From a bacterium (GTDB lineage: Bacteria > Electryoneota > JAOADG01): a stretch of 64,000 nt of DNA. Location of the stretch: NCBI GenBank assembly GCA_963681965.1, contig OY820579.1, positions 512,001 to 576,000 of the forward strand. The letters are read 5' to 3'. A program made the position numbers and the translations under genes. A model generated the notes under the pieces. That model searched no databases. It was not told where the DNA came from and saw only the letters and a program-made list of their open reading frames with translations. Positions 1 to 64,000 of the stretch are shown piece by piece. Within the stretch, counting starts at the first letter, position 1. Each line of letters begins with the position of its first letter.

Positions 1-558
1 ATGATCGAAATCGTTCCGTCCGTGAATTCGAGCATAAGTACCGTTTGAACCAGCATTGATTGAGAACTTGATACTGTCTAAACCCGATTCGAACAGACGA
101 TCGATCTTCGCATCATTAAATCGTGCTCCGTTGGTCGAAAAGTAGACGTATGAATAGCCTCTCGTTTTCGCAAATTCCACATAATCAAATAGCCGTGGGT
201 TGAGTAGCGCCTCGCCGGTGGTGGATAGACCAACTTCACGAGCACCGAGCTGATACGCCTCGTCGAGAATGCGAAACATAAAATCGGGTGAGATCAACCC
301 AACCTGACGCATCATCTCCCGATTATAGCAGAACCGGCAAGAATGATTGCACCCATTGCAGGTTTCGATCATAATATTCTTGGGAAATGGCGGTGTTATT
401 GTCAAAAACGATTGATCCTCCTGCTCACGAATTCGCTTGTGCAGATCGCCATCTGTTTCCGCATTGGTGGCACGCTCTGGATTTATCTGCCGGGGTTGCT
501 TGTCCATCCTCACCCTCTTTTCCGCCTGAGCGGTTTCGGTAACTACAATTCTCTTCAT
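1..558 (-). CDS. Radical SAM protein (5' part; runs off the window edge)
   Basis: Manual reverse-strand translation from ATG at 558 (alternative 507): ...FPKNIMIETCNGCNHSCRFCYNREM...GLSTTGEALLNP...YFSTNG...SIKFSINAG. Contains the CxxxCxxC motif, a GE(P/A)LL motif and STNG. Not in the supplied ORF track. Confidence 0.85.
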   Translation of the reverse strand, partial: MKRIVVTETAQAEKRVRMDKQPRQINPERATNAETDGDLHKRIREQEDQSFLTITPPFPKNIMIETCNGCNHSCRFCYNREMMRQVGLISPDFMFRILDEAYQLGAREVGLSTTGEALLNPRLFDYVEFAKTRGYSYVYFSTNGARFNDAKIDRLFESGLDSIKFSINAGSNGTYARIHGRNDFDH

Positions 559-861
559 ATTTCACTACGAAATACTGCTCGCAGCGACACTTAAAATCAA
601 TTTCACACAGTCAGTGCGAATTGCGTAGAGTCGTTCGTCGGTTTAGAAGGCAAACTCTGTGCCATTGAGGCATTAGGAGTATTTGATTTGATTGAGAGTT
701 AAATTTTTAGTCGATTTGTTGAAAAATGTACTCAACGAGTGCTTTCCGGTGGGCAAAATCAATCGATTAATTGATCGCAAAAACACGCGATCTTTGCTCA
801 TTTGTGAACTAGGATCGATCTTAACCGTATCACTCATCGAATTCTATCTTTGAGGTAAACC

Positions 862-1503
862 ATGTCAATTTCCATAGTTCATCCCGATATCGATAAGTAT
901 TTACACGAATTAGAGGATTCGGCGTCCCGCTCCGACACGCTTAAAGCGATGGAAGCTTATGCCCGGGAACGTCACTTCCCGATAGTCGGACCGCTCGTGG
1001 GACGGGCAATGTCTTCGATGGCATTGGCAATCAATGCGAAACGGGTGTTGGAGTTGGGTAGTGGCTTCGGGTACTCGGCGATCTGGTTTGCGCAAGCTAT
1101 CGGTTCCGATGGTCGAATTGTCTGTACCGATGGAGACGAACAAAATCACAAACTGGCATTGGAGAATTTTGAAAAAGCGGGAATCGAAACACCGGTCGAT
1201 TTTCACGTCGGCGATGCACTGACAATATCTAAAACCCTGAATTCATCATTCGATATCATCTTTTGCGATATCGACAAACATGAATACCCCGATGTTATTG
1301 AGGAAGTCGTCCGGTTGTTGCGTCCGGGCGGATTATTCTTTACCGATAATGTCCTCTGGTCGGGTAGAGTGCTGGAGCCGATGATTACCGACAGAAATAC
1401 TGTGGGAATTCGATTGTTCAATGAAACGCTTTTTCAAGATTCTCGCTTTTCTACTACCATCCTGCCAATTCGCGATGGTGTTGCGCTGGCGGTAAAAAAA
1501 TAA
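862..1503 (+). CDS. O-methyltransferase (caffeoyl-CoA/YrrM-like)
   Basis: VLELGSGFGYS SAM motif, FDIIFCDIDK, DNVLWSG, LPIRDG; RBS GAGG upstream. Confidence 0.9.
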   Translation: MSISIVHPDIDKYLHELEDSASRSDTLKAMEAYARERHFPIVGPLVGRAMSSMALAINAKRVLELGSGFGYSAIWFAQAIGSDGRIVCTDGDEQNHKLALENFEKAGIETPVDFHVGDALTISKTLNSSFDIIFCDIDKHEYPDVIEEVVRLLRPGGLFFTDNVLWSGRVLEPMITDRNTVGIRLFNETLFQDSRFSTTILPIRDGVALAVKK

Positions 1504-1553
1504 CCGGCAATCGTTCGAGCAATTGCCGGCTATAAAAAACGATATAATTGGAT

Positions 1554-2717
1554 CTACTTCTTCCACTTCAGTTGGTTCGGATCGCGTTCCGAGGCGACTA
1601 AATCTAAGCCCTGCTTGGTTGACCATTCATTCGCCGATTTCACCAATTCGGATTGCTCGCAACCGAGATAATCGATTGCGAGTTCGTCATCACCGAACAG
1701 TTCTAATGCTTGTTTCAACCCTTTGATCGCTTTTTTCACACCATGACGAATGTAATAGCGATGACCTCCGGCAATGATCGGAATGTCATCTTGCTTTACT
1801 GCCGCATTGAAAATCGAATCGACCATCTTGCCGCTCATCTCACCCAACGCTTTCGCTGTCAGAATACGAATAAAATTGGTTTGATGATTTAGATACGGTA
1901 ATAATTGCGGAATGCTGGCGGTATCCTTGATCTCACCCAATGCTTCCGCCGTCGACGTTTGTACCGAGCGGTTCGCATCGAGTAGCAGCGGTAACAGCGA
2001 TGAAACCGCGGAGCGATTCCGCAGTTGCCCCAGACTTTTCACAGCACTCATCCGAATCTCGAAATTGCCGTCGGATAACAACGGTATCAATGAAGACACG
2101 ACAGTCGAATCCTTACTCATTCCCAACGCAAACACAACGGATATCCTTACACGATCGTCGGAATCGCGAAGAGATTTCAACAATTCCGGAACAATGCGCG
2201 GACTGTTGAACGCCACAATACAGGAAGCAGCCATACTCCGAACTTCCGGCGTAGGATCGTTCAATAGTTTTAACAGCGGATCGATCGCGCGCGAATCGTT
2301 AATTCGGCGCAATGATGACATTGCTGCTCGCCGCACATTCGTCGATGGATCGGACAGCGCTTTGATTAATGGGATCACTGCCGAACTATCGGGCACTTTC
2401 CGTCCGATCATATCGGCAGCCATCGCGCGAACCTGATCATCGGGATCCTTCAACGCCGACAATGCTAGCGACAATGCAGTCGAATCGCCAATCGAACAAG
2501 CCGCCCGAATTGCTTCCGCGCGAGTCGTTGGCGCCGGATCGTGTGCCAGTGCTTTCAACGTGTCGCGCTGCTGCTGCACCGGCAGATTATACAGCCATGT
2601 CCATTTGATCGCCGATTTACGACGTTCCCGAGGCGGCACTTTTTGCGGGGATTGCGCAAGTACCGGCAATACCATTAACAATACCAGCAGCCATGCAAGC
2701 GCACGTACTTTTCGCAT
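1554..2717 (-). CDS. Secreted HEAT/PBS-lyase repeat protein
   Basis: N-terminal signal peptide; repeated L.D.d..VR..A...LG units. Confidence 0.85.
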   Translation of the reverse strand: MRKVRALAWLLVLLMVLPVLAQSPQKVPPRERRKSAIKWTWLYNLPVQQQRDTLKALAHDPAPTTRAEAIRAACSIGDSTALSLALSALKDPDDQVRAMAADMIGRKVPDSSAVIPLIKALSDPSTNVRRAAMSSLRRINDSRAIDPLLKLLNDPTPEVRSMAASCIVAFNSPRIVPELLKSLRDSDDRVRISVVFALGMSKDSTVVSSLIPLLSDGNFEIRMSAVKSLGQLRNRSAVSSLLPLLLDANRSVQTSTAEALGEIKDTASIPQLLPYLNHQTNFIRILTAKALGEMSGKMVDSIFNAAVKQDDIPIIAGGHRYYIRHGVKKAIKGLKQALELFGDDELAIDYLGCEQSELVKSANEWSTKQGLDLVASERDPNQLKWKK

Positions 2718-2730
2718 TAAATTCTCCTGA

Positions 2731-3336
2731 TCAAACCGATTGTTTTTTTCGTACTAAAAATTGTACTTGAATCGGTAATTCTGAAACCATCTCAACCTTA
2801 AATCCGTTCCGTAAACACAAATTACTGAATTGCTTCTCCGTCCGAAAATAGATCTCGTGCGACCACAACTTGCGAATTCGATTGCCAAAATTCGGTTGCG
2901 AGATCGAAAAGAGCAACACCCCATTCGGCTGCAACACACGATTGCATTCCTGTAACCATAACTCCGGTCGCGGTAGATATTCCGTTAGACCCACCGCAAC
3001 GATCGCGAATATCGACTCATTTTGAAACGGCAATGCCAGCGAATCGGCTGCCAGATAGCGATCATCGGGTTTGTCGCGACGCGACCAGTTGAGCATCCGC
3101 CGCGATCGATCTAAGTGGATAATATTACCTGCAAAGTTGTTCCATGCGATTGCTTTCGCGCCACATGCCACGTGCAATACCGTTGCGGTGCCGGGTAAAT
3201 TGACTTTTCCGAGAAGCTGGAGGATGGATTGATATTCAAGCCGTGTCATGCGCGAAAGCAGTGGTGTTCGCCACACAACCCAGTCGTACATCGCCCGTAA
3301 ATTCCAATACCAGTCCAAATTCATGTCGGTTCGCAA
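2731..3336 (-). CDS. Class I SAM-dependent methyltransferase
   Basis: VLHVACG, D...LPF, RVLQPNG motifs. Confidence 0.75.
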   Translation of the reverse strand: MRTDMNLDWYWNLRAMYDWVVWRTPLLSRMTRLEYQSILQLLGKVNLPGTATVLHVACGAKAIAWNNFAGNIIHLDRSRRMLNWSRRDKPDDRYLAADSLALPFQNESIFAIVAVGLTEYLPRPELWLQECNRVLQPNGVLLFSISQPNFGNRIRKLWSHEIYFRTEKQFSNLCLRNGFKVEMVSELPIQVQFLVRKKQSV

Positions 3337-3384
3337 TCGGTGAATTCGATTTTGGAAATCGTTAAAATCGATCGGTGAAGGTTA

Positions 3385-4185
3385 TCACTTTTTCCGCAGT
3401 ACAAAATGAACGCGATCGTTTTTTTCATGACCGGGTAAAAAAGTAGTGTTGCCCAGCATTGTTATCAACCGGAAATTGCTACGCGAAATCCAGCGCTGAG
3501 CTTCATCCAGTGTATAGATCCGCTGAACGTGATGTTCAATATGTACCAGCTCGGGATGATTATGGTCGAGAATTTCAAAGTCGTTGTGATGCAATCGGCG
3601 ATCTTCATCGTACCAGCTATGACGACGATATTCGATATTTTCCCGGCGATGCCGATCGAACCAGTTATTTAAATTCTTGACGCTGTTGCGTTCGGTACAC
3701 AGATCGAAGACCAGAATTCCACGTGACTGCAACGAATCGGCGGCATTTGCCAGAAACTGCTCCACTTCGGATGTTTCCAGTAAATAATTCAGACCATCGT
3801 AAACGACAAAGTAAAAGGCAACGTCTTGTGCGGAAAAAGTTCGGAAATCGCCTACAGAGAAAGTGGTGGTGGAGTTTTGGATGGTAGCTTTTCGACGAGC
3901 AGCCTCGATCATCTCGGAACATAGATCGAAACCGCAAACCCGATAACCAAACCGGGCAATGCGCAAGGCGAGATTGCCGGTTCCACAACCCCCTTCGCAC
4001 CAGATTCCTTGCGGAGCGACAAAACGCTCCGCAATTCGAATCAGATAATCTGCCCACTGAATATAATCGACGTGCCACATCAAGGTGTCGTAAAACGCGG
4101 CAATCGATTGATAAGGTGCCACCTCGCGGGCTTCGACACCTGTAGTAATTAGCGACGGCGGTGCGGGTTCGTTGTGCGCCGGCAT
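3385..4185 (-). CDS. Class I SAM-dependent methyltransferase
   Basis: YD.LM..VDY..W, EGGCGTG, GFDLC.EM, DGLNYL motifs. Confidence 0.85.
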   Translation of the reverse strand: MPAHNEPAPPSLITTGVEAREVAPYQSIAAFYDTLMWHVDYIQWADYLIRIAERFVAPQGIWCEGGCGTGNLALRIARFGYRVCGFDLCSEMIEAARRKATIQNSTTTFSVGDFRTFSAQDVAFYFVVYDGLNYLLETSEVEQFLANAADSLQSRGILVFDLCTERNSVKNLNNWFDRHRRENIEYRRHSWYDEDRRLHHNDFEILDHNHPELVHIEHHVQRIYTLDEAQRWISRSNFRLITMLGNTTFLPGHEKNDRVHFVLRKK

Positions 4186-4193
4186 CTAGTTAA

Positions 4194-4835
4194 TTACGCG
4201 GATTTTTGTTCGTTGGTTAGCAAGAAACTAAGCGATTCAATTTCATATGCCATGTTTTCCTGACGAACAAACACCCCTTCGGGTACTTGCAGCGTAACCG
4301 GCGCAAAATTGAGAATCGCTTTCACACCCGAAGCGACCATTTCATCCGCAGCATGTTGTGCTGCTTCTGCCGGAACCGCCAAAATCGCGATTTTAATTGC
4401 CAAACGCGGAACCAGCATTTGACATTCGCTCAGGGGATAGATGGTCAAGTCGTTGAACTTCATTCCGACTTTATTGGGATCGGAATCCAACAACAATTTG
4501 ATATGGAAACCCCGTTGCCGGAAACCATCGTATGCCACCAACGCACGTCCAATATTACCGACGCCGACCAGTCCGACATTCCACAATTTGTTCAAGCCCA
4601 ACAACCGGCTGATGGTCTCGTGCAACGAGACGACATTGTATCCCAATCCACGACGACCGAACGCACCGAAATACGATAGGTCTTTTCTTACTTGTGCTGC
4701 GGTTAGCATATTTTCACGAGCGATCTGTTCGCTCGACAACGTCCGCCGATGCTGTTGAATAGCCAGCTCCAGCGTTCGATGATATTTGGACAAACGCCGG
4801 ATTGTCGCATCCGATTTCTTGTCCGTAGTCGCCAT
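4194..4835 (-). CDS. rex: Redox-sensing transcriptional repressor Rex
   Basis: TIRRLSKY, QVRKDLSYFG.FG.RG.GY, Rossmann GVGNIGRAL, ILNFAP. Confidence 0.95.
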   Translation of the reverse strand: MATTDKKSDATIRRLSKYHRTLELAIQQHRRTLSSEQIARENMLTAAQVRKDLSYFGAFGRRGLGYNVVSLHETISRLLGLNKLWNVGLVGVGNIGRALVAYDGFRQRGFHIKLLLDSDPNKVGMKFNDLTIYPLSECQMLVPRLAIKIAILAVPAEAAQHAADEMVASGVKAILNFAPVTLQVPEGVFVRQENMAYEIESLSFLLTNEQKSA

Positions 4836-4847
4836 TTGTAGTCCCCC

Positions 4848-7463
4848 CTATGCCTCGAATAAGTCGTTCCCGTTTTCAGTTTCTTCGGTATCTTCTTCTT
4901 CACTCTCCTGTGCTACTTTAGCGATATCTGCGATTGTTTCCCCTTCATTCAATCGTATCAACCGCACCCCCTGAGTAGCGCGACCCGTCACGCGGATTTG
5001 GCTTACCGATTGCCGGATTGCCGTACCGCCGGTCGTTATCACCATCAAATCGTCGCTATCCTGAACCAGCAACAGTGCAATCATCGGTCCCACTCGAGTG
5101 GTCACGCGCACCGTCATAATGCCTTGACCGCCACGCCCCTGTACACGGTATTCGTCCAGCGTCGAGCGCTTGCCAAAACCGTGATTCGTAACAGCCAGTA
5201 AGGTGATCGCTTTATTCTGATCGACACTCTTGTCGACCGAAACACAACCAATTACATAATCGCCACGATTAAGCTCAATACCCTTCACCCCTTCGGTGTC
5301 GCGACCCATGGGTCGAGCGGTTTCTTCATCGAATCGAATCGATTTTCCATCGTGAGTGGCAATCACAATCTGTTCCGTACCGTCAGTCAGCATTGCCTGA
5401 ACCAGATCGTCGCCTTCCCGGAGTGAAATAGCCCTAATACCAGTTTTACGCTCGAACTTGAATTGATCGAGAGATGTTTTCTTGATCTTTCCGAGGCGAG
5501 TCACAAAAACCAAGTACTTATCTGGATCAAAGTCCTTCGCCGGAACCACGGCTCGGATCACTTCGCCGGCTTCGCGATCGATTTGGATCAAATTGACGAT
5601 CGGTGTTCCGCGCGATCCCCGACCGGAGGCTGGGATCTCGTGCACCTTGACCCGCAAACAGCGACCCAGATTCGTGAAGATCAGCAGCGTATCGTGCGAC
5701 ATTGCCGTGAACAGGTGATCGACCCAATCGGTATCCTTCGGTTTGGTTGCCTGCGAACCGCGACCGCCGCGGTTTTGGCGACGCATCGTATTGACCGCCA
5801 ACCGCTTCACATACTGTTGGTGGCTGATCGTGACCAGCATCTCTTCATTCGGAATGAGATCTTCCCAACCGATATCGCCGGTTTCCAGCGCGACTTGAGT
5901 GCGCCGATCATCGCCATACCGTTCGTTCAGATCGGCAAGTTCCTGTTTCACTTCTGCACGCTGACGTTCGGGAGAACCGAGCAAATATTGCAATTCGAGA
6001 ATCTGTTCGCGGAGTGCGTTGATTTCATCTTCAAGCTTCTGCCGTTCAAGACCGGTCAACCGCGACAAGCGCATCTCCAAAATCGCTTTCGCCTGCTCTT
6101 CGGACAAACCCTGACCCGGCGTTACTTTCGCCATCTCTGGCGTCAGTTGCAGCCGCGACAGCAGTGCTGCCGTTCGTTCGTAGGAAAATGCCGCAATCAA
6201 ATTGATGCGCGCTTCTTCGACATTCTTTGCCGCACGGATAATCGTGATCACCCGGTCGATATCGTCGACTGCGAGCCGCAATCCCAATGCAATGTGCAGC
6301 CGGTCGCGCGCTTTGTTCAAATCGTATTTCGCACGTTTGACGATAATATCGAGGCGGTGCTTCAGGAATTCAAGGCAGAGGTCGCGAAGCGTACACACTT
6401 TCGGGGTACCATCGACGAGCGCCAGAAGTATCACACCGAAGGTCGATTGCAACGACGTATGCGCATACAACGCATTCAGAACTTGCTGACCCATCGCGTC
6501 GCGCTTCAATTCGATGACAATCCGCATACCATCGCGATCGGATTCGTCGCGAATATCGGAGATCCCGTCGAGTTTATCATCGTTGACCAATTCAACGATG
6601 CGTTCGATCAATTTACCTTTATTAACCTGATAGGGAATTTCCTTGATCACCACGCGCTGACGGTTCGTGCGCTCGCTCTCTTCGATCTCGGCGACACCGC
6701 GTACAACGACTCTCCCGCGACCGGTTTGATAGGCATCGTAGATGCCTTCCAAACCCTGAATCACGCCGCCCGTGGGAAAGTCGGGAGCAAAAATGGTAGC
6801 ACTCCCCTTGGTGCGCGGAAGCTTGATCAACTCTTCATTCGTCAATTCCGGATTGTCGAGTAGTGCTTCAAGCAGCCAGATCACTTCCCGCAAGTTGTGC
6901 GGTGGGATACTGGTCGCCATACCGACGGCAATACCATTACTGCCGTTCACCAGCAGATTGGGGAGCTTCGACGGAAGTACGGAGGGTTCGGTGAGCGAAT
7001 CGTCGTAATTCGGGATAAACGGAACCGTGTCTTTTTCCAGATCGGACAACAGCTCTTCGGCGATATGCTGCAGGCGTGCTTCGGTATATCGCATGGCGGC
7101 TGCGCCGTCACCGTCGATACTGCCGAAGTTACCTTGACCATCTACCAGCGGGTAACGCAACGAAAACGGTTGCGCCATTCGCACCATCGTGTCGTAGATT
7201 GCCGAATCGCCGTGCGGATGGTATTTACCCATCACATCACCGACGACGCGGGCAGATTTACGATAGGGGCGACCGGCACCGGCACCGAGTTCCTGCATGC
7301 CATACAAGACACGGCGGTGAACCGGTTTCAGACCATCCCGGACATCCGGCAATGCGCGCGAAACGATGACCGACATGGCGTAGTCGAGATAGGAATTCTT
7401 CATCTCCTCGACGATATCGATCGGGAGATGGGTATCTTCTTCTAACAAATTTGGTTCTTTCAT
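4848..7463 (-). CDS. gyrA: DNA gyrase subunit A
   Basis: [41 protein letters not shown] (catalytic Tyr), GyrA-box-like QNRGGRG, C-terminal pinwheel repeats. Confidence 0.97.
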
Positions 7464-7765
7464 GGGTGCTTACTAAATCCGTCACAATCCAATAAGGATA
7501 CAATTCGCGAACCTGTGTACAAGGGCACAATCTGTAGTTCGCTCGAAACCAGTAAATATACGTATTTTCAAGCCTAAGACCAAGGAGAATACGCGATTTA
7601 TTTCACTTTCCCAATGATCTTTTTCAAGCTGAATCGGGATTTCGGTTCAAGGCAATAATGATCGAGATAGCAAAATATTAAGAACTTAGAGATACGGTTT
7701 CGAATGGTCTCGGATTTTCTTAAATTTAGACTGGGTAGATCCATGACCCAATTTGCAGGTGAAGA

Positions 7766-8326
7766 ATGATCCAAATTGTCGAAAAACCGGCGACTGGTAC
7801 TCTATTGATCGCGCATCCGTCGATCAAGGATCCGAATTTTCGCCGGTCGGTAGTACTGTTGTGCGAACATAATGACGAGGGGACGTACGGTCTCGTACTC
7901 AACCGTCCTACGCCATTTCAGTTGAATGAGGTGGTCGAAGAGTCGACGATCGAATCGCCGCTATTTCTCGGTGGTCCGGTACAACCGAATACCTTGCATA
8001 TTCTGCATCGAATTGGTGGTCAGGTGGAAGGATCGAAAGCGGTTCGCGACCACACATACTGGGGTGGAAAACTCGACGAGATTACCAAATTGCTTGACGA
8101 GAAAGCGGCAAAGCTGTACGATGTACGATTCTATGTCGGATATTCCGGTTGGGGCGAAGGGCAACTCGATGCAGAAATCGATAAAGGTGGGTGGATTATT
8201 GCCACTGCCGACGACACGATCATTTTCGATACCGATCCCGTGGAAATGTGGCGGATCGTGATGCGGCGCATGGGTGGTGAATATGCGCTGATTTCGACGT
8301 ATCCCGATGACCCGACATTGAATTAA
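7766..8326 (+). CDS. YqgE/AlgH family protein (DUF179)
   Basis: LLIA.P...DPNF.RSVVLLCEH, GGPV, GYSGWG.GQL..E. Confidence 0.92.
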   Translation: MIQIVEKPATGTLLIAHPSIKDPNFRRSVVLLCEHNDEGTYGLVLNRPTPFQLNEVVEESTIESPLFLGGPVQPNTLHILHRIGGQVEGSKAVRDHTYWGGKLDEITKLLDEKAAKLYDVRFYVGYSGWGEGQLDAEIDKGGWIIATADDTIIFDTDPVEMWRIVMRRMGGEYALISTYPDDPTLN

Positions 8327-8353
8327 CCATCGATCAATTTAATACGAATGATG

Positions 8354-8380
8354 AAGCACCCGAATGGGTGCTTTTTTTTT
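8354..8380 (+). terminator. Rho-independent terminator after the yqgE-like gene
   Basis: AAGCACCC-GAAT-GGGTGCTT followed by a T-run. Confidence 0.8.
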
Positions 8381-8453
8381 GGGGGTAGAACAATTTTTAT
8401 TGCGGGACAATCGCAATCTTACTATTATAAATATAAATCCAATTCAGGGTGCT

Positions 8454-11297
8454 ATGTGCCACTTCGATGAATTTCGTCGTTATCCGCCAGCTATTCATTT
8501 TGATTCTGTGCTTAACGTCAAGTGGTGCGCACACATCACGTTGATTGCACTTGTTATCGTTTTGTGCCTCTTTGGCAGCGCACCAGCGGTGAGTGTACAA
8601 TCGTCGCGCTTGCCGCATCCCTTCCAATTCACCGAGAACAAGGGGCAATGGGATTCCGCCGTTCTCTACAAGTGCGAAGTCCGACGCGACGGTTTCACCT
8701 GGTTTCTCGAGCGCGATGGTGTCACCCTCGTCACGAGCGTAATTGATTCCTCAAAAATGATAGACGCCAGTAGGGGCGGACCCCCGCATCCGCCCGTCGA
8801 TCCTTTTTCCAGTAGGGGCGGACCCCCGTGTTCGCCCGCAAACGGCAACGACGTTGCCGCCGTAGGGGCGTATGGCATACGCCCTGATCATGAATCCTTT
8901 CCATTAAAATCTCACGCCCTCAAATTCAAATTTGTTGACTCCCGTAGGGGCGAATCGCATTCGCCCCTATCCGATCAAGATGCACAAACCAATCTGGGCG
9001 CGTTCGCGCCCACAGGGCGTATGCGATACGCCCCTACGGATAAATGCACGACACAAGAGGATGTCGGAATAAATTCCGACCTACCCTTCGCACAAGCAAA
9101 ATCAATTGATGCACAGGGTGAATTATCGTGGCACAACAATTATTTCCTCGGGAATGACTCCTCAAAATGGGCACCGGATTGTCGGAATTTTACACGCGTG
9201 GTGTATCGCGAAGTGTGGGAGGGCATCGATATCGAATTCTATGAGAGCAAAGGACATCTCGAATTCGATTTTGTAGTGCATCTCGGTGCCGATCCCAAAC
9301 AAATCCGAATGGTGTGCGAAGGATTGGATGCGCCGATAGCAGGCGGAGGACGGACACTCTTGTCCGTCGACTCAATTATTTCTGTCACAAAAGGGAGTCG
9401 GACAGGAGTGTCCGACCTCCGATTATCGAATGAACTCACTCTTTCCACTTCCCTCGGTGAATTGCGGATGTCAATTCCGGGTGCATACCAAACCATTACT
9501 GATGGCACTCATGGAAACATTGTCACGGCACAATTCAGACTCGTGTCAGAAAATGTCTTCGCGATCAATTTGCCGAATGGGTACGATAACTCGCAGACGC
9601 TCCGAATCGATCCGTTGGTGTATAGTACCTATTTGGGTGGGAGTGCAGGAGATGAGGGGAAAGCTATTTGCAAATCAACAACTGGTAAAATTGTAGTTAC
9701 TGGCAATACGCATTGCAGTGACTTTCCAATTACAAGCGGTGCATACGATACAACTGTTTCTGCTATGGATATTTTTATCACTTCAATCAACTCTTTCGGT
9801 AATCAACTGCTATATAGTACTTTTCTCGGTGGTAGTGGCGATGATTATCCCGTCGGAATCTGTGCCGATCCAATTGATGGAATTATTGTTGTAGGTAGTA
9901 CTTATGGCTCCGATTTTCCAGTCTCTCAAGCAGCATTTGATAGAAATCCACCCTCAACACCTGATTCAAAGTGTATAATTACTCGTCTTAATGCAACAGG
10001 TTCGCAAATCATCTACAGCACGTATCTCGGAAGTATCTTTGCAATGCAATCTGCACAAGCTGTTATTAGTGATGAAACCGGTGGTGCTTACGTAACTGGG
10101 TACACTGAGGGTTTGAATTTTCCCTGTACTTCCGATGCTTATAGTACTCTGCCATTTTACAGTACCAATGTATTTCTTACTCACCTTAACAGTACTGGAT
10201 CGAACCTTATCTACAGTTCTTATTTTGGTGGAAATTCTCAAACGATCGCATATAAAATTGATTTTGATGACTCTGGAAGGGTAGCGATTGCTGGGATGAC
10301 AGCTAGTACAAATCTTCCGACAACATCCAATTGCTATAGTTCTCAGTTGCGTGGCGGTGGAAACTGTTTCCTTACAGTGTTTTCTACCGATTGCAGATCC
10401 CTTGCCTATAGTACTTATATCGGTGGAAATTGTACCGATCGAATCTATGGTCTATCAAATGACGGTCTCGGTGGTTGGTTTATCTCTGGAATTACTTGTA
10501 GTTCCGATTTTCGAGTATCTCCTCATGGTTACGACACGACCTATCATGGCGGTGAATTAGGTGATGCCTTCGTCGGACACATGACCTATACATCGACGGA
10601 ATCATCTTTCTTAAGCACATATATAGGTGGTAGCATGACCGACTACTCAACCAGTGCTCAGTTTAATCGACTCAATCATTGTGTTTATTCAGCTGGCGTA
10701 ACAGTCAGCACCGAATTCCCTGTCACGATCAACTCTTTCGATTCACTCTACAATGGTGGTGGTACTGACGGTTTCATCATGAAGTTTAACAGTACTTTGG
10801 ATACACTAATGTACAGTACATTTATCGGTGGCAATAATTACGATAATTGTGAAGGTTCGGTTTTAGTGGGTAGTGATACATTAGCGATTGTTGGCAGAAC
10901 GAATAGTACCAATTTCCCAGTGACCGGTTCTGCAATCGATAGCACGAATCAAGGCGGGTGGGATGCCTTTATCGTGAAGTTTATTACTTTGCCGGAATCG
11001 ACTGATGCAAATGAAGTAAAGTTAACGATTCTTCCGCAAAGCGCAAGCATTAAGGCTTTTCCGAATCCCTTCAACGCCACCACTACTCTTTCCTACACCC
11101 TTCCAATTTCATCTCACGTCGAGCTTTGTCTCTACGATCTCACCGGTCGCGAAGTATCGACACTCGTGCAGCGCGAGCAGCGTCCCGGAACGTATCGGGT
11201 ATTGCTCGACGGTTCACGATTAGCGAGCGGAACCTACTTTGTGCGATTGCAGGCAGGTACGTTTTCTAAGACGCAGAAGATTGTGCTATTGAAGTAA
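8454..11297 (+). CDS. Secreted SBBP/beta-propeller repeat protein with C-terminal sorting domain; N-terminal domain carries in-frame REP insertions
   Basis: FTENKGQW, NYFLGND..KW, IDPLVYSTYLGG and repeated YST(Y/F)LGG...G.T.S.DFP units; C-terminal FPNPFNATT...SGTYFVRL...KIVLLK. Start uncertain: the ORF-track start at 8364 lies inside the upstream terminator. Confidence 0.85.
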   Translation: MCHFDEFRRYPPAIHFDSVLNVKWCAHITLIALVIVLCLFGSAPAVSVQSSRLPHPFQFTENKGQWDSAVLYKCEVRRDGFTWFLERDGVTLVTSVIDSSKMIDASRGGPPHPPVDPFSSRGGPPCSPANGNDVAAVGAYGIRPDHESFPLKSHALKFKFVDSRRGESHSPLSDQDAQTNLGAFAPTGRMRYAPTDKCTTQEDVGINSDLPFAQAKSIDAQGELSWHNNYFLGNDSSKWAPDCRNFTRVVYREVWEGIDIEFYESKGHLEFDFVVHLGADPKQIRMVCEGLDAPIAGGGRTLLSVDSIISVTKGSRTGVSDLRLSNELTLSTSLGELRMSIPGAYQTITDGTHGNIVTAQFRLVSENVFAINLPNGYDNSQTLRIDPLVYSTYLGGSAGDEGKAICKSTTGKIVVTGNTHCSDFPITSGAYDTTVSAMDIFITSINSFGNQLLYSTFLGGSGDDYPVGICADPIDGIIVVGSTYGSDFPVSQAAFDRNPPSTPDSKCIITRLNATGSQIIYSTYLGSIFAMQSAQAVISDETGGAYVTGYTEGLNFPCTSDAYSTLPFYSTNVFLTHLNSTGSNLIYSSYFGGNSQTIAYKIDFDDSGRVAIAGMTASTNLPTTSNCYSSQLRGGGNCFLTVFSTDCRSLAYSTYIGGNCTDRIYGLSNDGLGGWFISGITCSSDFRVSPHGYDTTYHGGELGDAFVGHMTYTSTESSFLSTYIGGSMTDYSTSAQFNRLNHCVYSAGVTVSTEFPVTINSFDSLYNGGGTDGFIMKFNSTLDTLMYSTFIGGNNYDNCEGSVLVGSDTLAIVGRTNSTNFPVTGSAIDSTNQGGWDAFIVKFITLPESTDANEVKLTILPQSASIKAFPNPFNATTTLSYTLPISSHVELCLYDLTGREVSTLVQREQRPGTYRVLLDGSRLASGTYFVRLQAGTFSKTQKIVLLK
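8770..9420. repeat. Eight REP palindromes within the coding sequence
   Basis: GTAGGGGCG-headed hairpins at 8770, 8812, 8862 and 8944; inverted copies at 9015-9037 and 9063-9084; GGAGG-headed pair at about 9345-9368 and 9397-9420. Related elements occur in the intergenic clusters. Confidence 0.85.
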
Positions 11298-11309
11298 TTC
11301 ATATTGTGA

Positions 11310-11600
11310 AGTAGTAGCGGGCTCGTGAGCCCTCCCGATTTTTGGTAGCGGCGGACTTTAGTCCGCCATTCCTGAAAAATTAAAAAAAAAGCGGACTTTA
11401 GTCCGCCACTACCAACGGAAAAGATAGATTGCTTCGTCTCTTCGGGCGCATCCGCCAGCCGGCGGACGCCCTTCGTTCCTCGCAACGACAAATCAGGATA
11501 CAGGATTCAAGATAAAGAATACAGGATACAAGAGCGGGCGCCCGCGGGGAGGCGCCCCTACTACAAGATAAAAAAAAGGTCGGAATAAATTCCGACCGAC
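11310..11600. repeat. Intergenic REP cluster (mixed families)
   Basis: GTAGCGGGCTCGTGAGCCC; GTAGCGGCGGACTTTAGTCCGCC plus inverted partner; AGATTGCTTCGTC...CTCGCAACGACA element; CAGGATA/CAAGATA heptamers; GGGCGCCC...GGCGCCCCTAC; GTCGGAATAAATTCCGAC. Confidence 0.85.
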
Positions 11601-11629
11601 TGGTATGACGATTGATGCGTTGGACAGTA

Positions 11630-12913
11630 TTACATAAACACCAGCGACACGAGCGAGAGTACGATCAGCAGCACCGTCAGCGAGATCGCAATCACATTGC
11701 CAATCTTGCCATTGACATATTCACCCATGATCCGCTTGTCGTTGATCAGGATCAGCATCGGAATCAATACAAACGGCAGCACCATACCGTTCACCTGCTG
11801 ACTCAGCACCATGATTTTAATCAGCGGCAGATCGGGAATCATGATCACCGCCGCACCGAGAATAATGATGCTGGTATAGATGCCATAAAATTCCGGCGCT
11901 TCTTCCCACTTCTTCTCGACACCACTTTCCCAGCCGAACGCTTCGCAAATGGTGTATGACGTCGACAACGGCAGAATGCTTGCGGCAAATAGCGACGCAT
12001 TCATCAAGCCGAACGCAAACAGACTCCCGGCAAACCTGCCGGCAAATGGCAATAGCGATTTTGCGGCATCGTCGGCAGTATTGATCAAAATCCCGTGCGG
12101 ATACAGCGTCACTGCGCAAAGAATCGTGATGAAACCCGCAATCACGATGACGGCAATACACCCGACAATCGTGTCCAATTTGCTGTAGCCGTATTGACTG
12201 ATGTGAATATTTTTTTCGGCGACACTCGCCTGCTGATAGAATTGCATCCACGGGGCGATCGTCGTTCCAATCACACCGATCAGCACCAGCACGAATCCGG
12301 GATCGATCGCTTTCGACGCATCCGCCGAGAGCTGTGGCTTTACGGTCGATTTCCAGACAGCATTCCAATCGGTATCGACCTGCATCCCGGCAATGATATA
12401 GGCGACATAAAAGAACACTGCGACCAGAAAGATCCGCTCGACCGTTTTGTAATTTCCCTTGACTGCGAGGAACCAGACCAGCACCGCCGCCAGCGGCACC
12501 GACACAAATCGCGGGATCCCCCAGATTTCGCCGGCACCCGCCACTCCGGAAAATTCCGCAATCACGTTGCCGAAATTGGTGAGCAGCACCCCGATCATCA
12601 TGTAGAACGTGAGCTTGACACCGAACCGCTCGCGAATTAGATCGGAGAGTCCTTTGCCGGTCACAACCCCCATCCGGTTCGCCATCTCCTGCACCACGAT
12701 CAACATGATCGCCATCGGGATGAACATCCAGAGCATCGAGAAACCGTAATGCGCACCCGCTTGCGAATACGTTGCGATGCCACCAGCGTCGTTATCGACA
12801 TTCGCAGTGATCAGACCCGGTCCGACAATCGCAAAGAAGATCCCTACCCGTCGAAGTGGACGGCGCAAGCGTTGCGGCAGATAGCGATTGATGGCAGTCG
12901 GTACGATATTCAT
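11630..12913 (-). CDS. Nramp-family divalent metal transporter (MgtE-associated, NRMT-like)
   Basis: GPGLITANVDNDAGGIATYSQAGA, GVIGTTIAPWMQF; multiple TM segments. Confidence 0.9.
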   Translation of the reverse strand: MNIVPTAINRYLPQRLRRPLRRVGIFFAIVGPGLITANVDNDAGGIATYSQAGAHYGFSMLWMFIPMAIMLIVVQEMANRMGVVTGKGLSDLIRERFGVKLTFYMMIGVLLTNFGNVIAEFSGVAGAGEIWGIPRFVSVPLAAVLVWFLAVKGNYKTVERIFLVAVFFYVAYIIAGMQVDTDWNAVWKSTVKPQLSADASKAIDPGFVLVLIGVIGTTIAPWMQFYQQASVAEKNIHISQYGYSKLDTIVGCIAVIVIAGFITILCAVTLYPHGILINTADDAAKSLLPFAGRFAGSLFAFGLMNASLFAASILPLSTSYTICEAFGWESGVEKKWEEAPEFYGIYTSIIILGAAVIMIPDLPLIKIMVLSQQVNGMVLPFVLIPMLILINDKRIMGEYVNGKIGNVIAISLTVLLIVLSLVSLVFM

Positions 12914-12989
12914 GTAGTGATTATGTTTCGTTCTTTATCGTAGTGCCGATTTCGAATCGGCATTGTGTTTAAAAAATTTTTCTATCATA

Positions 12990-13055
12990 GGAGGTGGGAC
13001 TTTAGTCCCGCCTAACATTTGCAGATAGATGGCGGCACTAAAGTGCCACCTCCGC
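12990..13055. repeat. Inverted REP pair (REPIN-like)
   Basis: GGAGGTGGGACTTTAGTCCCGCC ... GGCGGCACTAAAGTGCCACCTCC. Confidence 0.75.
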
Positions 13056-13064
13056 AATGATTTA

Positions 13065-14333
13065 TCAATCATTACGACGTTTCCAGAAGAGCGGCAACAA
13101 ATCGTCGAATGAGTGTTTCAATGAAATGATGCCGAGCATCTTATTCTCTTTTATCACCGGACAAAACGCGAGATCGTAGGTCGCAAACAGTTCCGCCACT
13201 TCGTTGATTTCGGTCTCCGGTTCAACCCAGAAGAAGCGGGTATGCATCAATTCCGATACTGCCGTATTCGGACCGGAAGTGAGAATTGAGCGCAACGACA
13301 CTACACCGACGCAATTCTCGTCGTCGTCTAGCACATAGATGTAGAGGAATGCCTCGATCTCTTTCGCTTTTTCGCGGATCTCATCCAACACATCTTGTGC
13401 CGATTCCGATTGCTTACATGTAATAAATTCATTCGACATCAGCGCGCCGGCGGTTTCATCTTTATGCGCGGCGAGTTCGGTGATGTCATCGCGGGTATCC
13501 GGTTCCACTGCAGCGAGCATCGCTTCGGCGACATCGACACCGACCACTTCGAGCACGTCCGCTGCGACCTGCAGCTCCATTTCCTCGAGAATGTCCGCCG
13601 ACTCTTCCGCCGTCAACGATTCGAGTACCGACTTCTGCACCTCTTCTTCGGACACTTCCAATGCGGCGGCTGCCGTCTCGGGACCGACGGCGCGGACAAT
13701 TTCGGCGCGTTCTTCCTTATCGAGATCTTCGAGGACATCGGCGAGTTCCGCAGGGTGCAAATTCCGCAGATTATTGATCTGAACCGAAAGTTGCAGTGCA
13801 TCGCCACCGCGACCCTGCACCGGTGCGACATATTTCCATGAAATCAACTCTTCGTTGATCTTCTTGCCGATCAGTTTCGCAAATGCTTTGACACCCGGTT
13901 CGAAGCCAAGGCGGCGCGCGAGACCGAGCAAACCGACATCGACGTGGATGATATAGCTTTCGCGACCGACCAGCATTTGTACGTCGTTCACCCGCTCGAC
14001 TTTCGCACCAGAAATATCGACGATTTGACGATCCCACAACCAGTCGCGCACGAGGAACTCGTCGGCGTCGACGGAGAATTCCTTTAGTCGATCGGTATTG
14101 ATCGTAATGCGTTCCTGATCGCGCCATTGCACGAATTCATTGGGCGTGGGGTGATAACGGTATTTGCGACCTTGACGGCGGATGACAACGGATCGAATGG
14201 GGGGAAAGACGGCGCTGGTGTAGGCGATGATATCGACGAGCTTACCGACACGATGCGCGGAAGCATCGAAGACGGGGCGATCCATCCAATCGGAGAGATA
14301 GAGAAATGTCTCGTGGAGTGTCGAAGTCGGCAC
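13065..14333 (-). CDS. MgtE-like cytoplasmic protein (PRC barrel + MgtE_N + CBS pair, no TM domain)
   Basis: DRQIVDISGAKVERVND, LHPAELADVLEDL, ETAGALM, YIYVLD...GVVSLR; GTG start. Confidence 0.85.
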   Translation of the reverse strand: MPTSTLHETFLYLSDWMDRPVFDASAHRVGKLVDIIAYTSAVFPPIRSVVIRRQGRKYRYHPTPNEFVQWRDQERITINTDRLKEFSVDADEFLVRDWLWDRQIVDISGAKVERVNDVQMLVGRESYIIHVDVGLLGLARRLGFEPGVKAFAKLIGKKINEELISWKYVAPVQGRGGDALQLSVQINNLRNLHPAELADVLEDLDKEERAEIVRAVGPETAAAALEVSEEEVQKSVLESLTAEESADILEEMELQVAADVLEVVGVDVAEAMLAAVEPDTRDDITELAAHKDETAGALMSNEFITCKQSESAQDVLDEIREKAKEIEAFLYIYVLDDDENCVGVVSLRSILTSGPNTAVSELMHTRFFWVEPETEINEVAELFATYDLAFCPVIKENKMLGIISLKHSFDDLLPLFWKRRND

Positions 14334-14591
14334 GAGTCCCTCCGGCGGAGGTTAAGAGTGTTTCGCCAATAGCTTTCGCTTCCTGTAACTAGGGTTGCAC
14401 GAATATACAAAAAAACCGTGTGCTGTCATAAGTACGTAGCGATGCAGTGAAATTGCTGATTCTCCGTCATGGAAGCGTGTAATATGTGCCGCAACCAGAA
14501 CACTCAATGTAAGATTGATCAAATCTGATCTATTGAGTGAAAACCAAGCGATCACAGCGGTTGGGCGTTAATCTGACGTTGCTATTTTTTT

Positions 14592-14653
14592 GTCAGGCTA
14601 AAGCCCAACCTCCGCGTGCAGAAGTTGATTTGTCAGGCTAAAGCCTGACCTCC
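14592..14653 (-). repeat. Two tandem GGAG-headed REPs at the 3' end of RAYT-1
   Basis: Reverse strand reads GGAGGTCAGGCTTTAGCCTGAC and GGAGGTTGGGCTTTAGCCTGAC. Confidence 0.8.
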
Positions 14654-15121
14654 GATGCTAATTGATTCTGGAACGATGGTAAATGGATATTCATCTATTT
14701 CCGAAACAAGTCGCTGTTTTACTGGATTCATCAGGATATATGTCCATACTTCGTCGAATTCTCCCTGATTGCGAATGATGCGATCGAAAGTTTCATTCAG
14801 CCATATTGAACCGCTTCGATGATTATATTGGTTTATTTTCAGTGAACTCACACCTTTCCAATATTTGACAATTTTTAATAGAGATTGCCAATTTCCGGGT
14901 GATACTTCTAGTGGCTGAGTAATTACATGAACGTGATCGGGCATAATACAGGCAATAAATAGGCGATACTCTATTTGGTTTTTACTGAGCAATACTTCCT
15001 GAATAATCGATTTTTCAGCGTCGGAAAACAAGTAATTTTTTGTCCGGAAAGTAGCGAAATATATCGAACCAGTGAGTTCCCAATGAGGAAGGTACCGTCG
15101 TCTTATCGTTAATCCGTTCAT
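14633..15121 (-). mobile_element. REP-associated tyrosine transposase (RAYT/TnpA-REP, IS200/IS605 Y1 HUH family) #1
   Basis: RR.LPHW...G.IYF.TFRT, HUH motif IMPDHVH, W....FDRIIRN...YI.MNPVK; flanked by REPs. Confidence 0.9.
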
Positions 15122-15191
15122 CTGAATGCCGATTTAGTTAGACGGATGTGTATCCGATGTAAGTCTGTAGTATGTTGGTTGTAAGTTAGTT

Positions 15192-15287
15192 GTATGTCGG
15201 AATTTATTCCGACTCTTTTTTCGTAATCACTTGTTAAAAAAACGAAAAAGAAAACACTCTCAAGAGTCGGAATAAATTCCGACATAC
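15192..15287. repeat. Inverted REP pair (REPIN) upstream of RAYT-1
   Basis: GTATGTCGGAATTTATTCCGAC (15192-15213) and its inverse GTCGGAATAAATTCCGACATAC (15266-15287). Confidence 0.85.
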
Positions 15288-15301
15288 GGATCCGTGCATC
15301 G

Positions 15302-17248
15302 TTATTTTTCGATCTGAGTTGTCTTTCTACCCAATCTTTTCATCACTGATTCGAGTGGCGTACCGGCGGGCAGATCGCGCACAACCGAATCGAAACTGTC
15401 GCCATCGCCGATCCACGCCGACACCTGATAGAACATCGCCGGACTGTATCGCGCCACACTGATATGCGTGAACGATGTCGCATCCGCGCCGAATGTCGCC
15501 CAGAGATATTGCCACGGAATCGTGTTGCTGTTGCGGAATGCGATCAGATAGCGCTGCACGGTCAGCGGTACGCCATTGAGCGACGTATCGACCCGCGCCC
15601 AGTTGAGCAGTGCGTCTTCGCCCGACACCGTCACCGTCAGATTGCGCGGTGGTGCGGGGACATACGACGAGGTGCCGGTGACATTCAGCCAGAGCGTATC
15701 GGCATTGATCGCATGGACGATCAGACCGATTCGCTGCGAAAACGTCCCTTGCGTACCCGGTCCGAAATAGAGCCAGAACAGCGCCGTATCGCCCGGATTG
15801 AAGCTGCCGGAGACATCGCCGAAAGCAAAGACGTCGGTATCGACAAACGAGAGATTCGTGAGTGGTTGATTGCCTGCCACCACGACCCGCACCGCGATGG
15901 AATCGTACAGTGTCGGTTCGACGGTGCGCGGAAAGTTGATGGTGGAATTGATCGGATGCGCATAGGTTCCGACGCCGGTGCCGGAGATCGGAATCGCGAT
16001 CGGATTGTACGGTGCTTCGAACGTTAGCCGCAACGTATCGCGATAGGTGAGCGTGGAATCGGGGCGGAACCGCACCCAGATCCGGAGGAAATCGTTGGCG
16101 TCGGTGAGCGAATCGCTGTCCTCCACCCGGTGCGAAAATACCCCGGAGGATGCGCCAGTAATGAAAGTGTAGCGGAAAGGTGAATTTTGGTAACAACGAA
16201 TAAGTAACTCTAAAGAATCTGTTTCGAAAAGCGGTTGATTTACAAATGACAGTGTATTTGGTGTAGATTCTAATGTTTCGAATATATAGATCCCTAGACC
16301 AGATATCGCATCGGCAGCATAAATAATGTTACCATCAACTGTAATTCTATGGGTATTATTATGTGTTAAGTAATATCCAATTTGTTCTGGTGAAGCCGGA
16401 TTACTAACATCAACAATTCTAATTCCACCTCCAGCATAATCTGCGATATAAGCGAGGTTGCCTATAATCTCTACATTTAATGCCCAACCTGGCGTGTCAA
16501 AAAATCCTATTTCGCTTAGATTATTCGATATATCTAGGATCCTTAAACCTGCCGAATTATCTGCGACATATGCATAATTTCCTTGAACAAAAACTGACCG
16601 CGGAAGAGGATCTGGAAATGATGTTTGCGAAACGACACTTGGAACACTCGGATTAACTACATTGACTACTTTTAGTTGATTACCGAGTGTTGTGATGTAA
16701 GCGAATTGACCATCCACGGTAACATGAGAAATTTCGGCTCCAACATTTAAATTGCCTACAAGAAGCGGATTTAATGGGTTTGTGATGTTTACTATTTGAA
16801 ACCAACCAGATGACTGACCGATATATGCATAATTACCCAAAACTTTTATGCCAGTTACGGTGGATGTTGAAAAAGTTACTGAGCCCACAATAATTGGTGA
16901 CGAAGGATTAGCGATGTTAACAATTTTTAAAGAACCGCCATCACCTACATATGCATAAGACCCAACAACATCAATTCCCCAACATTGACCAGATGCAATC
17001 CAAACACCAGCCAGAAGCGGGTTTCGAGGGTTAGTTACATCAATAATTCGTAAACCAGTATTAAGAGTATTATTTCGATCGGCGATATAAACATAGTTTC
17101 CCGTTTTAACAATGTTTACTGCTGCATCTGGAGTGTCAAGCGAGCTTAATTTTCTTACCCCCAAGCTATCCTGCGCCCAAGTCATCGCAGGAATCAGCAG
17201 CATAAAAAAAGCAATCGGCAGCAAAACCGCGGTTTTCAGAGGATGCAT
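15302..17248 (-). CDS. Secreted LVIVD-repeat beta-propeller protein with C-terminal Ig-like domains
   Basis: Signal peptide; repeated GNYAYVAD...GLRIIDVSNP..P units; C-terminal G.G-ending Ig-like folds and a P..P.NLT...LNW FN3-like tail. Confidence 0.85.
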   Translation of the reverse strand: MHPLKTAVLLPIAFFMLLIPAMTWAQDSLGVRKLSSLDTPDAAVNIVKTGNYVYIADRNNTLNTGLRIIDVTNPRNPLLAGVWIASGQCWGIDVVGSYAYVGDGGSLKIVNIANPSSPIIVGSVTFSTSTVTGIKVLGNYAYIGQSSGWFQIVNITNPLNPLLVGNLNVGAEISHVTVDGQFAYITTLGNQLKVVNVVNPSVPSVVSQTSFPDPLPRSVFVQGNYAYVADNSAGLRILDISNNLSEIGFFDTPGWALNVEIIGNLAYIADYAGGGIRIVDVSNPASPEQIGYYLTHNNTHRITVDGNIIYAADAISGLGIYIFETLESTPNTLSFVNQPLFETDSLELLIRCYQNSPFRYTFITGASSGVFSHRVEDSDSLTDANDFLRIWVRFRPDSTLTYRDTLRLTFEAPYNPIAIPISGTGVGTYAHPINSTINFPRTVEPTLYDSIAVRVVVAGNQPLTNLSFVDTDVFAFGDVSGSFNPGDTALFWLYFGPGTQGTFSQRIGLIVHAINADTLWLNVTGTSSYVPAPPRNLTVTVSGEDALLNWARVDTSLNGVPLTVQRYLIAFRNSNTIPWQYLWATFGADATSFTHISVARYSPAMFYQVSAWIGDGDSFDSVVRDLPAGTPLESVMKRLGRKTTQIEK

Positions 17249-17344
17249 CGGATACTCCGTCGGATGGAAGGAAATAGCTATTTATTTCTGAATATCATTT
17301 TATACTACAATCAAAAATTCCTATCCTGCAAGCGCCAGCCCCCC

Positions 17345-17655
17345 AAAATCAAAAAAATCTCAATAATCCCCGCACGAATCTTCCTTACCGTAGGTCAGAA
17401 CTTGTTCGAACCAATTGCGGTTCCTTCATTTTTTCTTTTTTAAATAAATGGAAAAGATAGTGGTCAGAACAAGTTCTGACCTACGGAAAAGAAGCGATTC
17501 AATCATTTAACCATTTTGGACCTACGAAACAAGCGCCACCGCCCTAAAACAAAATTCTCAATATTCTCGCACGAATCTTCCTTACCGTAGGTCAGAACAA
17601 GTTCTGACCTACGGAAAAGAAACGACTCGATCATTTAACCCATCTTCGACCTACC
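17345..17655. repeat. REPIN array downstream of RAYT-2
   Basis: GTAGGTCAGAACTTGTTC(G/T)(A/G)ACC ... GGTCAGAACAAGTTCTGACCTAC unit, plus a collapsed copy at about 17588; the same ~150 bp unit recurs at 18230-18380. Confidence 0.9.
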
Positions 17656-18124
17656 GAAGAGATTCTCTTTCCGGTATTATAGTAAACGGGTATTCCTCGA
17701 TTTGCGAAACAATGCCAGCCTTAACTGGATTCATTACGATATAATTCCACGTTTCATCGAAATCTTGTTGATTGCGAATGATATGATCGTAAGAATCAGT
17801 CTGCCATATCCGACCAGATCGATGGTGCAATTTATTAATTCGAATTGCGCTTGCCCCTTTCCATCGCTTCATGATTTGGGAAATCGACTTCCAATTCCCG
17901 CGAGGTATTTCGATCGGTTGAACAATGGCATGAACATGATCTGGCATGATACAGGCAACATATAACAGATATTCGATTTGATGCCCGCTTAATAGTAGCG
18001 ATCGGATAATGTCCAGATCGGGGTAAGTGAATCGGTATGCTTTAGTTCTAAAGGTTACAGCGTAAACCGAACCTTTGAGTTCCCAGTGCGGCAAGTGGCG
18101 GTAACGAATGGTTAACTCACTCAT
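17651..18124 (-). mobile_element. REP-associated tyrosine transposase (RAYT) #2
   Basis: RHLPHWELKG.VY.VTFRT, IMPDHVH, WQTDSYDHIIRN, YIVMNPVKAG; clear paralog of RAYT-1. Confidence 0.9.
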
Positions 18125-18214
18125 AATCTTTTCCGGCTAGTGTAAATATGTTTAAACTTTATTTATATTATAATAAACCTATAGTCATTCGCAAGAGTCT
18201 GTGCATTTAAATTA

Positions 18215-18380
18215 AAAAATCTCAATTTCCGCGCGAATCTTCCTTACCGTAGGTCAGAACTTGTTCTGACCAATTGCAGTTCCTTCATTTTTTTTTATAA
18301 ATAAATGGAAAAGATAATGGTCAGAACAAGTTCTGACCTACGGAAAAGAAGCGATTCGACTATTCAAACCATCTTGACCG
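18215..18380. repeat. REPIN upstream of RAYT-2 (direct repeat of about 17350-17520)
   Basis: CGAATCTTCCTTACCGTAGGTCAGAACTTGTTCTGACC...GGTCAGAACAAGTTCTGACCTACGGAAAAGAAGCGATTC. Confidence 0.9.
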
Positions 18381-18520
18381 TCTTAAAACGCACTCAAGAA
18401 AAAACGGGAATTATTAATCAGAAGATCAACATACGATTTCATCGGATTCCTAGGATTGAAATTTCTCGCATTCTCGACAATTGCCTTGCCCCCGCCCCCC
18501 TCATTTTCGTATATATAGAC

Positions 18521-18994
18521 ATGAAAAAGTTTCTGCTTCTTTTGCTTCTTCTCTTCGCCGGACTCGCATTCGCTATGCCGGAACAAGCGCAGCGCGTCAA
18601 GATCGGGAAAGCTACCGCCGTACTCGAAATCGCCGATGAGCAAGCCGAAATTGTCCAAGGTCTGTCCGATCGTACCGAACTCGCCCCCGATCACGGCATG
18701 TTGTTTGTTTTCCCCGACACTTCCCGCCGCTCGTTCTGGATGTACCACTGCAATTTCGATATCGACCTTGCCTACGTCGCACCCGACGGCACGATCCGCG
18801 AAACTCTGACGATGTACCTGGAACAGTACGACACTCCGCCCGAATTGCTGACCGTCTATCCGTCGAAAGCCGCCGATATCCAGTATGTCATCGAAATGCC
18901 CTCGGGCTGGTTCGAGACGCATGGCGTCAAAGCCGGACAAAAAGCCGATGTCACCCGCTTCAAATCGAAAGTAACCGACAAAACCTTCAAATAA
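18521..18994 (+). CDS. DUF192 family exported protein
   Basis: Signal peptide from ATG 18521; EIAD....GL..R..L....GMLFVF......FWM....DID. The ORF-track upstream extension is REPIN sequence. Confidence 0.9.
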   Translation: MKKFLLLLLLLFAGLAFAMPEQAQRVKIGKATAVLEIADEQAEIVQGLSDRTELAPDHGMLFVFPDTSRRSFWMYHCNFDIDLAYVAPDGTIRETLTMYLEQYDTPPELLTVYPSKAADIQYVIEMPSGWFETHGVKAGQKADVTRFKSKVTDKTFK

Positions 18995-19050
18995 TTACGA
19001 TTAATTAGTCGGCATATTTTTTTCGCAGTAACCTGCTCGTACCTTCTAAT

Positions 19051-20775
19051 ATGACGCAAACGCATCCCATCATTTTCGAACAACTGGTGTTGATCGCCGG
19101 AATCGGCGTAATCGCTGCCATCGTTTTGCGTCGTCTGAAACTCCCGATCGTCACCATTCTGCTGATTGCCGGCGCCTTCATCGGTCCGTACGGTTTTCGC
19201 CTGATCGACGACGAGAGTGCGATCGAGGGATTTGCCGAAGTCGGTGTCATCTTATTGCTGTTCAGCATCGGTCTTGAATTTTCGATCAGTAAATTGCTCC
19301 GCATCGGGAAGTACGTTACCTACGGCGGTTTACTGCAAGTGATTTTAACGATCTTCGCATCCGTCATCGTCGGTTCGTTCTTCGGTCAATCGGTCGCGCG
19401 CGGCATCTTCTTCGGATTTCTCATTGCGCTCTCCAGTACCGCGATCGTGTTGCGTGCACTCGGCGAACGGTCGGAAATCGACTCGCCGCATGGACGGTTC
19501 ATCGTCGGTATACTGATCTTTCAGGATCTCTGTGTCGTACCGATGGTGCTGCTGGTGCCAATTCTGGCGCAACCCGGCGCACTGTCGGCATTTTCGAAAA
19601 TCGGGTGGGCGCTGCTAAAAGCGATGCTCGTGGTCGGACTCACGATCTCGATCTCGCGCTGGCTGCTGCCGAAATTTTTTGCACTGGTCGATCGGGCGCA
19701 AAGCCGCGAAATTTTTATTCTCTCGGTGATGGTAATCTGCCTCGGTACCGCGTGGCTCACGTCGCTGGCGGGACTATCGCTGGCACTGGGCGCGTTCCTC
19801 GCCGGAATGATCCTTGCCGAAACCGATTACGCCCACCGCGCGACTTCCGATATTCTCCCGATCCGCGATATCTTCACCAGCTTCTTTTTCATCTCGCTTG
19901 GAATGCTGTTCGACGGTCGCGTGATCGTGGAAAATTGGTCGCTTGCACTGACACTGATCGTCGCAATAATTATCGGGAAAGCGATCATTGCTGGATTGTC
20001 CGGTCTGGTGATGCGATTCTCGATCAGTGTCGCGATCGTTGCCGGATTTGGACTCGCGCAATTCGGTGAATTTGGATTTATCCTCGCGAAATCGGGTAAT
20101 AGCCTCGGTCTGTTATCGAATGATGAAATGCGGTTGATCCTTGCCGCCGGCGTCATCACCATGATCGTCACGCCGCTTATCATCCGGTATTCGCCGCGAC
20201 TGGCGGCACGTACCGACCGGATGCGACGATTGCAGCGCATTCTCGGTGCGCGTGGCATCGGTGAAATTGCACCGGTACATAAACAGATGCACGATCACAT
20301 TGTTGTCGTGGGGTACGGTGTCGGTGGTCAAGTGCTGGCGGAAGCGCTGAAAGTAGAAAAATTGCCGTTTATCGTGATCGAGATGAATGCCGATCTGGTG
20401 CGTGAGGCGCGCCATTCCGGAATGCCGGCATATTATGGCGATATTGCGGGGCTTGAGACGATCGAACAGGCATCGGTGCGATCGGCACGCGCGTTGGCGC
20501 TGATGATCAACGATCCACGCGCCGTCGAGCGTGCACTCGTGACAATCAAACGACTCGCACCCGATGTACCGATTTATATGCGTGGACGGCGACTCCAGAA
20601 TGTGCCGTTTCTCAAAAAACTTGGCGCGAAACTAGTCATCGTTGAAGAAGTCGAAGCGGCTATTGCGATGCTGGGTAAGATCCTGAAATTGACTCCGCTA
20701 TCGCCCAATCAGCAGATCGAACACATTCAAACCGCCCGCGCGAAAATCAAAGAAGCGTATTATCGCGAATTATAG
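19051..20775 (+). CDS. CPA2 cation:proton antiporter with TrkA-N domain (KefB/KefC-like)
   Basis: AEVGVILLLFSIGLEFS, ALSSTAIV, LIFQD, GLAQFGEF, VVGYGVGG. Confidence 0.92.
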   Translation: MTQTHPIIFEQLVLIAGIGVIAAIVLRRLKLPIVTILLIAGAFIGPYGFRLIDDESAIEGFAEVGVILLLFSIGLEFSISKLLRIGKYVTYGGLLQVILTIFASVIVGSFFGQSVARGIFFGFLIALSSTAIVLRALGERSEIDSPHGRFIVGILIFQDLCVVPMVLLVPILAQPGALSAFSKIGWALLKAMLVVGLTISISRWLLPKFFALVDRAQSREIFILSVMVICLGTAWLTSLAGLSLALGAFLAGMILAETDYAHRATSDILPIRDIFTSFFFISLGMLFDGRVIVENWSLALTLIVAIIIGKAIIAGLSGLVMRFSISVAIVAGFGLAQFGEFGFILAKSGNSLGLLSNDEMRLILAAGVITMIVTPLIIRYSPRLAARTDRMRRLQRILGARGIGEIAPVHKQMHDHIVVVGYGVGGQVLAEALKVEKLPFIVIEMNADLVREARHSGMPAYYGDIAGLETIEQASVRSARALALMINDPRAVERALVTIKRLAPDVPIYMRGRRLQNVPFLKKLGAKLVIVEEVEAAIAMLGKILKLTPLSPNQQIEHIQTARAKIKEAYYREL

Positions 20776-20831
20776 AGCTGCGAGATAACCGAGATAATTT
20801 TATAATATCTCTTGAAAATACGTTATTATCG

Positions 20832-20995
20832 GTAGTAGGTGCGGATCCTCGCATCCACCCGCTTTTTTTATTCCGTAGGGGCGAATCGCATTCGCCCGTT
20901 CTTGTATCTTTTGTATTCCTGTATCTTGCAGTAGGGGCGGGCTCCCATGCCCGCCCGCAGATATTTGTAAGTACAGACACTCCTGTCTGTACATG
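20832..20995. repeat. Intergenic REP cluster between convergent genes
   Basis: GTAGGTGCGGATCCTCGCATCCACC, GTAGGGGCGAATCGCATTCGCCC, TATCTTG-type heptamers, GTAGGGGCGGGCTCCCATGCCCGCCC, GTACAGACACTCCTGTCTGTAC. Confidence 0.85.
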
Positions 20996-21016
20996 TTCGG
21001 CAAAGCCGAACTATCA

Positions 21017-21847
21017 TTAGGAATGATGTTCCAGCCACTCGCTCCACGACCCGATATACAGTTTCGGTTGGGGAAATCCTGCCAGCATCATCGCGATTAC
21101 ATTGCCGGTCGCAGTGACACCCGATCCGCAATAACAAATCACTTTCGAATACTTGTCGATCCCCAGTTGTTCGAACCGGTAGCGTATGTCTTCCGGTTCC
21201 TTGAAGACCGGTGCCGTCGCGTCGCGCAGATTCTCCTGAAAGAATGCATTGATCGCTCCGGGAATATGACCACCTCGTTTGTCGATGGTCTCATTGTCGC
21301 CATTAAAGCGATCCGGAGCACGGGCATCGATCAAGATCGAACCGTGATCGATTGCCTGATCGACATCTTTCATGGTCGCTAGATAAGTGGTATTCAATTT
21401 CGGTGTCAACGCTTTCGGAAGCTGTCTGATCGATTTTGCCGGACCGGATTCGATCGATCGTTCCTCTTTCACCCATTTGCTGATACCGCCATCTAAAATT
21501 ATGACTGATGGTCCGCCAATCCATTGTAACATCCACCAGAAACGACCGGCGAGCGCACTCCCTTTGTCGTCGTAAGCAACGATCAGCGAATCGCGATCGA
21601 TTCCGACGCGTCGCAATATTTCGACAAAAATTTCTGGTGTTGGAAGCGGGTGTCGTCCGACGGAAGGATTCTTTGGTCCGGATAAATCGGTATCCAGATT
21701 CAAAAATCGTGCGCCGGGCAGATGCGCTTTCTCAAACGATTTTTCGGCGCCGTCAGGTGCACTGGCATCCCAGCGAACATCGATCAAAACCAACTTCGGA
21801 TCGGTAAGATGATTGGCTAACCATTCGGTATTGACGAGGATAGACAT
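21017..21847 (-). CDS. sseA: Thiosulfate/3-mercaptopyruvate sulfurtransferase (tandem rhodanese)
   Basis: HLPGA.F, GRHPLP, LDGG..KW, IDARA..RF.G, GHIPGA, YCGSGVTA, LY.GSWSEW. Confidence 0.9.
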   Translation of the reverse strand: MSILVNTEWLANHLTDPKLVLIDVRWDASAPDGAEKSFEKAHLPGARFLNLDTDLSGPKNPSVGRHPLPTPEIFVEILRRVGIDRDSLIVAYDDKGSALAGRFWWMLQWIGGPSVIILDGGISKWVKEERSIESGPAKSIRQLPKALTPKLNTTYLATMKDVDQAIDHGSILIDARAPDRFNGDNETIDKRGGHIPGAINAFFQENLRDATAPVFKEPEDIRYRFEQLGIDKYSKVICYCGSGVTATGNVIAMMLAGFPQPKLYIGSWSEWLEHHS

Positions 21848-21974
21848 TTCTTTACCCTTACGATTGAGTTGTTAGATGTGTGAAGATCTCTTGTGTCGCA
21901 TTCATTCACAATATAGCTTACATTCATAATCGATCGCTATGCTTTTCGAAACATGTCAGCAAATCGGACGAAAC

Positions 21975-22742
21975 ATGACTGCAAACGAAAATTTATCTCA
22001 CGATACCGACCGAATTATTCGCGAGAAAAAATTTCATAACGAAGCTTTTTCCGACAAACGACGCGAAAGCGTTAACCGATTTTATTCTGCATGTTCAGCA
22101 TATTATCGGGATTTTGAGAATGAATTGCATCAATTTGCAAACGGACGTAAGGTGTTAGAGTATGGCTGTGGTACCGGTACGCACGCATTCGATCTCGCCA
22201 GTTGGGGTAGTCATGTAACCGGTATCGATATTTCCGAAGAGGCAATCCGACAATCGATCGAACAGGCAAAACAAAGCGGAATTTCCGATCGCACCGAATT
22301 TTATTGTATGAATGCTGAAGCAATGACGTTCCCGGATGCAACTTTCGATCTGATTTGCGGGAGCGCAATCTTACATCATCTCAATCTGCCGGAAGCGTTG
22401 CGAGAAATTAATCGCGTATTGAAGCCCGGGGGAATTGCAATCTTTGGCGAACCGCTCGGTCACAATCCCATTATTAATCTGTTTCGTAAACTTACCCCGA
22501 AGCTTCGTACATCCGATGAGCACCCGTTGTTGATCACCGACATTAAGCTAATGAGCGACTTCTTTTATCGAGTCGATGTCAAATGGTATAGCTTGACGAC
22601 ACCTTATATTGCCGTATTGCCGGCTAGTTTAATGAAACGGATTCTTCCGGCGTTTGAAAGTGTCGATCGGGCGATATTTCACATCAAATCAATTCAAAAA
22701 TACGCTTGGTTATGTCTGATACGATTGCAAAAAAAGGAATAG
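21975..22742 (+). CDS. Class I SAM-dependent methyltransferase
   Basis: VLEYGCGTG, GIDIS, AILHHL, RVLKPGG; alternative start at 21939. Confidence 0.9.
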   Translation: MTANENLSHDTDRIIREKKFHNEAFSDKRRESVNRFYSACSAYYRDFENELHQFANGRKVLEYGCGTGTHAFDLASWGSHVTGIDISEEAIRQSIEQAKQSGISDRTEFYCMNAEAMTFPDATFDLICGSAILHHLNLPEALREINRVLKPGGIAIFGEPLGHNPIINLFRKLTPKLRTSDEHPLLITDIKLMSDFFYRVDVKWYSLTTPYIAVLPASLMKRILPAFESVDRAIFHIKSIQKYAWLCLIRLQKKE

Positions 22743-22914
22743 TATTTTCTTTTTTCTTACCATCACAAATTGTGCATATCGCCAGCGCTCACTTGGTCGG
22801 ATGACCTGATATTCAGAGTCGTAATGCCGGTAGGCGTACTTTCTCCGTACAGAGTATTCGCTCGTTAGAATCAAGTTGCATTAATGATAAAGCGGAGATC
22901 GCTTGATTTGCCGA

Positions 22915-22957
22915 AACAGAACAACCCCGAACAATAATGTCCGGGGTTGTTTTGTTG
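22915..22957. terminator. Terminator hairpin between convergent genes
   Basis: AACAACCCCG...CGGGGTTGTT inverted repeat. Confidence 0.65.
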
Positions 22958-22991
22958 AATCAGCGACTAGTTCAATTTCAAGATTCAATGA

Positions 22992-24539
22992 TTACTTTGT
23001 TAGTGTCATTTTCTTGGTCGAGGTGAAGCCCGGTGTCTGCAACGTATAGAAATAGTTTCCAGCCGGAAGGTTCGACGCGTCGAATTGGACGTTGTGACGC
23101 CCTTGCGATTGATTGCGATCCACCAACACCGCGATCGTTTGTCCTAATACGTTCTGAACTGTTAGCTTTACTGCCCCTTCGGTACCGACACTGTAGAATA
23201 TATCGGTAGTCGGGTTGAACGGATTCGGATAATTCTGAGCCAAACCATAGCGACCGATGATTGCGACATTATGCTGGGTCTGAGTTGGTGTTGCGTTCAC
23301 GATATTCGTATGAACAGCTTCGCGTCCGTCGAGATCGATATCGGAAATGCGGTAATAATACGTAGTTCCATTGGTGACGCGGGAATCCCGGAAACGGTAA
23401 TTATGTGCCACTGGGCTGTTCAATGCACCGGGAACTGCGGTGATCTGTTCGCCGATTTCGCCAATAACTGTTGAGCGGTAAATGCGGAAACTGGCGTTGT
23501 TTGTTTCCGACTCCGTATGCCATGCGAGATCGACATAACCTTCCCCGGCATTGGCAGTGAACGATGTCATTTCAACCGGCAAGAGACCGTCGGTAATCAT
23601 ATCCGACGAGGCGTACGCCAGTGAGTTACCGACCCCATTGAATGCCCATACCCGGAACCAATAATGTGTACTCGGTGTCAAACCGGTTACATCGAGATAC
23701 AGCTCGTCAACACTGGCATCGCCCCAAGGTGAGAAACTGGAACCATCGGTCGAAATAAAGACATGGAAACCGGTTTCGTTGTTGGCGTTATCGGTCCAAC
23801 CGAAGCGCATACCGGAAATAGTAACATTTGTGATCGTACCAGCGGTCGGCGATTCCGGCAGCGTGTCGAGCGTTGTCTGGTTTGCGATATTGGTGTAGTT
23901 CGAGAACTGAGTTCCACCGGTATTGAATGCTCTAACTCGATACCAGTACTGAGTCACAGTATTCAATCCGGTAACGTCGAGAAAGTTGACATCATACGAT
24001 GTCGTACCAGCCAGTGAATTTGTTGTGGCAAAGTTATCAGTCGAAATATAAACTTCGAAGCCTTCTTCGTTGGCAGAATTATCTGTCCAGCTAACTTGTT
24101 GCGAAGTTGCTGCATTCAAAATTACTTGGCAGACCGACGGATCGGCTGGGGGAACGTCGATCGTGGTATTGCCCATCGCGACGTAACCGGGTGCCGAAGT
24201 AGTGCTGTTGCCACTGGCATTGTGCGAATAAACACGGAATGAATAGAACGTGTTTGGGTTTAGGCCTGTGACGGAATAATTATATGTAGTATTAATCGAA
24301 GCAACAGTGGTGGAAACAACCGAAGTTAAAAAACTATAACCTCCGCCCAACCCGGCGTCCCAATAGATATAGAACGAGGTTTCGTTGTTGGATTTATCGA
24401 CCCAGTGCAAATCCATTGAATTGGTCGTGACGTTATCGATCTGAGTAACACTGGCTCCGGGACGGATTGGTTGAGCAAACACTATGCTCGCCGCGGCAAT
24501 CAGTATGAATGCGAATACAGCTTTAAGCGAATTCTTCAT
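22992..24539 (-). CDS. Secreted fibronectin type III repeat protein with C-terminal sorting domain
   Basis: Three W.D.S.NE.GF...GL...T.Y..RV.A.N FN3 units, LPVEMTSF module, QNYPNPFNPTT tail; start ATG 24539 (MKNSLK) with RBS. Confidence 0.9.
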   Translation of the reverse strand: MKNSLKAVFAFILIAAASIVFAQPIRPGASVTQIDNVTTNSMDLHWVDKSNNETSFYIYWDAGLGGGYSFLTSVVSTTVASINTTYNYSVTGLNPNTFYSFRVYSHNASGNSTTSAPGYVAMGNTTIDVPPADPSVCQVILNAATSQQVSWTDNSANEEGFEVYISTDNFATTNSLAGTTSYDVNFLDVTGLNTVTQYWYRVRAFNTGGTQFSNYTNIANQTTLDTLPESPTAGTITNVTISGMRFGWTDNANNETGFHVFISTDGSSFSPWGDASVDELYLDVTGLTPSTHYWFRVWAFNGVGNSLAYASSDMITDGLLPVEMTSFTANAGEGYVDLAWHTESETNNASFRIYRSTVIGEIGEQITAVPGALNSPVAHNYRFRDSRVTNGTTYYYRISDIDLDGREAVHTNIVNATPTQTQHNVAIIGRYGLAQNYPNPFNPTTDIFYSVGTEGAVKLTVQNVLGQTIAVLVDRNQSQGRHNVQFDASNLPAGNYFYTLQTPGFTSTKKMTLTK

Positions 24540-25508
24540 TAATGGTCCTTTCCGAAAAGTTATTTCGATAACAGGCGCTATCGATTGATTGCGGCAATGA
24601 TTGTTCGTCATTGCAGCATTAATGTGATTTATAACAGACACTTAGCAGACTCTCGCCAATTACTATCAAGATCGCTACCGATTTTTTTATCCAACTCCGG
24701 TAAGTAGTACCCACCCGATAGCGCTAGTTATGGCGTTGAGTTATTGTCTTGCGACAGTAATCGATCAACATATTCTGATACGGTGATAGATTTAATATAA
24801 TTGGGTTAATATACCGTCTGATTGGTTTGATGAATGTGTGAAATAGGCTATGTAATGCACTAAATAATGGTTGTTTATATTTGGCGTGTCGAAAAATAAA
24901 TACAATAACCCGGGTAAATATTATTGAAGTGAATTGTAAAATAGGGTATTATAATTGAATTCTATATCGATATACTCAACACTGGCGGCAAATGCGCAAT
25001 AGTTAACACTGAATTATATAAATGAGCGATCAACTGTGCATAAAACTGTGATGATTATAAGAGGTATTTTGCGAGAAATTCGAACAAATTATTTATAATA
25101 CTCCCCGAGATCTTGCAGATTCGCCGGATTGGTCTACGAAGGAAAGCCCTTCAAGAAGAATACATATTTTCTTGAATGTAAATATATATTGTGGGGTGGA
25201 ATGTTGCGGTTTATTATCTGAAATAATTCTAGAAGTGGATGATAAAGATTGAATTATCGCTATAGATTATGTAATAGCGTTCTATGTGTTCACGAGACAT
25301 AGTTCAATAATGCACATAGGGTATATTGTAGAGAGGCTTCGTGGTGTTGCACTGCGCAAAGTTCCCACGATCAATTTTTGATAGACACAACCAGAAAAAA
25401 GATTTTACGACTTCGTAAAGGGTCGATATTCCTGTTTTCGGACAGCGTGAACAATCAGAAGCGAATTCTGGAGAAGAAATCGAGAGTTGTTGTTCTAGAA
25501 ACGAAGAT

Positions 25509-26204
25509 TTACGGTTTATTGAACGCTTTTCGCACCATCACAAATTGCGCAATATCGCTATCCAGTGCGAGCGTCGTCTGTTCGCATTCCACAACCAGTG
25601 TCGGGAGTGTTTGGCGGACCGTCAATTTACTGCCATGCGTCAGACCCAATCGGATTAATTTTTCTGCCGCATCTTCATCCAAGATTGTGTGAACGCTATA
25701 GGTTTCGCCGCGTTTGGCACGAGTGAGCGGCACCCACAGCGGAATCGCTTTCTCGTCTTTGCGGGCGCAACACTGCCCCGGTGGAATCGGGTGTCCGTGC
25801 GGGCAACGCGTCGGGTGACCGAGCAGTGTACAAATCGAATCGGCAACATCGTCGACCAGTGAATGATCGAGTTGACACGCTGGTCCTTCGGTCTTCTCCA
25901 CCTGATCGAGTGATAGTCCCAGAATATCGACCAACAGCCGTTCCGCCAGCCGATGCCGGCGAATTAACCGTTTGTACTCGTGTTCACCGTCGGGTAGCCA
26001 GATGACGCGCGATTGACCGTCTACCGATTTCACTTCGATCGATTCCAATACCGTTAAATTGTTTAGATCGGTCTCGGTAAAATTTCGATTCAACAATTCC
26101 GGAATGGTATTGTGACCTTCTTCGATACACAGACCCAGCCGTTCGTAGAGGTGGATCGTTTCGTCCTTCAGTTCCATTCCACGCACAGTTTCGATGATAC
26201 TCAC
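25509..26204 (-). CDS. DtxR/MntR-family metal-dependent regulator with C-terminal FeoA domain
   Basis: RRHRLAERLL..ILG, AC.L(D)H, LGHPTRCPHGHPIP; FeoA-like L..LGL..G..L.V C-terminus. Confidence 0.85.
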   Translation of the reverse strand: MSIIETVRGMELKDETIHLYERLGLCIEEGHNTIPELLNRNFTETDLNNLTVLESIEVKSVDGQSRVIWLPDGEHEYKRLIRRHRLAERLLVDILGLSLDQVEKTEGPACQLDHSLVDDVADSICTLLGHPTRCPHGHPIPPGQCCARKDEKAIPLWVPLTRAKRGETYSVHTILDEDAAEKLIRLGLTHGSKLTVRQTLPTLVVECEQTTLALDSDIAQFVMVRKAFNKP

Positions 26205-26228
26205 GATTCGCTCCTTGTTCGCTACCGG

Positions 26229-28313
26229 TTATTTGGGAAATACTTCGAGGGCACGCAGAATGATATTCAGAACCGCGCCGACTGCGACAGCATATACCGA
26301 TACAAAACTCGCCATCAGAATTCCGGTCTTGATGCCCTGCTCTTTCAGAATCGCGAAGAAACTCGCCAGACACGGGACAAACAACACCATCACGGTTAGC
26401 GCTACGGTGATTTGCGTGTGATCGAGCAATCCGTTGCGCTCCAGCATAAACAATCCCGCGGCGCCGTAATCGCGGCGAAGAAATCCAAGCAGAAATGCGC
26501 GCGCCGACTCTTGCGGTAACGATAGCAATCCGGTCATAATCGGTTTCGTCGCGGTCTCGATGATTTTAAGCAAACCAATCCTGTCGACGATAAATAGTAG
26601 CGCGGTGCCGATCAGGAACAGTGGTACCGCTTCCACCAAAAACCACTTTACGCGGAACCCGGTTTTGATGAATAGATTGCGCAGGATCGGTGTTCGGATC
26701 GGAGGAATTTCCATCAAAAAGCTCGACACTTTTCCCGGCAGGATTCGGTTTGCGGTCCAGCCGACGATCACGAGTTGTGTCAATACGGTGATGCCGACAA
26801 TGATTAAAATCAGTGGATTCAGCGCGGAACTCATGCCAAGGATCACACCGAGTTGCGCCGAACAGGGAACGCCAAGCGCCAACAGCATGATCGCGATCAT
26901 CCGTTCTTTCCGCGTCTCCAGAGTTCGGGCAGTGAAGGTCGCCATGGTGTCGCAACCGAGACCCAGCACCATCGGCAACACGGCACGTCCATTCAATCCG
27001 ATTCGCTTGAATAACCGGTTGGAGAGGATCGTTAGCCGGGGTAGATAACCGCTATCTTCGAGAATTCCGAAGGCGAGAAAGAAAAAGAAAATGACCGGAA
27101 GAACGATTGCGATCGCATAGGTCAAACCAACTGTAATCAAGCCATATCGCCCGACCAGCAGATCGACGAAAAATGCCGGTATCGCACCGTAGGCACGCAG
27201 CGGTGCGAGCAGATCGATGATAAAAGGATTGAGCAGACCGGAGCGAACGCCGCTATCCGGATCGATCCCGCCGAACAGACTGTGCTCGATCCAATTGACG
27301 AGTGTTCCCGCAGCGAAGACTCCCACCAATTCGTACATCCCGAACAATACCAGCAGCAGGAACGGTACGCCCCACAACGGATGCATCATCCAGTTGCCGA
27401 GTCGCTCGCGCCAGACGGGAACGACGCGATTCGGTGTCTGGATGAAACTGCCGAATTGCTCCTCCATATTCTGTTTGCGGGTCTTCGAGAGCAGGAATGG
27501 CAGTGGTTCGTAAAATCGTTCTTTCACTTTTGCGATATTGGCGCGGATCGTCTCCTCCAAGCCGGGTTCGATCGGTACGCCGTGATGATACGCAGTTAAA
27601 ATAGACTTGTCGCCGGATAGTAGCGAATAAGCCGCGCCGAGTGGCGACGATCCATTTTGCGGTAAGGTGTTGGCGATAATTTTTGCAGCTTCTTCGATCA
27701 AGGGATGAAATTCCGGGCGCAGTTTCGGAACCGTGAATTTCGTCATCGCTTGCTTTAGTTCGGAGATACCGATCCGCATGGTCGCTACCGTAGGAATGAC
27801 CGGGACGCCGAGTGCTTTGGCGATCCCTTTGGCGTCGATCGTGATTTGTCGTTCCTGCGCTTCGTCCCATAAGTTCAACACGATCAATAACGGTACTTCA
27901 TACTCGATCAATTGGTGAGTCAGCATCAATCCGCGCAGCAAATTTTTGGCATCGATCACTTGCACCACGCCGTCCGGACGGCGATCGAGCAGAATATCGC
28001 GTGTTACCCGCTCGTCCTCGCTACGTGGCTGGAGGCTGTTGACGCCAGGGGTATCGATCAGCTCAAACTCACGGCTGCCGACTTTCATCCGACCGAATGT
28101 TACTTCAACCGATGTGCCGGGGTAGTTTGACACGGTCACATATTTCCCGGTGAGCAGCCCGAACAGAACGCTCTTTCCGACATTGGGGTTGCCGAGCAAC
28201 AGGATGCGCGGCAGTTGGGTCGAAGGGAGTGGTCCGGTAACCGCTTCGGAACGGTTTCCGGGGCGTGTTGTCGGTAGTGCGACGGGCATTTTCATGGCGG
28301 AGTGGTCGTGCAT
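26229..28313 (-). CDS. feoB: Ferrous iron transporter B
   Basis: GNPNVGKS, VSNYPGTSV, DTPG, LEDSGYLPR, GLGC, PCSAQL, LFVPC. Start uncertain (28313 chosen). Confidence 0.95.
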   Translation of the reverse strand: MHDHSAMKMPVALPTTRPGNRSEAVTGPLPSTQLPRILLLGNPNVGKSVLFGLLTGKYVTVSNYPGTSVEVTFGRMKVGSREFELIDTPGVNSLQPRSEDERVTRDILLDRRPDGVVQVIDAKNLLRGLMLTHQLIEYEVPLLIVLNLWDEAQERQITIDAKGIAKALGVPVIPTVATMRIGISELKQAMTKFTVPKLRPEFHPLIEEAAKIIANTLPQNGSSPLGAAYSLLSGDKSILTAYHHGVPIEPGLEETIRANIAKVKERFYEPLPFLLSKTRKQNMEEQFGSFIQTPNRVVPVWRERLGNWMMHPLWGVPFLLLVLFGMYELVGVFAAGTLVNWIEHSLFGGIDPDSGVRSGLLNPFIIDLLAPLRAYGAIPAFFVDLLVGRYGLITVGLTYAIAIVLPVIFFFFLAFGILEDSGYLPRLTILSNRLFKRIGLNGRAVLPMVLGLGCDTMATFTARTLETRKERMIAIMLLALGVPCSAQLGVILGMSSALNPLILIIVGITVLTQLVIVGWTANRILPGKVSSFLMEIPPIRTPILRNLFIKTGFRVKWFLVEAVPLFLIGTALLFIVDRIGLLKIIETATKPIMTGLLSLPQESARAFLLGFLRRDYGAAGLFMLERNGLLDHTQITVALTVMVLFVPCLASFFAILKEQGIKTGILMASFVSVYAVAVGAVLNIILRALEVFPK

Positions 28314-28324
28314 AGTACCTCTAT

Positions 28325-28345
28325 TATTGCGACATAGTCGCAATA
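28325..28345. promoter_or_regulatory. Perfect inverted repeat, candidate metalloregulator operator for feoB
   Basis: TATTGCGAC-ATA-GTCGCAATA, about 11 bp upstream of the feoB start. Confidence 0.6.
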
Positions 28346-28797
28346 TAATACGACTCAGTTAAGGGATTTGCAAGATGAGGGGATTCCGGGGCAAGTGTTG
28401 AAAAATTTGGGTGAAGAAGGGGTTATCTTGACGCTACTTATTCACATTATAAAGATTTATAACAGGGTTGCTACGAACAGGTCAAAAAGTCTACTATCTT
28501 CCAGTATGTCTCTTTTTTTATCGGATCATATCGCGGCTGATTTATTTTGACTTGAACGCTTGAACCCGTTTTGTTTTTGATTTATTCTGCAATTGAACAA
28601 ATCTTGAAGATTGTACCGATATTTGAAAACGAATATTGGTATTTGTTTCTCCGTCATCTATTATTTACAGCTAGATACTTACTCATCTTTTCAAAAATCA
28701 ACACAAATCATCTGGGAAGCTGCAAATACTCCCCTCTCTCCGCTCCTAGAGTAACTTTCAGAAAATCATCGGGAAACGAATCAAATAAATATTTTCC

Positions 28798-28833
28798 TTG
28801 ACTTTCGCCTAAAAATGTATTATATTATATACA
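28798..28833 (+). promoter_or_regulatory. Sigma70-like promoter of the capsid island with overlapping inverted repeat
   Basis: TTGACT-17 bp-TATATT; TGTAT-N8-ATACA spans the -10 box. Confidence 0.55.
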
Positions 28834-28881
28834 GTAACAAGGCGATCCAGTCCTTTTTACCGTGCAACTTTCGAGGCGATC

Positions 28882-29217
28882 ATGTTCCCTAACACCCTCA
28901 ATACCCACTGCAAAGTCAGCCGTAAGTTTCATCTCCCGCTCCCGACTTTGCCGGATCACCTGAAGCATATGCTGCCGGTCGCAACCACCCCCTGCCGGAT
29001 TCCACTCGACGACTGGCAGGTCTGCCATGCCGATGCCTGCTACCTGAATGCGCGGTGTCCCGCCTACGCTGGAACGGCTCCACAGTTCGAACCCAAGCTG
29101 CCGCTATTGGACTCGAATACCGGTCGCCACCAACGCCGACCTCACTGTTCCGGCTTCCACCTCGTTCCGGAGTGGGAACTTGAAGCCGAAACCGATGACG
29201 AATTCACCACCCGATAA
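28882..29217 (+). CDS. Hypothetical Cys/His/Pro-rich protein, first gene of the capsid island
   Basis: GAGG RBS; follows the promoter; C-x9-C-x4-C-x5-C cluster; no recognised family. Confidence 0.45.
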   Translation: MFPNTLNTHCKVSRKFHLPLPTLPDHLKHMLPVATTPCRIPLDDWQVCHADACYLNARCPAYAGTAPQFEPKLPLLDSNTGRHQRRPHCSGFHLVPEWELEAETDDEFTTR

Positions 29218-29261
29218 CGCAAGCCACTCCACCCAATTCGACCTCAGCAAAGGAATGTACA

Positions 29262-29615
29262 ATGATGTCGACACCACAAACAATAATTGACGTTGATCAA
29301 TTGCTTACTATCGCCGCTCCACCGATACCGGTTGAACCACCCGTTCCAACCGTATCGCCGGAGCAACACAATCTCTCCACTGAACCGACCCTCCTCCAGC
29401 GGTTGCGCGATGAGCTGGTCGCCAAAGCCCGTCTGATCGGTTGGTCCGACAGCGAACTGGTGCGACTTTCCCGCTGCGAATCCGAAGCCGATCTGTTCGC
29501 CGACCGCGAACGTATCGGACGCGAACTGTCGCTTCGCTTCGCAGTCCCGCCGCTCTATTCGTCGCAACCGCTGGCTTCGCCCGCCGGCATCCTCGATGTC
29601 CGGCATTACCGCTAA
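29262..29615 (+). CDS. Hypothetical protein, possible stand-alone capsid scaffold
   Basis: AAAGGA RBS; Pro-rich N-terminus then helical LQRLRDELVAKARL...; immediately upstream of the decoration and MCP genes. Confidence 0.55.
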   Translation: MMSTPQTIIDVDQLLTIAAPPIPVEPPVPTVSPEQHNLSTEPTLLQRLRDELVAKARLIGWSDSELVRLSRCESEADLFADRERIGRELSLRFAVPPLYSSQPLASPAGILDVRHYR

Positions 29616-29693
29616 TTCACTTCGGGAATGTTTTCTTCGCCTAATCAACAAAGGTTCCCAATCCCCACCTAATCAGCCGGAAAGGAAAAATTC

Positions 29694-30131
29694 ATGGCTA
29701 CCAGTTTCCCCTTCGATAATGAAAACATCGGCGCCGGTCCGTTTCTCACGATGAAAATCGACACCGCTACCGGTCAGCAATTCACCCAGACCGATCTCGA
29801 CAACAATACCGTCGCTTGTGTCGTGTCCGATAACAACACCGTTGCCAAAGGCACAGCCGGCGATCGCGTACTCGGCAAAGTGATCTGGGTGAGTGAAGAA
29901 CTCTCCGCCGGAACCACCATTCCGGTACTCTGCAGCGTGCAGGCGCGGGGTGTCGCACGGTTTGTCTACACCAGTCCGATACCCGAAGTCGGTAACATGG
30001 TCGAAACCGACGGTTGCGGAAAAGTCCGACAGGCATCCATCGCGACTGTTCCTGCCGGTGGTTTGAAACACAACGGCTACGTCATCTCTGTCAACACGTC
30101 CAACAATACTTGCGACGTCTGGCTCGGATAA
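29694..30131 (+). CDS. Putative capsid decoration/cement protein
   Basis: 145 aa, beta-rich, with V.KG..GD.V.G.V, V..RG, G..V..DG.G.V pattern; strong RBS; directly before the MCP, the usual decoration-gene position. Confidence 0.65.
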   Translation: MATSFPFDNENIGAGPFLTMKIDTATGQQFTQTDLDNNTVACVVSDNNTVAKGTAGDRVLGKVIWVSEELSAGTTIPVLCSVQARGVARFVYTSPIPEVGNMVETDGCGKVRQASIATVPAGGLKHNGYVISVNTSNNTCDVWLG

Positions 30132-30184
30132 TTCCAAACTCCCTTACCGAAAATCCCTATAAAATCCCTATTCAGGAGAATACA

Positions 30185-31258
30185 ATGATTGATCTATCGC
30201 GCGCCGAAGCGCTCAAACCTACCATTCGCGATGCCTCGCGTTCCGGTAACCTCGCTTTGTATCACGAAGCTCAAACCCGCGGCATCACACTCACCGAATT
30301 GCTCGAAGAATACGACCCGTCGCCCCGTACGCCAGACGGTCGGATCGATAGCCAGTTGGATGCATTCGAGCGTCAACTTGCCGTACACGATATCCGTATC
30401 GGCGGGCGCAATGCCGCCTCCGTTGAACAATTCCTGATGTCCGATGCCGTCATGCTCGCCCCCGAATTCATTCTCCGTGAAATTCGCCACGGCATGACGC
30501 TGATCGTAGACCCGAGTGATTTGGTCGCCGTACAGGTTCCGGAAAAAGGACCGTCGGTGAAGCCCGCCTATTTCAAGACCGAACAAGTGAAGAAAACCGT
30601 CGCACGGCATGGTGAAGCGGCTGGCTTCCCGACTGTGACAGTCAATTACCGCGAGAAGGATGCGCAGATGATCGATCGCGGTCGTCAATTCGACTTCCCC
30701 TATCGCGTGATCCGGCATCAACGTTTAACTGAATTCCGGGCACTGTTGTGGGCGATCGGTTCGCAGATGGCAGCCGATGAATTGAATGAGATCTACAATG
30801 TGCTGCGCAATGGCGACGGCACGTCGCCCGCGCCAGCCAACGTGTTCAATGGCTCTGCCGGAACGCTCGATTACAAAGATCTCGTCCATCTGGTGTTGGA
30901 ATTCAGTGCACCGGCTCGGATGACACACCTGTTGCTGGGTCGCAGCGATCTCGAAAAAATCCTCAATATGTCGCAATTCGAAGATCCGTCGATTTGGCAC
31001 AGCCATGAAATGATCGCCCGAACCGGAAACTACTCGGCAATGCAACCGCTCCACGGCAAATTGATCAAGATCGATGGCGCGACTGCGACGGAATTGATTG
31101 CGATCGATAGCCGATTCGCTTTGCGGGAATCGATCTCGCAAGCGTTAATGGTCGAAGCCGAAAAAGTGATTTCGGCGAAGCTCGAAACGGCGGTAGTATC
31201 GAAGGAATCAGTTTACACCGTTATGCTTGACGATGCGGTGAAGCTCTGCAACTACTAA
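30185..31258 (+). CDS. Phage-like major capsid protein (HK97 fold)
   Basis: ATG 30185 with AGGAG RBS, 357 aa; LTELLEE.DPS...LDAFERQL...DIRI.G, L.PEFI.R.IR.GM, GE...FP, GR...F.Y..IR.QRL, NGDG, D.RFAL, E.EK.I...LE. This pattern recalls MCPs of Firmicutes prophage-like clusters (from memory). Confidence 0.85.
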   Translation: MIDLSRAEALKPTIRDASRSGNLALYHEAQTRGITLTELLEEYDPSPRTPDGRIDSQLDAFERQLAVHDIRIGGRNAASVEQFLMSDAVMLAPEFILREIRHGMTLIVDPSDLVAVQVPEKGPSVKPAYFKTEQVKKTVARHGEAAGFPTVTVNYREKDAQMIDRGRQFDFPYRVIRHQRLTEFRALLWAIGSQMAADELNEIYNVLRNGDGTSPAPANVFNGSAGTLDYKDLVHLVLEFSAPARMTHLLLGRSDLEKILNMSQFEDPSIWHSHEMIARTGNYSAMQPLHGKLIKIDGATATELIAIDSRFALRESISQALMVEAEKVISAKLETAVVSKESVYTVMLDDAVKLCNY

Positions 31259-31300
31259 ACCATTCAATCAGTCGGACAGGATGAATTCCTAGCGTGAGAA

Positions 31301-31330
31301 ACCCTGCCTTCGGTAACGAAGGCAGGGGGT
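31301..31330. terminator. Hairpin after the MCP, between convergent genes
   Basis: CCCTGCCTTCG-GTAA-CGAAGGCAGGG. Confidence 0.7.
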
Positions 31331-31356
31331 GAGTCGGTAAGTGATCGCGATTGAAT

Positions 31357-31716
31357 TTATTTCGACCAAAGTCCGATTGCAGCGGTTTCCGGCGGTTCGA
31401 TGATCGCGATGCGACCCCAGTCGTTGCCGAGTTCGGTGACCGGTTTTTTGATCTTTGCACCGAGGGCGACCGCTTGATCGAATGCTGCTTGAATTTGATC
31501 GACTCCGATGTACAGCAACGTGGAATACTCTTCCGGCAAGCTCGGGCGCAATTCAATACCACCGTCCATCGAGCGTTCGCCGCCGGTCTTGAATGAGATG
31601 TAGTCGGGATGTTCCGCATGCGGTACATGGCACTCCCAACCAAATAACGATTTGAAGAATTCCGCAGTTTTCTTCGGATTGAGTGATAAGATTTCAAGAT
31701 AAACGATCGAGTTCAT
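31357..31716 (-). CDS. VOC/glyoxalase family protein
   Basis: IVYLEI...P.K...FF..LFGW, YI.VD.I......A..LG, G.IAI..P.....GLW. Confidence 0.9.
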   Translation of the reverse strand: MNSIVYLEILSLNPKKTAEFFKSLFGWECHVPHAEHPDYISFKTGGERSMDGGIELRPSLPEEYSTLLYIGVDQIQAAFDQAVALGAKIKKPVTELGNDWGRIAIIEPPETAAIGLWSK

Positions 31717-31864
31717 CGAACCTCCGGTTTTATCGATTAATCATAATTTTCTGAAAATTGCGCTCGTCGAGCCGCAATTACGGTGTAATAGGTTACGAAT
31801 TAAATACGATTCCTGCTCGCCTATGTGATATCAAACGAATTCACATGAAATTGGAGAAAGCACG

Positions 31865-32245
31865 ATGGCTATCAACGCAACCACCAATTATCTGCTTGCC
31901 AAAAAATCGGAATCGCTGCTGGCGTTTGCACGTCAATTGACCAATGTCACAGTGATGCTGTACGGTCCCGGTCAATTAGACGTGTCGGGCATGCCAGTTG
32001 CCTGCGCAGGTCGATTGAAACGATTGGTCGTATTCGACGGAACGACTGTCGGTTCAGTCGATTCCGATGTCGATATCGATACCGGTGATCAAATTGCCGT
32101 GCAAGCACAATTCAATAACACAGCATTCACGATTACCGTACTGAAAAATTCGATCGCAACGTCACTCTCATTGCCGGAAATTGGCGGGTATCGTCCGATC
32201 TGGGCAACGGTGCTGATCGAATTAACCGATCCGGTACTGATTTAG
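31865..32245 (+). CDS. Hypothetical beta-rich protein, probably virion-associated
   Basis: GGAG RBS; MAIN.. start; 8 bp upstream of the adaptor-like gene. Confidence 0.6.
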   Translation: MAINATTNYLLAKKSESLLAFARQLTNVTVMLYGPGQLDVSGMPVACAGRLKRLVVFDGTTVGSVDSDVDIDTGDQIAVQAQFNNTAFTITVLKNSIATSLSLPEIGGYRPIWATVLIELTDPVLI

Positions 32246-32253
32246 GAGGAACC

Positions 32254-33096
32254 ATGGCTTTTACAACGATCGATAAAATGCGGCTGCAACTGATCGGTCC
32301 GACCGGAGCAGCGCGAAAAATTCTCAATGAACTCGTATTGATTGGGGATAATGGTGACGGTGTTTTGGCGAACAATCCGATCGAAGAGCATTCGGTTCAA
32401 ATCAAGGGCATTACCACGAATCAAATCGATAGTGCCAGTGTGGTTTTGGACGATTCCAACTGGACGGTTTTCGCTCCGCAAAATGTTGTTCCAAATTCCG
32501 TCGCAGTGGTAGATGGACCGCAACTGTACCGCTTCTATGCCGAGAATTCGGATTTTCTGATCGACTACCAATTGGGTCGAATCAAGCGCCCTTCAGGTTC
32601 GAATATCACTACTGGACAGGGTGTCACGGTGTTCTATCAGTCGTACACATTTTACACCGAAAATGTCGATTACACGTTCGACTATAATCTTGGCACCTTC
32701 AAGCTTGCAACTGGAGGAACAATTCTTTCGGGTCAATATGTTTGGGTCGATTACAATATCGCAGAATCCGGAGCTACCGATGCGTTATTGACGGAAGCAT
32801 TGGAAGAAGCTCATGCGAAAATTGTCGCCCGGTTGTTGCCCGGATATTCGGAAATCTCTACCGATTCATTACTCGCTGTTGGTGAAACCGAACTAGCGTG
32901 TGCAATCGCGGCACGGGCACTTGCCAGTAAACCGCTCGGTATCAGCCGCGATACTACCAGCGATGACCGCGCGAGTGCATGGTTGAAGCTCGCCGATCAA
33001 TTCGAGCGAGTAGCGTGGCAAACATTGCAGAAATTTATTTCCAAGCCGGCACGGAAATCGGGTTACGCTGTGAAAAGTGGCAGCGGAAGCTATTAA
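32254..33096 (+). CDS. Putative head-tail adaptor (Mu gp36/SPP1 gp15-like) with inserted duplicated beta domain
   Basis: AGGAGG RBS; MAFTT.D N-terminus; helical C-terminus D.LL.EALEEA...I...L...Y...LA....A; two internal Y.EN.D(F/Y)..DY..G...G.I..GQ.V.V.Y repeats. Confidence 0.6.
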   Translation: MAFTTIDKMRLQLIGPTGAARKILNELVLIGDNGDGVLANNPIEEHSVQIKGITTNQIDSASVVLDDSNWTVFAPQNVVPNSVAVVDGPQLYRFYAENSDFLIDYQLGRIKRPSGSNITTGQGVTVFYQSYTFYTENVDYTFDYNLGTFKLATGGTILSGQYVWVDYNIAESGATDALLTEALEEAHAKIVARLLPGYSEISTDSLLAVGETELACAIAARALASKPLGISRDTTSDDRASAWLKLADQFERVAWQTLQKFISKPARKSGYAVKSGSGSY

Positions 33097-33108
33097 TCCG
33101 TTCGATGA

Positions 33109-34296
33109 TTATCTAAGTAACGAGAGATAAGGCAAACACATTGCGATTACGACACACCATCCAACTTTTTTGGCAATCCGTTCCGGAAGTGACCAGAGCG
33201 ACCAGCAGACAGCCAGCACCAAAGCGGGTGCGGCGATCAGAAGTAGGCGCGCTTCGGTTTGATGATTCATGATCGCATTAATCAACCATGCGAGTATCCC
33301 GCACCCGCCACCGATACCCCACACCAGTAACACGCTGCGAGTCTGGACGTTAATACCGGAAAGAAATTTCGCGCGTTGATGCCATCCCCAGATAAGAGCA
33401 CCAAGGGAAGCGATAACGTAGATCAATCCGGGAAGCTTTACCCAGTAAGACGACCATGGTTCCTGCCACGGACAGACTAGCGAATAACAAAACGCTACTA
33501 CCGCTTGCCGGAAACCGATTGGAATCGGATTGCTAATTCCCAGGATGCTGTGATAAAAAGCCAATCGCTGTGCCCAAAGACTGTACGTGAGCACGAATAC
33601 TAAACCCGCAATTTGAAGCACCCGCACCCATTTGGTGAAGCGATTGTAAAAACCGCTCATCAGAATGGCGGAGAGTGGCATGATCCACAACACCACTGCC
33701 GGTAGTTTCGAATAGGCACCCAGTGCCATGATTGCGCCAAGCAGAACGAAATCGTGCCACTGAAATTTGCGACTGATCAGTAATGCCGAAAAACCGTATA
33801 ACAACGCGCACGAGACTGCCAACAACGCGTCGTTGTTAATCGTTGCCGATGCGGGAAGCGTCGCGCCGAGCAGACTTCCGACGGCAAGAATCGCGTCCCG
33901 CATCCGGGGTAACGGCACCGAGATGGACAGTATCCAAAGCGCCAAATACCAGAGCAGAAATGAAAACAGTCGGATGAAATATTCACCGTGATTCGTCGCG
34001 GTAAATACCTTCAGGATGGTTGCGGACAGTTGGTAATACAGGATCGGTTGCCAATATTCCGCGCTGCCGGTAATGAGGGTGGAATCGGAATACCGGTTGC
34101 GGTCCGGATGCGGTAACCCTTTCGCATCGCGCTGATAGAGCACATTGTTCCAATGTGAGAATTCGTCGTTGAATGCCGGGATGGATCCCGGCAGTGTCTG
34201 TAATGGCATGGCGAAGATCAACCAGAGCCGAAGTAGGATTCCGGCAATCAATGCAAACCAGACATATTTCGGTAAATGAAATGGAGTAACGTTCAT
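33109..34296 (-). CDS. Polytopic membrane protein, GT-C (ArnT/PMT-like) glycosyltransferase
   Basis: DE..H, EY.QP.LYY, INND.L, K motif; many TM helices. Confidence 0.7.
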   Translation of the reverse strand: MNVTPFHLPKYVWFALIAGILLRLWLIFAMPLQTLPGSIPAFNDEFSHWNNVLYQRDAKGLPHPDRNRYSDSTLITGSAEYWQPILYYQLSATILKVFTATNHGEYFIRLFSFLLWYLALWILSISVPLPRMRDAILAVGSLLGATLPASATINNDALLAVSCALLYGFSALLISRKFQWHDFVLLGAIMALGAYSKLPAVVLWIMPLSAILMSGFYNRFTKWVRVLQIAGLVFVLTYSLWAQRLAFYHSILGISNPIPIGFRQAVVAFCYSLVCPWQEPWSSYWVKLPGLIYVIASLGALIWGWHQRAKFLSGINVQTRSVLLVWGIGGGCGILAWLINAIMNHQTEARLLLIAAPALVLAVCWSLWSLPERIAKKVGWCVVIAMCLPYLSLLR

Positions 34297-34405
34297 GATC
34301 ACCCGATCGAAGATTGATCCGGATCCGTTCAATAACGAGTAAATATACTCACAAAAAAAGGCGGATGAATCCATCCGCCGAAATGAAAGTTCAGTTTATC
34401 TGTTG

Positions 34406-35359
34406 CTATTTGCTGCCCGGAACGATCGTACTAGTCTGAACAGTGTCCTGATTTGTTCGTGGAAGTTTACTGTAATCCAGTTCACTACCTCGCATGCTAT
34501 GAGGAATTAGATAGATGCCCGACATGATGATGGTCGCGGCTACAGCCCACCAGCGACCGCGTCGTTCGCCATCAGGTTTGCGTAGTTGCCAGACCGCCAA
34601 AACCCAAGCGAGAATCATCAATGCGGTTTTGTTATCGGTGAGATCTTCCCCAAATGGCCACCCGGTCCAGAACGCATCAAAGGCGTATTTCTGAACCAAT
34701 GGACCGAGAACAAATCCACCGACAATCAGTAAAATCGTAGTAATGAGGGTTTTGCGATAGACAGGTTCTTTCAGCAGCGCCCCAAGTAAAATTCGCATGG
34801 CAAAAAACAATCCGGTGAACATACATAAAATATGTGGTAACAGGACGAACGGAGGTACATCCCCTTTGAACCGAGTAACCACTGCACTACCGGTTTGGGG
34901 AAGCAGAACGCGTTCCGCACCCCGGTTCAACGCAACCTTGTATTCCAATTTTCCGGCGGCGGGTTGTTTCGGAAGATAGCCGATAAGTACCGACCGGGTC
35001 GATCCCGTCGATTTTCCGCGATTGCTTATGATAGTATGACCGATTCCCGATAATTTCCCAATCTGGTCGGCGGTGAGGGTTTCGCGCTGAAGTGGTAACA
35101 CTCGTAATGGCTCATCGAGCTTGTAGCGCTTCCAGATAACTTCGCCATGAATAGTTGTATCGCCGACATCAATCAATACTGGTTGATCGCCGGTCGTTTC
35201 ATGGGTTCGCAATAACGCGTAATGGATCGATTGCCCACCAAGGCTCGCTTCGCCATCCAAGGGATAAGTCGGACCGGTGCTGCGCTGATAGTGTGCAGAT
35301 AAAAAAGTTAATATAAGTGCCAATATCCACAATAAGATGGATCGGATCGTTTTCACCAC
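34406..35359 (-). CDS. Conserved membrane protein
   Basis: YQR.TGPTYP, QP.AGKLEY, LGP.VQKYAF..FWTGWPFG.DLTDNKT, IPHS..GSELDY. Confidence 0.75.
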   Translation of the reverse strand: MVKTIRSILLWILALILTFLSAHYQRSTGPTYPLDGEASLGGQSIHYALLRTHETTGDQPVLIDVGDTTIHGEVIWKRYKLDEPLRVLPLQRETLTADQIGKLSGIGHTIISNRGKSTGSTRSVLIGYLPKQPAAGKLEYKVALNRGAERVLLPQTGSAVVTRFKGDVPPFVLLPHILCMFTGLFFAMRILLGALLKEPVYRKTLITTILLIVGGFVLGPLVQKYAFDAFWTGWPFGEDLTDNKTALMILAWVLAVWQLRKPDGERRGRWWAVAATIIMSGIYLIPHSMRGSELDYSKLPRTNQDTVQTSTIVPGSK

Positions 35360-35475
35360 ACCCCCGTTGTTGTCTGCTGATTATACGTAATTACTTGTTA
35401 AAAAATCAACTCCGGGGTGAGGAATTAATCGGTTTCAATCGAGAAGAACCAGCTTTTGTATGGAGGATCAGCTTT

Positions 35476-35787
35476 ATGAATTGGATCGATGAATTCGTTG
35501 ATGATTTGTTCGATACGAAAGAATTAACCGACGTCGCACTATTTGCCGAAGAACACGGATTGACTGTCGATGAGGTGAACAGTGTCGATGAAGGATTACT
35601 CTATAACAGTATGATGCGTCGGTTCAAGCGGGAAGCAACTCTGGCTATCCCGAAATTGGCGGAGGCGTTACTGGAAAAAGCGTACCGCGGCGATATCGCC
35701 GCGATTCGATTGGTTATTGCACTGGCAAAACCGGAAACCGTGAAAGGAAAAGGCGATGACCCGATGGAATCATTCCGCGAGTCCTAA
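35476..35787 (+). CDS. Putative terminase small subunit
   Basis: GGAGG RBS and ATG at 35476; 103 aa helical protein with AL.EKA..GD..AIRL; overlaps the start of the large terminase. Confidence 0.6.
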   Translation: MNWIDEFVDDLFDTKELTDVALFAEEHGLTVDEVNSVDEGLLYNSMMRRFKREATLAIPKLAEALLEKAYRGDIAAIRLVIALAKPETVKGKGDDPMESFRES

Positions 35788-37149
35788 ACCGCATACATCT
35801 GCGATCAAACGGGAAATTGCCAGGCTTCGACAGGATCCTGCGCAATTTGCCGCCGACTACTGTTGGACCGACCACCCTAGTCTCGGGATCAGGCGGTTCC
35901 CCTCTTTCCCTATCTTGCCCGGCTCTTTTCGGCGCTCGAGACTGAGCCGCGGCTGCTAGTATTGAAAAGTCGTCAGGTAATGGCAAGTTGGTCGATTGCT
36001 GCTTGGTTGATTCATCGAGCGCTATTTTATTCGCCGGGCGATTTCATGATTCTTTCAAAAGAAGAACGTTCGGCGGAAGAATTATTGTTGCGGATCCGCC
36101 ATTTGATTGCGCGGCTACCGCGCTGGATGGGAATCCGATGTGCAATCAAACGACGAGAAATTGTTTTTGCGAAAATTGGAAGTCGAATATTTACTCTACC
36201 CGCCGTTCCAGAGGCGGTGCGGTTGTATACTCCTACAGTAGTGGTGTGGGATGAAATGGCGTTTACTCGCGAGGCGGAACGGATTTGGGAGGCGCTCTCG
36301 CCGGCACTCGATAGCAGCGCGCGATTTGTCGGAATCAGTACACCGAATGGTCGTTTTACCACGTTCGGTCGATTGGTTCAGAAACCCGATCAATTCGGCT
36401 TCTCATTGCACCGAATCCACTACCGCGAGCGTCCGGATCGCGGCGATGCATGGCGCACTGAAAAGCAAAAAGAGTTGTCCGAATCCGAATGGCGGCGGGA
36501 ATATGAATTGTCGCTGGAAGAAATTAATGGATTGCGCGTCATCGAAGAGTTTGTGCCCTCGGTACATATTGAATCTGCTCCACTTTCAAAGAAAGACGTA
36601 CTGCAGTCGCCCCGATTGTTTCGGTCGATTGATTACGGGTATCGGACACCAGTGGTTCTGTGGATTGCCGAACGGGCGGACAACCGATTGACTGTATTCG
36701 ATGAATGGATTGGTGACAATGCGACACGCGATGATTTGCTAGCGGCAATCCGGGCAATCGACCGGAAGTGGGGTATTTCCGATCGAAATATCGAATGGAC
36801 AGCCTGCGATCCTGCCGGTGCGCAACACGGTGACACCGGAATTCCGGTAGTGGATTTCCTTGCAGGTGCGGGAATCCGGCTGATGTTCCGAAAATCCCGG
36901 ATCGAAGATGGATTGGATATCGTCCGTACTTATTTTCGAAGAGCCGATGGGGGGAGTGTTTTAAAAGTATCTCCACTGTGTACAAAATTGATTCTCGATC
37001 TAGAATCGTACACCTACGACGAGCGAACCGGAAAGCCGATTAAAGGGAATTATGACCACACAATTGACGCACTACGATATTTTTGCTTAAGTTATATGGT
37101 TCCTACTCCAGCCAAACGAAAAGTGCGGGTCGCCGGATCAAAACGCTAA
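35756..37149 (+). CDS. Terminase large subunit, in two frames joined by a -1 shift near 35905-35911
   Basis: Walker A-like LVLKSRQVMASW, Walker B VVWDEMAF, ISTPNG, W.REYE; nuclease motifs SIDYGYRTP, CDPAG, DHTIDALRY. The N-terminal DP..F...Y.W segment is in the 35756 frame. Confidence 0.88.
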
Positions 37150-37524
37150 TGAGAGGCGAGGAGCATTGGAAAGGAGCATGATAATAAATATCTTGTAACG
37201 CTACCAAGGAGTTTTTCAGGTCTCTGGACACCATAATACTTTCTAGCTCGATTTTTGGTCGGAAATTGTATTTCTGTCGCTGAGATCTGGAAAACGGATC
37301 CCTTCCTATCCGAACTGGATCCGCGGTAACTGCTTTCTCGTGATCGTTGGTTGATGCAATAGATGATCACGCTTTCGTTATTGGAAATATCACTCGGCTA
37401 GTTATCATTTAGATCAGATGATTACGGAATAATTAGGTGCGATCGGGTCACCGAAATAAACTGACAAGAACTCCCGGTTTATTACGTACCAATGTTACCC
37501 TTTACGAATACGACTAGAGGAAGA

Positions 37525-39063
37525 ATGAATACCGATAACCATGGAATACCACCAAACGGTTTCCGCTCAGTTGAAGAGGAGTACGAGCGACTGGGTAAGG
37601 ATGCCGAACGGCTGCGGTTGGATGGCAAACGCGATGCTCAACATGAGTTACATCGCGAAATGCTCGTTTTTGCTAAAAAAAACAATATCAAACGTCTGAT
37701 TGCAGAAGCTCATGGTTTGGTTGGTCGCGATGCGATGGAGGTCGGAGATTTTAAACTAGCGTTTTCCGAATTGAAAAAATCACTGGATTTATTGTACGAA
37801 TTTGACGATGCCGAGACTTTGGGTCGAACGCTTGGAAATTTGGCAAACCTGCTCCGGATTCAAGGATTGTTCGAAGAAGCAAAGAAGTATGGTCAAGATG
37901 CTTTGGTTCAAATCCGAAAGACCGACAACCGTCGCTATGAGATGGTGGTTCTCGGCAATCTCGCCTCGCAGGAAATTGAACGGGGCAATTTTGTCGAAGC
38001 AAGTCCGTTCTTGCTCGCAGCCTTGGAAATCGCTCAGAAGATTGGCGATGCCCACGCCGAGGTACTGTACTACGGTGAATTAGCGAAAATCCGTCATTCC
38101 GAAGGAAAAGTCGACGAAGCATTCGAAGTAATCGACAAAGCGATTGCGATTGCGAAGAAACACGATCTGCGCAGCGAAGAGGGAACGATTGTCCGCACTG
38201 CCGGTCTGATTGCCACTTCCGAAGCGCAATGGAAACGCGCCCGGATGTTGCTGGAGCAAGCGCTGGCAATTCACCGCGAAGCGAAAGCATTCCGGTTTGT
38301 TGGAATCACCCTGCATAATCTTGGATTGATTGCCTTGACGATGGGCGATGCCGATCTTGCCGAGCGTTACCTACAGGAAGCGATTGCGATTCATCGCAGT
38401 AGTGGAAACGTTCATTCCGAAGCGCTATCCATGTCGGTGCAAGCGGAACTCTCGTTCTGCCGTGGCGAACATGAAGCGGCACTGCAGAAATTGAACCGCG
38501 CGCTCCAGATATCGCACGACATCAAAGACCGCAGTTTTGAAGCGATGGCAAAGAGCTATATCGCATTTATATATATCGAACGAAAACGCTACAGCGAAGC
38601 CTTGACCAAACTGGAACAAGCCGTCGAAACGCAACGCGATACCCGCAATACCCGCGATTTGGCAATCTCTCTCTACCGGTTGTTAGTACTCTACCTCGAA
38701 TTGGGCGATCAGAAACAGGCAATCAATTGCCTGAAAGAAGCCGATGAAATTACTCAGAATAGTCGTGTGCAGATGGTTCAGATCCAGTCCGCAGTCGCAC
38801 ATGGATTACTCACGTTATTCTGGTACAAACAACAAAACGACGGTGTGGTCGTCAATCGCGAAGAACCGGTAACACTGGAAGCGGTAATCGATTATTATCT
38901 GAAAGCCAAACAGATTTTCGAAGAGAAAGAGATCGGTTCGACCAATTTGAGTGGTTACTTCTTGTTGCAGTTCCGCGATCGGATGATAAAGTCCGGAATT
39001 CCATTCGGTGAGTTACCACTACCAACTAACTGGATCGCACAAGATCGCGGCAGTACCCGATAA
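37525..39063 (+). CDS. Tetratricopeptide repeat protein
   Basis: About 40-aa repeats L.NL...G....A...L..AL.I.R..G. Confidence 0.85.
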   Translation: MNTDNHGIPPNGFRSVEEEYERLGKDAERLRLDGKRDAQHELHREMLVFAKKNNIKRLIAEAHGLVGRDAMEVGDFKLAFSELKKSLDLLYEFDDAETLGRTLGNLANLLRIQGLFEEAKKYGQDALVQIRKTDNRRYEMVVLGNLASQEIERGNFVEASPFLLAALEIAQKIGDAHAEVLYYGELAKIRHSEGKVDEAFEVIDKAIAIAKKHDLRSEEGTIVRTAGLIATSEAQWKRARMLLEQALAIHREAKAFRFVGITLHNLGLIALTMGDADLAERYLQEAIAIHRSSGNVHSEALSMSVQAELSFCRGEHEAALQKLNRALQISHDIKDRSFEAMAKSYIAFIYIERKRYSEALTKLEQAVETQRDTRNTRDLAISLYRLLVLYLELGDQKQAINCLKEADEITQNSRVQMVQIQSAVAHGLLTLFWYKQQNDGVVVNREEPVTLEAVIDYYLKAKQIFEEKEIGSTNLSGYFLLQFRDRMIKSGIPFGELPLPTNWIAQDRGSTR

Positions 39064-39186
39064 CGCGAACGGGTTAATTCACTTCGTCAATGCGACCGAT
39101 TGCGAAGTTGTCTTTCCAAACAATCTTCCTGGTTTTATAACTGTTCGCGATCGAACGAACTTCGTATCATGTTCAAAGAGGTGGTT

Positions 39187-39891
39187 ATGGTACGGATCAT
39201 TCCAGCACTGGATCGTCGCTTCGGCGATTTCGGCTGGCTCAAAACATACTGGTTATTTTCGTTCGATCGTTATCACGATCCCAATAATATGCATTTCGGT
39301 AACCTCCGCGTCTTTAACGACGATATCGTGCTGCCTAAATCGGGCTTCGGCACGCATCCACATCGCGAGATGGAAATCGTGACGATCGTCTTGAGTGGAA
39401 CAGTGACTCATGAAGACAGCATGGGGAATCGCACCGAAATAAAAGCCGGAGAAGTGCAGCGAATGACCGCCGGTACAGGAGTATCTCATTCCGAGCACAA
39501 CCTCGGTGCCGACCCACTCAATCTGTACCAAATTTGGTTTTTCCCCCGCGAACCCAATCTTAAACCTTCGTACGAACAGGCATCATTGCTTCCGGAAGCC
39601 CGCAAGAATAAATTGCAAGCAGTCGTTTCGGGTACCGACCCACACAGCTTGGTGAAGATTCATTCCGATGCGACAATTTATCTGTCCGATCTGACCGAAG
39701 GAAAAAAACTTTCGTATCCACTTTCATTCGGACGCGGCGCATTTGTATACATCACTTCCGGTGAGATCTCTGTCAATGGAACCACGTTACAATCCAAGGA
39801 TCAAGCGCGATTGGAAAACGAGACTTCGCTCGAGATCGTCGCGAATCAGTCATCCGAGTTCATTATAATCGATGTCGATCTGACGGTGTAA
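39187..39891 (+). CDS. Pirin family protein (YhhW-like)
   Basis: GWL....FSF..Y.DP..M.FG.LRVFNDD, FGTHPHREMEI, HEDSMG, MTAGTG..HSE. Confidence 0.95.
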   Translation: MVRIIPALDRRFGDFGWLKTYWLFSFDRYHDPNNMHFGNLRVFNDDIVLPKSGFGTHPHREMEIVTIVLSGTVTHEDSMGNRTEIKAGEVQRMTAGTGVSHSEHNLGADPLNLYQIWFFPREPNLKPSYEQASLLPEARKNKLQAVVSGTDPHSLVKIHSDATIYLSDLTEGKKLSYPLSFGRGAFVYITSGEISVNGTTLQSKDQARLENETSLEIVANQSSEFIIIDVDLTV

Positions 39892-39930
39892 CGGAACCAA
39901 CAATCCAAGTCAGGCAAAGAGGCTGCTGGC

Positions 39931-40455
39931 ATGTGGAATTTCGATTTCTCTGTATTGACGATTATCCTTCGCACGACGATTATCTATTGCGTGATTCTGC
40001 TTGGAATGCGGATATCCGGGAAGCGCGAACTCGGTCAGATGACACCGATCGACCTCGTATTGATCCTGCTCATCTCGAATGCGGTACAAAATGCGATGAC
40101 TGGTCCGGACACGTCCGTTACCGGCGGGATTATCGCAGCCGCAACACTGCTAATATTGAATTGGGTTACCAATCGGTTGATTCAGAAAGACCGCTCGTTG
40201 CGCAAATTACTCGAGGGCACGCCAACGATTCTGGTTCACAATGGTAAACTGATTCACAAGAATTTGCTATCCGAGAAGATTTCTTCCGAAACCTTGAATC
40301 AAGCATTTCGCGAACACGGTGTCACGAATATTTCCGATATACATCTTGCAACGCTGGAAATTGACGGCTCGATCAGCGTCATCCGGATCGATGAATTACC
40401 GGCTCAACTCAAACCGCATCACAATTTCCGGTTCATCGAAAAGAAGAATAGCTGA
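39931..40455 (+). CDS. DUF421/YetF membrane protein
   Basis: R.SGKRELGQ.T..D, LEGTP..LV.NG, LE.DG.ISV. Confidence 0.92.
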   Translation: MWNFDFSVLTIILRTTIIYCVILLGMRISGKRELGQMTPIDLVLILLISNAVQNAMTGPDTSVTGGIIAAATLLILNWVTNRLIQKDRSLRKLLEGTPTILVHNGKLIHKNLLSEKISSETLNQAFREHGVTNISDIHLATLEIDGSISVIRIDELPAQLKPHHNFRFIEKKNS

Positions 40456-40583
40456 CTTACCGCGATCAACTTACCGAAATAGAATTTTTTATCACTTGAA
40501 CTAACTGAACCCCGTTTCTTCTGCTAACGAATACGCTCGTCGGAGCGTTTTCCACTCATCCTCCGAATCCGAAAGGAATCGTC

Positions 40584-41873
40584 ATGAATCACATCTCCTC
40601 TGCGCGATGCGAATCGCGTGTTTCCGGTATTTCGCCTCGGTTACGAGAGTACCGGTTACGGCAATCTACTAACAATCCTCCCGATCAAATTGCACCCGGC
40701 GATGGTTCTTCGCTTTCCTCGACGTACACCGCAGTGGAATCCGCTCAACCGATGTCGGCGTCGTTGTTGGACGGATTTCTTTACACCGGTGGTAATCGCG
40801 CGGATTTCTATCGTTATTTGCGCGACCGCTTGCCGATCGTATCCGCCGGAATTTGGTCGTGGGTACATCTTTGCGCGACACCACTGGAACGTCATTTCGA
40901 TGGACCCGCTCACGCCGTGCGGGAAGCGGAACAGATTCTCGCTGCGCTGGAACGTCGATTGCAGCCGTATCCCGGGCGATTGGCGCTTGACCGACTCACC
41001 GAAGCGTTATTCTGGGAGTTGTTCACGCTCGGTCGCTGTGCCGCTGAAATTGTGCCATTACCCGATCTGAGCGGTTTATCGGCGATCCGGTTTATCGATC
41101 CGTATCGCGTTCGCATCGGCAAGAATCAGGAAAAATTCTACCTCGATGACGATCGAAAATTGATTCCAGTCGTACCCGACCGGTTCTTCTATGCGGTGTT
41201 GCAGCACGATCCGGCGCAACCGGCGGGGATCGATCCGCTTGCCACCTTGCCGTTCGTACTTGCCATCGAAAAGCAGTTGCTCGAAGATATGGCGTGTTCC
41301 AGTCACAATGTCGGTTCGCCGCGAATGCAGGTGAAGATCACACCACCGCTGCGCGAGCCGAGTGAATCTGCCGACGAATATGAAAACCGCGCCGGGAAGT
41401 ATTTCGACGATACGGTCAGTGGTTTTGCGAAACTCGATCCCGACGACAATCTCTTCACTTGGAACGACGTTGAAGTGACGATTATTGGCGGTGAAGGGCG
41501 TCAAACGTCGCAGTGGCGAATCAGTCGTCAGGAAGTCGTCGAGGATGTTGTGACGGGTCTAAAGCTGTTTCCGTGGGTTCTCGGTCGCAGTCACGGCACC
41601 ACCAAGAATTGGGTCGAGGCGCAATTCAATTTGCTGATGCACATCGTCAATTCGCTGCAACTCCGCGGACTGCAACTTGCCGAACGGATTGCGAATACCG
41701 AACTCGCGCTGCGCGGCAATCCCGCCCGGGTCGCTTTCGCATATACTCCACATCCCGATCCCTTTGCGTTGCAACGCGAACAGGCATTTTCGCTGAAAAC
41801 CAATACGCTGCTGACGCTGGTCGATCGTGGCTACCTCACGAAAGATGAGGTCATGGGGAAACTGAAATTGTAA
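40584..41873 (+). CDS. Putative phage portal protein
   Basis: AAGGA RBS; 429 aa; FYR.LR..LPI..A.I, L...G....EIVP, G...L..LPFV, N.G.PR..V, DV.V..IG.EG, ..GL.P..LG....TT; directly before the prohead protease. Confidence 0.78.
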   Translation: MNHISSARCESRVSGISPRLREYRLRQSTNNPPDQIAPGDGSSLSSTYTAVESAQPMSASLLDGFLYTGGNRADFYRYLRDRLPIVSAGIWSWVHLCATPLERHFDGPAHAVREAEQILAALERRLQPYPGRLALDRLTEALFWELFTLGRCAAEIVPLPDLSGLSAIRFIDPYRVRIGKNQEKFYLDDDRKLIPVVPDRFFYAVLQHDPAQPAGIDPLATLPFVLAIEKQLLEDMACSSHNVGSPRMQVKITPPLREPSESADEYENRAGKYFDDTVSGFAKLDPDDNLFTWNDVEVTIIGGEGRQTSQWRISRQEVVEDVVTGLKLFPWVLGRSHGTTKNWVEAQFNLLMHIVNSLQLRGLQLAERIANTELALRGNPARVAFAYTPHPDPFALQREQAFSLKTNTLLTLVDRGYLTKDEVMGKLKL

Positions 41874-41926
41874 CGAACTGTAGCATTAGTTCATACTATC
41901 AACGATTATCTCATCGACTCTGAAGA

Positions 41927-42646
41927 ATGGAGTACAATATGTTGGAGCAAACACTCATTGGAGTACCCGATCCGATTGTTGTGGAACCGGAATCGGAAGC
42001 ATCGGAAACGGATTTAGCAACCATTCATGCGCTCAAGAATCCGCCACTGGAACCGTTGACACTGGACGCAATTTATGTGCGTCGCTGTCGTCTTGCCGGA
42101 GATGTTCTCGATTCGAAAGGGGGGTGTTTCCGCACCGAGGATTTACCGCGGTTGCTGGAAATGGTGCAGGGTGCGCCGGCACTGATCGGGCATGATCGAA
42201 GTCAAAAGCCGACGGCACGATTTTTCGGCGGCTCGATCGAAGAACACGACGGACACCGTTACATCGTTCCGAAATTCTATTGGTTGAAGGCGCATAGTCA
42301 TGCCGAAGATCTCCGGCTGGAAATCGATGGCGGGTTGATCAACGAAGCGTCGATCGCATTCTTGTTTACGACACCGACTTGCTCGATATGCGGTGGCGAT
42401 ATCCGCGACTGCGAACATCAGGTGGGAGAGCAGTATAATGGATGCGATTGTTTTTATTACTACGATGGCATCGATATGGTCACGGAAGGATCGTTGGTCT
42501 ATCGCGGTGCCGAACCTGGTACGGCGCTGCTGCCAAATCAATTGTCGGTGCGACCGTTTTTGCTGCCGGTAAAGAACAGTACCGAACCACTCCCGAAAAT
42601 CCGTTATCGCGGGAAGTTGTGGCGGATCCTTCCCGATCGCGAATAA
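41927..42646 (+). CDS. Putative prohead (HK97-type) maturation protease with Cys/His insertion
   Basis: LIGHD (His), I.GG...E.SI.F (Ser), E.SLV..GA.P motifs; CSICG...C.H..G..Y.G..C insertion; alternative start 41939. Confidence 0.78.
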   Translation: MEYNMLEQTLIGVPDPIVVEPESEASETDLATIHALKNPPLEPLTLDAIYVRRCRLAGDVLDSKGGCFRTEDLPRLLEMVQGAPALIGHDRSQKPTARFFGGSIEEHDGHRYIVPKFYWLKAHSHAEDLRLEIDGGLINEASIAFLFTTPTCSICGGDIRDCEHQVGEQYNGCDCFYYYDGIDMVTEGSLVYRGAEPGTALLPNQLSVRPFLLPVKNSTEPLPKIRYRGKLWRILPDRE

Positions 42647-42664
42647 TCAGCGCGTACTTCTTTA

Positions 42665-43308
42665 AGTAGGGGCGGGTCCCCGCGCCCGCCCGTTCTAACA
42701 TCTTTTCGTTTTTTTGGTGGCGCAGGCCTCCGAGCCTGCGTCTGGTATCTTGTATCTTGATTTGTCGTTGCGAGGAACGCAGCGAAGGAACATCCGCCGT
42801 AGGCGGATAGCCGTAGCGAAGTGACGAAGCAATCTTCAGGTATCTTGTATCCTGATTCGTCGTTGCGAAGCCGCCATCGGCGGCTGTGGCAACCGGCTCT
42901 TGTGTAGCCGCAGGCTTCAGCCTGCGTTTTTTCTTGAATCTTGTATTCTGTAGTAGGGGCGCCTCCCTGCGGGCGCCCGTTCTTGTATCTTTTTATCTTG
43001 AATCTTGTTTCCTGTATCCTGATCTGTCGTTGCGAACGAAGCGCGTTCTGCGCGCGTAGTGTGGCAACCTTCGCCTTTTTTCCGTAGGGGCATATGGCAT
43101 ACGCCCCACGGCGGTGCCGTTAGCACCGCACGCGGTTCGTTCGCGAACGAACCTTACAGAAAAAGAAAGACGGCCCTAAAGGGCCATCTCCGAAAAAACA
43201 GGTGTTAGGGGGTAGGTGCTGGGAATTGGGAACGGAAAAAAGATACAGGAACGGGCGGACACGGTGGTCCGCCCCTACTGGCGGGAGGGCTCACGAGCCC
43301 TCCCCTAC
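42665..43308. repeat. Large composite REP cluster (about 640 bp, more than 10 elements)
   Basis: Several GTAGGGGC.../GTAGCCGC... hairpins, three TCGTTGCGA...GCAA(T/C)C elements and TATCTTG/AATCTTG heptamer spacers, between convergent genes. Confidence 0.9.
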
Positions 43309-46119
43309 TTCAATAACACAATTTTCTGCGTCTTCGTAAACGCACCCGCTTGCATCCGCAAGAAGTATGTCCCCGATGAAAACTGCTTCCCATCGAATGT
43401 TATGCGGTAAGCTCCAGCTGCCTGCTTGCAGTTTACTAGTGTAGCTACAGCTCTCCCTAGTAAATCGTAGAGTATAAGTTCAACAGTACTAGCTCGGGGA
43501 ATCGAGTATGACAAAGTAGTTATTGAATTGAATGGATTCGGGTAATTCTGACAAAGTTGAAAATGATCTGGTGAACGGGTGTAATTGGCTCAATAACCGT
43601 TTCGGGAATCGTTAGTCTCGAAATGAAACAATCATTGGATCCGCCAGAATATGCAGTATCGTATGTATCTGAAGTTATAGGAAAGATCGTACTGGATGTA
43701 TAACCAGATAAGAAAATATTATTATCTGATTCATAAAATAAAGCAGTACTTCTATCATACCCAGCTCCCCCAAAAAATGAACTATATGATAATTCAGACC
43801 GATAAAGATTCATTTTTGAGATAAAACAATCGTTATTACCATTAAAAGACAGATCAAATCCGTCTGAAGTTACTGGAAAATTAATACTATTTGCGACTCC
43901 AGTGATGATAATATTTCCACTACCGATATAATTAATAGCTGCACCCCAACAACTTCCAGAATCTCCTCCCAAGTAAGTACTTTAAAGTAGTTGCGAACCA
44001 ATCGGATTCAACCAAGCGATAAAACAATTTCCATGTCCATTATTTATTGAATCAAAAGCGGTATGAGTAATTGGAAAATCATTACTACTAGTAGAGCCAG
44101 TGACAATAACTTCGCCGCTATCAACAAGAGCAACTCCTAATCCTGCATCGATCGATGAACCACCGAGGAAAGTGCTGTAAAGAAGCTGGGAGCCGGAGTC
44201 ATTGAGATGAACTACATATGCATCAGCAAGTGGATTGCTATTAAACGAGGTGTCAAATGCTCCCGGTGTAGTAGGAAATGTGGCTCCGCAACCACCTGTG
44301 ATAAATGACCCGCCATTACCATCGCTGATGATACATCTTCCATCGCCTGGTCCAAGAAGTGTACTGAAAATTAATTGAGAGCCAGTACTATTTAGACGCG
44401 AGACAAAACAATCGGAATAAGTACCACTAAAAGTAGTATCGAATACTCCCGATGTAGTTGGAAAATTACTGCTTTGAGTATATCCAGTTAAGAAAGCTCC
44501 GCCTGATCCATCGCTCGATATTGAACGCGATTGCTGTTGATTGGAACCACCTAGTAAATCGGAAAAGAATAATCGATTTCCAGAATTGCTCAATTTGACG
44601 ACAAAACAGGCTAATGAGCCACCGGCTCCAAATACGTATGAAAGTGGGAAGTAATTACTACTCGTTTAGCCGGCAAATAAATACCCATTCGAATCGGCTT
44701 TAGTGATGCTTTCACCATAATCATCATTCTCGCCACCGATGAACGTGCTGAATACTAACTGTGAAAGTGAGCTATTCATCTTCGTTACGAAACAGTCGTA
44801 GAATCCATTTGCTCCACTATTAAAAGTCGAATCGAAACTGCCGGCAGTGGTCGGAAAATTGCTGCTTCGGGTACTTCCGCCGATGACTACTCCACCATCG
44901 ACGTCAACACTCATTCCTGAAGCACAACCATCATCGGCGCCTCCTCCCAGATACGTTGAATACACCAGTGGATCTATTCTTAGTGTATGTGAGTTATCGT
45001 ACCCATTCGGCAAATCGATCGCGAAGACATTCCCTGACACGAGTGAGAATTGTGCCGTGACTTCGTTTCTGCGGGTACCATTGGATGTGGTTTGGTAAGC
45101 TCCTGGAATCGACATCCGCAATTCGCCGAGGGAAGTCATCAGTGACAGTATGTCGGAATTTATTCCGACTCCATCTAGAGTCTTGATTTGTCGTTGCGAG
45201 GAACGCAGGGCGCGACCTTGTGCGCCCGAAGAGACGAAGCAATCTTCAGGTATCTTTTCCGTAGGGGCGTATGGCATACGCCCCGCGGGCGCATCCGCGC
45301 CCGTTGCGGTGCGTTCACGAACGCACCCTACATAAGACAGATCTTCAGTCAACCCCTCGCACACCATCTTGATTTGTTTCGGGTCGGCACCGGGATGTAC
45401 TACGAAATCGAATTCGAGATGACCTTTGCTCTCATACCATTCAACATCGATGCCCTGCCAAACATCGTGATGCACCACGCGAGAGAAATTCCGGCAATCC
45501 GGTGCCCATTTGGACGAGTCATTCCCAAGGAAATAATTGTTGTGCCACGAAAATTCCCCTTGTGCACCAATCCATTTTGCGCAAGAGTAATTTCGTAGGT
45601 CGGAATTTATTCCGACATCCTCTTGTGTCGTGCATTTATCCGTAGGGGCGAATGCGATTCGCCCCTACGGGAGTCGACAAATTTGAATTTGAGCGCGTGG
45701 GATTTTAATGGAAAGGATTCATGATCAGGGCGTATGCCATACGCCCCTACGGCGGCAACGTCGTTGCCGCTTGCGGGCGGGCGTGGGAGCCCGCCCCTAC
45801 TGGAAAAAGGATCGGTGCGTTCGCGAACCGCCCCTACAAAAGATGAGGAATCGATTACCGAGGTGACGAGGGTGACACCATCCCGCTCAAGGAACCACGT
45901 GAAGCCATCGCAGCGCACCTCGCATTTGTAGAGGACGGCAGAATCCCATTGCCCCTTGTTCTCGGTGAATTGGAACGGGTGTGGCAGGCGCGTCGATTGT
46001 ACGCTGACGGCGGGTACATTGCGATACAGGGTGAGCAGGGCAATAGCCATTGCAAACAGGAGCGGTGGCGCGATTTTGGTAAATATACCATAGCGAAATC
46101 TCACAGCACCTCCGGTCAA
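43305..46119 (-). pseudogene. Disrupted paralog of the SBBP beta-propeller protein at 8454-11297
   Basis: N-terminal domain nearly identical to the paralog; frameshift at about 45640, in-frame TAA at 44666-44668 and 43982-43984, frameshift at about 43570 before QNYPNPFN. Confidence 0.85.
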
Positions 46120-46244
46120 CTTTGCGAATAGGATCTTAATATGATTGCATGCTTCTAAATAATACTATGGATCGCGAAGTAAAACAATAAAAAAGGGAAC
46201 GATCCGCAAAGATCGTCCCCTCATCCAATTTGATTTTGTTCTGA

Positions 46245-48077
46245 CTAGTTATCCAGTGCCTTCTTTGCCGCCTGTTTCGATAATTCGAAATCGAGAATCT
46301 TCTTGCGCAAGCGAATCGCGGTCGGTGTCACTTCCACCAATTCATTTTCGGCAATAAATTCGAGCGCCATTTCCAGCGTCAAAATGCGTGGTGGATGGAG
46401 TTGATATCCTTCTTCCGCCGTGGATTGCCGCATATTGGTCAACTTCTTTTCCTTGGTCGGATTGATCCAGATATCGTCGGTACGCGAATTCTCGCCGACG
46501 ATTCGACCGCTGTACACTTCATCGCCCGGCGCGACAAACATCTGTCCGCGCTCCTGCAATGTTTCCAGCGCATACGCCGTGCATCTACCGGAACGGTCCG
46601 CGACCAACACCCCGGCGATCCGGTGCGGAATTGCGCCGGCATGAGGACGCCAGCCGAGGAAGATGTGATTGACAATCGCGGTGCCGCGCGTTTCCACCAT
46701 CAGCAATGACCGCAAGCCGATCAAGCCGCGCATCGGTACTTCGAATTCAATCCGGATCCAGCCTGACGAATGATTCACCATCCGTGTCATGCGACCCTTG
46801 CGCAACCCCATCGCCTGCGTAACGGTGCCGATATACGGTTCCGGCAAATCGATCATCAGGTGCTCGTACGGTTCGTGCAATTCGTCGTTCACGCGACGAG
46901 TGCGTACCGTCGGTTTCGAGATCGATAATTCGAAACCTTCGCGCCGCATCGTTTCGATAATGATCGCGAGCTGCAATTCGCCGCGACCCACCACTTTGAA
47001 TGCATCCGGTGTTTCAGTCTCTTCGACGACAATCGAGGGATTGCCTTGAATCTCTTTGAATAAACGGTCGCGCAATTGCCGGCTGGTGACGTATTTGCCG
47101 TCGCGTCCGGAAAACGGCGAGGTATTGATCGAGAACACCATTTCGAGGGTCGGTTCGTCGATCTTCAGCGGCGGTAACAGTCGCGGATTGTCGGTATCGG
47201 TCAGCGTATCGCCCAGTTCGATCCCTTCGACACCGGAAATCGCGACGATATCGCCGGGATTCGCTTCTTCGATCGGAATTCGTTTCAAACCGGAGAATCC
47301 GAATAATTGCGTAATCTTCGTCTGCTTCAGTTGGTTTTCGTGACTCCCCATCATCACCTGTTTGCCGACGCGGATACTGCCGTTGGTGACGCGCCCAATG
47401 CCGATACGACCCAGATAGTCGCTATAGTCGAGCGAGGTGATCTGAAGTTGAAGCGGATGCCCTTCGATGAACTTTGGCGGCGGCACTTTCTCGATGATGA
47501 CATCGAACAACGGTTGCAGATTCGTTCCGGGAACCTTCAGATCCATCGTTGCGGTTCCGGCGCGGGCATTGGTGAAAATCACCGGGAAGTGGCACTGCTC
47601 TTCGCTGGCGTCGAGATCGAGAAATAGTTCGAGTACTTCGTCGACCACTTCGTCGATCCGGGCATCGGGACGATCGATTTTATTGATCACCACGATCGGC
47701 GAGAGATTGTTTGCGAGTGCATTCGACAATACATAGCGGGTCTGCGGTAACGGTCCTTCGGATGCATCGACCAGCAGCAAACAGCCGTCGACCATTTTTA
47801 AAATGCGTTGCACTTCACCGCCGAAATCGGCATGACCGGGAGTATCGACGATGTTGATCGTGTGATCGTGATAAGGGATGGCGGTGTTCTTCGCCATGAT
47901 CGTGATACCCTTCTCGCGTTCGAGATCGAGTTTATCCATGGCGCGTTCCGCGACCTGTTCGTTGGCGCGGAAAATTCCGGATTGATGAAGCATGGCATCG
48001 ACCAACGTCGTCTTTCCGTGGTCGACGTGGGCGATGATGGCGAGATTGCGCAATTCATTGCGATAAAGCTTTGACAC
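46245..48077 (-). CDS. typA: Translational GTPase TypA/BipA
   Basis: RNLAIIAHVDHGKTTLVD, EREKGITI, DTPGHADFGGEV, GKYVTSR, GRGELQL, KKLTNMR, LVEVTP..IRLRK. Confidence 0.97.
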   Translation of the reverse strand: MSKLYRNELRNLAIIAHVDHGKTTLVDAMLHQSGIFRANEQVAERAMDKLDLEREKGITIMAKNTAIPYHDHTINIVDTPGHADFGGEVQRILKMVDGCLLLVDASEGPLPQTRYVLSNALANNLSPIVVINKIDRPDARIDEVVDEVLELFLDLDASEEQCHFPVIFTNARAGTATMDLKVPGTNLQPLFDVIIEKVPPPKFIEGHPLQLQITSLDYSDYLGRIGIGRVTNGSIRVGKQVMMGSHENQLKQTKITQLFGFSGLKRIPIEEANPGDIVAISGVEGIELGDTLTDTDNPRLLPPLKIDEPTLEMVFSINTSPFSGRDGKYVTSRQLRDRLFKEIQGNPSIVVEETETPDAFKVVGRGELQLAIIIETMRREGFELSISKPTVRTRRVNDELHEPYEHLMIDLPEPYIGTVTQAMGLRKGRMTRMVNHSSGWIRIEFEVPMRGLIGLRSLLMVETRGTAIVNHIFLGWRPHAGAIPHRIAGVLVADRSGRCTAYALETLQERGQMFVAPGDEVYSGRIVGENSRTDDIWINPTKEKKLTNMRQSTAEEGYQLHPPRILTLEMALEFIAENELVEVTPTAIRLRKKILDFELSKQAAKKALDN

Positions 48078-48233
48078 TGTACTGTTTCCTGTGATTGAAT
48101 CGTCCCAAGATAGAACGGGAACGGGCAGAGGGCAACTAAAACCCGCAAAGTACTATGGAATAAGAGTTTCAGGTGGAAGCAACCGTTCGTTAGACTTCCA
48201 ATTACACTATATGTACGTGAAATGAGGTCAATT

Positions 48234-48536
48234 ATGGATAGCAATCAACTGCCATGCGCATTTCAGGTCGCCGAAATCGGCGAGAAACTCGGGATTGTCG
48301 CAACCCGGCTGGAGCGGATTCTCGCGGCACAGGAAGAGTTGCTCGAATTGAATCGCAATCTGGCGACGCAACTGCATCCCGCCGAACAGGAGCGCCGCAC
48401 GAGGATGTTACTGGAGGAATCGTCGTCAAAATTGCGCGGACTTCACGACAGTCTCGAGAAACGCCTCACGATCAAGTGGCTCGGTGTGACTTCGCTGTTC
48501 GGGTTTATTGTGTATGTCGTGCAGTTGTTGAAGTGA
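48234..48536 (+). CDS. Small coiled-coil protein with C-terminal TM helix
   Basis: GAGG RBS; heptad-like body followed by KWLGVTSLFGFIVYVVQLLK. Confidence 0.6.
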   Translation: MDSNQLPCAFQVAEIGEKLGIVATRLERILAAQEELLELNRNLATQLHPAEQERRTRMLLEESSSKLRGLHDSLEKRLTIKWLGVTSLFGFIVYVVQLLK

Positions 48537-48725
48537 AAAAAAATGATTTTTAAATCCATGAGAAAAGTGTTGCAGGGTTTCTGTTAGTATAGTAGATTTC
48601 ATTCTAAAGTCTATCTGCACACACTTCTTGGTTAAAGTAACTGGCAATCGGAACGACCCATACTTCTCTTCATGACAGCTAACTTTCATTAGCAGGAATA
48701 TACTTTGCGTTTAGGAGATAAATGT

Positions 48726-50228
48726 ATGTATCGGATGTTAATTTCAATCATCGCATTACTTGTTGCCTCCACCATGAGTATTGCGCAATTGACTATTGTT
48801 TCAACATCACCGTCCAACGGTGCAGTGAATGTTTCTTCACAAACTTCTCTTGAAATCACATTTTCAGCACCATTAGATACATCAATTCGATATTCGTCGG
48901 GATGTCCGATCGCGATCTTACTCTCTGGTCCAACTCTTACAAATCCCAATTTAACATACTCGATGAGTACAGATCTCAGAACGATCCGATTTCCACTTAC
49001 AATTCCGGTGAATACTGATTGTGGATTCATTATTTTTAATGCGCAATCGACAACAAGACAAGGGATGAGTCATCTCTACGCATCGAATTTTACGAGTATG
49101 AGCAGTTTTGGAATTTATAATATCTCTGGTTCAATAAGTTATCCAGAAGGGAATCCTGTCAACTCGTTCGTAGCTTTGTTTCAATCCGGAAGTGACAATC
49201 CAATTTTATTCGGAGTATGCAGTCCCGGACAAGCAACATATACAATAAATGGATTGAGGGGTGGTGGACAACATTATGCCCTTGTCGCAGGACTAGATTT
49301 AAATGGAGACGGTGAGTTAAATAATGATCCCGGCGGTTGGTATGATACAAATAACGATGGTGAACCCGATGAAATAATCGTTGATAATGTCAATGTCTCC
49401 AATATTAATATCACGTTACATCTTGAATTGCCGATTACTGCCCTCGAGCGAATTGCAGCAGTCCGAGCCTATATTGCTTCGATCGATCCCAATGCAACAA
49501 TCAAGGGACATTGGGGAGATGATGATGCAAATCTTCCAACCGGTAGAAGTTATACATGGCAATTCCGAGTACTGTCTCCACTGTTAGATAGTATGTTAGA
49601 GCTAAGAGTAAATTCTTATCAAATTCGTCGAAGTACGAGCAATCCGACTGAGCCTGGAATCGGGTATGGTCTTGATTTTCCGCTGAGCGGTATCGATAGT
49701 GATAGTGCATTCCGAGTTGCTGAAAGAAATGGTGGAGCACAATTACGCAATGCCTACCCAACAACCCATGTTGTCATGACTTCTAAAACTGATTACGATG
49801 ACCCGGAAAATCCGATTTTAACTTGGCACGTCTGTTACAATACGGAATCATCGCAATTTAATTATGTTCTCCGGATTGATATTGATGTGATATCCGGAGC
49901 GGTTAGACAAATTCTGTGGAATCCCGATCGGGGTGTTGACGATCAGAAGATCTTTTCTACTCCAGATTTTTGTTCACTGAATGGCTGTTATCCGAACCCA
50001 TTCAATGCGACCACTGAAATCAAATACACGATTGCAAAGACAAGTAATGTCGATTTGCGACTGTTCGATGTGACAGGACGAGAAGTAGCGAAGTTAATCA
50101 ACTTCGATCAACATCCCGGTAGCTACACCTATCGATTAAACGGAAGCGTGCTGGCAAGCGGCACGTACTTCGTTCGGTTGCAGACCGGTTCGACTAATCA
50201 GACTCAAAAAATCATTTTACTCCGATAA
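48726..50228 (+). CDS. Secreted Ig-like (Big_5/SbsA) domain protein with C-terminal sorting domain
   Basis: Signal peptide; IVSTSP.NGA.NV......ITFS.P.D; D.NGDG motifs; YPNPFNATT tail. Confidence 0.85.
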   Translation: MYRMLISIIALLVASTMSIAQLTIVSTSPSNGAVNVSSQTSLEITFSAPLDTSIRYSSGCPIAILLSGPTLTNPNLTYSMSTDLRTIRFPLTIPVNTDCGFIIFNAQSTTRQGMSHLYASNFTSMSSFGIYNISGSISYPEGNPVNSFVALFQSGSDNPILFGVCSPGQATYTINGLRGGGQHYALVAGLDLNGDGELNNDPGGWYDTNNDGEPDEIIVDNVNVSNINITLHLELPITALERIAAVRAYIASIDPNATIKGHWGDDDANLPTGRSYTWQFRVLSPLLDSMLELRVNSYQIRRSTSNPTEPGIGYGLDFPLSGIDSDSAFRVAERNGGAQLRNAYPTTHVVMTSKTDYDDPENPILTWHVCYNTESSQFNYVLRIDIDVISGAVRQILWNPDRGVDDQKIFSTPDFCSLNGCYPNPFNATTEIKYTIAKTSNVDLRLFDVTGREVAKLINFDQHPGSYTYRLNGSVLASGTYFVRLQTGSTNQTQKIILLR

Positions 50229-50259
50229 CACATTTACAACCTCATAATCCATTATTGAA

Positions 50260-50400
50260 TCGGCGGACTTTTCAGTCCGCCGGTTTCGATTCTACCCATC
50301 CATAATTCGTGAAACTTTTTCTCCCGTGAGATGGAGGCGCTCCTCTCACGAGAGGCGACTCACCTCTCATTGGAGGAGCTCCACCTCCGAGGAGAGCAGC
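50260..50400. repeat. Degenerate REP cluster
   Basis: GGCGGACTTTTCAGTCCGCC; GGAGGCGCTCCTCTCACGAGAGGCG; GGAGGAGCTCCACCTCCGAGGAGAGC. Confidence 0.6.
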
Positions 50401-50577
50401 AAAAAAGAGGCGATTCAAACGATAGCGGGGAGTTTTAAAACGGAGTTCATGTCCATCACATCCATTCAAACGGAAGGTAGACGCTCGGCAAACCATTCTT
50501 TCACCCCTCCTCAAACAATGGGGGTGTAGTTTGTCATCGTAAGTACGTCAAACAGGTTTTTCATCGAGAGGTGAACC

Positions 50578-52272
50578 ATGATATACACAAGAATAGCTTC
50601 CGGACTTGATTTCATCGATGCAGAATTCGGCGGCATCTACGCCAACCGAACCTACTACCTTCGTGGTCCTGCACGTTCCGGTCGCACGACAATCGGTCTC
50701 CAGTTTCTGCTCGCCGGACTCGAAAACGGCGAAAACAGCATTCTGATCTCCAGCGACCGGATCGAAGACGTGATCCTGAAGTCGGAAACGATCGGTTTGA
50801 CGCTGGAACAATATCTGGTGGAAAATCGCCTGATCCTGATGGAATATCCCAAGGAAATTCAAAATGGGCACTATCAGTTGGGTGGCGTGATCCATCTCCT
50901 CGGCGAGATCGAGAAATATATCAAGACGTACAATTGCACCCGAATCGTATTCGATACCCTGATGCCCTTATTACTAAAGGCACGGGATGCACAAGTCGCC
51001 AATTATGTTTACTCCTTAATGAATGCAATCGAAGCGCTTTCCTGCACCGCCTTCGTGACAACCGGCGAACCGAATAGCCCCCAGGCGGGTCGGATTGCCG
51101 AATTGATCGAAGATGCCGCTGCCGGCGTGTTCTCGACTTCGGCGGTTTCAATGAAGGATAGTCAACAGCGGATGTTCTGGGTGCACAAGATGGTCAATCC
51201 GATGACCCCGCCGACTCCTTATAAGACCAAGTTCGAATATGGTACCGGTGTCGTACAGGACCTCGGCGAGCGCGCTCCCGATATCCGCCGACCGAATACG
51301 GTCGAACAAGTAACCGGTCCGGTGAGCATTAACGACCTACCGATGCGAATAGCTGTGATCGATGGCGAAGAAGATGTCGTCGCGCAGTTCGAAGAGATCT
51401 TCCCGAAAGCACAACAGGTCGACGATTACAGTACCGATAGCGAATTTATTCGCGGTCACCGGGATGTTGGTTACGACGTGTTGGTCGTGAATGCATCTTC
51501 GGTCGTGAATTGGTTTCTAGCGGTACACCAGATCCGCGAACGCAACGAGAAGTTGCCGATTCTGATTGTTTCCGAACAATTAACGGCACAATTGAGTTAT
51601 CAATCTGCGAAACTTGCCGGTGCCGACGCATTGTTCATGCACCCGTTGGTGAAGGGCGATGTCGTCCGTGCCTTGGAAAAAGCGCTGAAGAACTACAACA
51701 CCTATCAGGAAATTGCCAGTCGGCTCGCAACTCGCACACAGCTATCCAATCTTCCCGAGGATTTCGGGTCGCTCCTGAACACCGTGATGGAATCGGACTT
51801 GGGTGGAAAGCAAGGCGATACACTGATTAGCGTTGGCGATTTCAAAGAGAAACTCCACGAGCAGATTTGGCGCAGCAGCCAAAAGCAATTGACGTTCGCA
51901 GTCGTGTCCTTCCGAATGATCAATACCGGCGAAATATCAAAACTTCAGAACCTGCCCCGCGGCTTGGAATTGGTCAAGCGTATGGCAGGGATTGTCGGAA
52001 ATGCGATGCGCGGATTGAACGATAGCGCCTGTCGCAGTATGGACAAGATTGTGGTTCTCTTGGAGAATTGCGATCGCGAAGGTGCCGATGCATTTGTCGC
52101 TCGGGTCACTGCCGATGTGAAAACGGAATTGGGCGACAAACTCGGTGTTCAATTGGGTCGTCATCTGGTCATTTCAAAAGCGATGGCGATGTATCCCGAA
52201 GATGCCGACAATGTTCAGGATTTGCTGTCCCGGGTAACCGAAACCACCCGTAATTTCAAGTTAATTCACTAA
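50578..52272 (+). CDS. KaiC/RAD55-like ATPase fused to receiver-like and degenerate GGDEF-like domains
   Basis: RI.SGL...D...GG, degenerate Walker A GPARSGRT, RIVFD; REC-like RIAVIDGE...YDVLVV...PILIVS...AGADALF.HP; C-terminal VVLL......GA..F..R...A.YP.D....DLL. Confidence 0.75.
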   Translation: MIYTRIASGLDFIDAEFGGIYANRTYYLRGPARSGRTTIGLQFLLAGLENGENSILISSDRIEDVILKSETIGLTLEQYLVENRLILMEYPKEIQNGHYQLGGVIHLLGEIEKYIKTYNCTRIVFDTLMPLLLKARDAQVANYVYSLMNAIEALSCTAFVTTGEPNSPQAGRIAELIEDAAAGVFSTSAVSMKDSQQRMFWVHKMVNPMTPPTPYKTKFEYGTGVVQDLGERAPDIRRPNTVEQVTGPVSINDLPMRIAVIDGEEDVVAQFEEIFPKAQQVDDYSTDSEFIRGHRDVGYDVLVVNASSVVNWFLAVHQIRERNEKLPILIVSEQLTAQLSYQSAKLAGADALFMHPLVKGDVVRALEKALKNYNTYQEIASRLATRTQLSNLPEDFGSLLNTVMESDLGGKQGDTLISVGDFKEKLHEQIWRSSQKQLTFAVVSFRMINTGEISKLQNLPRGLELVKRMAGIVGNAMRGLNDSACRSMDKIVVLLENCDREGADAFVARVTADVKTELGDKLGVQLGRHLVISKAMAMYPEDADNVQDLLSRVTETTRNFKLIH

Positions 52273-52341
52273 TCCAGTATCGCAATCGAATTTTATTAGT
52301 TCAGTACCGGGTAACCGGATAGCGGAAGCAAGGAGAAGAAA

Positions 52342-52902
52342 ATGGAAACCATGTCGAATTTCACGCACAACACGTTATTGGCAACAGTATTAACCGGCTC
52401 GATCGGAGCATTGAGCTACGCCGCAAACCGGGTACGCGAACGGGTATTAACGGTGGGAAACGTTCAGCGAGCTGCAGTCAATTTCGAATCATCGATGAAA
52501 CCGATTTATCTGCCGGAACCAACGGCTAAGTCTGAGAAGATCATGAATACTATTAGTGGCAAATGGGATGCACGCGAAACGCCGCAGTCGGAAGTGGACA
52601 GTTTCATGTCGGATTGGGTAAATGGCTCGTGGGAAGGTATTCAGAACGCACGCAGCTACAGCAATAGCGTTGCGCAAGACGACATTCGCACCGTCTCGAC
52701 ACTGCAAAGACGTATTGCCGCCAATCGCGCCAGTTGGACACGGTTAACTGCAGAACCATTACCGGAAACCCGTAAACCGGCAAAGATCGAGATGGTCAGC
52801 TCGACAATGGCGATCGATACCAATTGGATCGACGAGTGGATCGGAAAGCCGGTTACCGAGGCGATCGAGATTACCAACCCGATGAATCGAATCGCGTTTT
52901 AA
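52342..52902 (+). CDS. Hypothetical protein
   Basis: AAGGAG RBS; 186 aa with a hydrophobic N-terminal segment. Confidence 0.65.
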   Translation: METMSNFTHNTLLATVLTGSIGALSYAANRVRERVLTVGNVQRAAVNFESSMKPIYLPEPTAKSEKIMNTISGKWDARETPQSEVDSFMSDWVNGSWEGIQNARSYSNSVAQDDIRTVSTLQRRIAANRASWTRLTAEPLPETRKPAKIEMVSSTMAIDTNWIDEWIGKPVTEAIEITNPMNRIAF

Positions 52903-53009
52903 TCGAAGTTCAGTAAGGTCATGCGATCGCTCAGTTGGATCGCATCAACCACGATCAAGTCAATCAGAATTAACTCAGTTGTATCAAGATCGATTGTCAG
53001 GAGTATAAA

Positions 53010-53945
53010 ATGGATGTCATCGCAATGTTATCGAGAGTCATATTGGTCGTCGCAATCATCACTTTTTGCGTAGCGATTATATCGTATGTGATCTTCCGGG
53101 TGAAAGAGCATGCTCACAAGCCTGCATCGGCACCGCGAAATATCGATTTACACGCAGCTCCAGTCAATCATCTTGCTTATATGCCTCTTGCGACCCTTCC
53201 GGTAGAACCGGTAAACGGTACTCCAAAAGCAATCCACAACGAGCTGGAAGTACCCACGCTAGCCAATGGGATCGTCAATGGATATCACCGTCCTGCAGTC
53301 ACGAATAGTATACCTGCAGTGGGGATTGCCACTGATACGACGAAAAACGGATCTTTCGATTATCGACCACCAGCAGTAGAACCGATTGCATTTGCCGAAT
53401 TAAATGGTTCGAAAACGATCGACCGAGAACTCCAACTCAACGCCGATATTTTGGAACATGCCATTCGAGTCCTAAACGAATCGGATACTACCACTCGGAA
53501 TGGTTATCAAAACGATTATCAAAATCAACCTATTATTTTCAACGGAAATAAACCGATCAATGGGTTTTCAAATGGTCAATTGAACGGAAATTTTAACGGA
53601 CATAGTAACGGTAGTATGAATGGATCAGTTAATGGTCATGGAAAACCAGCAATAAATGGAAATGCAAATGGATACGTTAACGGAAATTCAGATGTAAATG
53701 GAAAATCGAATGGACATAATGGAAATTCCGTCGAGGGCAACGGACAAGAAATTCAGCTAACGCAATCACAATCAGTATTTCTAAAATCATTTACCAATTA
53801 TTCCTCGACTGCCAATTCGGATATGTCAATCGGTCATCCCGATGCGCCATACTCATCCTTAAAGCCGAGATTTTTCCGTGTCAACGGTCAAAACAGTAAT
53901 GAAAATGTATACGGCAAAGGTGAAGCTCCGGCAAATTGGAAATAA
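53010..53945 (+). CDS. Membrane-anchored Asn-Gly-rich low-complexity protein
   Basis: AGGAG RBS; N-terminal TM; (NGxx)n tract; followed by a terminator. Confidence 0.75.
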   Translation: MDVIAMLSRVILVVAIITFCVAIISYVIFRVKEHAHKPASAPRNIDLHAAPVNHLAYMPLATLPVEPVNGTPKAIHNELEVPTLANGIVNGYHRPAVTNSIPAVGIATDTTKNGSFDYRPPAVEPIAFAELNGSKTIDRELQLNADILEHAIRVLNESDTTTRNGYQNDYQNQPIIFNGNKPINGFSNGQLNGNFNGHSNGSMNGSVNGHGKPAINGNANGYVNGNSDVNGKSNGHNGNSVEGNGQEIQLTQSQSVFLKSFTNYSSTANSDMSIGHPDAPYSSLKPRFFRVNGQNSNENVYGKGEAPANWK

Positions 53946-53969
53946 TGATTTATCTCCAAAGCGGACAAT

Positions 53970-53997
53970 AATGCGGGTCGAAGAACCCGCATTTTTT
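53970..53997 (+). terminator. Rho-independent terminator
   Basis: AATGCGGGT-CGAAGA-ACCCGCATT-TTTT. Confidence 0.75.
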
Positions 53998-54513
53998 GTT
54001 TGCGAGCTGCCAAGAATTGAATGCTCGATCAATATTGATTGTCACGTTGTCAATTCATTATCGATTGCTATGTTACAAACCGAGCAAACGAATCGGTGGA
54101 AAAATGGCGGTACAGCGCTATTGATGATTCCAGGAGCAGTTTTTAAACGTCTGTGAAAATCGAAGTAAAGATTATGAATATCTTATATTTAGATAACAAA
54201 AAAAAGAGCAAACGTTGAGTTTGATTAAGTATATATCCAACGTCCTAAACCGTTGTACAATATCCTATCGGGTATATATATTAGCAGTTCGACCGGAGTT
54301 TGGAGGTTCACTCCCCATCTTTGAAGTGATCCATTGACCGAATTCGGAAAGTTGAATTAGTAGAAACATCGGAATTTGATTTCCTGTACAGAACTTAAAA
54401 TCAGTAAGTATTTGAAAAAGGGGTAGTGTTTCGTTTGTGATTCGATATTCCGGTTATCGCGATAATCCATAAGAGCACCGGACACACGCAACATAAAATG
54501 AAACCGAGACGAT

Positions 54514-56376
54514 ATGTATCGTAAAATGAATTACAATACTCGCTTGATTCTCAAGATATTTCTCGATTCATTTGCGATTATTTTTGCGTTTGTCTTTGGC
54601 TATTTCCTCCGCTTCCCATGGGATGCATTTCTCAAAGAGATGCATACACTCGGTTACTTCCTAATTGTTGTGCTCGTCGTTCGGTTGGTCTGTTTTTCCT
54701 CGTTTCGGCTCTATTCGACCATGTGGCGCTATTCCGAATTGCCTTCGATTATGGCGTTAATGAAGGCAACGGCTGTCGGAAGTATTTTATTGGTAATCAG
54801 TCATTACTTTTTGCTACCCAAGCATAATATCCCGCGATCCATTCCCTTTATCGATTTCTTGTGTGTGGTTTTTCTTGCCGGAAGCTTCCGTTTCTCGATC
54901 CGATATTTTACCACGCGAAAGAGGGATACCGGGTCTAGCACTGCTCCGCGTCGTCGCGTATTGATCTACGGCGCTGGCGATACTGGTGAGCAGTTGTTGC
55001 GCAATATTCAGCAATCGAAGATCATGTCGGGAATCGATGTCGTCGGCTTTATCGACGACGACTCAAATAAGCGCAGTCAATACATTCACGGTAAACGCGT
55101 GCTTGGCGGACGAAATGACGTCAGTGCACTGGTTAAGCAGAAAAAAATTACCGGAATATATTTTTGTGTACCCTCCCTTTCCGGTTCGGAAACTCGCGAA
55201 TTATTCCGATCGATCAATGAGCAAGTCGGTTCGGAAATTGAAATTCTTACGATTCCCGGTCTTTCCGATTTGGTGCAGGGACGCATCTCGATTAATGTTC
55301 TGCGAAAATTTGAATTGAGTGACCTCTTACGTAGAAGTCAGGTTCACCTCGAACGCGAACCGGTCGAACAATTGATCAAAGATCAAGTCGTGTTGATTGT
55401 CGGCGGCGGCGGTAGTATCGGTCTTGAGTTGTGCCGGCAAGTGGCAGGATTTCTACCGAAAGAACTCGTGGTGGTTGATGCCAGCGAATTTAATACTTAC
55501 ACTGCCGAGCAAGTGCTTCGCAAGAGTTTTCCCAAATTAAATCTTACACCGCTGGTTGCCGATGCCTGTAACAACGAATTGTTGCGGAATATTTTCGAGC
55601 GGACGAAACCGGCAATTGTCTTCCATGCTGCCGCGTACAAGCATGTTCCGTTAATGGAAGAAAATCCGTGGGCGGCAATTTACAATAATCTGACCAGTAC
55701 ATTGCAGTTGACGCGGTTTGCTTCGGAATTTGGGGTCAAACGGTTTATTCTCATCTCATCCGATAAAGCGGTGAAGCCCACCAGCGTGATGGGCGCGACG
55801 AAGCGGATGTGCGAACTGATCATGTTGCTCGAGCAACAGCACAGCAATACCGATTTCATGGCGGTTCGGTTCGGTAATGTACTTGGCAGCTCTGGAAGCG
55901 TGATTCCGCTGTTTCAACAGCAAATTACCAACGGTGGACCGATCACCGTTACACATCCGGAAATTACCCGGTTCTTTATGTTAATTTCGGAAGCCGTGGA
56001 ATTGGTGTTACAAGCCGGCGCTGTCGGTGCTTCCGGTCAGATCTATGTATTGGATATGGGAAAGCCGATTCGTATTGCCGAATTGGCAGAATACATGATC
56101 GAGATCTGTGGTTTGCGTCCGCATCGCGATATTAAGATCGAGTACACCGGTTTGCGTCCGGGCGAGAAACTGTATGAGAGTCTTTATTTCGAAGGGGAAG
56201 AGACCCCGACACGCGTTCCCAATCTCTTTGTATTGCAACCGAAGCTAAGTGTCGATCAAAAGTATATCGCCGAAATCGAACAGTTGATCGTTCGAAATCC
56301 CCGGTTGTCCCGCGATGAATTAATGGCGGAAATCAAGCGTTTCGTACCGGAATTCATTACGAATGGCAACGGTTGA
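54514..56376 (+). CDS. Polysaccharide biosynthesis nucleotide-sugar 4,6-dehydratase (CapD/PglF/WbpM family)
   Basis: Four TM segments, LIYGAG, GFIDDD, GGGGSIG.EL, FHAAAYKHVP.ME, S.DKAV.PT..MGATKR, VRFGNVLGSSGSV, GLRPGEKLYE. Confidence 0.95.
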   Translation: MYRKMNYNTRLILKIFLDSFAIIFAFVFGYFLRFPWDAFLKEMHTLGYFLIVVLVVRLVCFSSFRLYSTMWRYSELPSIMALMKATAVGSILLVISHYFLLPKHNIPRSIPFIDFLCVVFLAGSFRFSIRYFTTRKRDTGSSTAPRRRVLIYGAGDTGEQLLRNIQQSKIMSGIDVVGFIDDDSNKRSQYIHGKRVLGGRNDVSALVKQKKITGIYFCVPSLSGSETRELFRSINEQVGSEIEILTIPGLSDLVQGRISINVLRKFELSDLLRRSQVHLEREPVEQLIKDQVVLIVGGGGSIGLELCRQVAGFLPKELVVVDASEFNTYTAEQVLRKSFPKLNLTPLVADACNNELLRNIFERTKPAIVFHAAAYKHVPLMEENPWAAIYNNLTSTLQLTRFASEFGVKRFILISSDKAVKPTSVMGATKRMCELIMLLEQQHSNTDFMAVRFGNVLGSSGSVIPLFQQQITNGGPITVTHPEITRFFMLISEAVELVLQAGAVGASGQIYVLDMGKPIRIAELAEYMIEICGLRPHRDIKIEYTGLRPGEKLYESLYFEGEETPTRVPNLFVLQPKLSVDQKYIAEIEQLIVRNPRLSRDELMAEIKRFVPEFITNGNG

Positions 56377-56405
56377 TGAACGGTGCCGGTCGATCCGATT
56401 TTCTG

Positions 56406-56430
56406 AAAGGCGCGGATATGCGCCTTTTTC
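56406..56430 (+). terminator. Rho-independent terminator
   Basis: AAAGGCGC-GGATAT-GCGCCTTTTT. Confidence 0.7.
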
Positions 56431-56672
56431 CGCGAATCAACCGTGATGACAGTGCAACATAAATTTGAATTCATTCCGAATGTTTCACAGATCGATTTTA
56501 AAATTCGTATTTTATTTTTTACGATGATTCCCAAATATTCCGACTTCAGAGAGAAAACCTGGGGAACAGGATGTCTGATCGATCGGTAAGTTGATTGAGA
56601 TTAATGTTATCAAAATACATTTCGACCGTTCAACCAGTATCGCGATTGCGATAATTAGAAATCGAGCAAATA

Positions 56673-57887
56673 ATGATGAAAATCCCATTTTTCCGAACAG
56701 CGTTGGATGAAAGTGAAATTAACGAAGTAGAGGATACGCTTCGATCGGGTTGGTTGACGACTGGACCGAAGACGAAGAAATTCGAAGCCGATTTTGCTGC
56801 TGCTGTCGGAGCGAAGCACGCGATTGCGTTGAATTCGGCAACAGCCGGTCTGCACCTTGCACTGGAAGCGGTTGGATTGGAACCGGGCGAGTTAGTGCTG
56901 GTTCCGGCATTGACCTTTGCTGCGGGCGCAGAAGTCGTGCGCTACGACCGTGCGACACCGGTATTCGTCGATTGCGACGAATCACTCTGCATGAGTCCGG
57001 CAGCATTGGAAGCGACGCTGACTGCCATCGAGCAAGGGAAACCAATCTATGGCTACAACCCGCCGTATACCAAGATCCGCGCGATTATGCCGATGCATTA
57101 CGGCGGCTATACCTGTGCCATGGACGAGATTATGGCAATCGCCGCGAAGCGTAGTATTCCCGTGATCGAAGACGCTGCCCACTGCGTGTTCTCCAAGTAC
57201 AAACAAGCGGATGGACAATGGAAGATCGCCGGTCGATTCGGTGTCTCGGGTGTCTATTCGTTCTACGCCAACAAATGCATCACCACTGGTGAAGGGGGCA
57301 TGGTTGTCACCGATGACGACGATACCGCGAACCGGATTCGGCTGATGTCGTTGCATGGCATGAACAAGGATGCGTGGAAGCGCTTCACCGATCAAGGCTC
57401 GTGGTACTACGAACTGACGGCAGCCGGATTCAAATACAATCTCACCGATATGGCATCGGCACTGGGTATTCACCAACTCGAAAAAGTGGAAATATTCCGG
57501 CAGAAACGCGAAGCGGTTGCCATGAAATTCAATAGCTTCTTCGCGAATTTACCGCAAGTGCAATTACCACCGAATAATCCGGACAAATGCGTTCACTCCT
57601 GGCACCTTTACTGCTTACGCTTGAATTTGGAACGTCTGACGATCGATCGCGCACAATTTATCGAAGAACTGAAAGCGCTCGGCGTGAGTTGCTCGGTGCA
57701 TTGGATGCCGTTGCCGATGAATCCGTACTACGTTCAACACTACGGTTTCAAGGGTGGCGAATTCCCCGCAGCCGAAGCGGTCTGGCCGCGCCTGGTATCG
57801 TTACCGATTTTCCCGGCGATGACCAATGAAGAGATCGATTATGTCGGTTCGGTCGTAGAGCAAGTGGCGACGAAATTCGCGAAATAA
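56673..57887 (+). CDS. DegT/DnrJ/EryC1/StrS aminotransferase
   Basis: SGWLTTGP, NSATAGLHLAL, IEDAAH, SFYANK.ITTGEGG, GFKYN..D, SLP.FP.M. Confidence 0.95.
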   Translation: MMKIPFFRTALDESEINEVEDTLRSGWLTTGPKTKKFEADFAAAVGAKHAIALNSATAGLHLALEAVGLEPGELVLVPALTFAAGAEVVRYDRATPVFVDCDESLCMSPAALEATLTAIEQGKPIYGYNPPYTKIRAIMPMHYGGYTCAMDEIMAIAAKRSIPVIEDAAHCVFSKYKQADGQWKIAGRFGVSGVYSFYANKCITTGEGGMVVTDDDDTANRIRLMSLHGMNKDAWKRFTDQGSWYYELTAAGFKYNLTDMASALGIHQLEKVEIFRQKREAVAMKFNSFFANLPQVQLPPNNPDKCVHSWHLYCLRLNLERLTIDRAQFIEELKALGVSCSVHWMPLPMNPYYVQHYGFKGGEFPAAEAVWPRLVSLPIFPAMTNEEIDYVGSVVEQVATKFAK

Positions 57888-57966
57888 CGCGAGTGGAAAA
57901 AATATTATGATTGCGAGGCGGGAATAGCGTTCCCGCATTTGACAATGGAATGAGGCAACTGAGTCG

Positions 57967-58776
57967 ATGGAATACGATCCGATCAAAGATAAACTGTTCG
58001 GTATCACCAAGAATAGTGTGTTTCTGCGCGATGCATTGTTTTTCGCGATCGGACACACTTTTTTGCGTGAAGGTCATGTCAAACGCCGGATAAAATTGGC
58101 ACAGTTGCCCGACAATGCCGCGATTCTCGATGCCGGTTGCGGATTGGGGCAGTATGCGCTCTGGATGGCAAAAAAACTGCCGGGCAGCACAATTTTCGCG
58201 GGTGACGTGAAGAAGCATTTTATCGATGCGGGTAATCATCATGCTGCCGCGAAAGGTTTAAAGAACGTCACTTTCGGCGAATTGGATCTCTTGAAACTCG
58301 AGCAGAAAAACAAGTACGATTTCGTGTTGTCGATCGATGTACTCGAGCACATCGAGGACGACGTCGACCTGATGAAGCGTTTTAATCATGCACTCAAGCC
58401 GGGTGGACAATTGATGATTCATTCGCCGGGTGCCGAGGAAGACTCGCGGACATCGCATCACGATCCGAAAAGTTTGGTGGAAGAGCACGTTCGCGAAGGG
58501 TATGAAAAGAATGAAATCATCGAGAAGATGACGGAAGCGGGATTTGCCAAGGTCGATGTGTATCCCACCTATAAACCATTTACCGGACCACTAATTTGGC
58601 GCTTGTGGCAGAACATCCCGCTGAAATTTACAAAGCTCGGTTTATTGGGATATGCTCTTATTCCGCTCTGGTTTCTACTCGCATATCCGCTTGGATATCC
58701 CTTTTGGTGGAGCGATTTACACGTTCCGAAAAAGTGGGGATACGGGGTTTTAGTGGTGGCACGGAAAGCCTCTTAG
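57967..58776 (+). CDS. Class I SAM-dependent methyltransferase
   Basis: ILDAGCG.G, DVLEHIEDD, LKPGG, EHVREGY. Confidence 0.9.
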   Translation: MEYDPIKDKLFGITKNSVFLRDALFFAIGHTFLREGHVKRRIKLAQLPDNAAILDAGCGLGQYALWMAKKLPGSTIFAGDVKKHFIDAGNHHAAAKGLKNVTFGELDLLKLEQKNKYDFVLSIDVLEHIEDDVDLMKRFNHALKPGGQLMIHSPGAEEDSRTSHHDPKSLVEEHVREGYEKNEIIEKMTEAGFAKVDVYPTYKPFTGPLIWRLWQNIPLKFTKLGLLGYALIPLWFLLAYPLGYPFWWSDLHVPKKWGYGVLVVARKAS

Positions 58777-58803
58777 TTTTCAAAACAATCTTTTAAGATA
58801 TTG

Positions 58804-58830
58804 AAACGGCGTACGATGTGCGCCGTTTTT
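58804..58830 (+). terminator. Rho-independent terminator
   Basis: AAACGGCGTAC-GAT-GTGCGCCGTTTTT. Confidence 0.7.
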
Positions 58831-58878
58831 GATTCAGTGGCATGATGGACTTGACAAATGGGGATCGGTTATAGTAAT

Positions 58879-58898
58879 TTAGTTAAACGACTGACTAA
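58879..58898. promoter_or_regulatory. Probable TetR operator
   Basis: Imperfect palindrome TTAGTTAAACGACTGACTAA downstream of TTGACA (58851) and just upstream of tetR. Confidence 0.55.
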
Positions 58899-58929
58899 GT
58901 TGTTCGTTTAATTAATAAGGCATTCTGCA

Positions 58930-59679
58930 ATGAAAAAAAATGACCCCAAACCCGATAAAGCCGAACACCCGATTCGGGCGCTGCACCTGAAAGGGTATCA
59001 CCACTTCAAGGAGATTATCCAACAGCTCCACGATAAAGGATCGCACGATGGCGATGATTCCCCGCGTTCGCGGATTCTGAGTGCAGCCTTCGAGAAATTC
59101 GCTGAAAAGGGATTCGAAGCGACTGGAATTCGGGAAATTGCCGAAGCCGCCAAAGTCAATCAGGCGATGATCCATTATTACTACGGGTCCAAGGATAACC
59201 TCTACCATCAGGTAATTGCCGAACAAATTGGAAAATTCGCATCTGCGGCGTTCAGCGAATTACGGGAAAGTGAATTGCTGGAAGAGGTCGTGTTCGGAAT
59301 TCCGATACGGATCAATGGTATGTTGCGGAAAAATCCGCTCTGGGCACGATTAATCTTTCGCGAAGTCGCGGAAGGTGGCGCGCATCTCGAGCAGGCGATT
59401 GAGCAGCTCGGTGAATTGGGTCCGCTCGGGTTTGCCAAACATCTTAGCGAAGCGTATGCCGAATTGGTCAAAGCCGGTAAAGTGGCTGATCTCCCACCGA
59501 AACTAGTGGCTCCATTGCTGATTGGTTTGAGTTTCAGTTCGGTTTTTATCGAACCGTATTTCCGGATCCTGACCAAACAGGTCCCCGATGAATCGAAAAC
59601 GCAGGAAATTAGGATGAAAATGGTGAACGAAGTGCTGCGACACGGATTGTCGACACAACCGAAGAAGGTGAAAAAATGA
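58930..59679 (+). CDS. TetR/AcrR family regulator
   Basis: RIL.AA...FAEKGF..T.IREIA..A.VN.A.IHYYYGSK..LY. Confidence 0.93.
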   Translation: MKKNDPKPDKAEHPIRALHLKGYHHFKEIIQQLHDKGSHDGDDSPRSRILSAAFEKFAEKGFEATGIREIAEAAKVNQAMIHYYYGSKDNLYHQVIAEQIGKFASAAFSELRESELLEEVVFGIPIRINGMLRKNPLWARLIFREVAEGGAHLEQAIEQLGELGPLGFAKHLSEAYAELVKAGKVADLPPKLVAPLLIGLSFSSVFIEPYFRILTKQVPDESKTQEIRMKMVNEVLRHGLSTQPKKVKK

Positions 59680-60989
59680 AGTATCGATTCTGGATAGTAG
59701 CATTGCTATTAATCGGGCTTGCTGCAACTTCTCCGGCGGCAGACAGTGCGAAGCGATGGACGTTGGAAGAGTGTCTACGCAATGCTGGAAAGCAGCCAAA
59801 TCGCGTTCGCGCGAGCGAATGGCAATACCGTTCCGCCGAAGCAGGATGGCGCGAGGAGCGGGTTGCGCGGTATGGGTCGGTGGATGCCACCGGAACATAC
59901 TCCCATAGCACCGATGTGCAGACACTCAGCATACCGATTTCGATTCCGGGAATGAAGATTCCCGAAACGAAATTCGGCGATGGGAATGTCTACGATCTCG
60001 CGGTGACTGCGAAAATTCCGTTGTTCACCGGTGGTGCGCTAAAGTATCGCGAACAGGCGGCGCGCTCCGGAGCCGATGCGGCGCAGTACGATTGGAAAGC
60101 CGAAAAAGCATCGTTCGCTGCGGAAGTACGTCGCGCATTTTATCAAGTGCTAGCGGGTGAAGCGGCACTGAAAATTGCAACCAATAATCGCGATAAATTG
60201 CTGCGCCATAAAGGCGAATTGGAAGATGCTGTTACCATTGGAGCGGTTTCTAGAGAAGCATTAATCCAGAATGAAGTGGCGCTGAAACAAGCCGAGAGCA
60301 GTCAGATCGTGGCGGAAGGAGATTTGAAAGCGGCGCGGATTGCATTGTGCGAAATCACCAAAATTGATGAAAGCAACGCGGAATTCGATGGCAATCTGGA
60401 AATGTCGTTGCTGACACGATTCGATTCGATTTCGGTACCGACCAACGATCATCGTGGTGAATTTGCCGCGATGCAACACCGGGTGGCGCAAGCGACGTGG
60501 GCAGCCAATGCGGTTCGTGGCAGTTGGTATCCGAGTGTTGCGGCACAAGCGACTTACCATTATGCCAAACCGGGCGTGCAAATGATTAAGAACGAGTGGA
60601 TGAGTTACGGGGTTTTCGGCGTATCGGCATCATGGACGATGTGGGATTGGTTTGCTCGAGATCGTCGTATCGAAAAGGCACGCAACAGTGAGAATGCGCT
60701 GCGCTTCAACAATTTCGAATTGTCGCGCAACCTGAAAACCGCAGCGAAAGTCGTTTTCGAACGATTGGAAACGGCAAAGCGGAATCTTGCAGTGCAGAGC
60801 AGCCGAATGGAATCAGTACAGACTCGCGCAGGTATGGTGGAAGAGCGCTGGAAACAGGGACAGGCTACCGAAAGCGAATGGCAGGATGCACAGGACGATG
60901 TGACGCAGGCGCATGAAAATGTGCTGTCGGCGACAGTGCGGCTGAGGCTGGCGGAAGTGGAATGGCTGGTGACCGATGGCGCTGAGTAA
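59676..60989 (+). CDS. TolC family outer membrane efflux protein
   Basis: Signal peptide, TLEECL..A, .PLFTGG, V..AFY.VL, YPSV; ATGA-coupled to tetR. Confidence 0.88.
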   Translation: MKYRFWIVALLLIGLAATSPAADSAKRWTLEECLRNAGKQPNRVRASEWQYRSAEAGWREERVARYGSVDATGTYSHSTDVQTLSIPISIPGMKIPETKFGDGNVYDLAVTAKIPLFTGGALKYREQAARSGADAAQYDWKAEKASFAAEVRRAFYQVLAGEAALKIATNNRDKLLRHKGELEDAVTIGAVSREALIQNEVALKQAESSQIVAEGDLKAARIALCEITKIDESNAEFDGNLEMSLLTRFDSISVPTNDHRGEFAAMQHRVAQATWAANAVRGSWYPSVAAQATYHYAKPGVQMIKNEWMSYGVFGVSASWTMWDWFARDRRIEKARNSENALRFNNFELSRNLKTAAKVVFERLETAKRNLAVQSSRMESVQTRAGMVEERWKQGQATESEWQDAQDDVTQAHENVLSATVRLRLAEVEWLVTDGAE

Positions 60990-61047
60990 GAAATCTATTG
61001 GACGATTGAAAGTAGATCGGAACGAAGATCAAGCAGGTGAGACGAAA

Positions 61048-61944
61048 ATGAAGCAGCAAAAATTGATTTGGTTGATTATTGGATTGGCGATTATCGCGCT
61101 AAGCGTGTTTGCCGGTTGCGGAAAAAACAGTAACGGACTTCGTCCTTCGGGAACGTTGGAAGCAACGGAGGTCTCGATTTCCCCGCTGTTGTCGGGTCGG
61201 GTTCTGGAATTGCGCAAACAGGAAGGCGACGAAGTTAAAGTCGGCGACACGCTGGTCGTGTTGGATACCGAATTGCTTGGCTTACAGCGAAACCAGAGTG
61301 AAGCACAGCTATCCGAGTTAGCGGCAGCATACGAGGCATTGCAGGCGCAAAAGACGCAGTGCGAGTTGCAGATCAAAAATTACTCCGACAAGCTTTCCCG
61401 GCAAACGACGTTGTTGGAAAAAGGTAGCAGCTCGCGACAAATCGTGGATGATTTAACTTCGCAACGCGACATAGCACAGTCGCAGTTGAAAGCGATTGCC
61501 GCACAATCGTCGGCAAATGTCGCACAACGGAGTCGCATCGAAGCGGGTAAGAAAATGATCGAGCGACAATTGCGCGACGGCGTGATCGTATCGCCGTTAA
61601 AAGGTACCGTTCTGGTGAAAGGGAGTGAACCGGGTGAGTCAGTTACGCCGCAGACGATCGTATACAAACTTTCGGATCTAACGAACCTGACGGTAAAGAT
61701 CTATCTCACCGAACCGGAAATGGGAAAAGTGAAGATCGGTCAAAAAGTCGTGTTGCGCGTGGATGCGCTCGACAAAAAGATTTTCGAAGGGGTGGTAAGC
61801 TTTATCAATCCAACTGCGGAATTCACACCGAAAAATATTCAGACCAAGAAGACGCGAGCCGATCTGGTCTTTGCCGTGAAATTGAATGTAGCCAATCCGA
61901 GCGGTGAACTGCACGGCGGAATGCCGATCGAAGCGGAGCTATAG
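61048..61944 (+). CDS. HlyD/YbhG-like membrane fusion protein
   Basis: SGTLEATEV, EGD.VK.GD, I.SP..G.V, AEFTPKNIQT...R..LVFAVK, GMP. Confidence 0.92.
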   Translation: MKQQKLIWLIIGLAIIALSVFAGCGKNSNGLRPSGTLEATEVSISPLLSGRVLELRKQEGDEVKVGDTLVVLDTELLGLQRNQSEAQLSELAAAYEALQAQKTQCELQIKNYSDKLSRQTTLLEKGSSSRQIVDDLTSQRDIAQSQLKAIAAQSSANVAQRSRIEAGKKMIERQLRDGVIVSPLKGTVLVKGSEPGESVTPQTIVYKLSDLTNLTVKIYLTEPEMGKVKIGQKVVLRVDALDKKIFEGVVSFINPTAEFTPKNIQTKKTRADLVFAVKLNVANPSGELHGGMPIEAEL

Positions 61945-62882
61945 TGTCGAATGGAACATTGGCAATCGATGTCGATCGAATCAAAAAAAAGTACGGCGCA
62001 ATCGAAGCGGTCAAACTGATATCGTTAACGGTTGCTCCCGGTGAAATCGTCGGTTTGATCGGTGCCGATGGTGCAGGAAAGACCTCGACGATCAAGATGA
62101 TCTGCGGGCTACTCGCGCCGGATGCCGGAACGATTCGCGTGTCGGGATTCGATGTTCGTAAATCAGCCGACGAAGTGAAAACCCGTCTCGGGTATATGCC
62201 GCAGCGATTCAGTCTATACTCCGATTTGTCGGTGGCGGAAAACATCCGGTTCTTTGCCGATCTGTTCAAATTGACGGAATCGCAGCGAGCGCAGCGCGTT
62301 GCGCGATTGTACGAATTTTCGAAACTCGGTCCGTTTCAGAAGCGGCGCGCCGGGCAGCTTTCGGGTGGTATGAAGCAGAAGTTGGCATTATGCTGCAATC
62401 TTATCCACGAGCCGGAAGTGATGGTGCTCGACGAACCTACCTTCGGGGTCGATCCGGTTTCGCGTCGCGAGTTGTGGGATATCCTCGGCGATCTGAAAAA
62501 GCGCGGATCGGGTCTGTTGGTGTCGACGGCATACATGGATGAAGCGGAATTGTGCGATCGGGTTTATCTGATGCATGAAGGACAATTTCTCTGTTCGGGT
62601 GAAACTAAATCGCTTCTGGCAAATTTCGAATATCAGTTGTTAGAACTGTTTCGGGATGAAATCGATTTTCATGTCTTCGAGCAGCTATCGAGTAAGATCG
62701 CACAACTAACTGGTGTCCATAGCGTGAATCGTTTCGGCGACCGGCTGCATGTCGCATTCGATCGCAAGATGGGGAGTGATCGAATTGTCGCGGAAGCGGA
62801 GCAATTCGGATTTCATTCGCATCCAACCCATCCTGTGATGGAAGATGTGTTTGTCAATAGGGTGCAGAACAATGGCAACTAA
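61944..62882 (+). CDS. ABC transporter ATP-binding protein (YbhF-like, first half)
   Basis: GADGAGKT, LSGGMKQKL, LDEPT.GVDP. Confidence 0.95.
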   Translation: MSNGTLAIDVDRIKKKYGAIEAVKLISLTVAPGEIVGLIGADGAGKTSTIKMICGLLAPDAGTIRVSGFDVRKSADEVKTRLGYMPQRFSLYSDLSVAENIRFFADLFKLTESQRAQRVARLYEFSKLGPFQKRRAGQLSGGMKQKLALCCNLIHEPEVMVLDEPTFGVDPVSRRELWDILGDLKKRGSGLLVSTAYMDEAELCDRVYLMHEGQFLCSGETKSLLANFEYQLLELFRDEIDFHVFEQLSSKIAQLTGVHSVNRFGDRLHVAFDRKMGSDRIVAEAEQFGFHSHPTHPVMEDVFVNRVQNNGN

Positions 62883-63636
62883 TCCACCTAACGAACAATA
62901 TGCCGTCGTAGCGCGCAATTTGACGAAGAAATTCGGATCATTCATCGCCGTCGACAATCTCTCGATTGAAGTGAAGCAAGGTGAAATCTTCGGATTTCTG
63001 GGTGCCAATGGTGCCGGTAAGACCACCGCGATCCGGATGTTTTGCGGGTTATTGGAGCCATCTTCGGGCGAAGCTTCGGTTGCCGGATGCAATCTGCTTC
63101 ACGAGGTGAAAGCGCTGAAACGCAAGATCGGCTACATGAGTCAGAAGTTCTCGCTCTATGACGATCTCTCGATCGAACAGAACATCGATCTATACGGCGG
63201 TATCTATTTACTCACCGACGAGCAGATTGCCACTCGAAAAGCGGAATTGCTCGCGAGTGTCGGATTAACCGGTATGGCGGATCGGGTGACGCGCGATCTG
63301 CCGTTGGGATATAAACAGCGCTTGGCGCTCGGTTGCAGCATTCTGCACCGCCCGCAGGTGGTGTTTCTCGACGAACCGACGAGCGGCGTCGATCCAGTCG
63401 CACGCCGAAAATTCTGGAACCTGATCTACCAAATCGCCGACAGCGGTATGACGGTATTCGTGACCACGCACTATATGGATGAAGCGGAGTATTGCAATCG
63501 CGTCAGTTTGATGGTTGCCGGAAAACTGCGCGCACTGGATACACCGACCGCATTGAAACGAATGACCGGTACCAGTTCGATGCAGGATGCGTTTCTGAAA
63601 TTGGTCGGCGAAGCGCCAGTGGAGGTGCCATTGTGA
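62872..63636 (+). CDS. ABC transporter ATP-binding protein (YbhF-like, second half)
   Basis: GANGAGKTT, LPLGYKQRL, FLDEPTSGVDP, TTHYMDEAE. Confidence 0.95.
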   Translation: MATNPPNEQYAVVARNLTKKFGSFIAVDNLSIEVKQGEIFGFLGANGAGKTTAIRMFCGLLEPSSGEASVAGCNLLHEVKALKRKIGYMSQKFSLYDDLSIEQNIDLYGGIYLLTDEQIATRKAELLASVGLTGMADRVTRDLPLGYKQRLALGCSILHRPQVVFLDEPTSGVDPVARRKFWNLIYQIADSGMTVFVTTHYMDEAEYCNRVSLMVAGKLRALDTPTALKRMTGTSSMQDAFLKLVGEAPVEVPL

Positions 63637-64000
63637 GACGGTTACTGGCAATCGCAATGAAGGAAGTTCTGCACATCAAGCGCGACCATCGCACGCTATT
63701 CGTCGCGATTGCCATGCCGATGGCGATGTTGATGCTATACGGATACGCGATCGACATGGAGTTGAAGCATGTCCGGATCGGGGTCTACGACCGGGATTGT
63801 AGTCCGGAAAGCCGTGCATTGGTGGAGCGAATCACGGCGGGCAACACTTTCGTGATCACTGAATACTTAAACGATCGTGCTGATTTCGAGAATGGATTCA
63901 AGGCGAACCGCTATCGGGCAATTCTCGCGATCGAACCGGGTTATGCGCACGATATCGCAACCAATAAAAATGCCGATTTTCAAGTCATTGTCGATGGCAG
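63633..64000 (+). CDS. ABC-2 permease (YbhS-like), truncated by the window end
   Basis: Manual translation from GTG 63633: MRRLLAIAMKEVLHIKRDHRTLFVAIAMP...LYGYAIDMELKHV...D.D.S.ESR.L. Confidence 0.9.
   Translation, partial: MRRLLAIAMKEVLHIKRDHRTLFVAIAMPMAMLMLYGYAIDMELKHVRIGVYDRDCSPESRALVERITAGNTFVITEYLNDRADFENGFKANRYRAILAIEPGYAHDIATNKNADFQVIVDG

Follow-up and report, generated by a model that had tools for sequence, protein, structure and literature searches.

The window analysed here, a stretch of 64,000 nucleotides, carries phage head and DNA-packaging genes that we consider likely to be one copy of an ancient, host-maintained module and a near-core trait of the phylum Calditrichota. The set consists of a cement/decoration protein, an HK97-type major capsid protein (MCP), a conserved protein of 126 aa, a head-to-tail adaptor, a TerS-like ORF, the large terminase (TerL), a portal and a prohead protease. 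An earlier note on this DNA had placed head and packaging genes in four plus-strand islands with cellular genes between them, and all four islands were recovered. The set is a caudoviral HK97-type head/packaging module, since PHROG matches, the protease fold and TerL motifs show that it combines genes for the MCP, portal, large terminase and prohead protease. An encapsulin nanocompartment, an HK97-fold shell with cargo proteins and without portal or terminase, was ruled out by the conservation of the portal and a catalytically intact TerL alongside the MCP.

Gene content of the four islands

The capsid proteins were identified by profile matches and by fold. In the first island, the MCP (30185..31258 within an ORF at 30014-31258, + strand) matched phrog_3922 (E 6e-44); its likely start is the ATG at 30185, which is preceded by an AGGAGA ribosome-binding site. 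The cement/decoration protein o145 (29694..30131, +) matched phrog_4588, 'virion structural protein' (E 2e-8), was grouped with the DUF2190, Phage_cement_2 and Phage_cement clusters of the protein atlas (score 0.96), and was found in 46 of 48 related loci with a mean column identity of 69%. In the fourth island, the portal protein (40584..41873, +) matched phrog_3753 (E 7e-28) and the prohead protease (capsid maturation; 41927..42646, +), which has a Cys-rich insertion, was recognized by its fold. Its AF2 model (pLDDT 76) had T4 gp21 as the best Foldseek match (probability 1.0), and VIA gave gp21 a Z of 11.5, followed by herpesvirus proteases at 5.8 and 5.1; His89 and Ser142 are invariant. The MCP, decoration, portal and protease calls of the earlier note were all borne out in this way.

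Directly upstream of the cement gene lies a small ORF (29262..29615, +) that may encode a scaffold. Family searches with it gave no match and tblastn found homologues only in L011 and L012 among the 48 loci; in most relatives the position is filled by a small ORF of ~85-130 aa. The ORF at 28882-29217, listed in the earlier note as the first of the island, was not counted as a gene: its composition is unlike that of protein, and among the 48 related loci tblastn matched it only in L011, which is from the same genus, and L012, which is from the same family.

The second island opens with o126 (31865..32245, +), a beta-rich conserved protein of 126 aa present in 40/48 loci, for which searches gave nothing informative. 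It is followed by o280 (32254..33096, +), likewise in 40/48 loci, whose AF2 model (pLDDT 81) contains inserted Ig-like beta domains. The best nine VIA matches of this model, at Z 8.0-8.8, were without exception phage neck or adaptor proteins, and HK97 gp6 scored Z 7.4, so that the fold supports the adaptor function claimed for it. The third island had been described as terS-terL. TerL stands (phrog_2, E 4e-25, with catalytic motifs), and the putative TerS (35476..35787, +), which overlaps the TerL start, is a candidate by position only. Family searches with this ORF gave no match; its homologues are in G001 and G003, its similarity to a family of small ORFs that precede TerL in 16 further loci was not significant, and some families have no room for a TerS between adaptor and TerL.

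Break-up of a compact operon

In most relatives the corresponding genes form a compact cluster of ~6.4 kb in the identical order. Order and strand are the same across 48 genome loci, of which L054 is a compact example; the order MCP..TerL-portal-protease is common to the whole phylum, and TerL and portal are adjacent in the compact relatives. The scattering into islands is secondary: the four permuted islands described in the earlier note are not a property of the system but arose when an operon that was compact in the ancestor broke up in a particular lineage. The ancestral operon of ~6.4 kb would have comprised the small ORF, cement protein, MCP, o126, adaptor, possibly the TerS-like ORF, TerL, portal and prohead protease, and the four islands would have arisen by insertion of cellular genes between these genes in the window's family.

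The separating genes had been called ordinary cellular genes. This was confirmed with Pfam for the TPR protein, pirin and YetF/DUF421 protein between the third and fourth islands (37492..40455, +), whereas the remaining assignments were weaker. The 'VOC' gene (31357..31716, -) is weakly VOC/glyoxalase-like, its match to Glyoxalase_6 (E 0.0018) falling below the family cut-off, and an ORF overlapping it (31221-31697, -) was found by tblastn in 0/48 related loci. Of the two opposite-strand genes at 33109..35359 (-), the 'GT-C' protein of 421 aa (33109-34374) had no Pfam match and the 'membrane protein' of 317 aa had only a weak match to Acyl_transf_3 (E 0.003, Pfam); counterparts of both were absent from the 48 related loci.

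The sequence composition of the module is that of the host, as had been claimed. Genome-wide, the observed/expected ratio was 0.06 for GGCC and 5.6 for CGATCG, and the core module genes showed the same biases, with 0 GGCC observed against 29.6 expected and 14 CGATCG against 1.7. For tyrosine integrases, the class searched for, the reported lack of an integrase also held, in that the window contains no such gene and the nearest one lies ~690 kb from its end. No tRNA genes were present in the window.

Distribution and descent in Calditrichota

Within Calditrichota the module comes near to being a core trait. Among 79 species genomes, the MCP was found in 70 (47 of the 51 that are ≥90% complete), TerL in 68 and the portal in 66, each nearly always in one copy; all three were present in 62 genomes and none in 6. 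In the same 79 genomes, the controls were an RpoB domain, detected in 77, and a phage sheath family, detected in 6. Single-copy presence, a check proposed in the earlier note, was thus near-universal. At least two genomes, G026 (97% complete) and G043 (94%), have none of the three genes, and the module is therefore dispensable. Individual copies look locally decayed or misassembled: the MCP has an in-frame TAA in G001, where the portal was not found, and an in-frame TGA in G033, while MCP and TerL are fragmented in G068/L045, a long-read assembly.

Two further checks, congruence with the species tree and dN/dS well below 1, gave the same picture. The MCP tree of 61 Calditrichota rows recovered all eight GTDB families, the family labels needing 7 changes, the minimum possible, compared with a mean of 36.4 for shuffled labels (0/200 shuffles were as low as 7). 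MCP distances tracked those of the RpoB domain (Pearson 0.92; Mantel 0/2000; 43 genomes, 903 pairs), with median p-distances of 0.37 and 0.35, respectively. The dN/dS values were 0.010-0.087 for the MCP (14 pairs) and 0.02-0.23 for the other six core genes, apart from one o145 pair at 0.37; those of o126 were 0.05-0.23. Presence, congruence and dN/dS strongly support the earlier proposal of an old, host-maintained capsid and packaging system rather than a decaying prophage. An ordinary defective prophage, expected to be patchy, neutrally decaying and foreign in composition, was rejected given the MCP in 70/79 genomes, compared with 6/79 for the sheath, the low dN/dS and the host-like oligonucleotide biases.

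IMG/VR held one related locus, and six phage records were related by their MCP, at identities of at most 29.5%. Among 1.84 billion representatives, the Calditrichota proteins formed one tight cluster at 630 bits, with the next match at 334 bits. The module thus appears not to be a circulating phage. Uncultured phages or prophages, namely the gut phage records MT835508 and MT835769 and the metagenome loci L130-L173, carry homologues of the MCP, cement protein, protease, portal and adaptor. Unlike the module, they have the canonical order portal-TerL-protease-cement-MCP-adaptor, and their adaptor is followed by further conserved genes that have no homologue in the window's genome (G000).

A frame break in the large terminase gene

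The TerL gene of the window is divided between two frames. Its N-terminal 51 codons (35756..35908, +, frame 0) end at a putative slip site, T_TTC_CCT (35905-35911), and its body of 413 codons (35908..37149, +, -1 frame) carries the ATPase and nuclease domains, in which the motifs KSRQ, WDE, DxGY, DP.G and DH..DALRY are invariant. The single shift reported earlier is present and is real DNA: contigs from 4 runs in 2 studies agree exactly at the break site. Three members of the window's family, G000, G001 and G003, have the break at one and the same codon (51 + 413-414 codons). The earlier note had listed the shift as an exception among intact ORFs, but it does not represent damage; its position is conserved and it resembles recoding. 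Both parts are open in all three genomes (pS 0.76-0.84, pN 0.23-0.26; synonymous sites saturated), indicating that both frames are kept by selection, and a -1 shift recovers sequence that G002 encodes in one frame. The TerL profile match begins at position 27-28 in these three genomes only.

The junction motif is T_TTC_CCT in G000 and G001 and an imperfect heptamer, G_TTC_CCT, in G003. The shared codon and the T_TTC_CCT-type motif together point to a programmed -1 frameshift, which is probably what the break represents in all three genomes. Downstream RNA folding gave z values of -0.4 to -2.5 at the junction, with no convincing structure in common. Programmed -1 frameshifting occurs in the phage tail chaperone G/GT and in dnaX, and the TerL break has in common with these an X_XXY_YYZ-type motif and conservation of both frames; it differs in its place, behind codon 51 of a large terminase gene, and in being confined to part of one family. 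A titles-level literature search turned up no account of frameshifting in terminase genes.

Predicted particle and relation to known systems

In the proposed pathway, MCP and portal would assemble a procapsid that is matured by the gp21-like protease and strengthened by the cement protein. TerL, with its ATPase and nuclease motifs intact, would pump double-stranded DNA through the portal and then cut it, and the adaptor would close or cap the portal; in G000, G001 and G003, full-length TerL would additionally require the -1 ribosomal frameshift after codon 51. Neither the module nor its flanks showed tail genes at any of the 48 loci (non-contractile and short tails being covered only in part), and the product should therefore be a tail-less, DNA-filled head. 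Since the module has neither an integrase nor recognizable replication genes, it should be immobile as an element, and the DNA inside the head would most likely be that of the host. Calditrichota thus probably build their own DNA-filled capsids, with particle production, contents, exit from the cell and purpose all predicted from gene content. A tail-less head alone has no known means of DNA delivery.

In its evolution the module resembles a gene transfer agent (GTA), and in its gene content a cf-PICI, a capsid-forming satellite. With the GTAs (RcGTA, BaGTA, VSH-1/BhGTA; 'viriforms') it shares an origin in tailed phages, chromosomal fixation and vertical inheritance across a large clade, as well as purifying selection, host-like composition, the absence of genes for integration or replication and, in some lineages, dispersal over several loci. 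Known GTAs, however, encode tails and dedicated lysis genes for release, whereas only head, packaging and adaptor genes were found here, in a module of 7-9 genes and ~6.4 kb that is ordered MCP..adaptor-TerL-portal-protease. A lysis-like pair, a small membrane protein and an Amidase_2 protein, adjoins the module on its downstream side in 9 loci whose gene content is in every case that of the Caldithrix-like family f2, and no homologue of the pair was found in G000. The label 'GTA-like' in the earlier note therefore goes beyond the evidence. The clade that carries the module is moreover an entire phylum, and literature searches found no report of a GTA in Calditrichota.

A complete GTA, whose diverged tail, lysis and regulatory genes lie elsewhere in the genome and whose tailed particles move random host DNA as in RcGTA, would account for the evolutionary signature (presence, MCP tree, dN/dS and RpoB correlation), for the conservation of an adaptor whose usual role is tail docking and for the lysis-like genes in one family; GTA genes at several loci are described in PMC9953437. 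We nevertheless regard it as quite unlikely, given the absence of tail genes at the 48 loci, the rarity of the sheath family and the lack of G000 homologues of the conserved post-adaptor genes of related metagenomic elements; moreover, where G000 does encode a sheath, tape measure and baseplate, these are part of another prophage, which is complete and has head genes of its own. Particles could also be made for purposes other than gene transfer, such as DNA export or storage, or a defence in which infecting phages lose tails or DNA to the particles, as happens with satellites. The head-only content with a conserved tail-docking adaptor, a resident tailed prophage in G000 that could supply tails, and a frameshift limiting TerL output, as would suit a tightly restrained and costly system, are compatible with such a role. 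It is wholly inferential, no core protein matched a PADLOC defence model and no sensor or regulator is conserved beside the module across families, and we judge it unlikely.

That the module is a selfish element, whether a defective prophage or a cf-PICI-like satellite, that is repeatedly acquired or kept without benefit to the host is highly improbable. The head-only set of MCP, protease, portal, adaptor and TerS/TerL, with its own terminase, is the cf-PICI gene content as described in 10.1101/2025.02.11.637232, and a few copies of the module are absent or have stop codons. The same source describes cf-PICIs as releasing tail-less, DNA-filled capsids able to join the tails of other phages. 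But cf-PICIs are mobile, bear integrases and occur as identical copies across species, whereas the module follows host phylogeny, down to every GTDB family and the RpoB distances, and is interrupted by cellular genes with none of its own lost. Neither an integrase/att/replication module nor horizontal spread was seen, the nearest tyrosine integrase being at least ~690 kb away, with no tRNA gene in the window and a distribution that matches host taxonomy. Single-copy retention, low dN/dS, fully host-like oligonucleotide biases and the lone IMG/VR locus also argue against a selfish element.

Tentatively, and with slightly less than even confidence, we propose that the Calditrichota module represents a new kind of viriform: a tail-less head/packaging machine, fixed since the origin of the phylum, that yields tail-less DNA-filled capsids and is throttled in one family by the TerL -1 frameshift. 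The capsids might release or exchange DNA without any tail, or might act as heads that take tails from resident or infecting phages. Related modules lie on large metagenomic contigs, and other sediment phyla may hold something similar.

Genes of the module and their products

The genome from which the window derives (G000) is assembled as a single contig of 4.24 Mb. The earlier note had described phage head and DNA-packaging genes in islands, a description confirmed by the ORF map, by PHROG matches and by predicted folds. PHROG matches were obtained for the large terminase (TerL, 35962–37149, + strand) and the portal (40584–41873, +). The major capsid protein (MCP, 30014–31258, +) was recognized from the ORF map and a PHROG match, and its likely start is the ATG at 30185, preceded by an AGGAGA ribosome-binding site. 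Between the islands lie genes for a TPR protein, a pirin and a YetF/DUF421 protein, a weakly glyoxalase-like ORF, and two opposite-strand genes without a clear family. The module is flanked by housekeeping genes encoding FeoB, an iron-dependent repressor fused to FeoA, and BipA.

In Pfam, MCP and TerL gave sub-threshold matches and the other core proteins gave none. NCBIfam names none of the core proteins, and their usual annotation is therefore probably 'hypothetical protein'; its sole matches were sub-threshold and fell on the inserted beta domains of the adaptor. PADLOC returned no match for any core protein.

The ORF at 41927–42646 (+; o239) matched phrog_16951 and is identified from its predicted structure as a prohead protease. 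The AlphaFold2 model (pLDDT 76) had the T4 prohead protease gp21 as its top Foldseek match (probability 1.0), and in the VIA wide search gp21 scored Z 11.5 over 150 aligned residues (rmsd 3.8), ahead of herpesvirus proteases with Z values of 5.8 and 5.1. Residues His89 and Ser142 were invariant across 14 homologues. A Pfam search of 14 o239 homologues gave no match. The ORF at 32254–33096 (+) is likewise assigned by its modelled fold (pLDDT 81) as a head-to-tail adaptor: the top nine VIA matches were without exception neck or adaptor proteins of phages (Z 8.0–8.8), with HK97 gp6 at Z 7.4, values that are moderate but mutually consistent. Two beta domains similar to the Ig-like decorations of tail proteins are inserted in this protein; Foldseek matched these domains only, and the adaptor fold emerged in the VIA wide search.

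A protein encoded at 29694–30131 (+; o145) matched phrog_4588 and grouped in the protein atlas with the DUF2190, Phage_cement_2 and Phage_cement clusters (score 0.96), which identifies it, at the level of sequence, as a predicted cement or decoration protein. The atlas clusters nearest to it are labelled Zixibacteria. The 126-aa protein (o126) is conserved, and its atlas search led to unnamed, partly viral clusters only. Profiles of o239, o145 and o126 searched against PDB sequences gave nothing useful. Among 15 TerL sequences from across the phylum, a P-loop-like KSRQ motif, which we take to resemble the P-loop of lambda gpA, was invariant, and the WDE Walker B motif with its catalytic glutamate and the nuclease motifs DxGY, DP.G and DH..DALRY were retained. 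The ORF named terS earlier is a TerS candidate by position. Antisense to MCP, long open frames recur in nearly all relatives (29673–31141 (−) in the window and the corresponding position in 49 related loci); most likely they arise from codon bias and are not genes.

Gene order and the layout of the window

In 48 genome loci, the genes follow a common order on one strand: cement, MCP, o126, adaptor, TerL, portal and protease. By tblastn at E ≤ 1e-5, cement was present in 46 of these loci, MCP in 48, o126 in 40, adaptor in 40, TerL in 37, portal in 28 and protease in 21, the later genes being counted in a set in which many loci are short contigs that end ahead of them. Compact copies span about 6.4 kb, e.g. 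L054 (9509–16043). Insertions occur in several lineages between MCP and o126, between adaptor and TerL, and between TerL and portal, and gaps within the module reach up to 16–39 kb in some genomes. Because relatives carry compact copies in the same order and the insertions occurred lineage by lineage, the four islands of the window represent a derived state. The scattering itself was correctly seen, and it is a later modification of a compact module.

The break-up has gone furthest in the family to which the window belongs. In one family member (G002), MCP, TerL and portal are spread over three contigs; in another (G003), MCP lies on one contig, and TerL and portal are together on a second, approximately 10 kb apart. 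Across families, the commonest insertions inside or beside the module are genes for T9SS-sorted surface proteins with a Por_Secre_tail C-terminal domain, which in the window are located at 22992–24641 (−) and 48705–50228 (+). The most frequently inserted family in and around the module ('fam520') was considered as a module part and rejected, as it is a mixture of T9SS-sorted surface proteins.

Distribution, inheritance and selection

Queries with single proteins against 41 related genomes detected MCP in 39, portal in 36 and TerL in 37. Profile searches of 79 species genomes of the Calditrichota found MCP in 70, portal in 66 and TerL in 68, and the corresponding numbers for genomes at least 90% complete were 47, 46 and 46 out of 51. 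All three genes were present in 62/79 genomes and none of them in 6/79 (G026, 97% complete; G043, 94%; G051, G060, G064 and G070); partial absences were mostly confined to fragmented assemblies. Copy number was one, except for genes split by the end of a contig. Control searches detected the RpoB domain in 77/79 genomes and a phage sheath family in 6/79. Some copies are interrupted. In G001, of the window's family, MCP is interrupted by an in-frame TAA at a position that is Gln in G000 (L011, about 10357–10379), and a portal was not found in this genome; MCP of G033 (L105) has an in-frame TGA. Errors in the MAGs, variation within the population or recent inactivation could account for these stops. 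In G068 (L045), a long-read assembly, MCP and TerL are in pieces.

An MCP tree was built from 61 Calditrichota rows (the window and 60 of the 70 genomes with an MCP match) and 6 outgroup proteins, omitting partial or split copies (G015, G019, G042, G057, G068 and G076) as well as the full-length copies of G006, G011 and G045. The eight GTDB family labels fit this tree with 7 changes, as few as possible, against a mean of 36.4 for shuffled labels (0/200 shuffles as low). In 43 genomes with both genes, p-distances of MCP and the RpoB domain were correlated (Pearson 0.92, Spearman 0.76; Mantel, 0/2000 as high), with medians of 0.37 and 0.35, respectively. Judged by p-distance, MCP has diverged about as much as the compared part of RpoB. 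Nei-Gojobori dN/dS for close pairs picked from the MCP tree was 0.010–0.087 for MCP in 14 pairs, the 15th being saturated, and 0.02–0.23 for the other six genes, apart from one o145 pair at 0.37 in which the ORF call is probably too long.

The core genes also share the oligonucleotide biases of the genome, in agreement with the host-like composition described previously. Genome-wide observed/expected ratios were 0.06 for GGCC, 5.6 for CGATCG and about 2 for GATC and CCGG; in the core genes, GGCC occurred 0 times (29.6 expected) and CGATCG 14 times (1.7 expected). Such biases suggest either pressure from restriction-modification over a long time or biased repair.

Single-copy presence in relatives, congruence with the host phylogeny and dN/dS well below 1, which the earlier note had proposed for a host-maintained system, were all observed. 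Its inference that the module is host-domesticated is strongly supported, at the level of sequence comparison, by the distribution, the MCP tree, the RpoB correlation and dN/dS. Evidence against this reading comes from at least two nearly complete genomes without the module, from the stop codons in MCP of G001 and G033 and the missing portal of G001, and from the fragmented MCP and TerL of G068.

Tail, lysis and mobility genes

No tail genes were found in or beside the module. A cluster with sheath, tape-measure and baseplate wedge genes is located outside the window at 2.515–2.556 Mb of G000 (C1:2515000-2556000; L122, L123), where it has its own TerL, portal, minor head protein, MCP (phrog_2522) and a large DNA methyltransferase, and is adjoined by a tyrosine integrase at 2515646–2516167. 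This region is a complete myovirus-type prophage, separate from the module. The window contains neither a tyrosine integrase nor a tRNA gene, which bears out the earlier report that no integrase is present there.

In nine loci assigned by gene content to a Caldithrix-like family (L038, L041–L044, L049, L051, L053 and L055), the protease is followed on its 3' side by a conserved run of genes for a secreted protein of ~188 aa, LamG/beta-helix proteins, a small membrane protein and a T7-lysozyme-like Amidase_2 protein. Several of the products carry signal peptides and are therefore unlikely to be virion parts. The small membrane protein and Amidase_2 could form a module-linked lysis cassette, in this family only; save for one weak LamG match, G000 has no homologues of these downstream genes.

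Comparison with known particle systems

Known gene transfer agents (GTAs) are few and come from Alphaproteobacteria, Brachyspira, Desulfovibrio and Methanococcus. The module resembles them in being vertically inherited, under purifying selection, not self-mobile and sometimes divided over several loci; it differs in having no tail genes in or beside it and possible lysis genes in one family only, and a role in gene transfer is no more than a possibility. A multi-locus arrangement is mentioned for GTA genes in PMC9953437. Capsid-forming satellites (cf-PICIs) are described as releasing tail-less, DNA-filled capsids that are later joined to foreign tails (10.1101/2025.02.11.637232). The module matches them in gene content, but lacks their integrase and horizontal spread. 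Literature searches found no published description of this gene cluster, and the C. abyssi genome paper, in its treatment of genomic islands, refers to generic phage-associated genes and nothing more specific.

Among virus-derived particle systems, the description that fits it best is a head-only, phylum-wide domesticated phage module whose particles are predicted. If this is true, it would be among the most ancient and widely distributed cases of virus domestication, being phylum-wide and with an MCP divergence close to that of the RpoB domain. It would also raise the question of what use a DNA-filled capsid would have without a tail, which is testable since cultured Calditrichota exist, Caldithrix abyssi among them, and the module, at only ~6.4 kb, should be small enough for expression in another host.

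A conserved frame break in TerL

Besides the module itself, a second finding is a predicted, conserved recoding site in TerL. In G000, the reading frame of the first 51 codons (ATG 35756 to TTC 35906–35908) gives way to the −1 frame for the remaining 413. Contigs of four runs from two studies, some of which may be the source of the assembly, were identical at the break, without an indel, and an assembly error was rejected on this ground. The shift seen earlier in this gene is thus real DNA, and it is not damage, since the codon at which the frame changes is shared by G001 and G003; in G002 and in every other family TerL is encoded in a single frame.

A −1 slip on T_TTC_CCT (G_TTC_CCT in G003) yields exactly the contiguous sequence of G002. 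Both parts of TerL are open in G000, G001 and G003, with pN of 0.23–0.26 and pS of 0.76–0.84, the latter saturated. Folding gave no convincing shared stimulatory RNA structure downstream of the slip site. Restart at an internal start codon was rejected, as none is conserved upstream of KSRQ in the three genomes. We lean towards a programmed −1 frameshift, the main alternative being a split gene that is tolerated. Recoding, if it takes place, would be a rare case in a packaging motor.

Relatives among phages and in metagenomes

IMG/VR contained one related locus, L059 (IMGVR_UViG_3300009431_001290), an 8.4 kb fragment with the gene order of the module that is probably a piece of Calditrichota chromosome miscalled as viral. 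The phage genome collection held 6 related records with MCP identities of at most 29.5%, and in two of them the genes run in the canonical order TerL, portal, protease, cement, MCP. At E ≤ 0.001, the MCP profile gave 658 matches among 1.84 billion protein representatives; the Calditrichota MCPs form one representative (630 bits), and the next-best match scored 334 bits.

A metagenome scan was seeded with these next-best MCP proteins. One contig of 21.5 kb (L129) has the unusual, Calditrichota-type order cement-MCP..adaptor-TerL-portal, with four extra genes between MCP and adaptor, one of which encodes a protein of 875 aa that has a related gene in the canonical-order family. L129 represents a sister lineage of the Calditrichota module. 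Approximately 30 further loci (within L130–L173) have the canonical order portal-TerL-protease-cement-MCP-X-adaptor. Past the adaptor they carry six more conserved genes, without homologues in G000, and foreign genes are inserted in these loci too. They may represent a prophage lineage or a second domesticated module; the large contigs with such modules include L147 (324 kb), L173 (232 kb) and L150 (100 kb).
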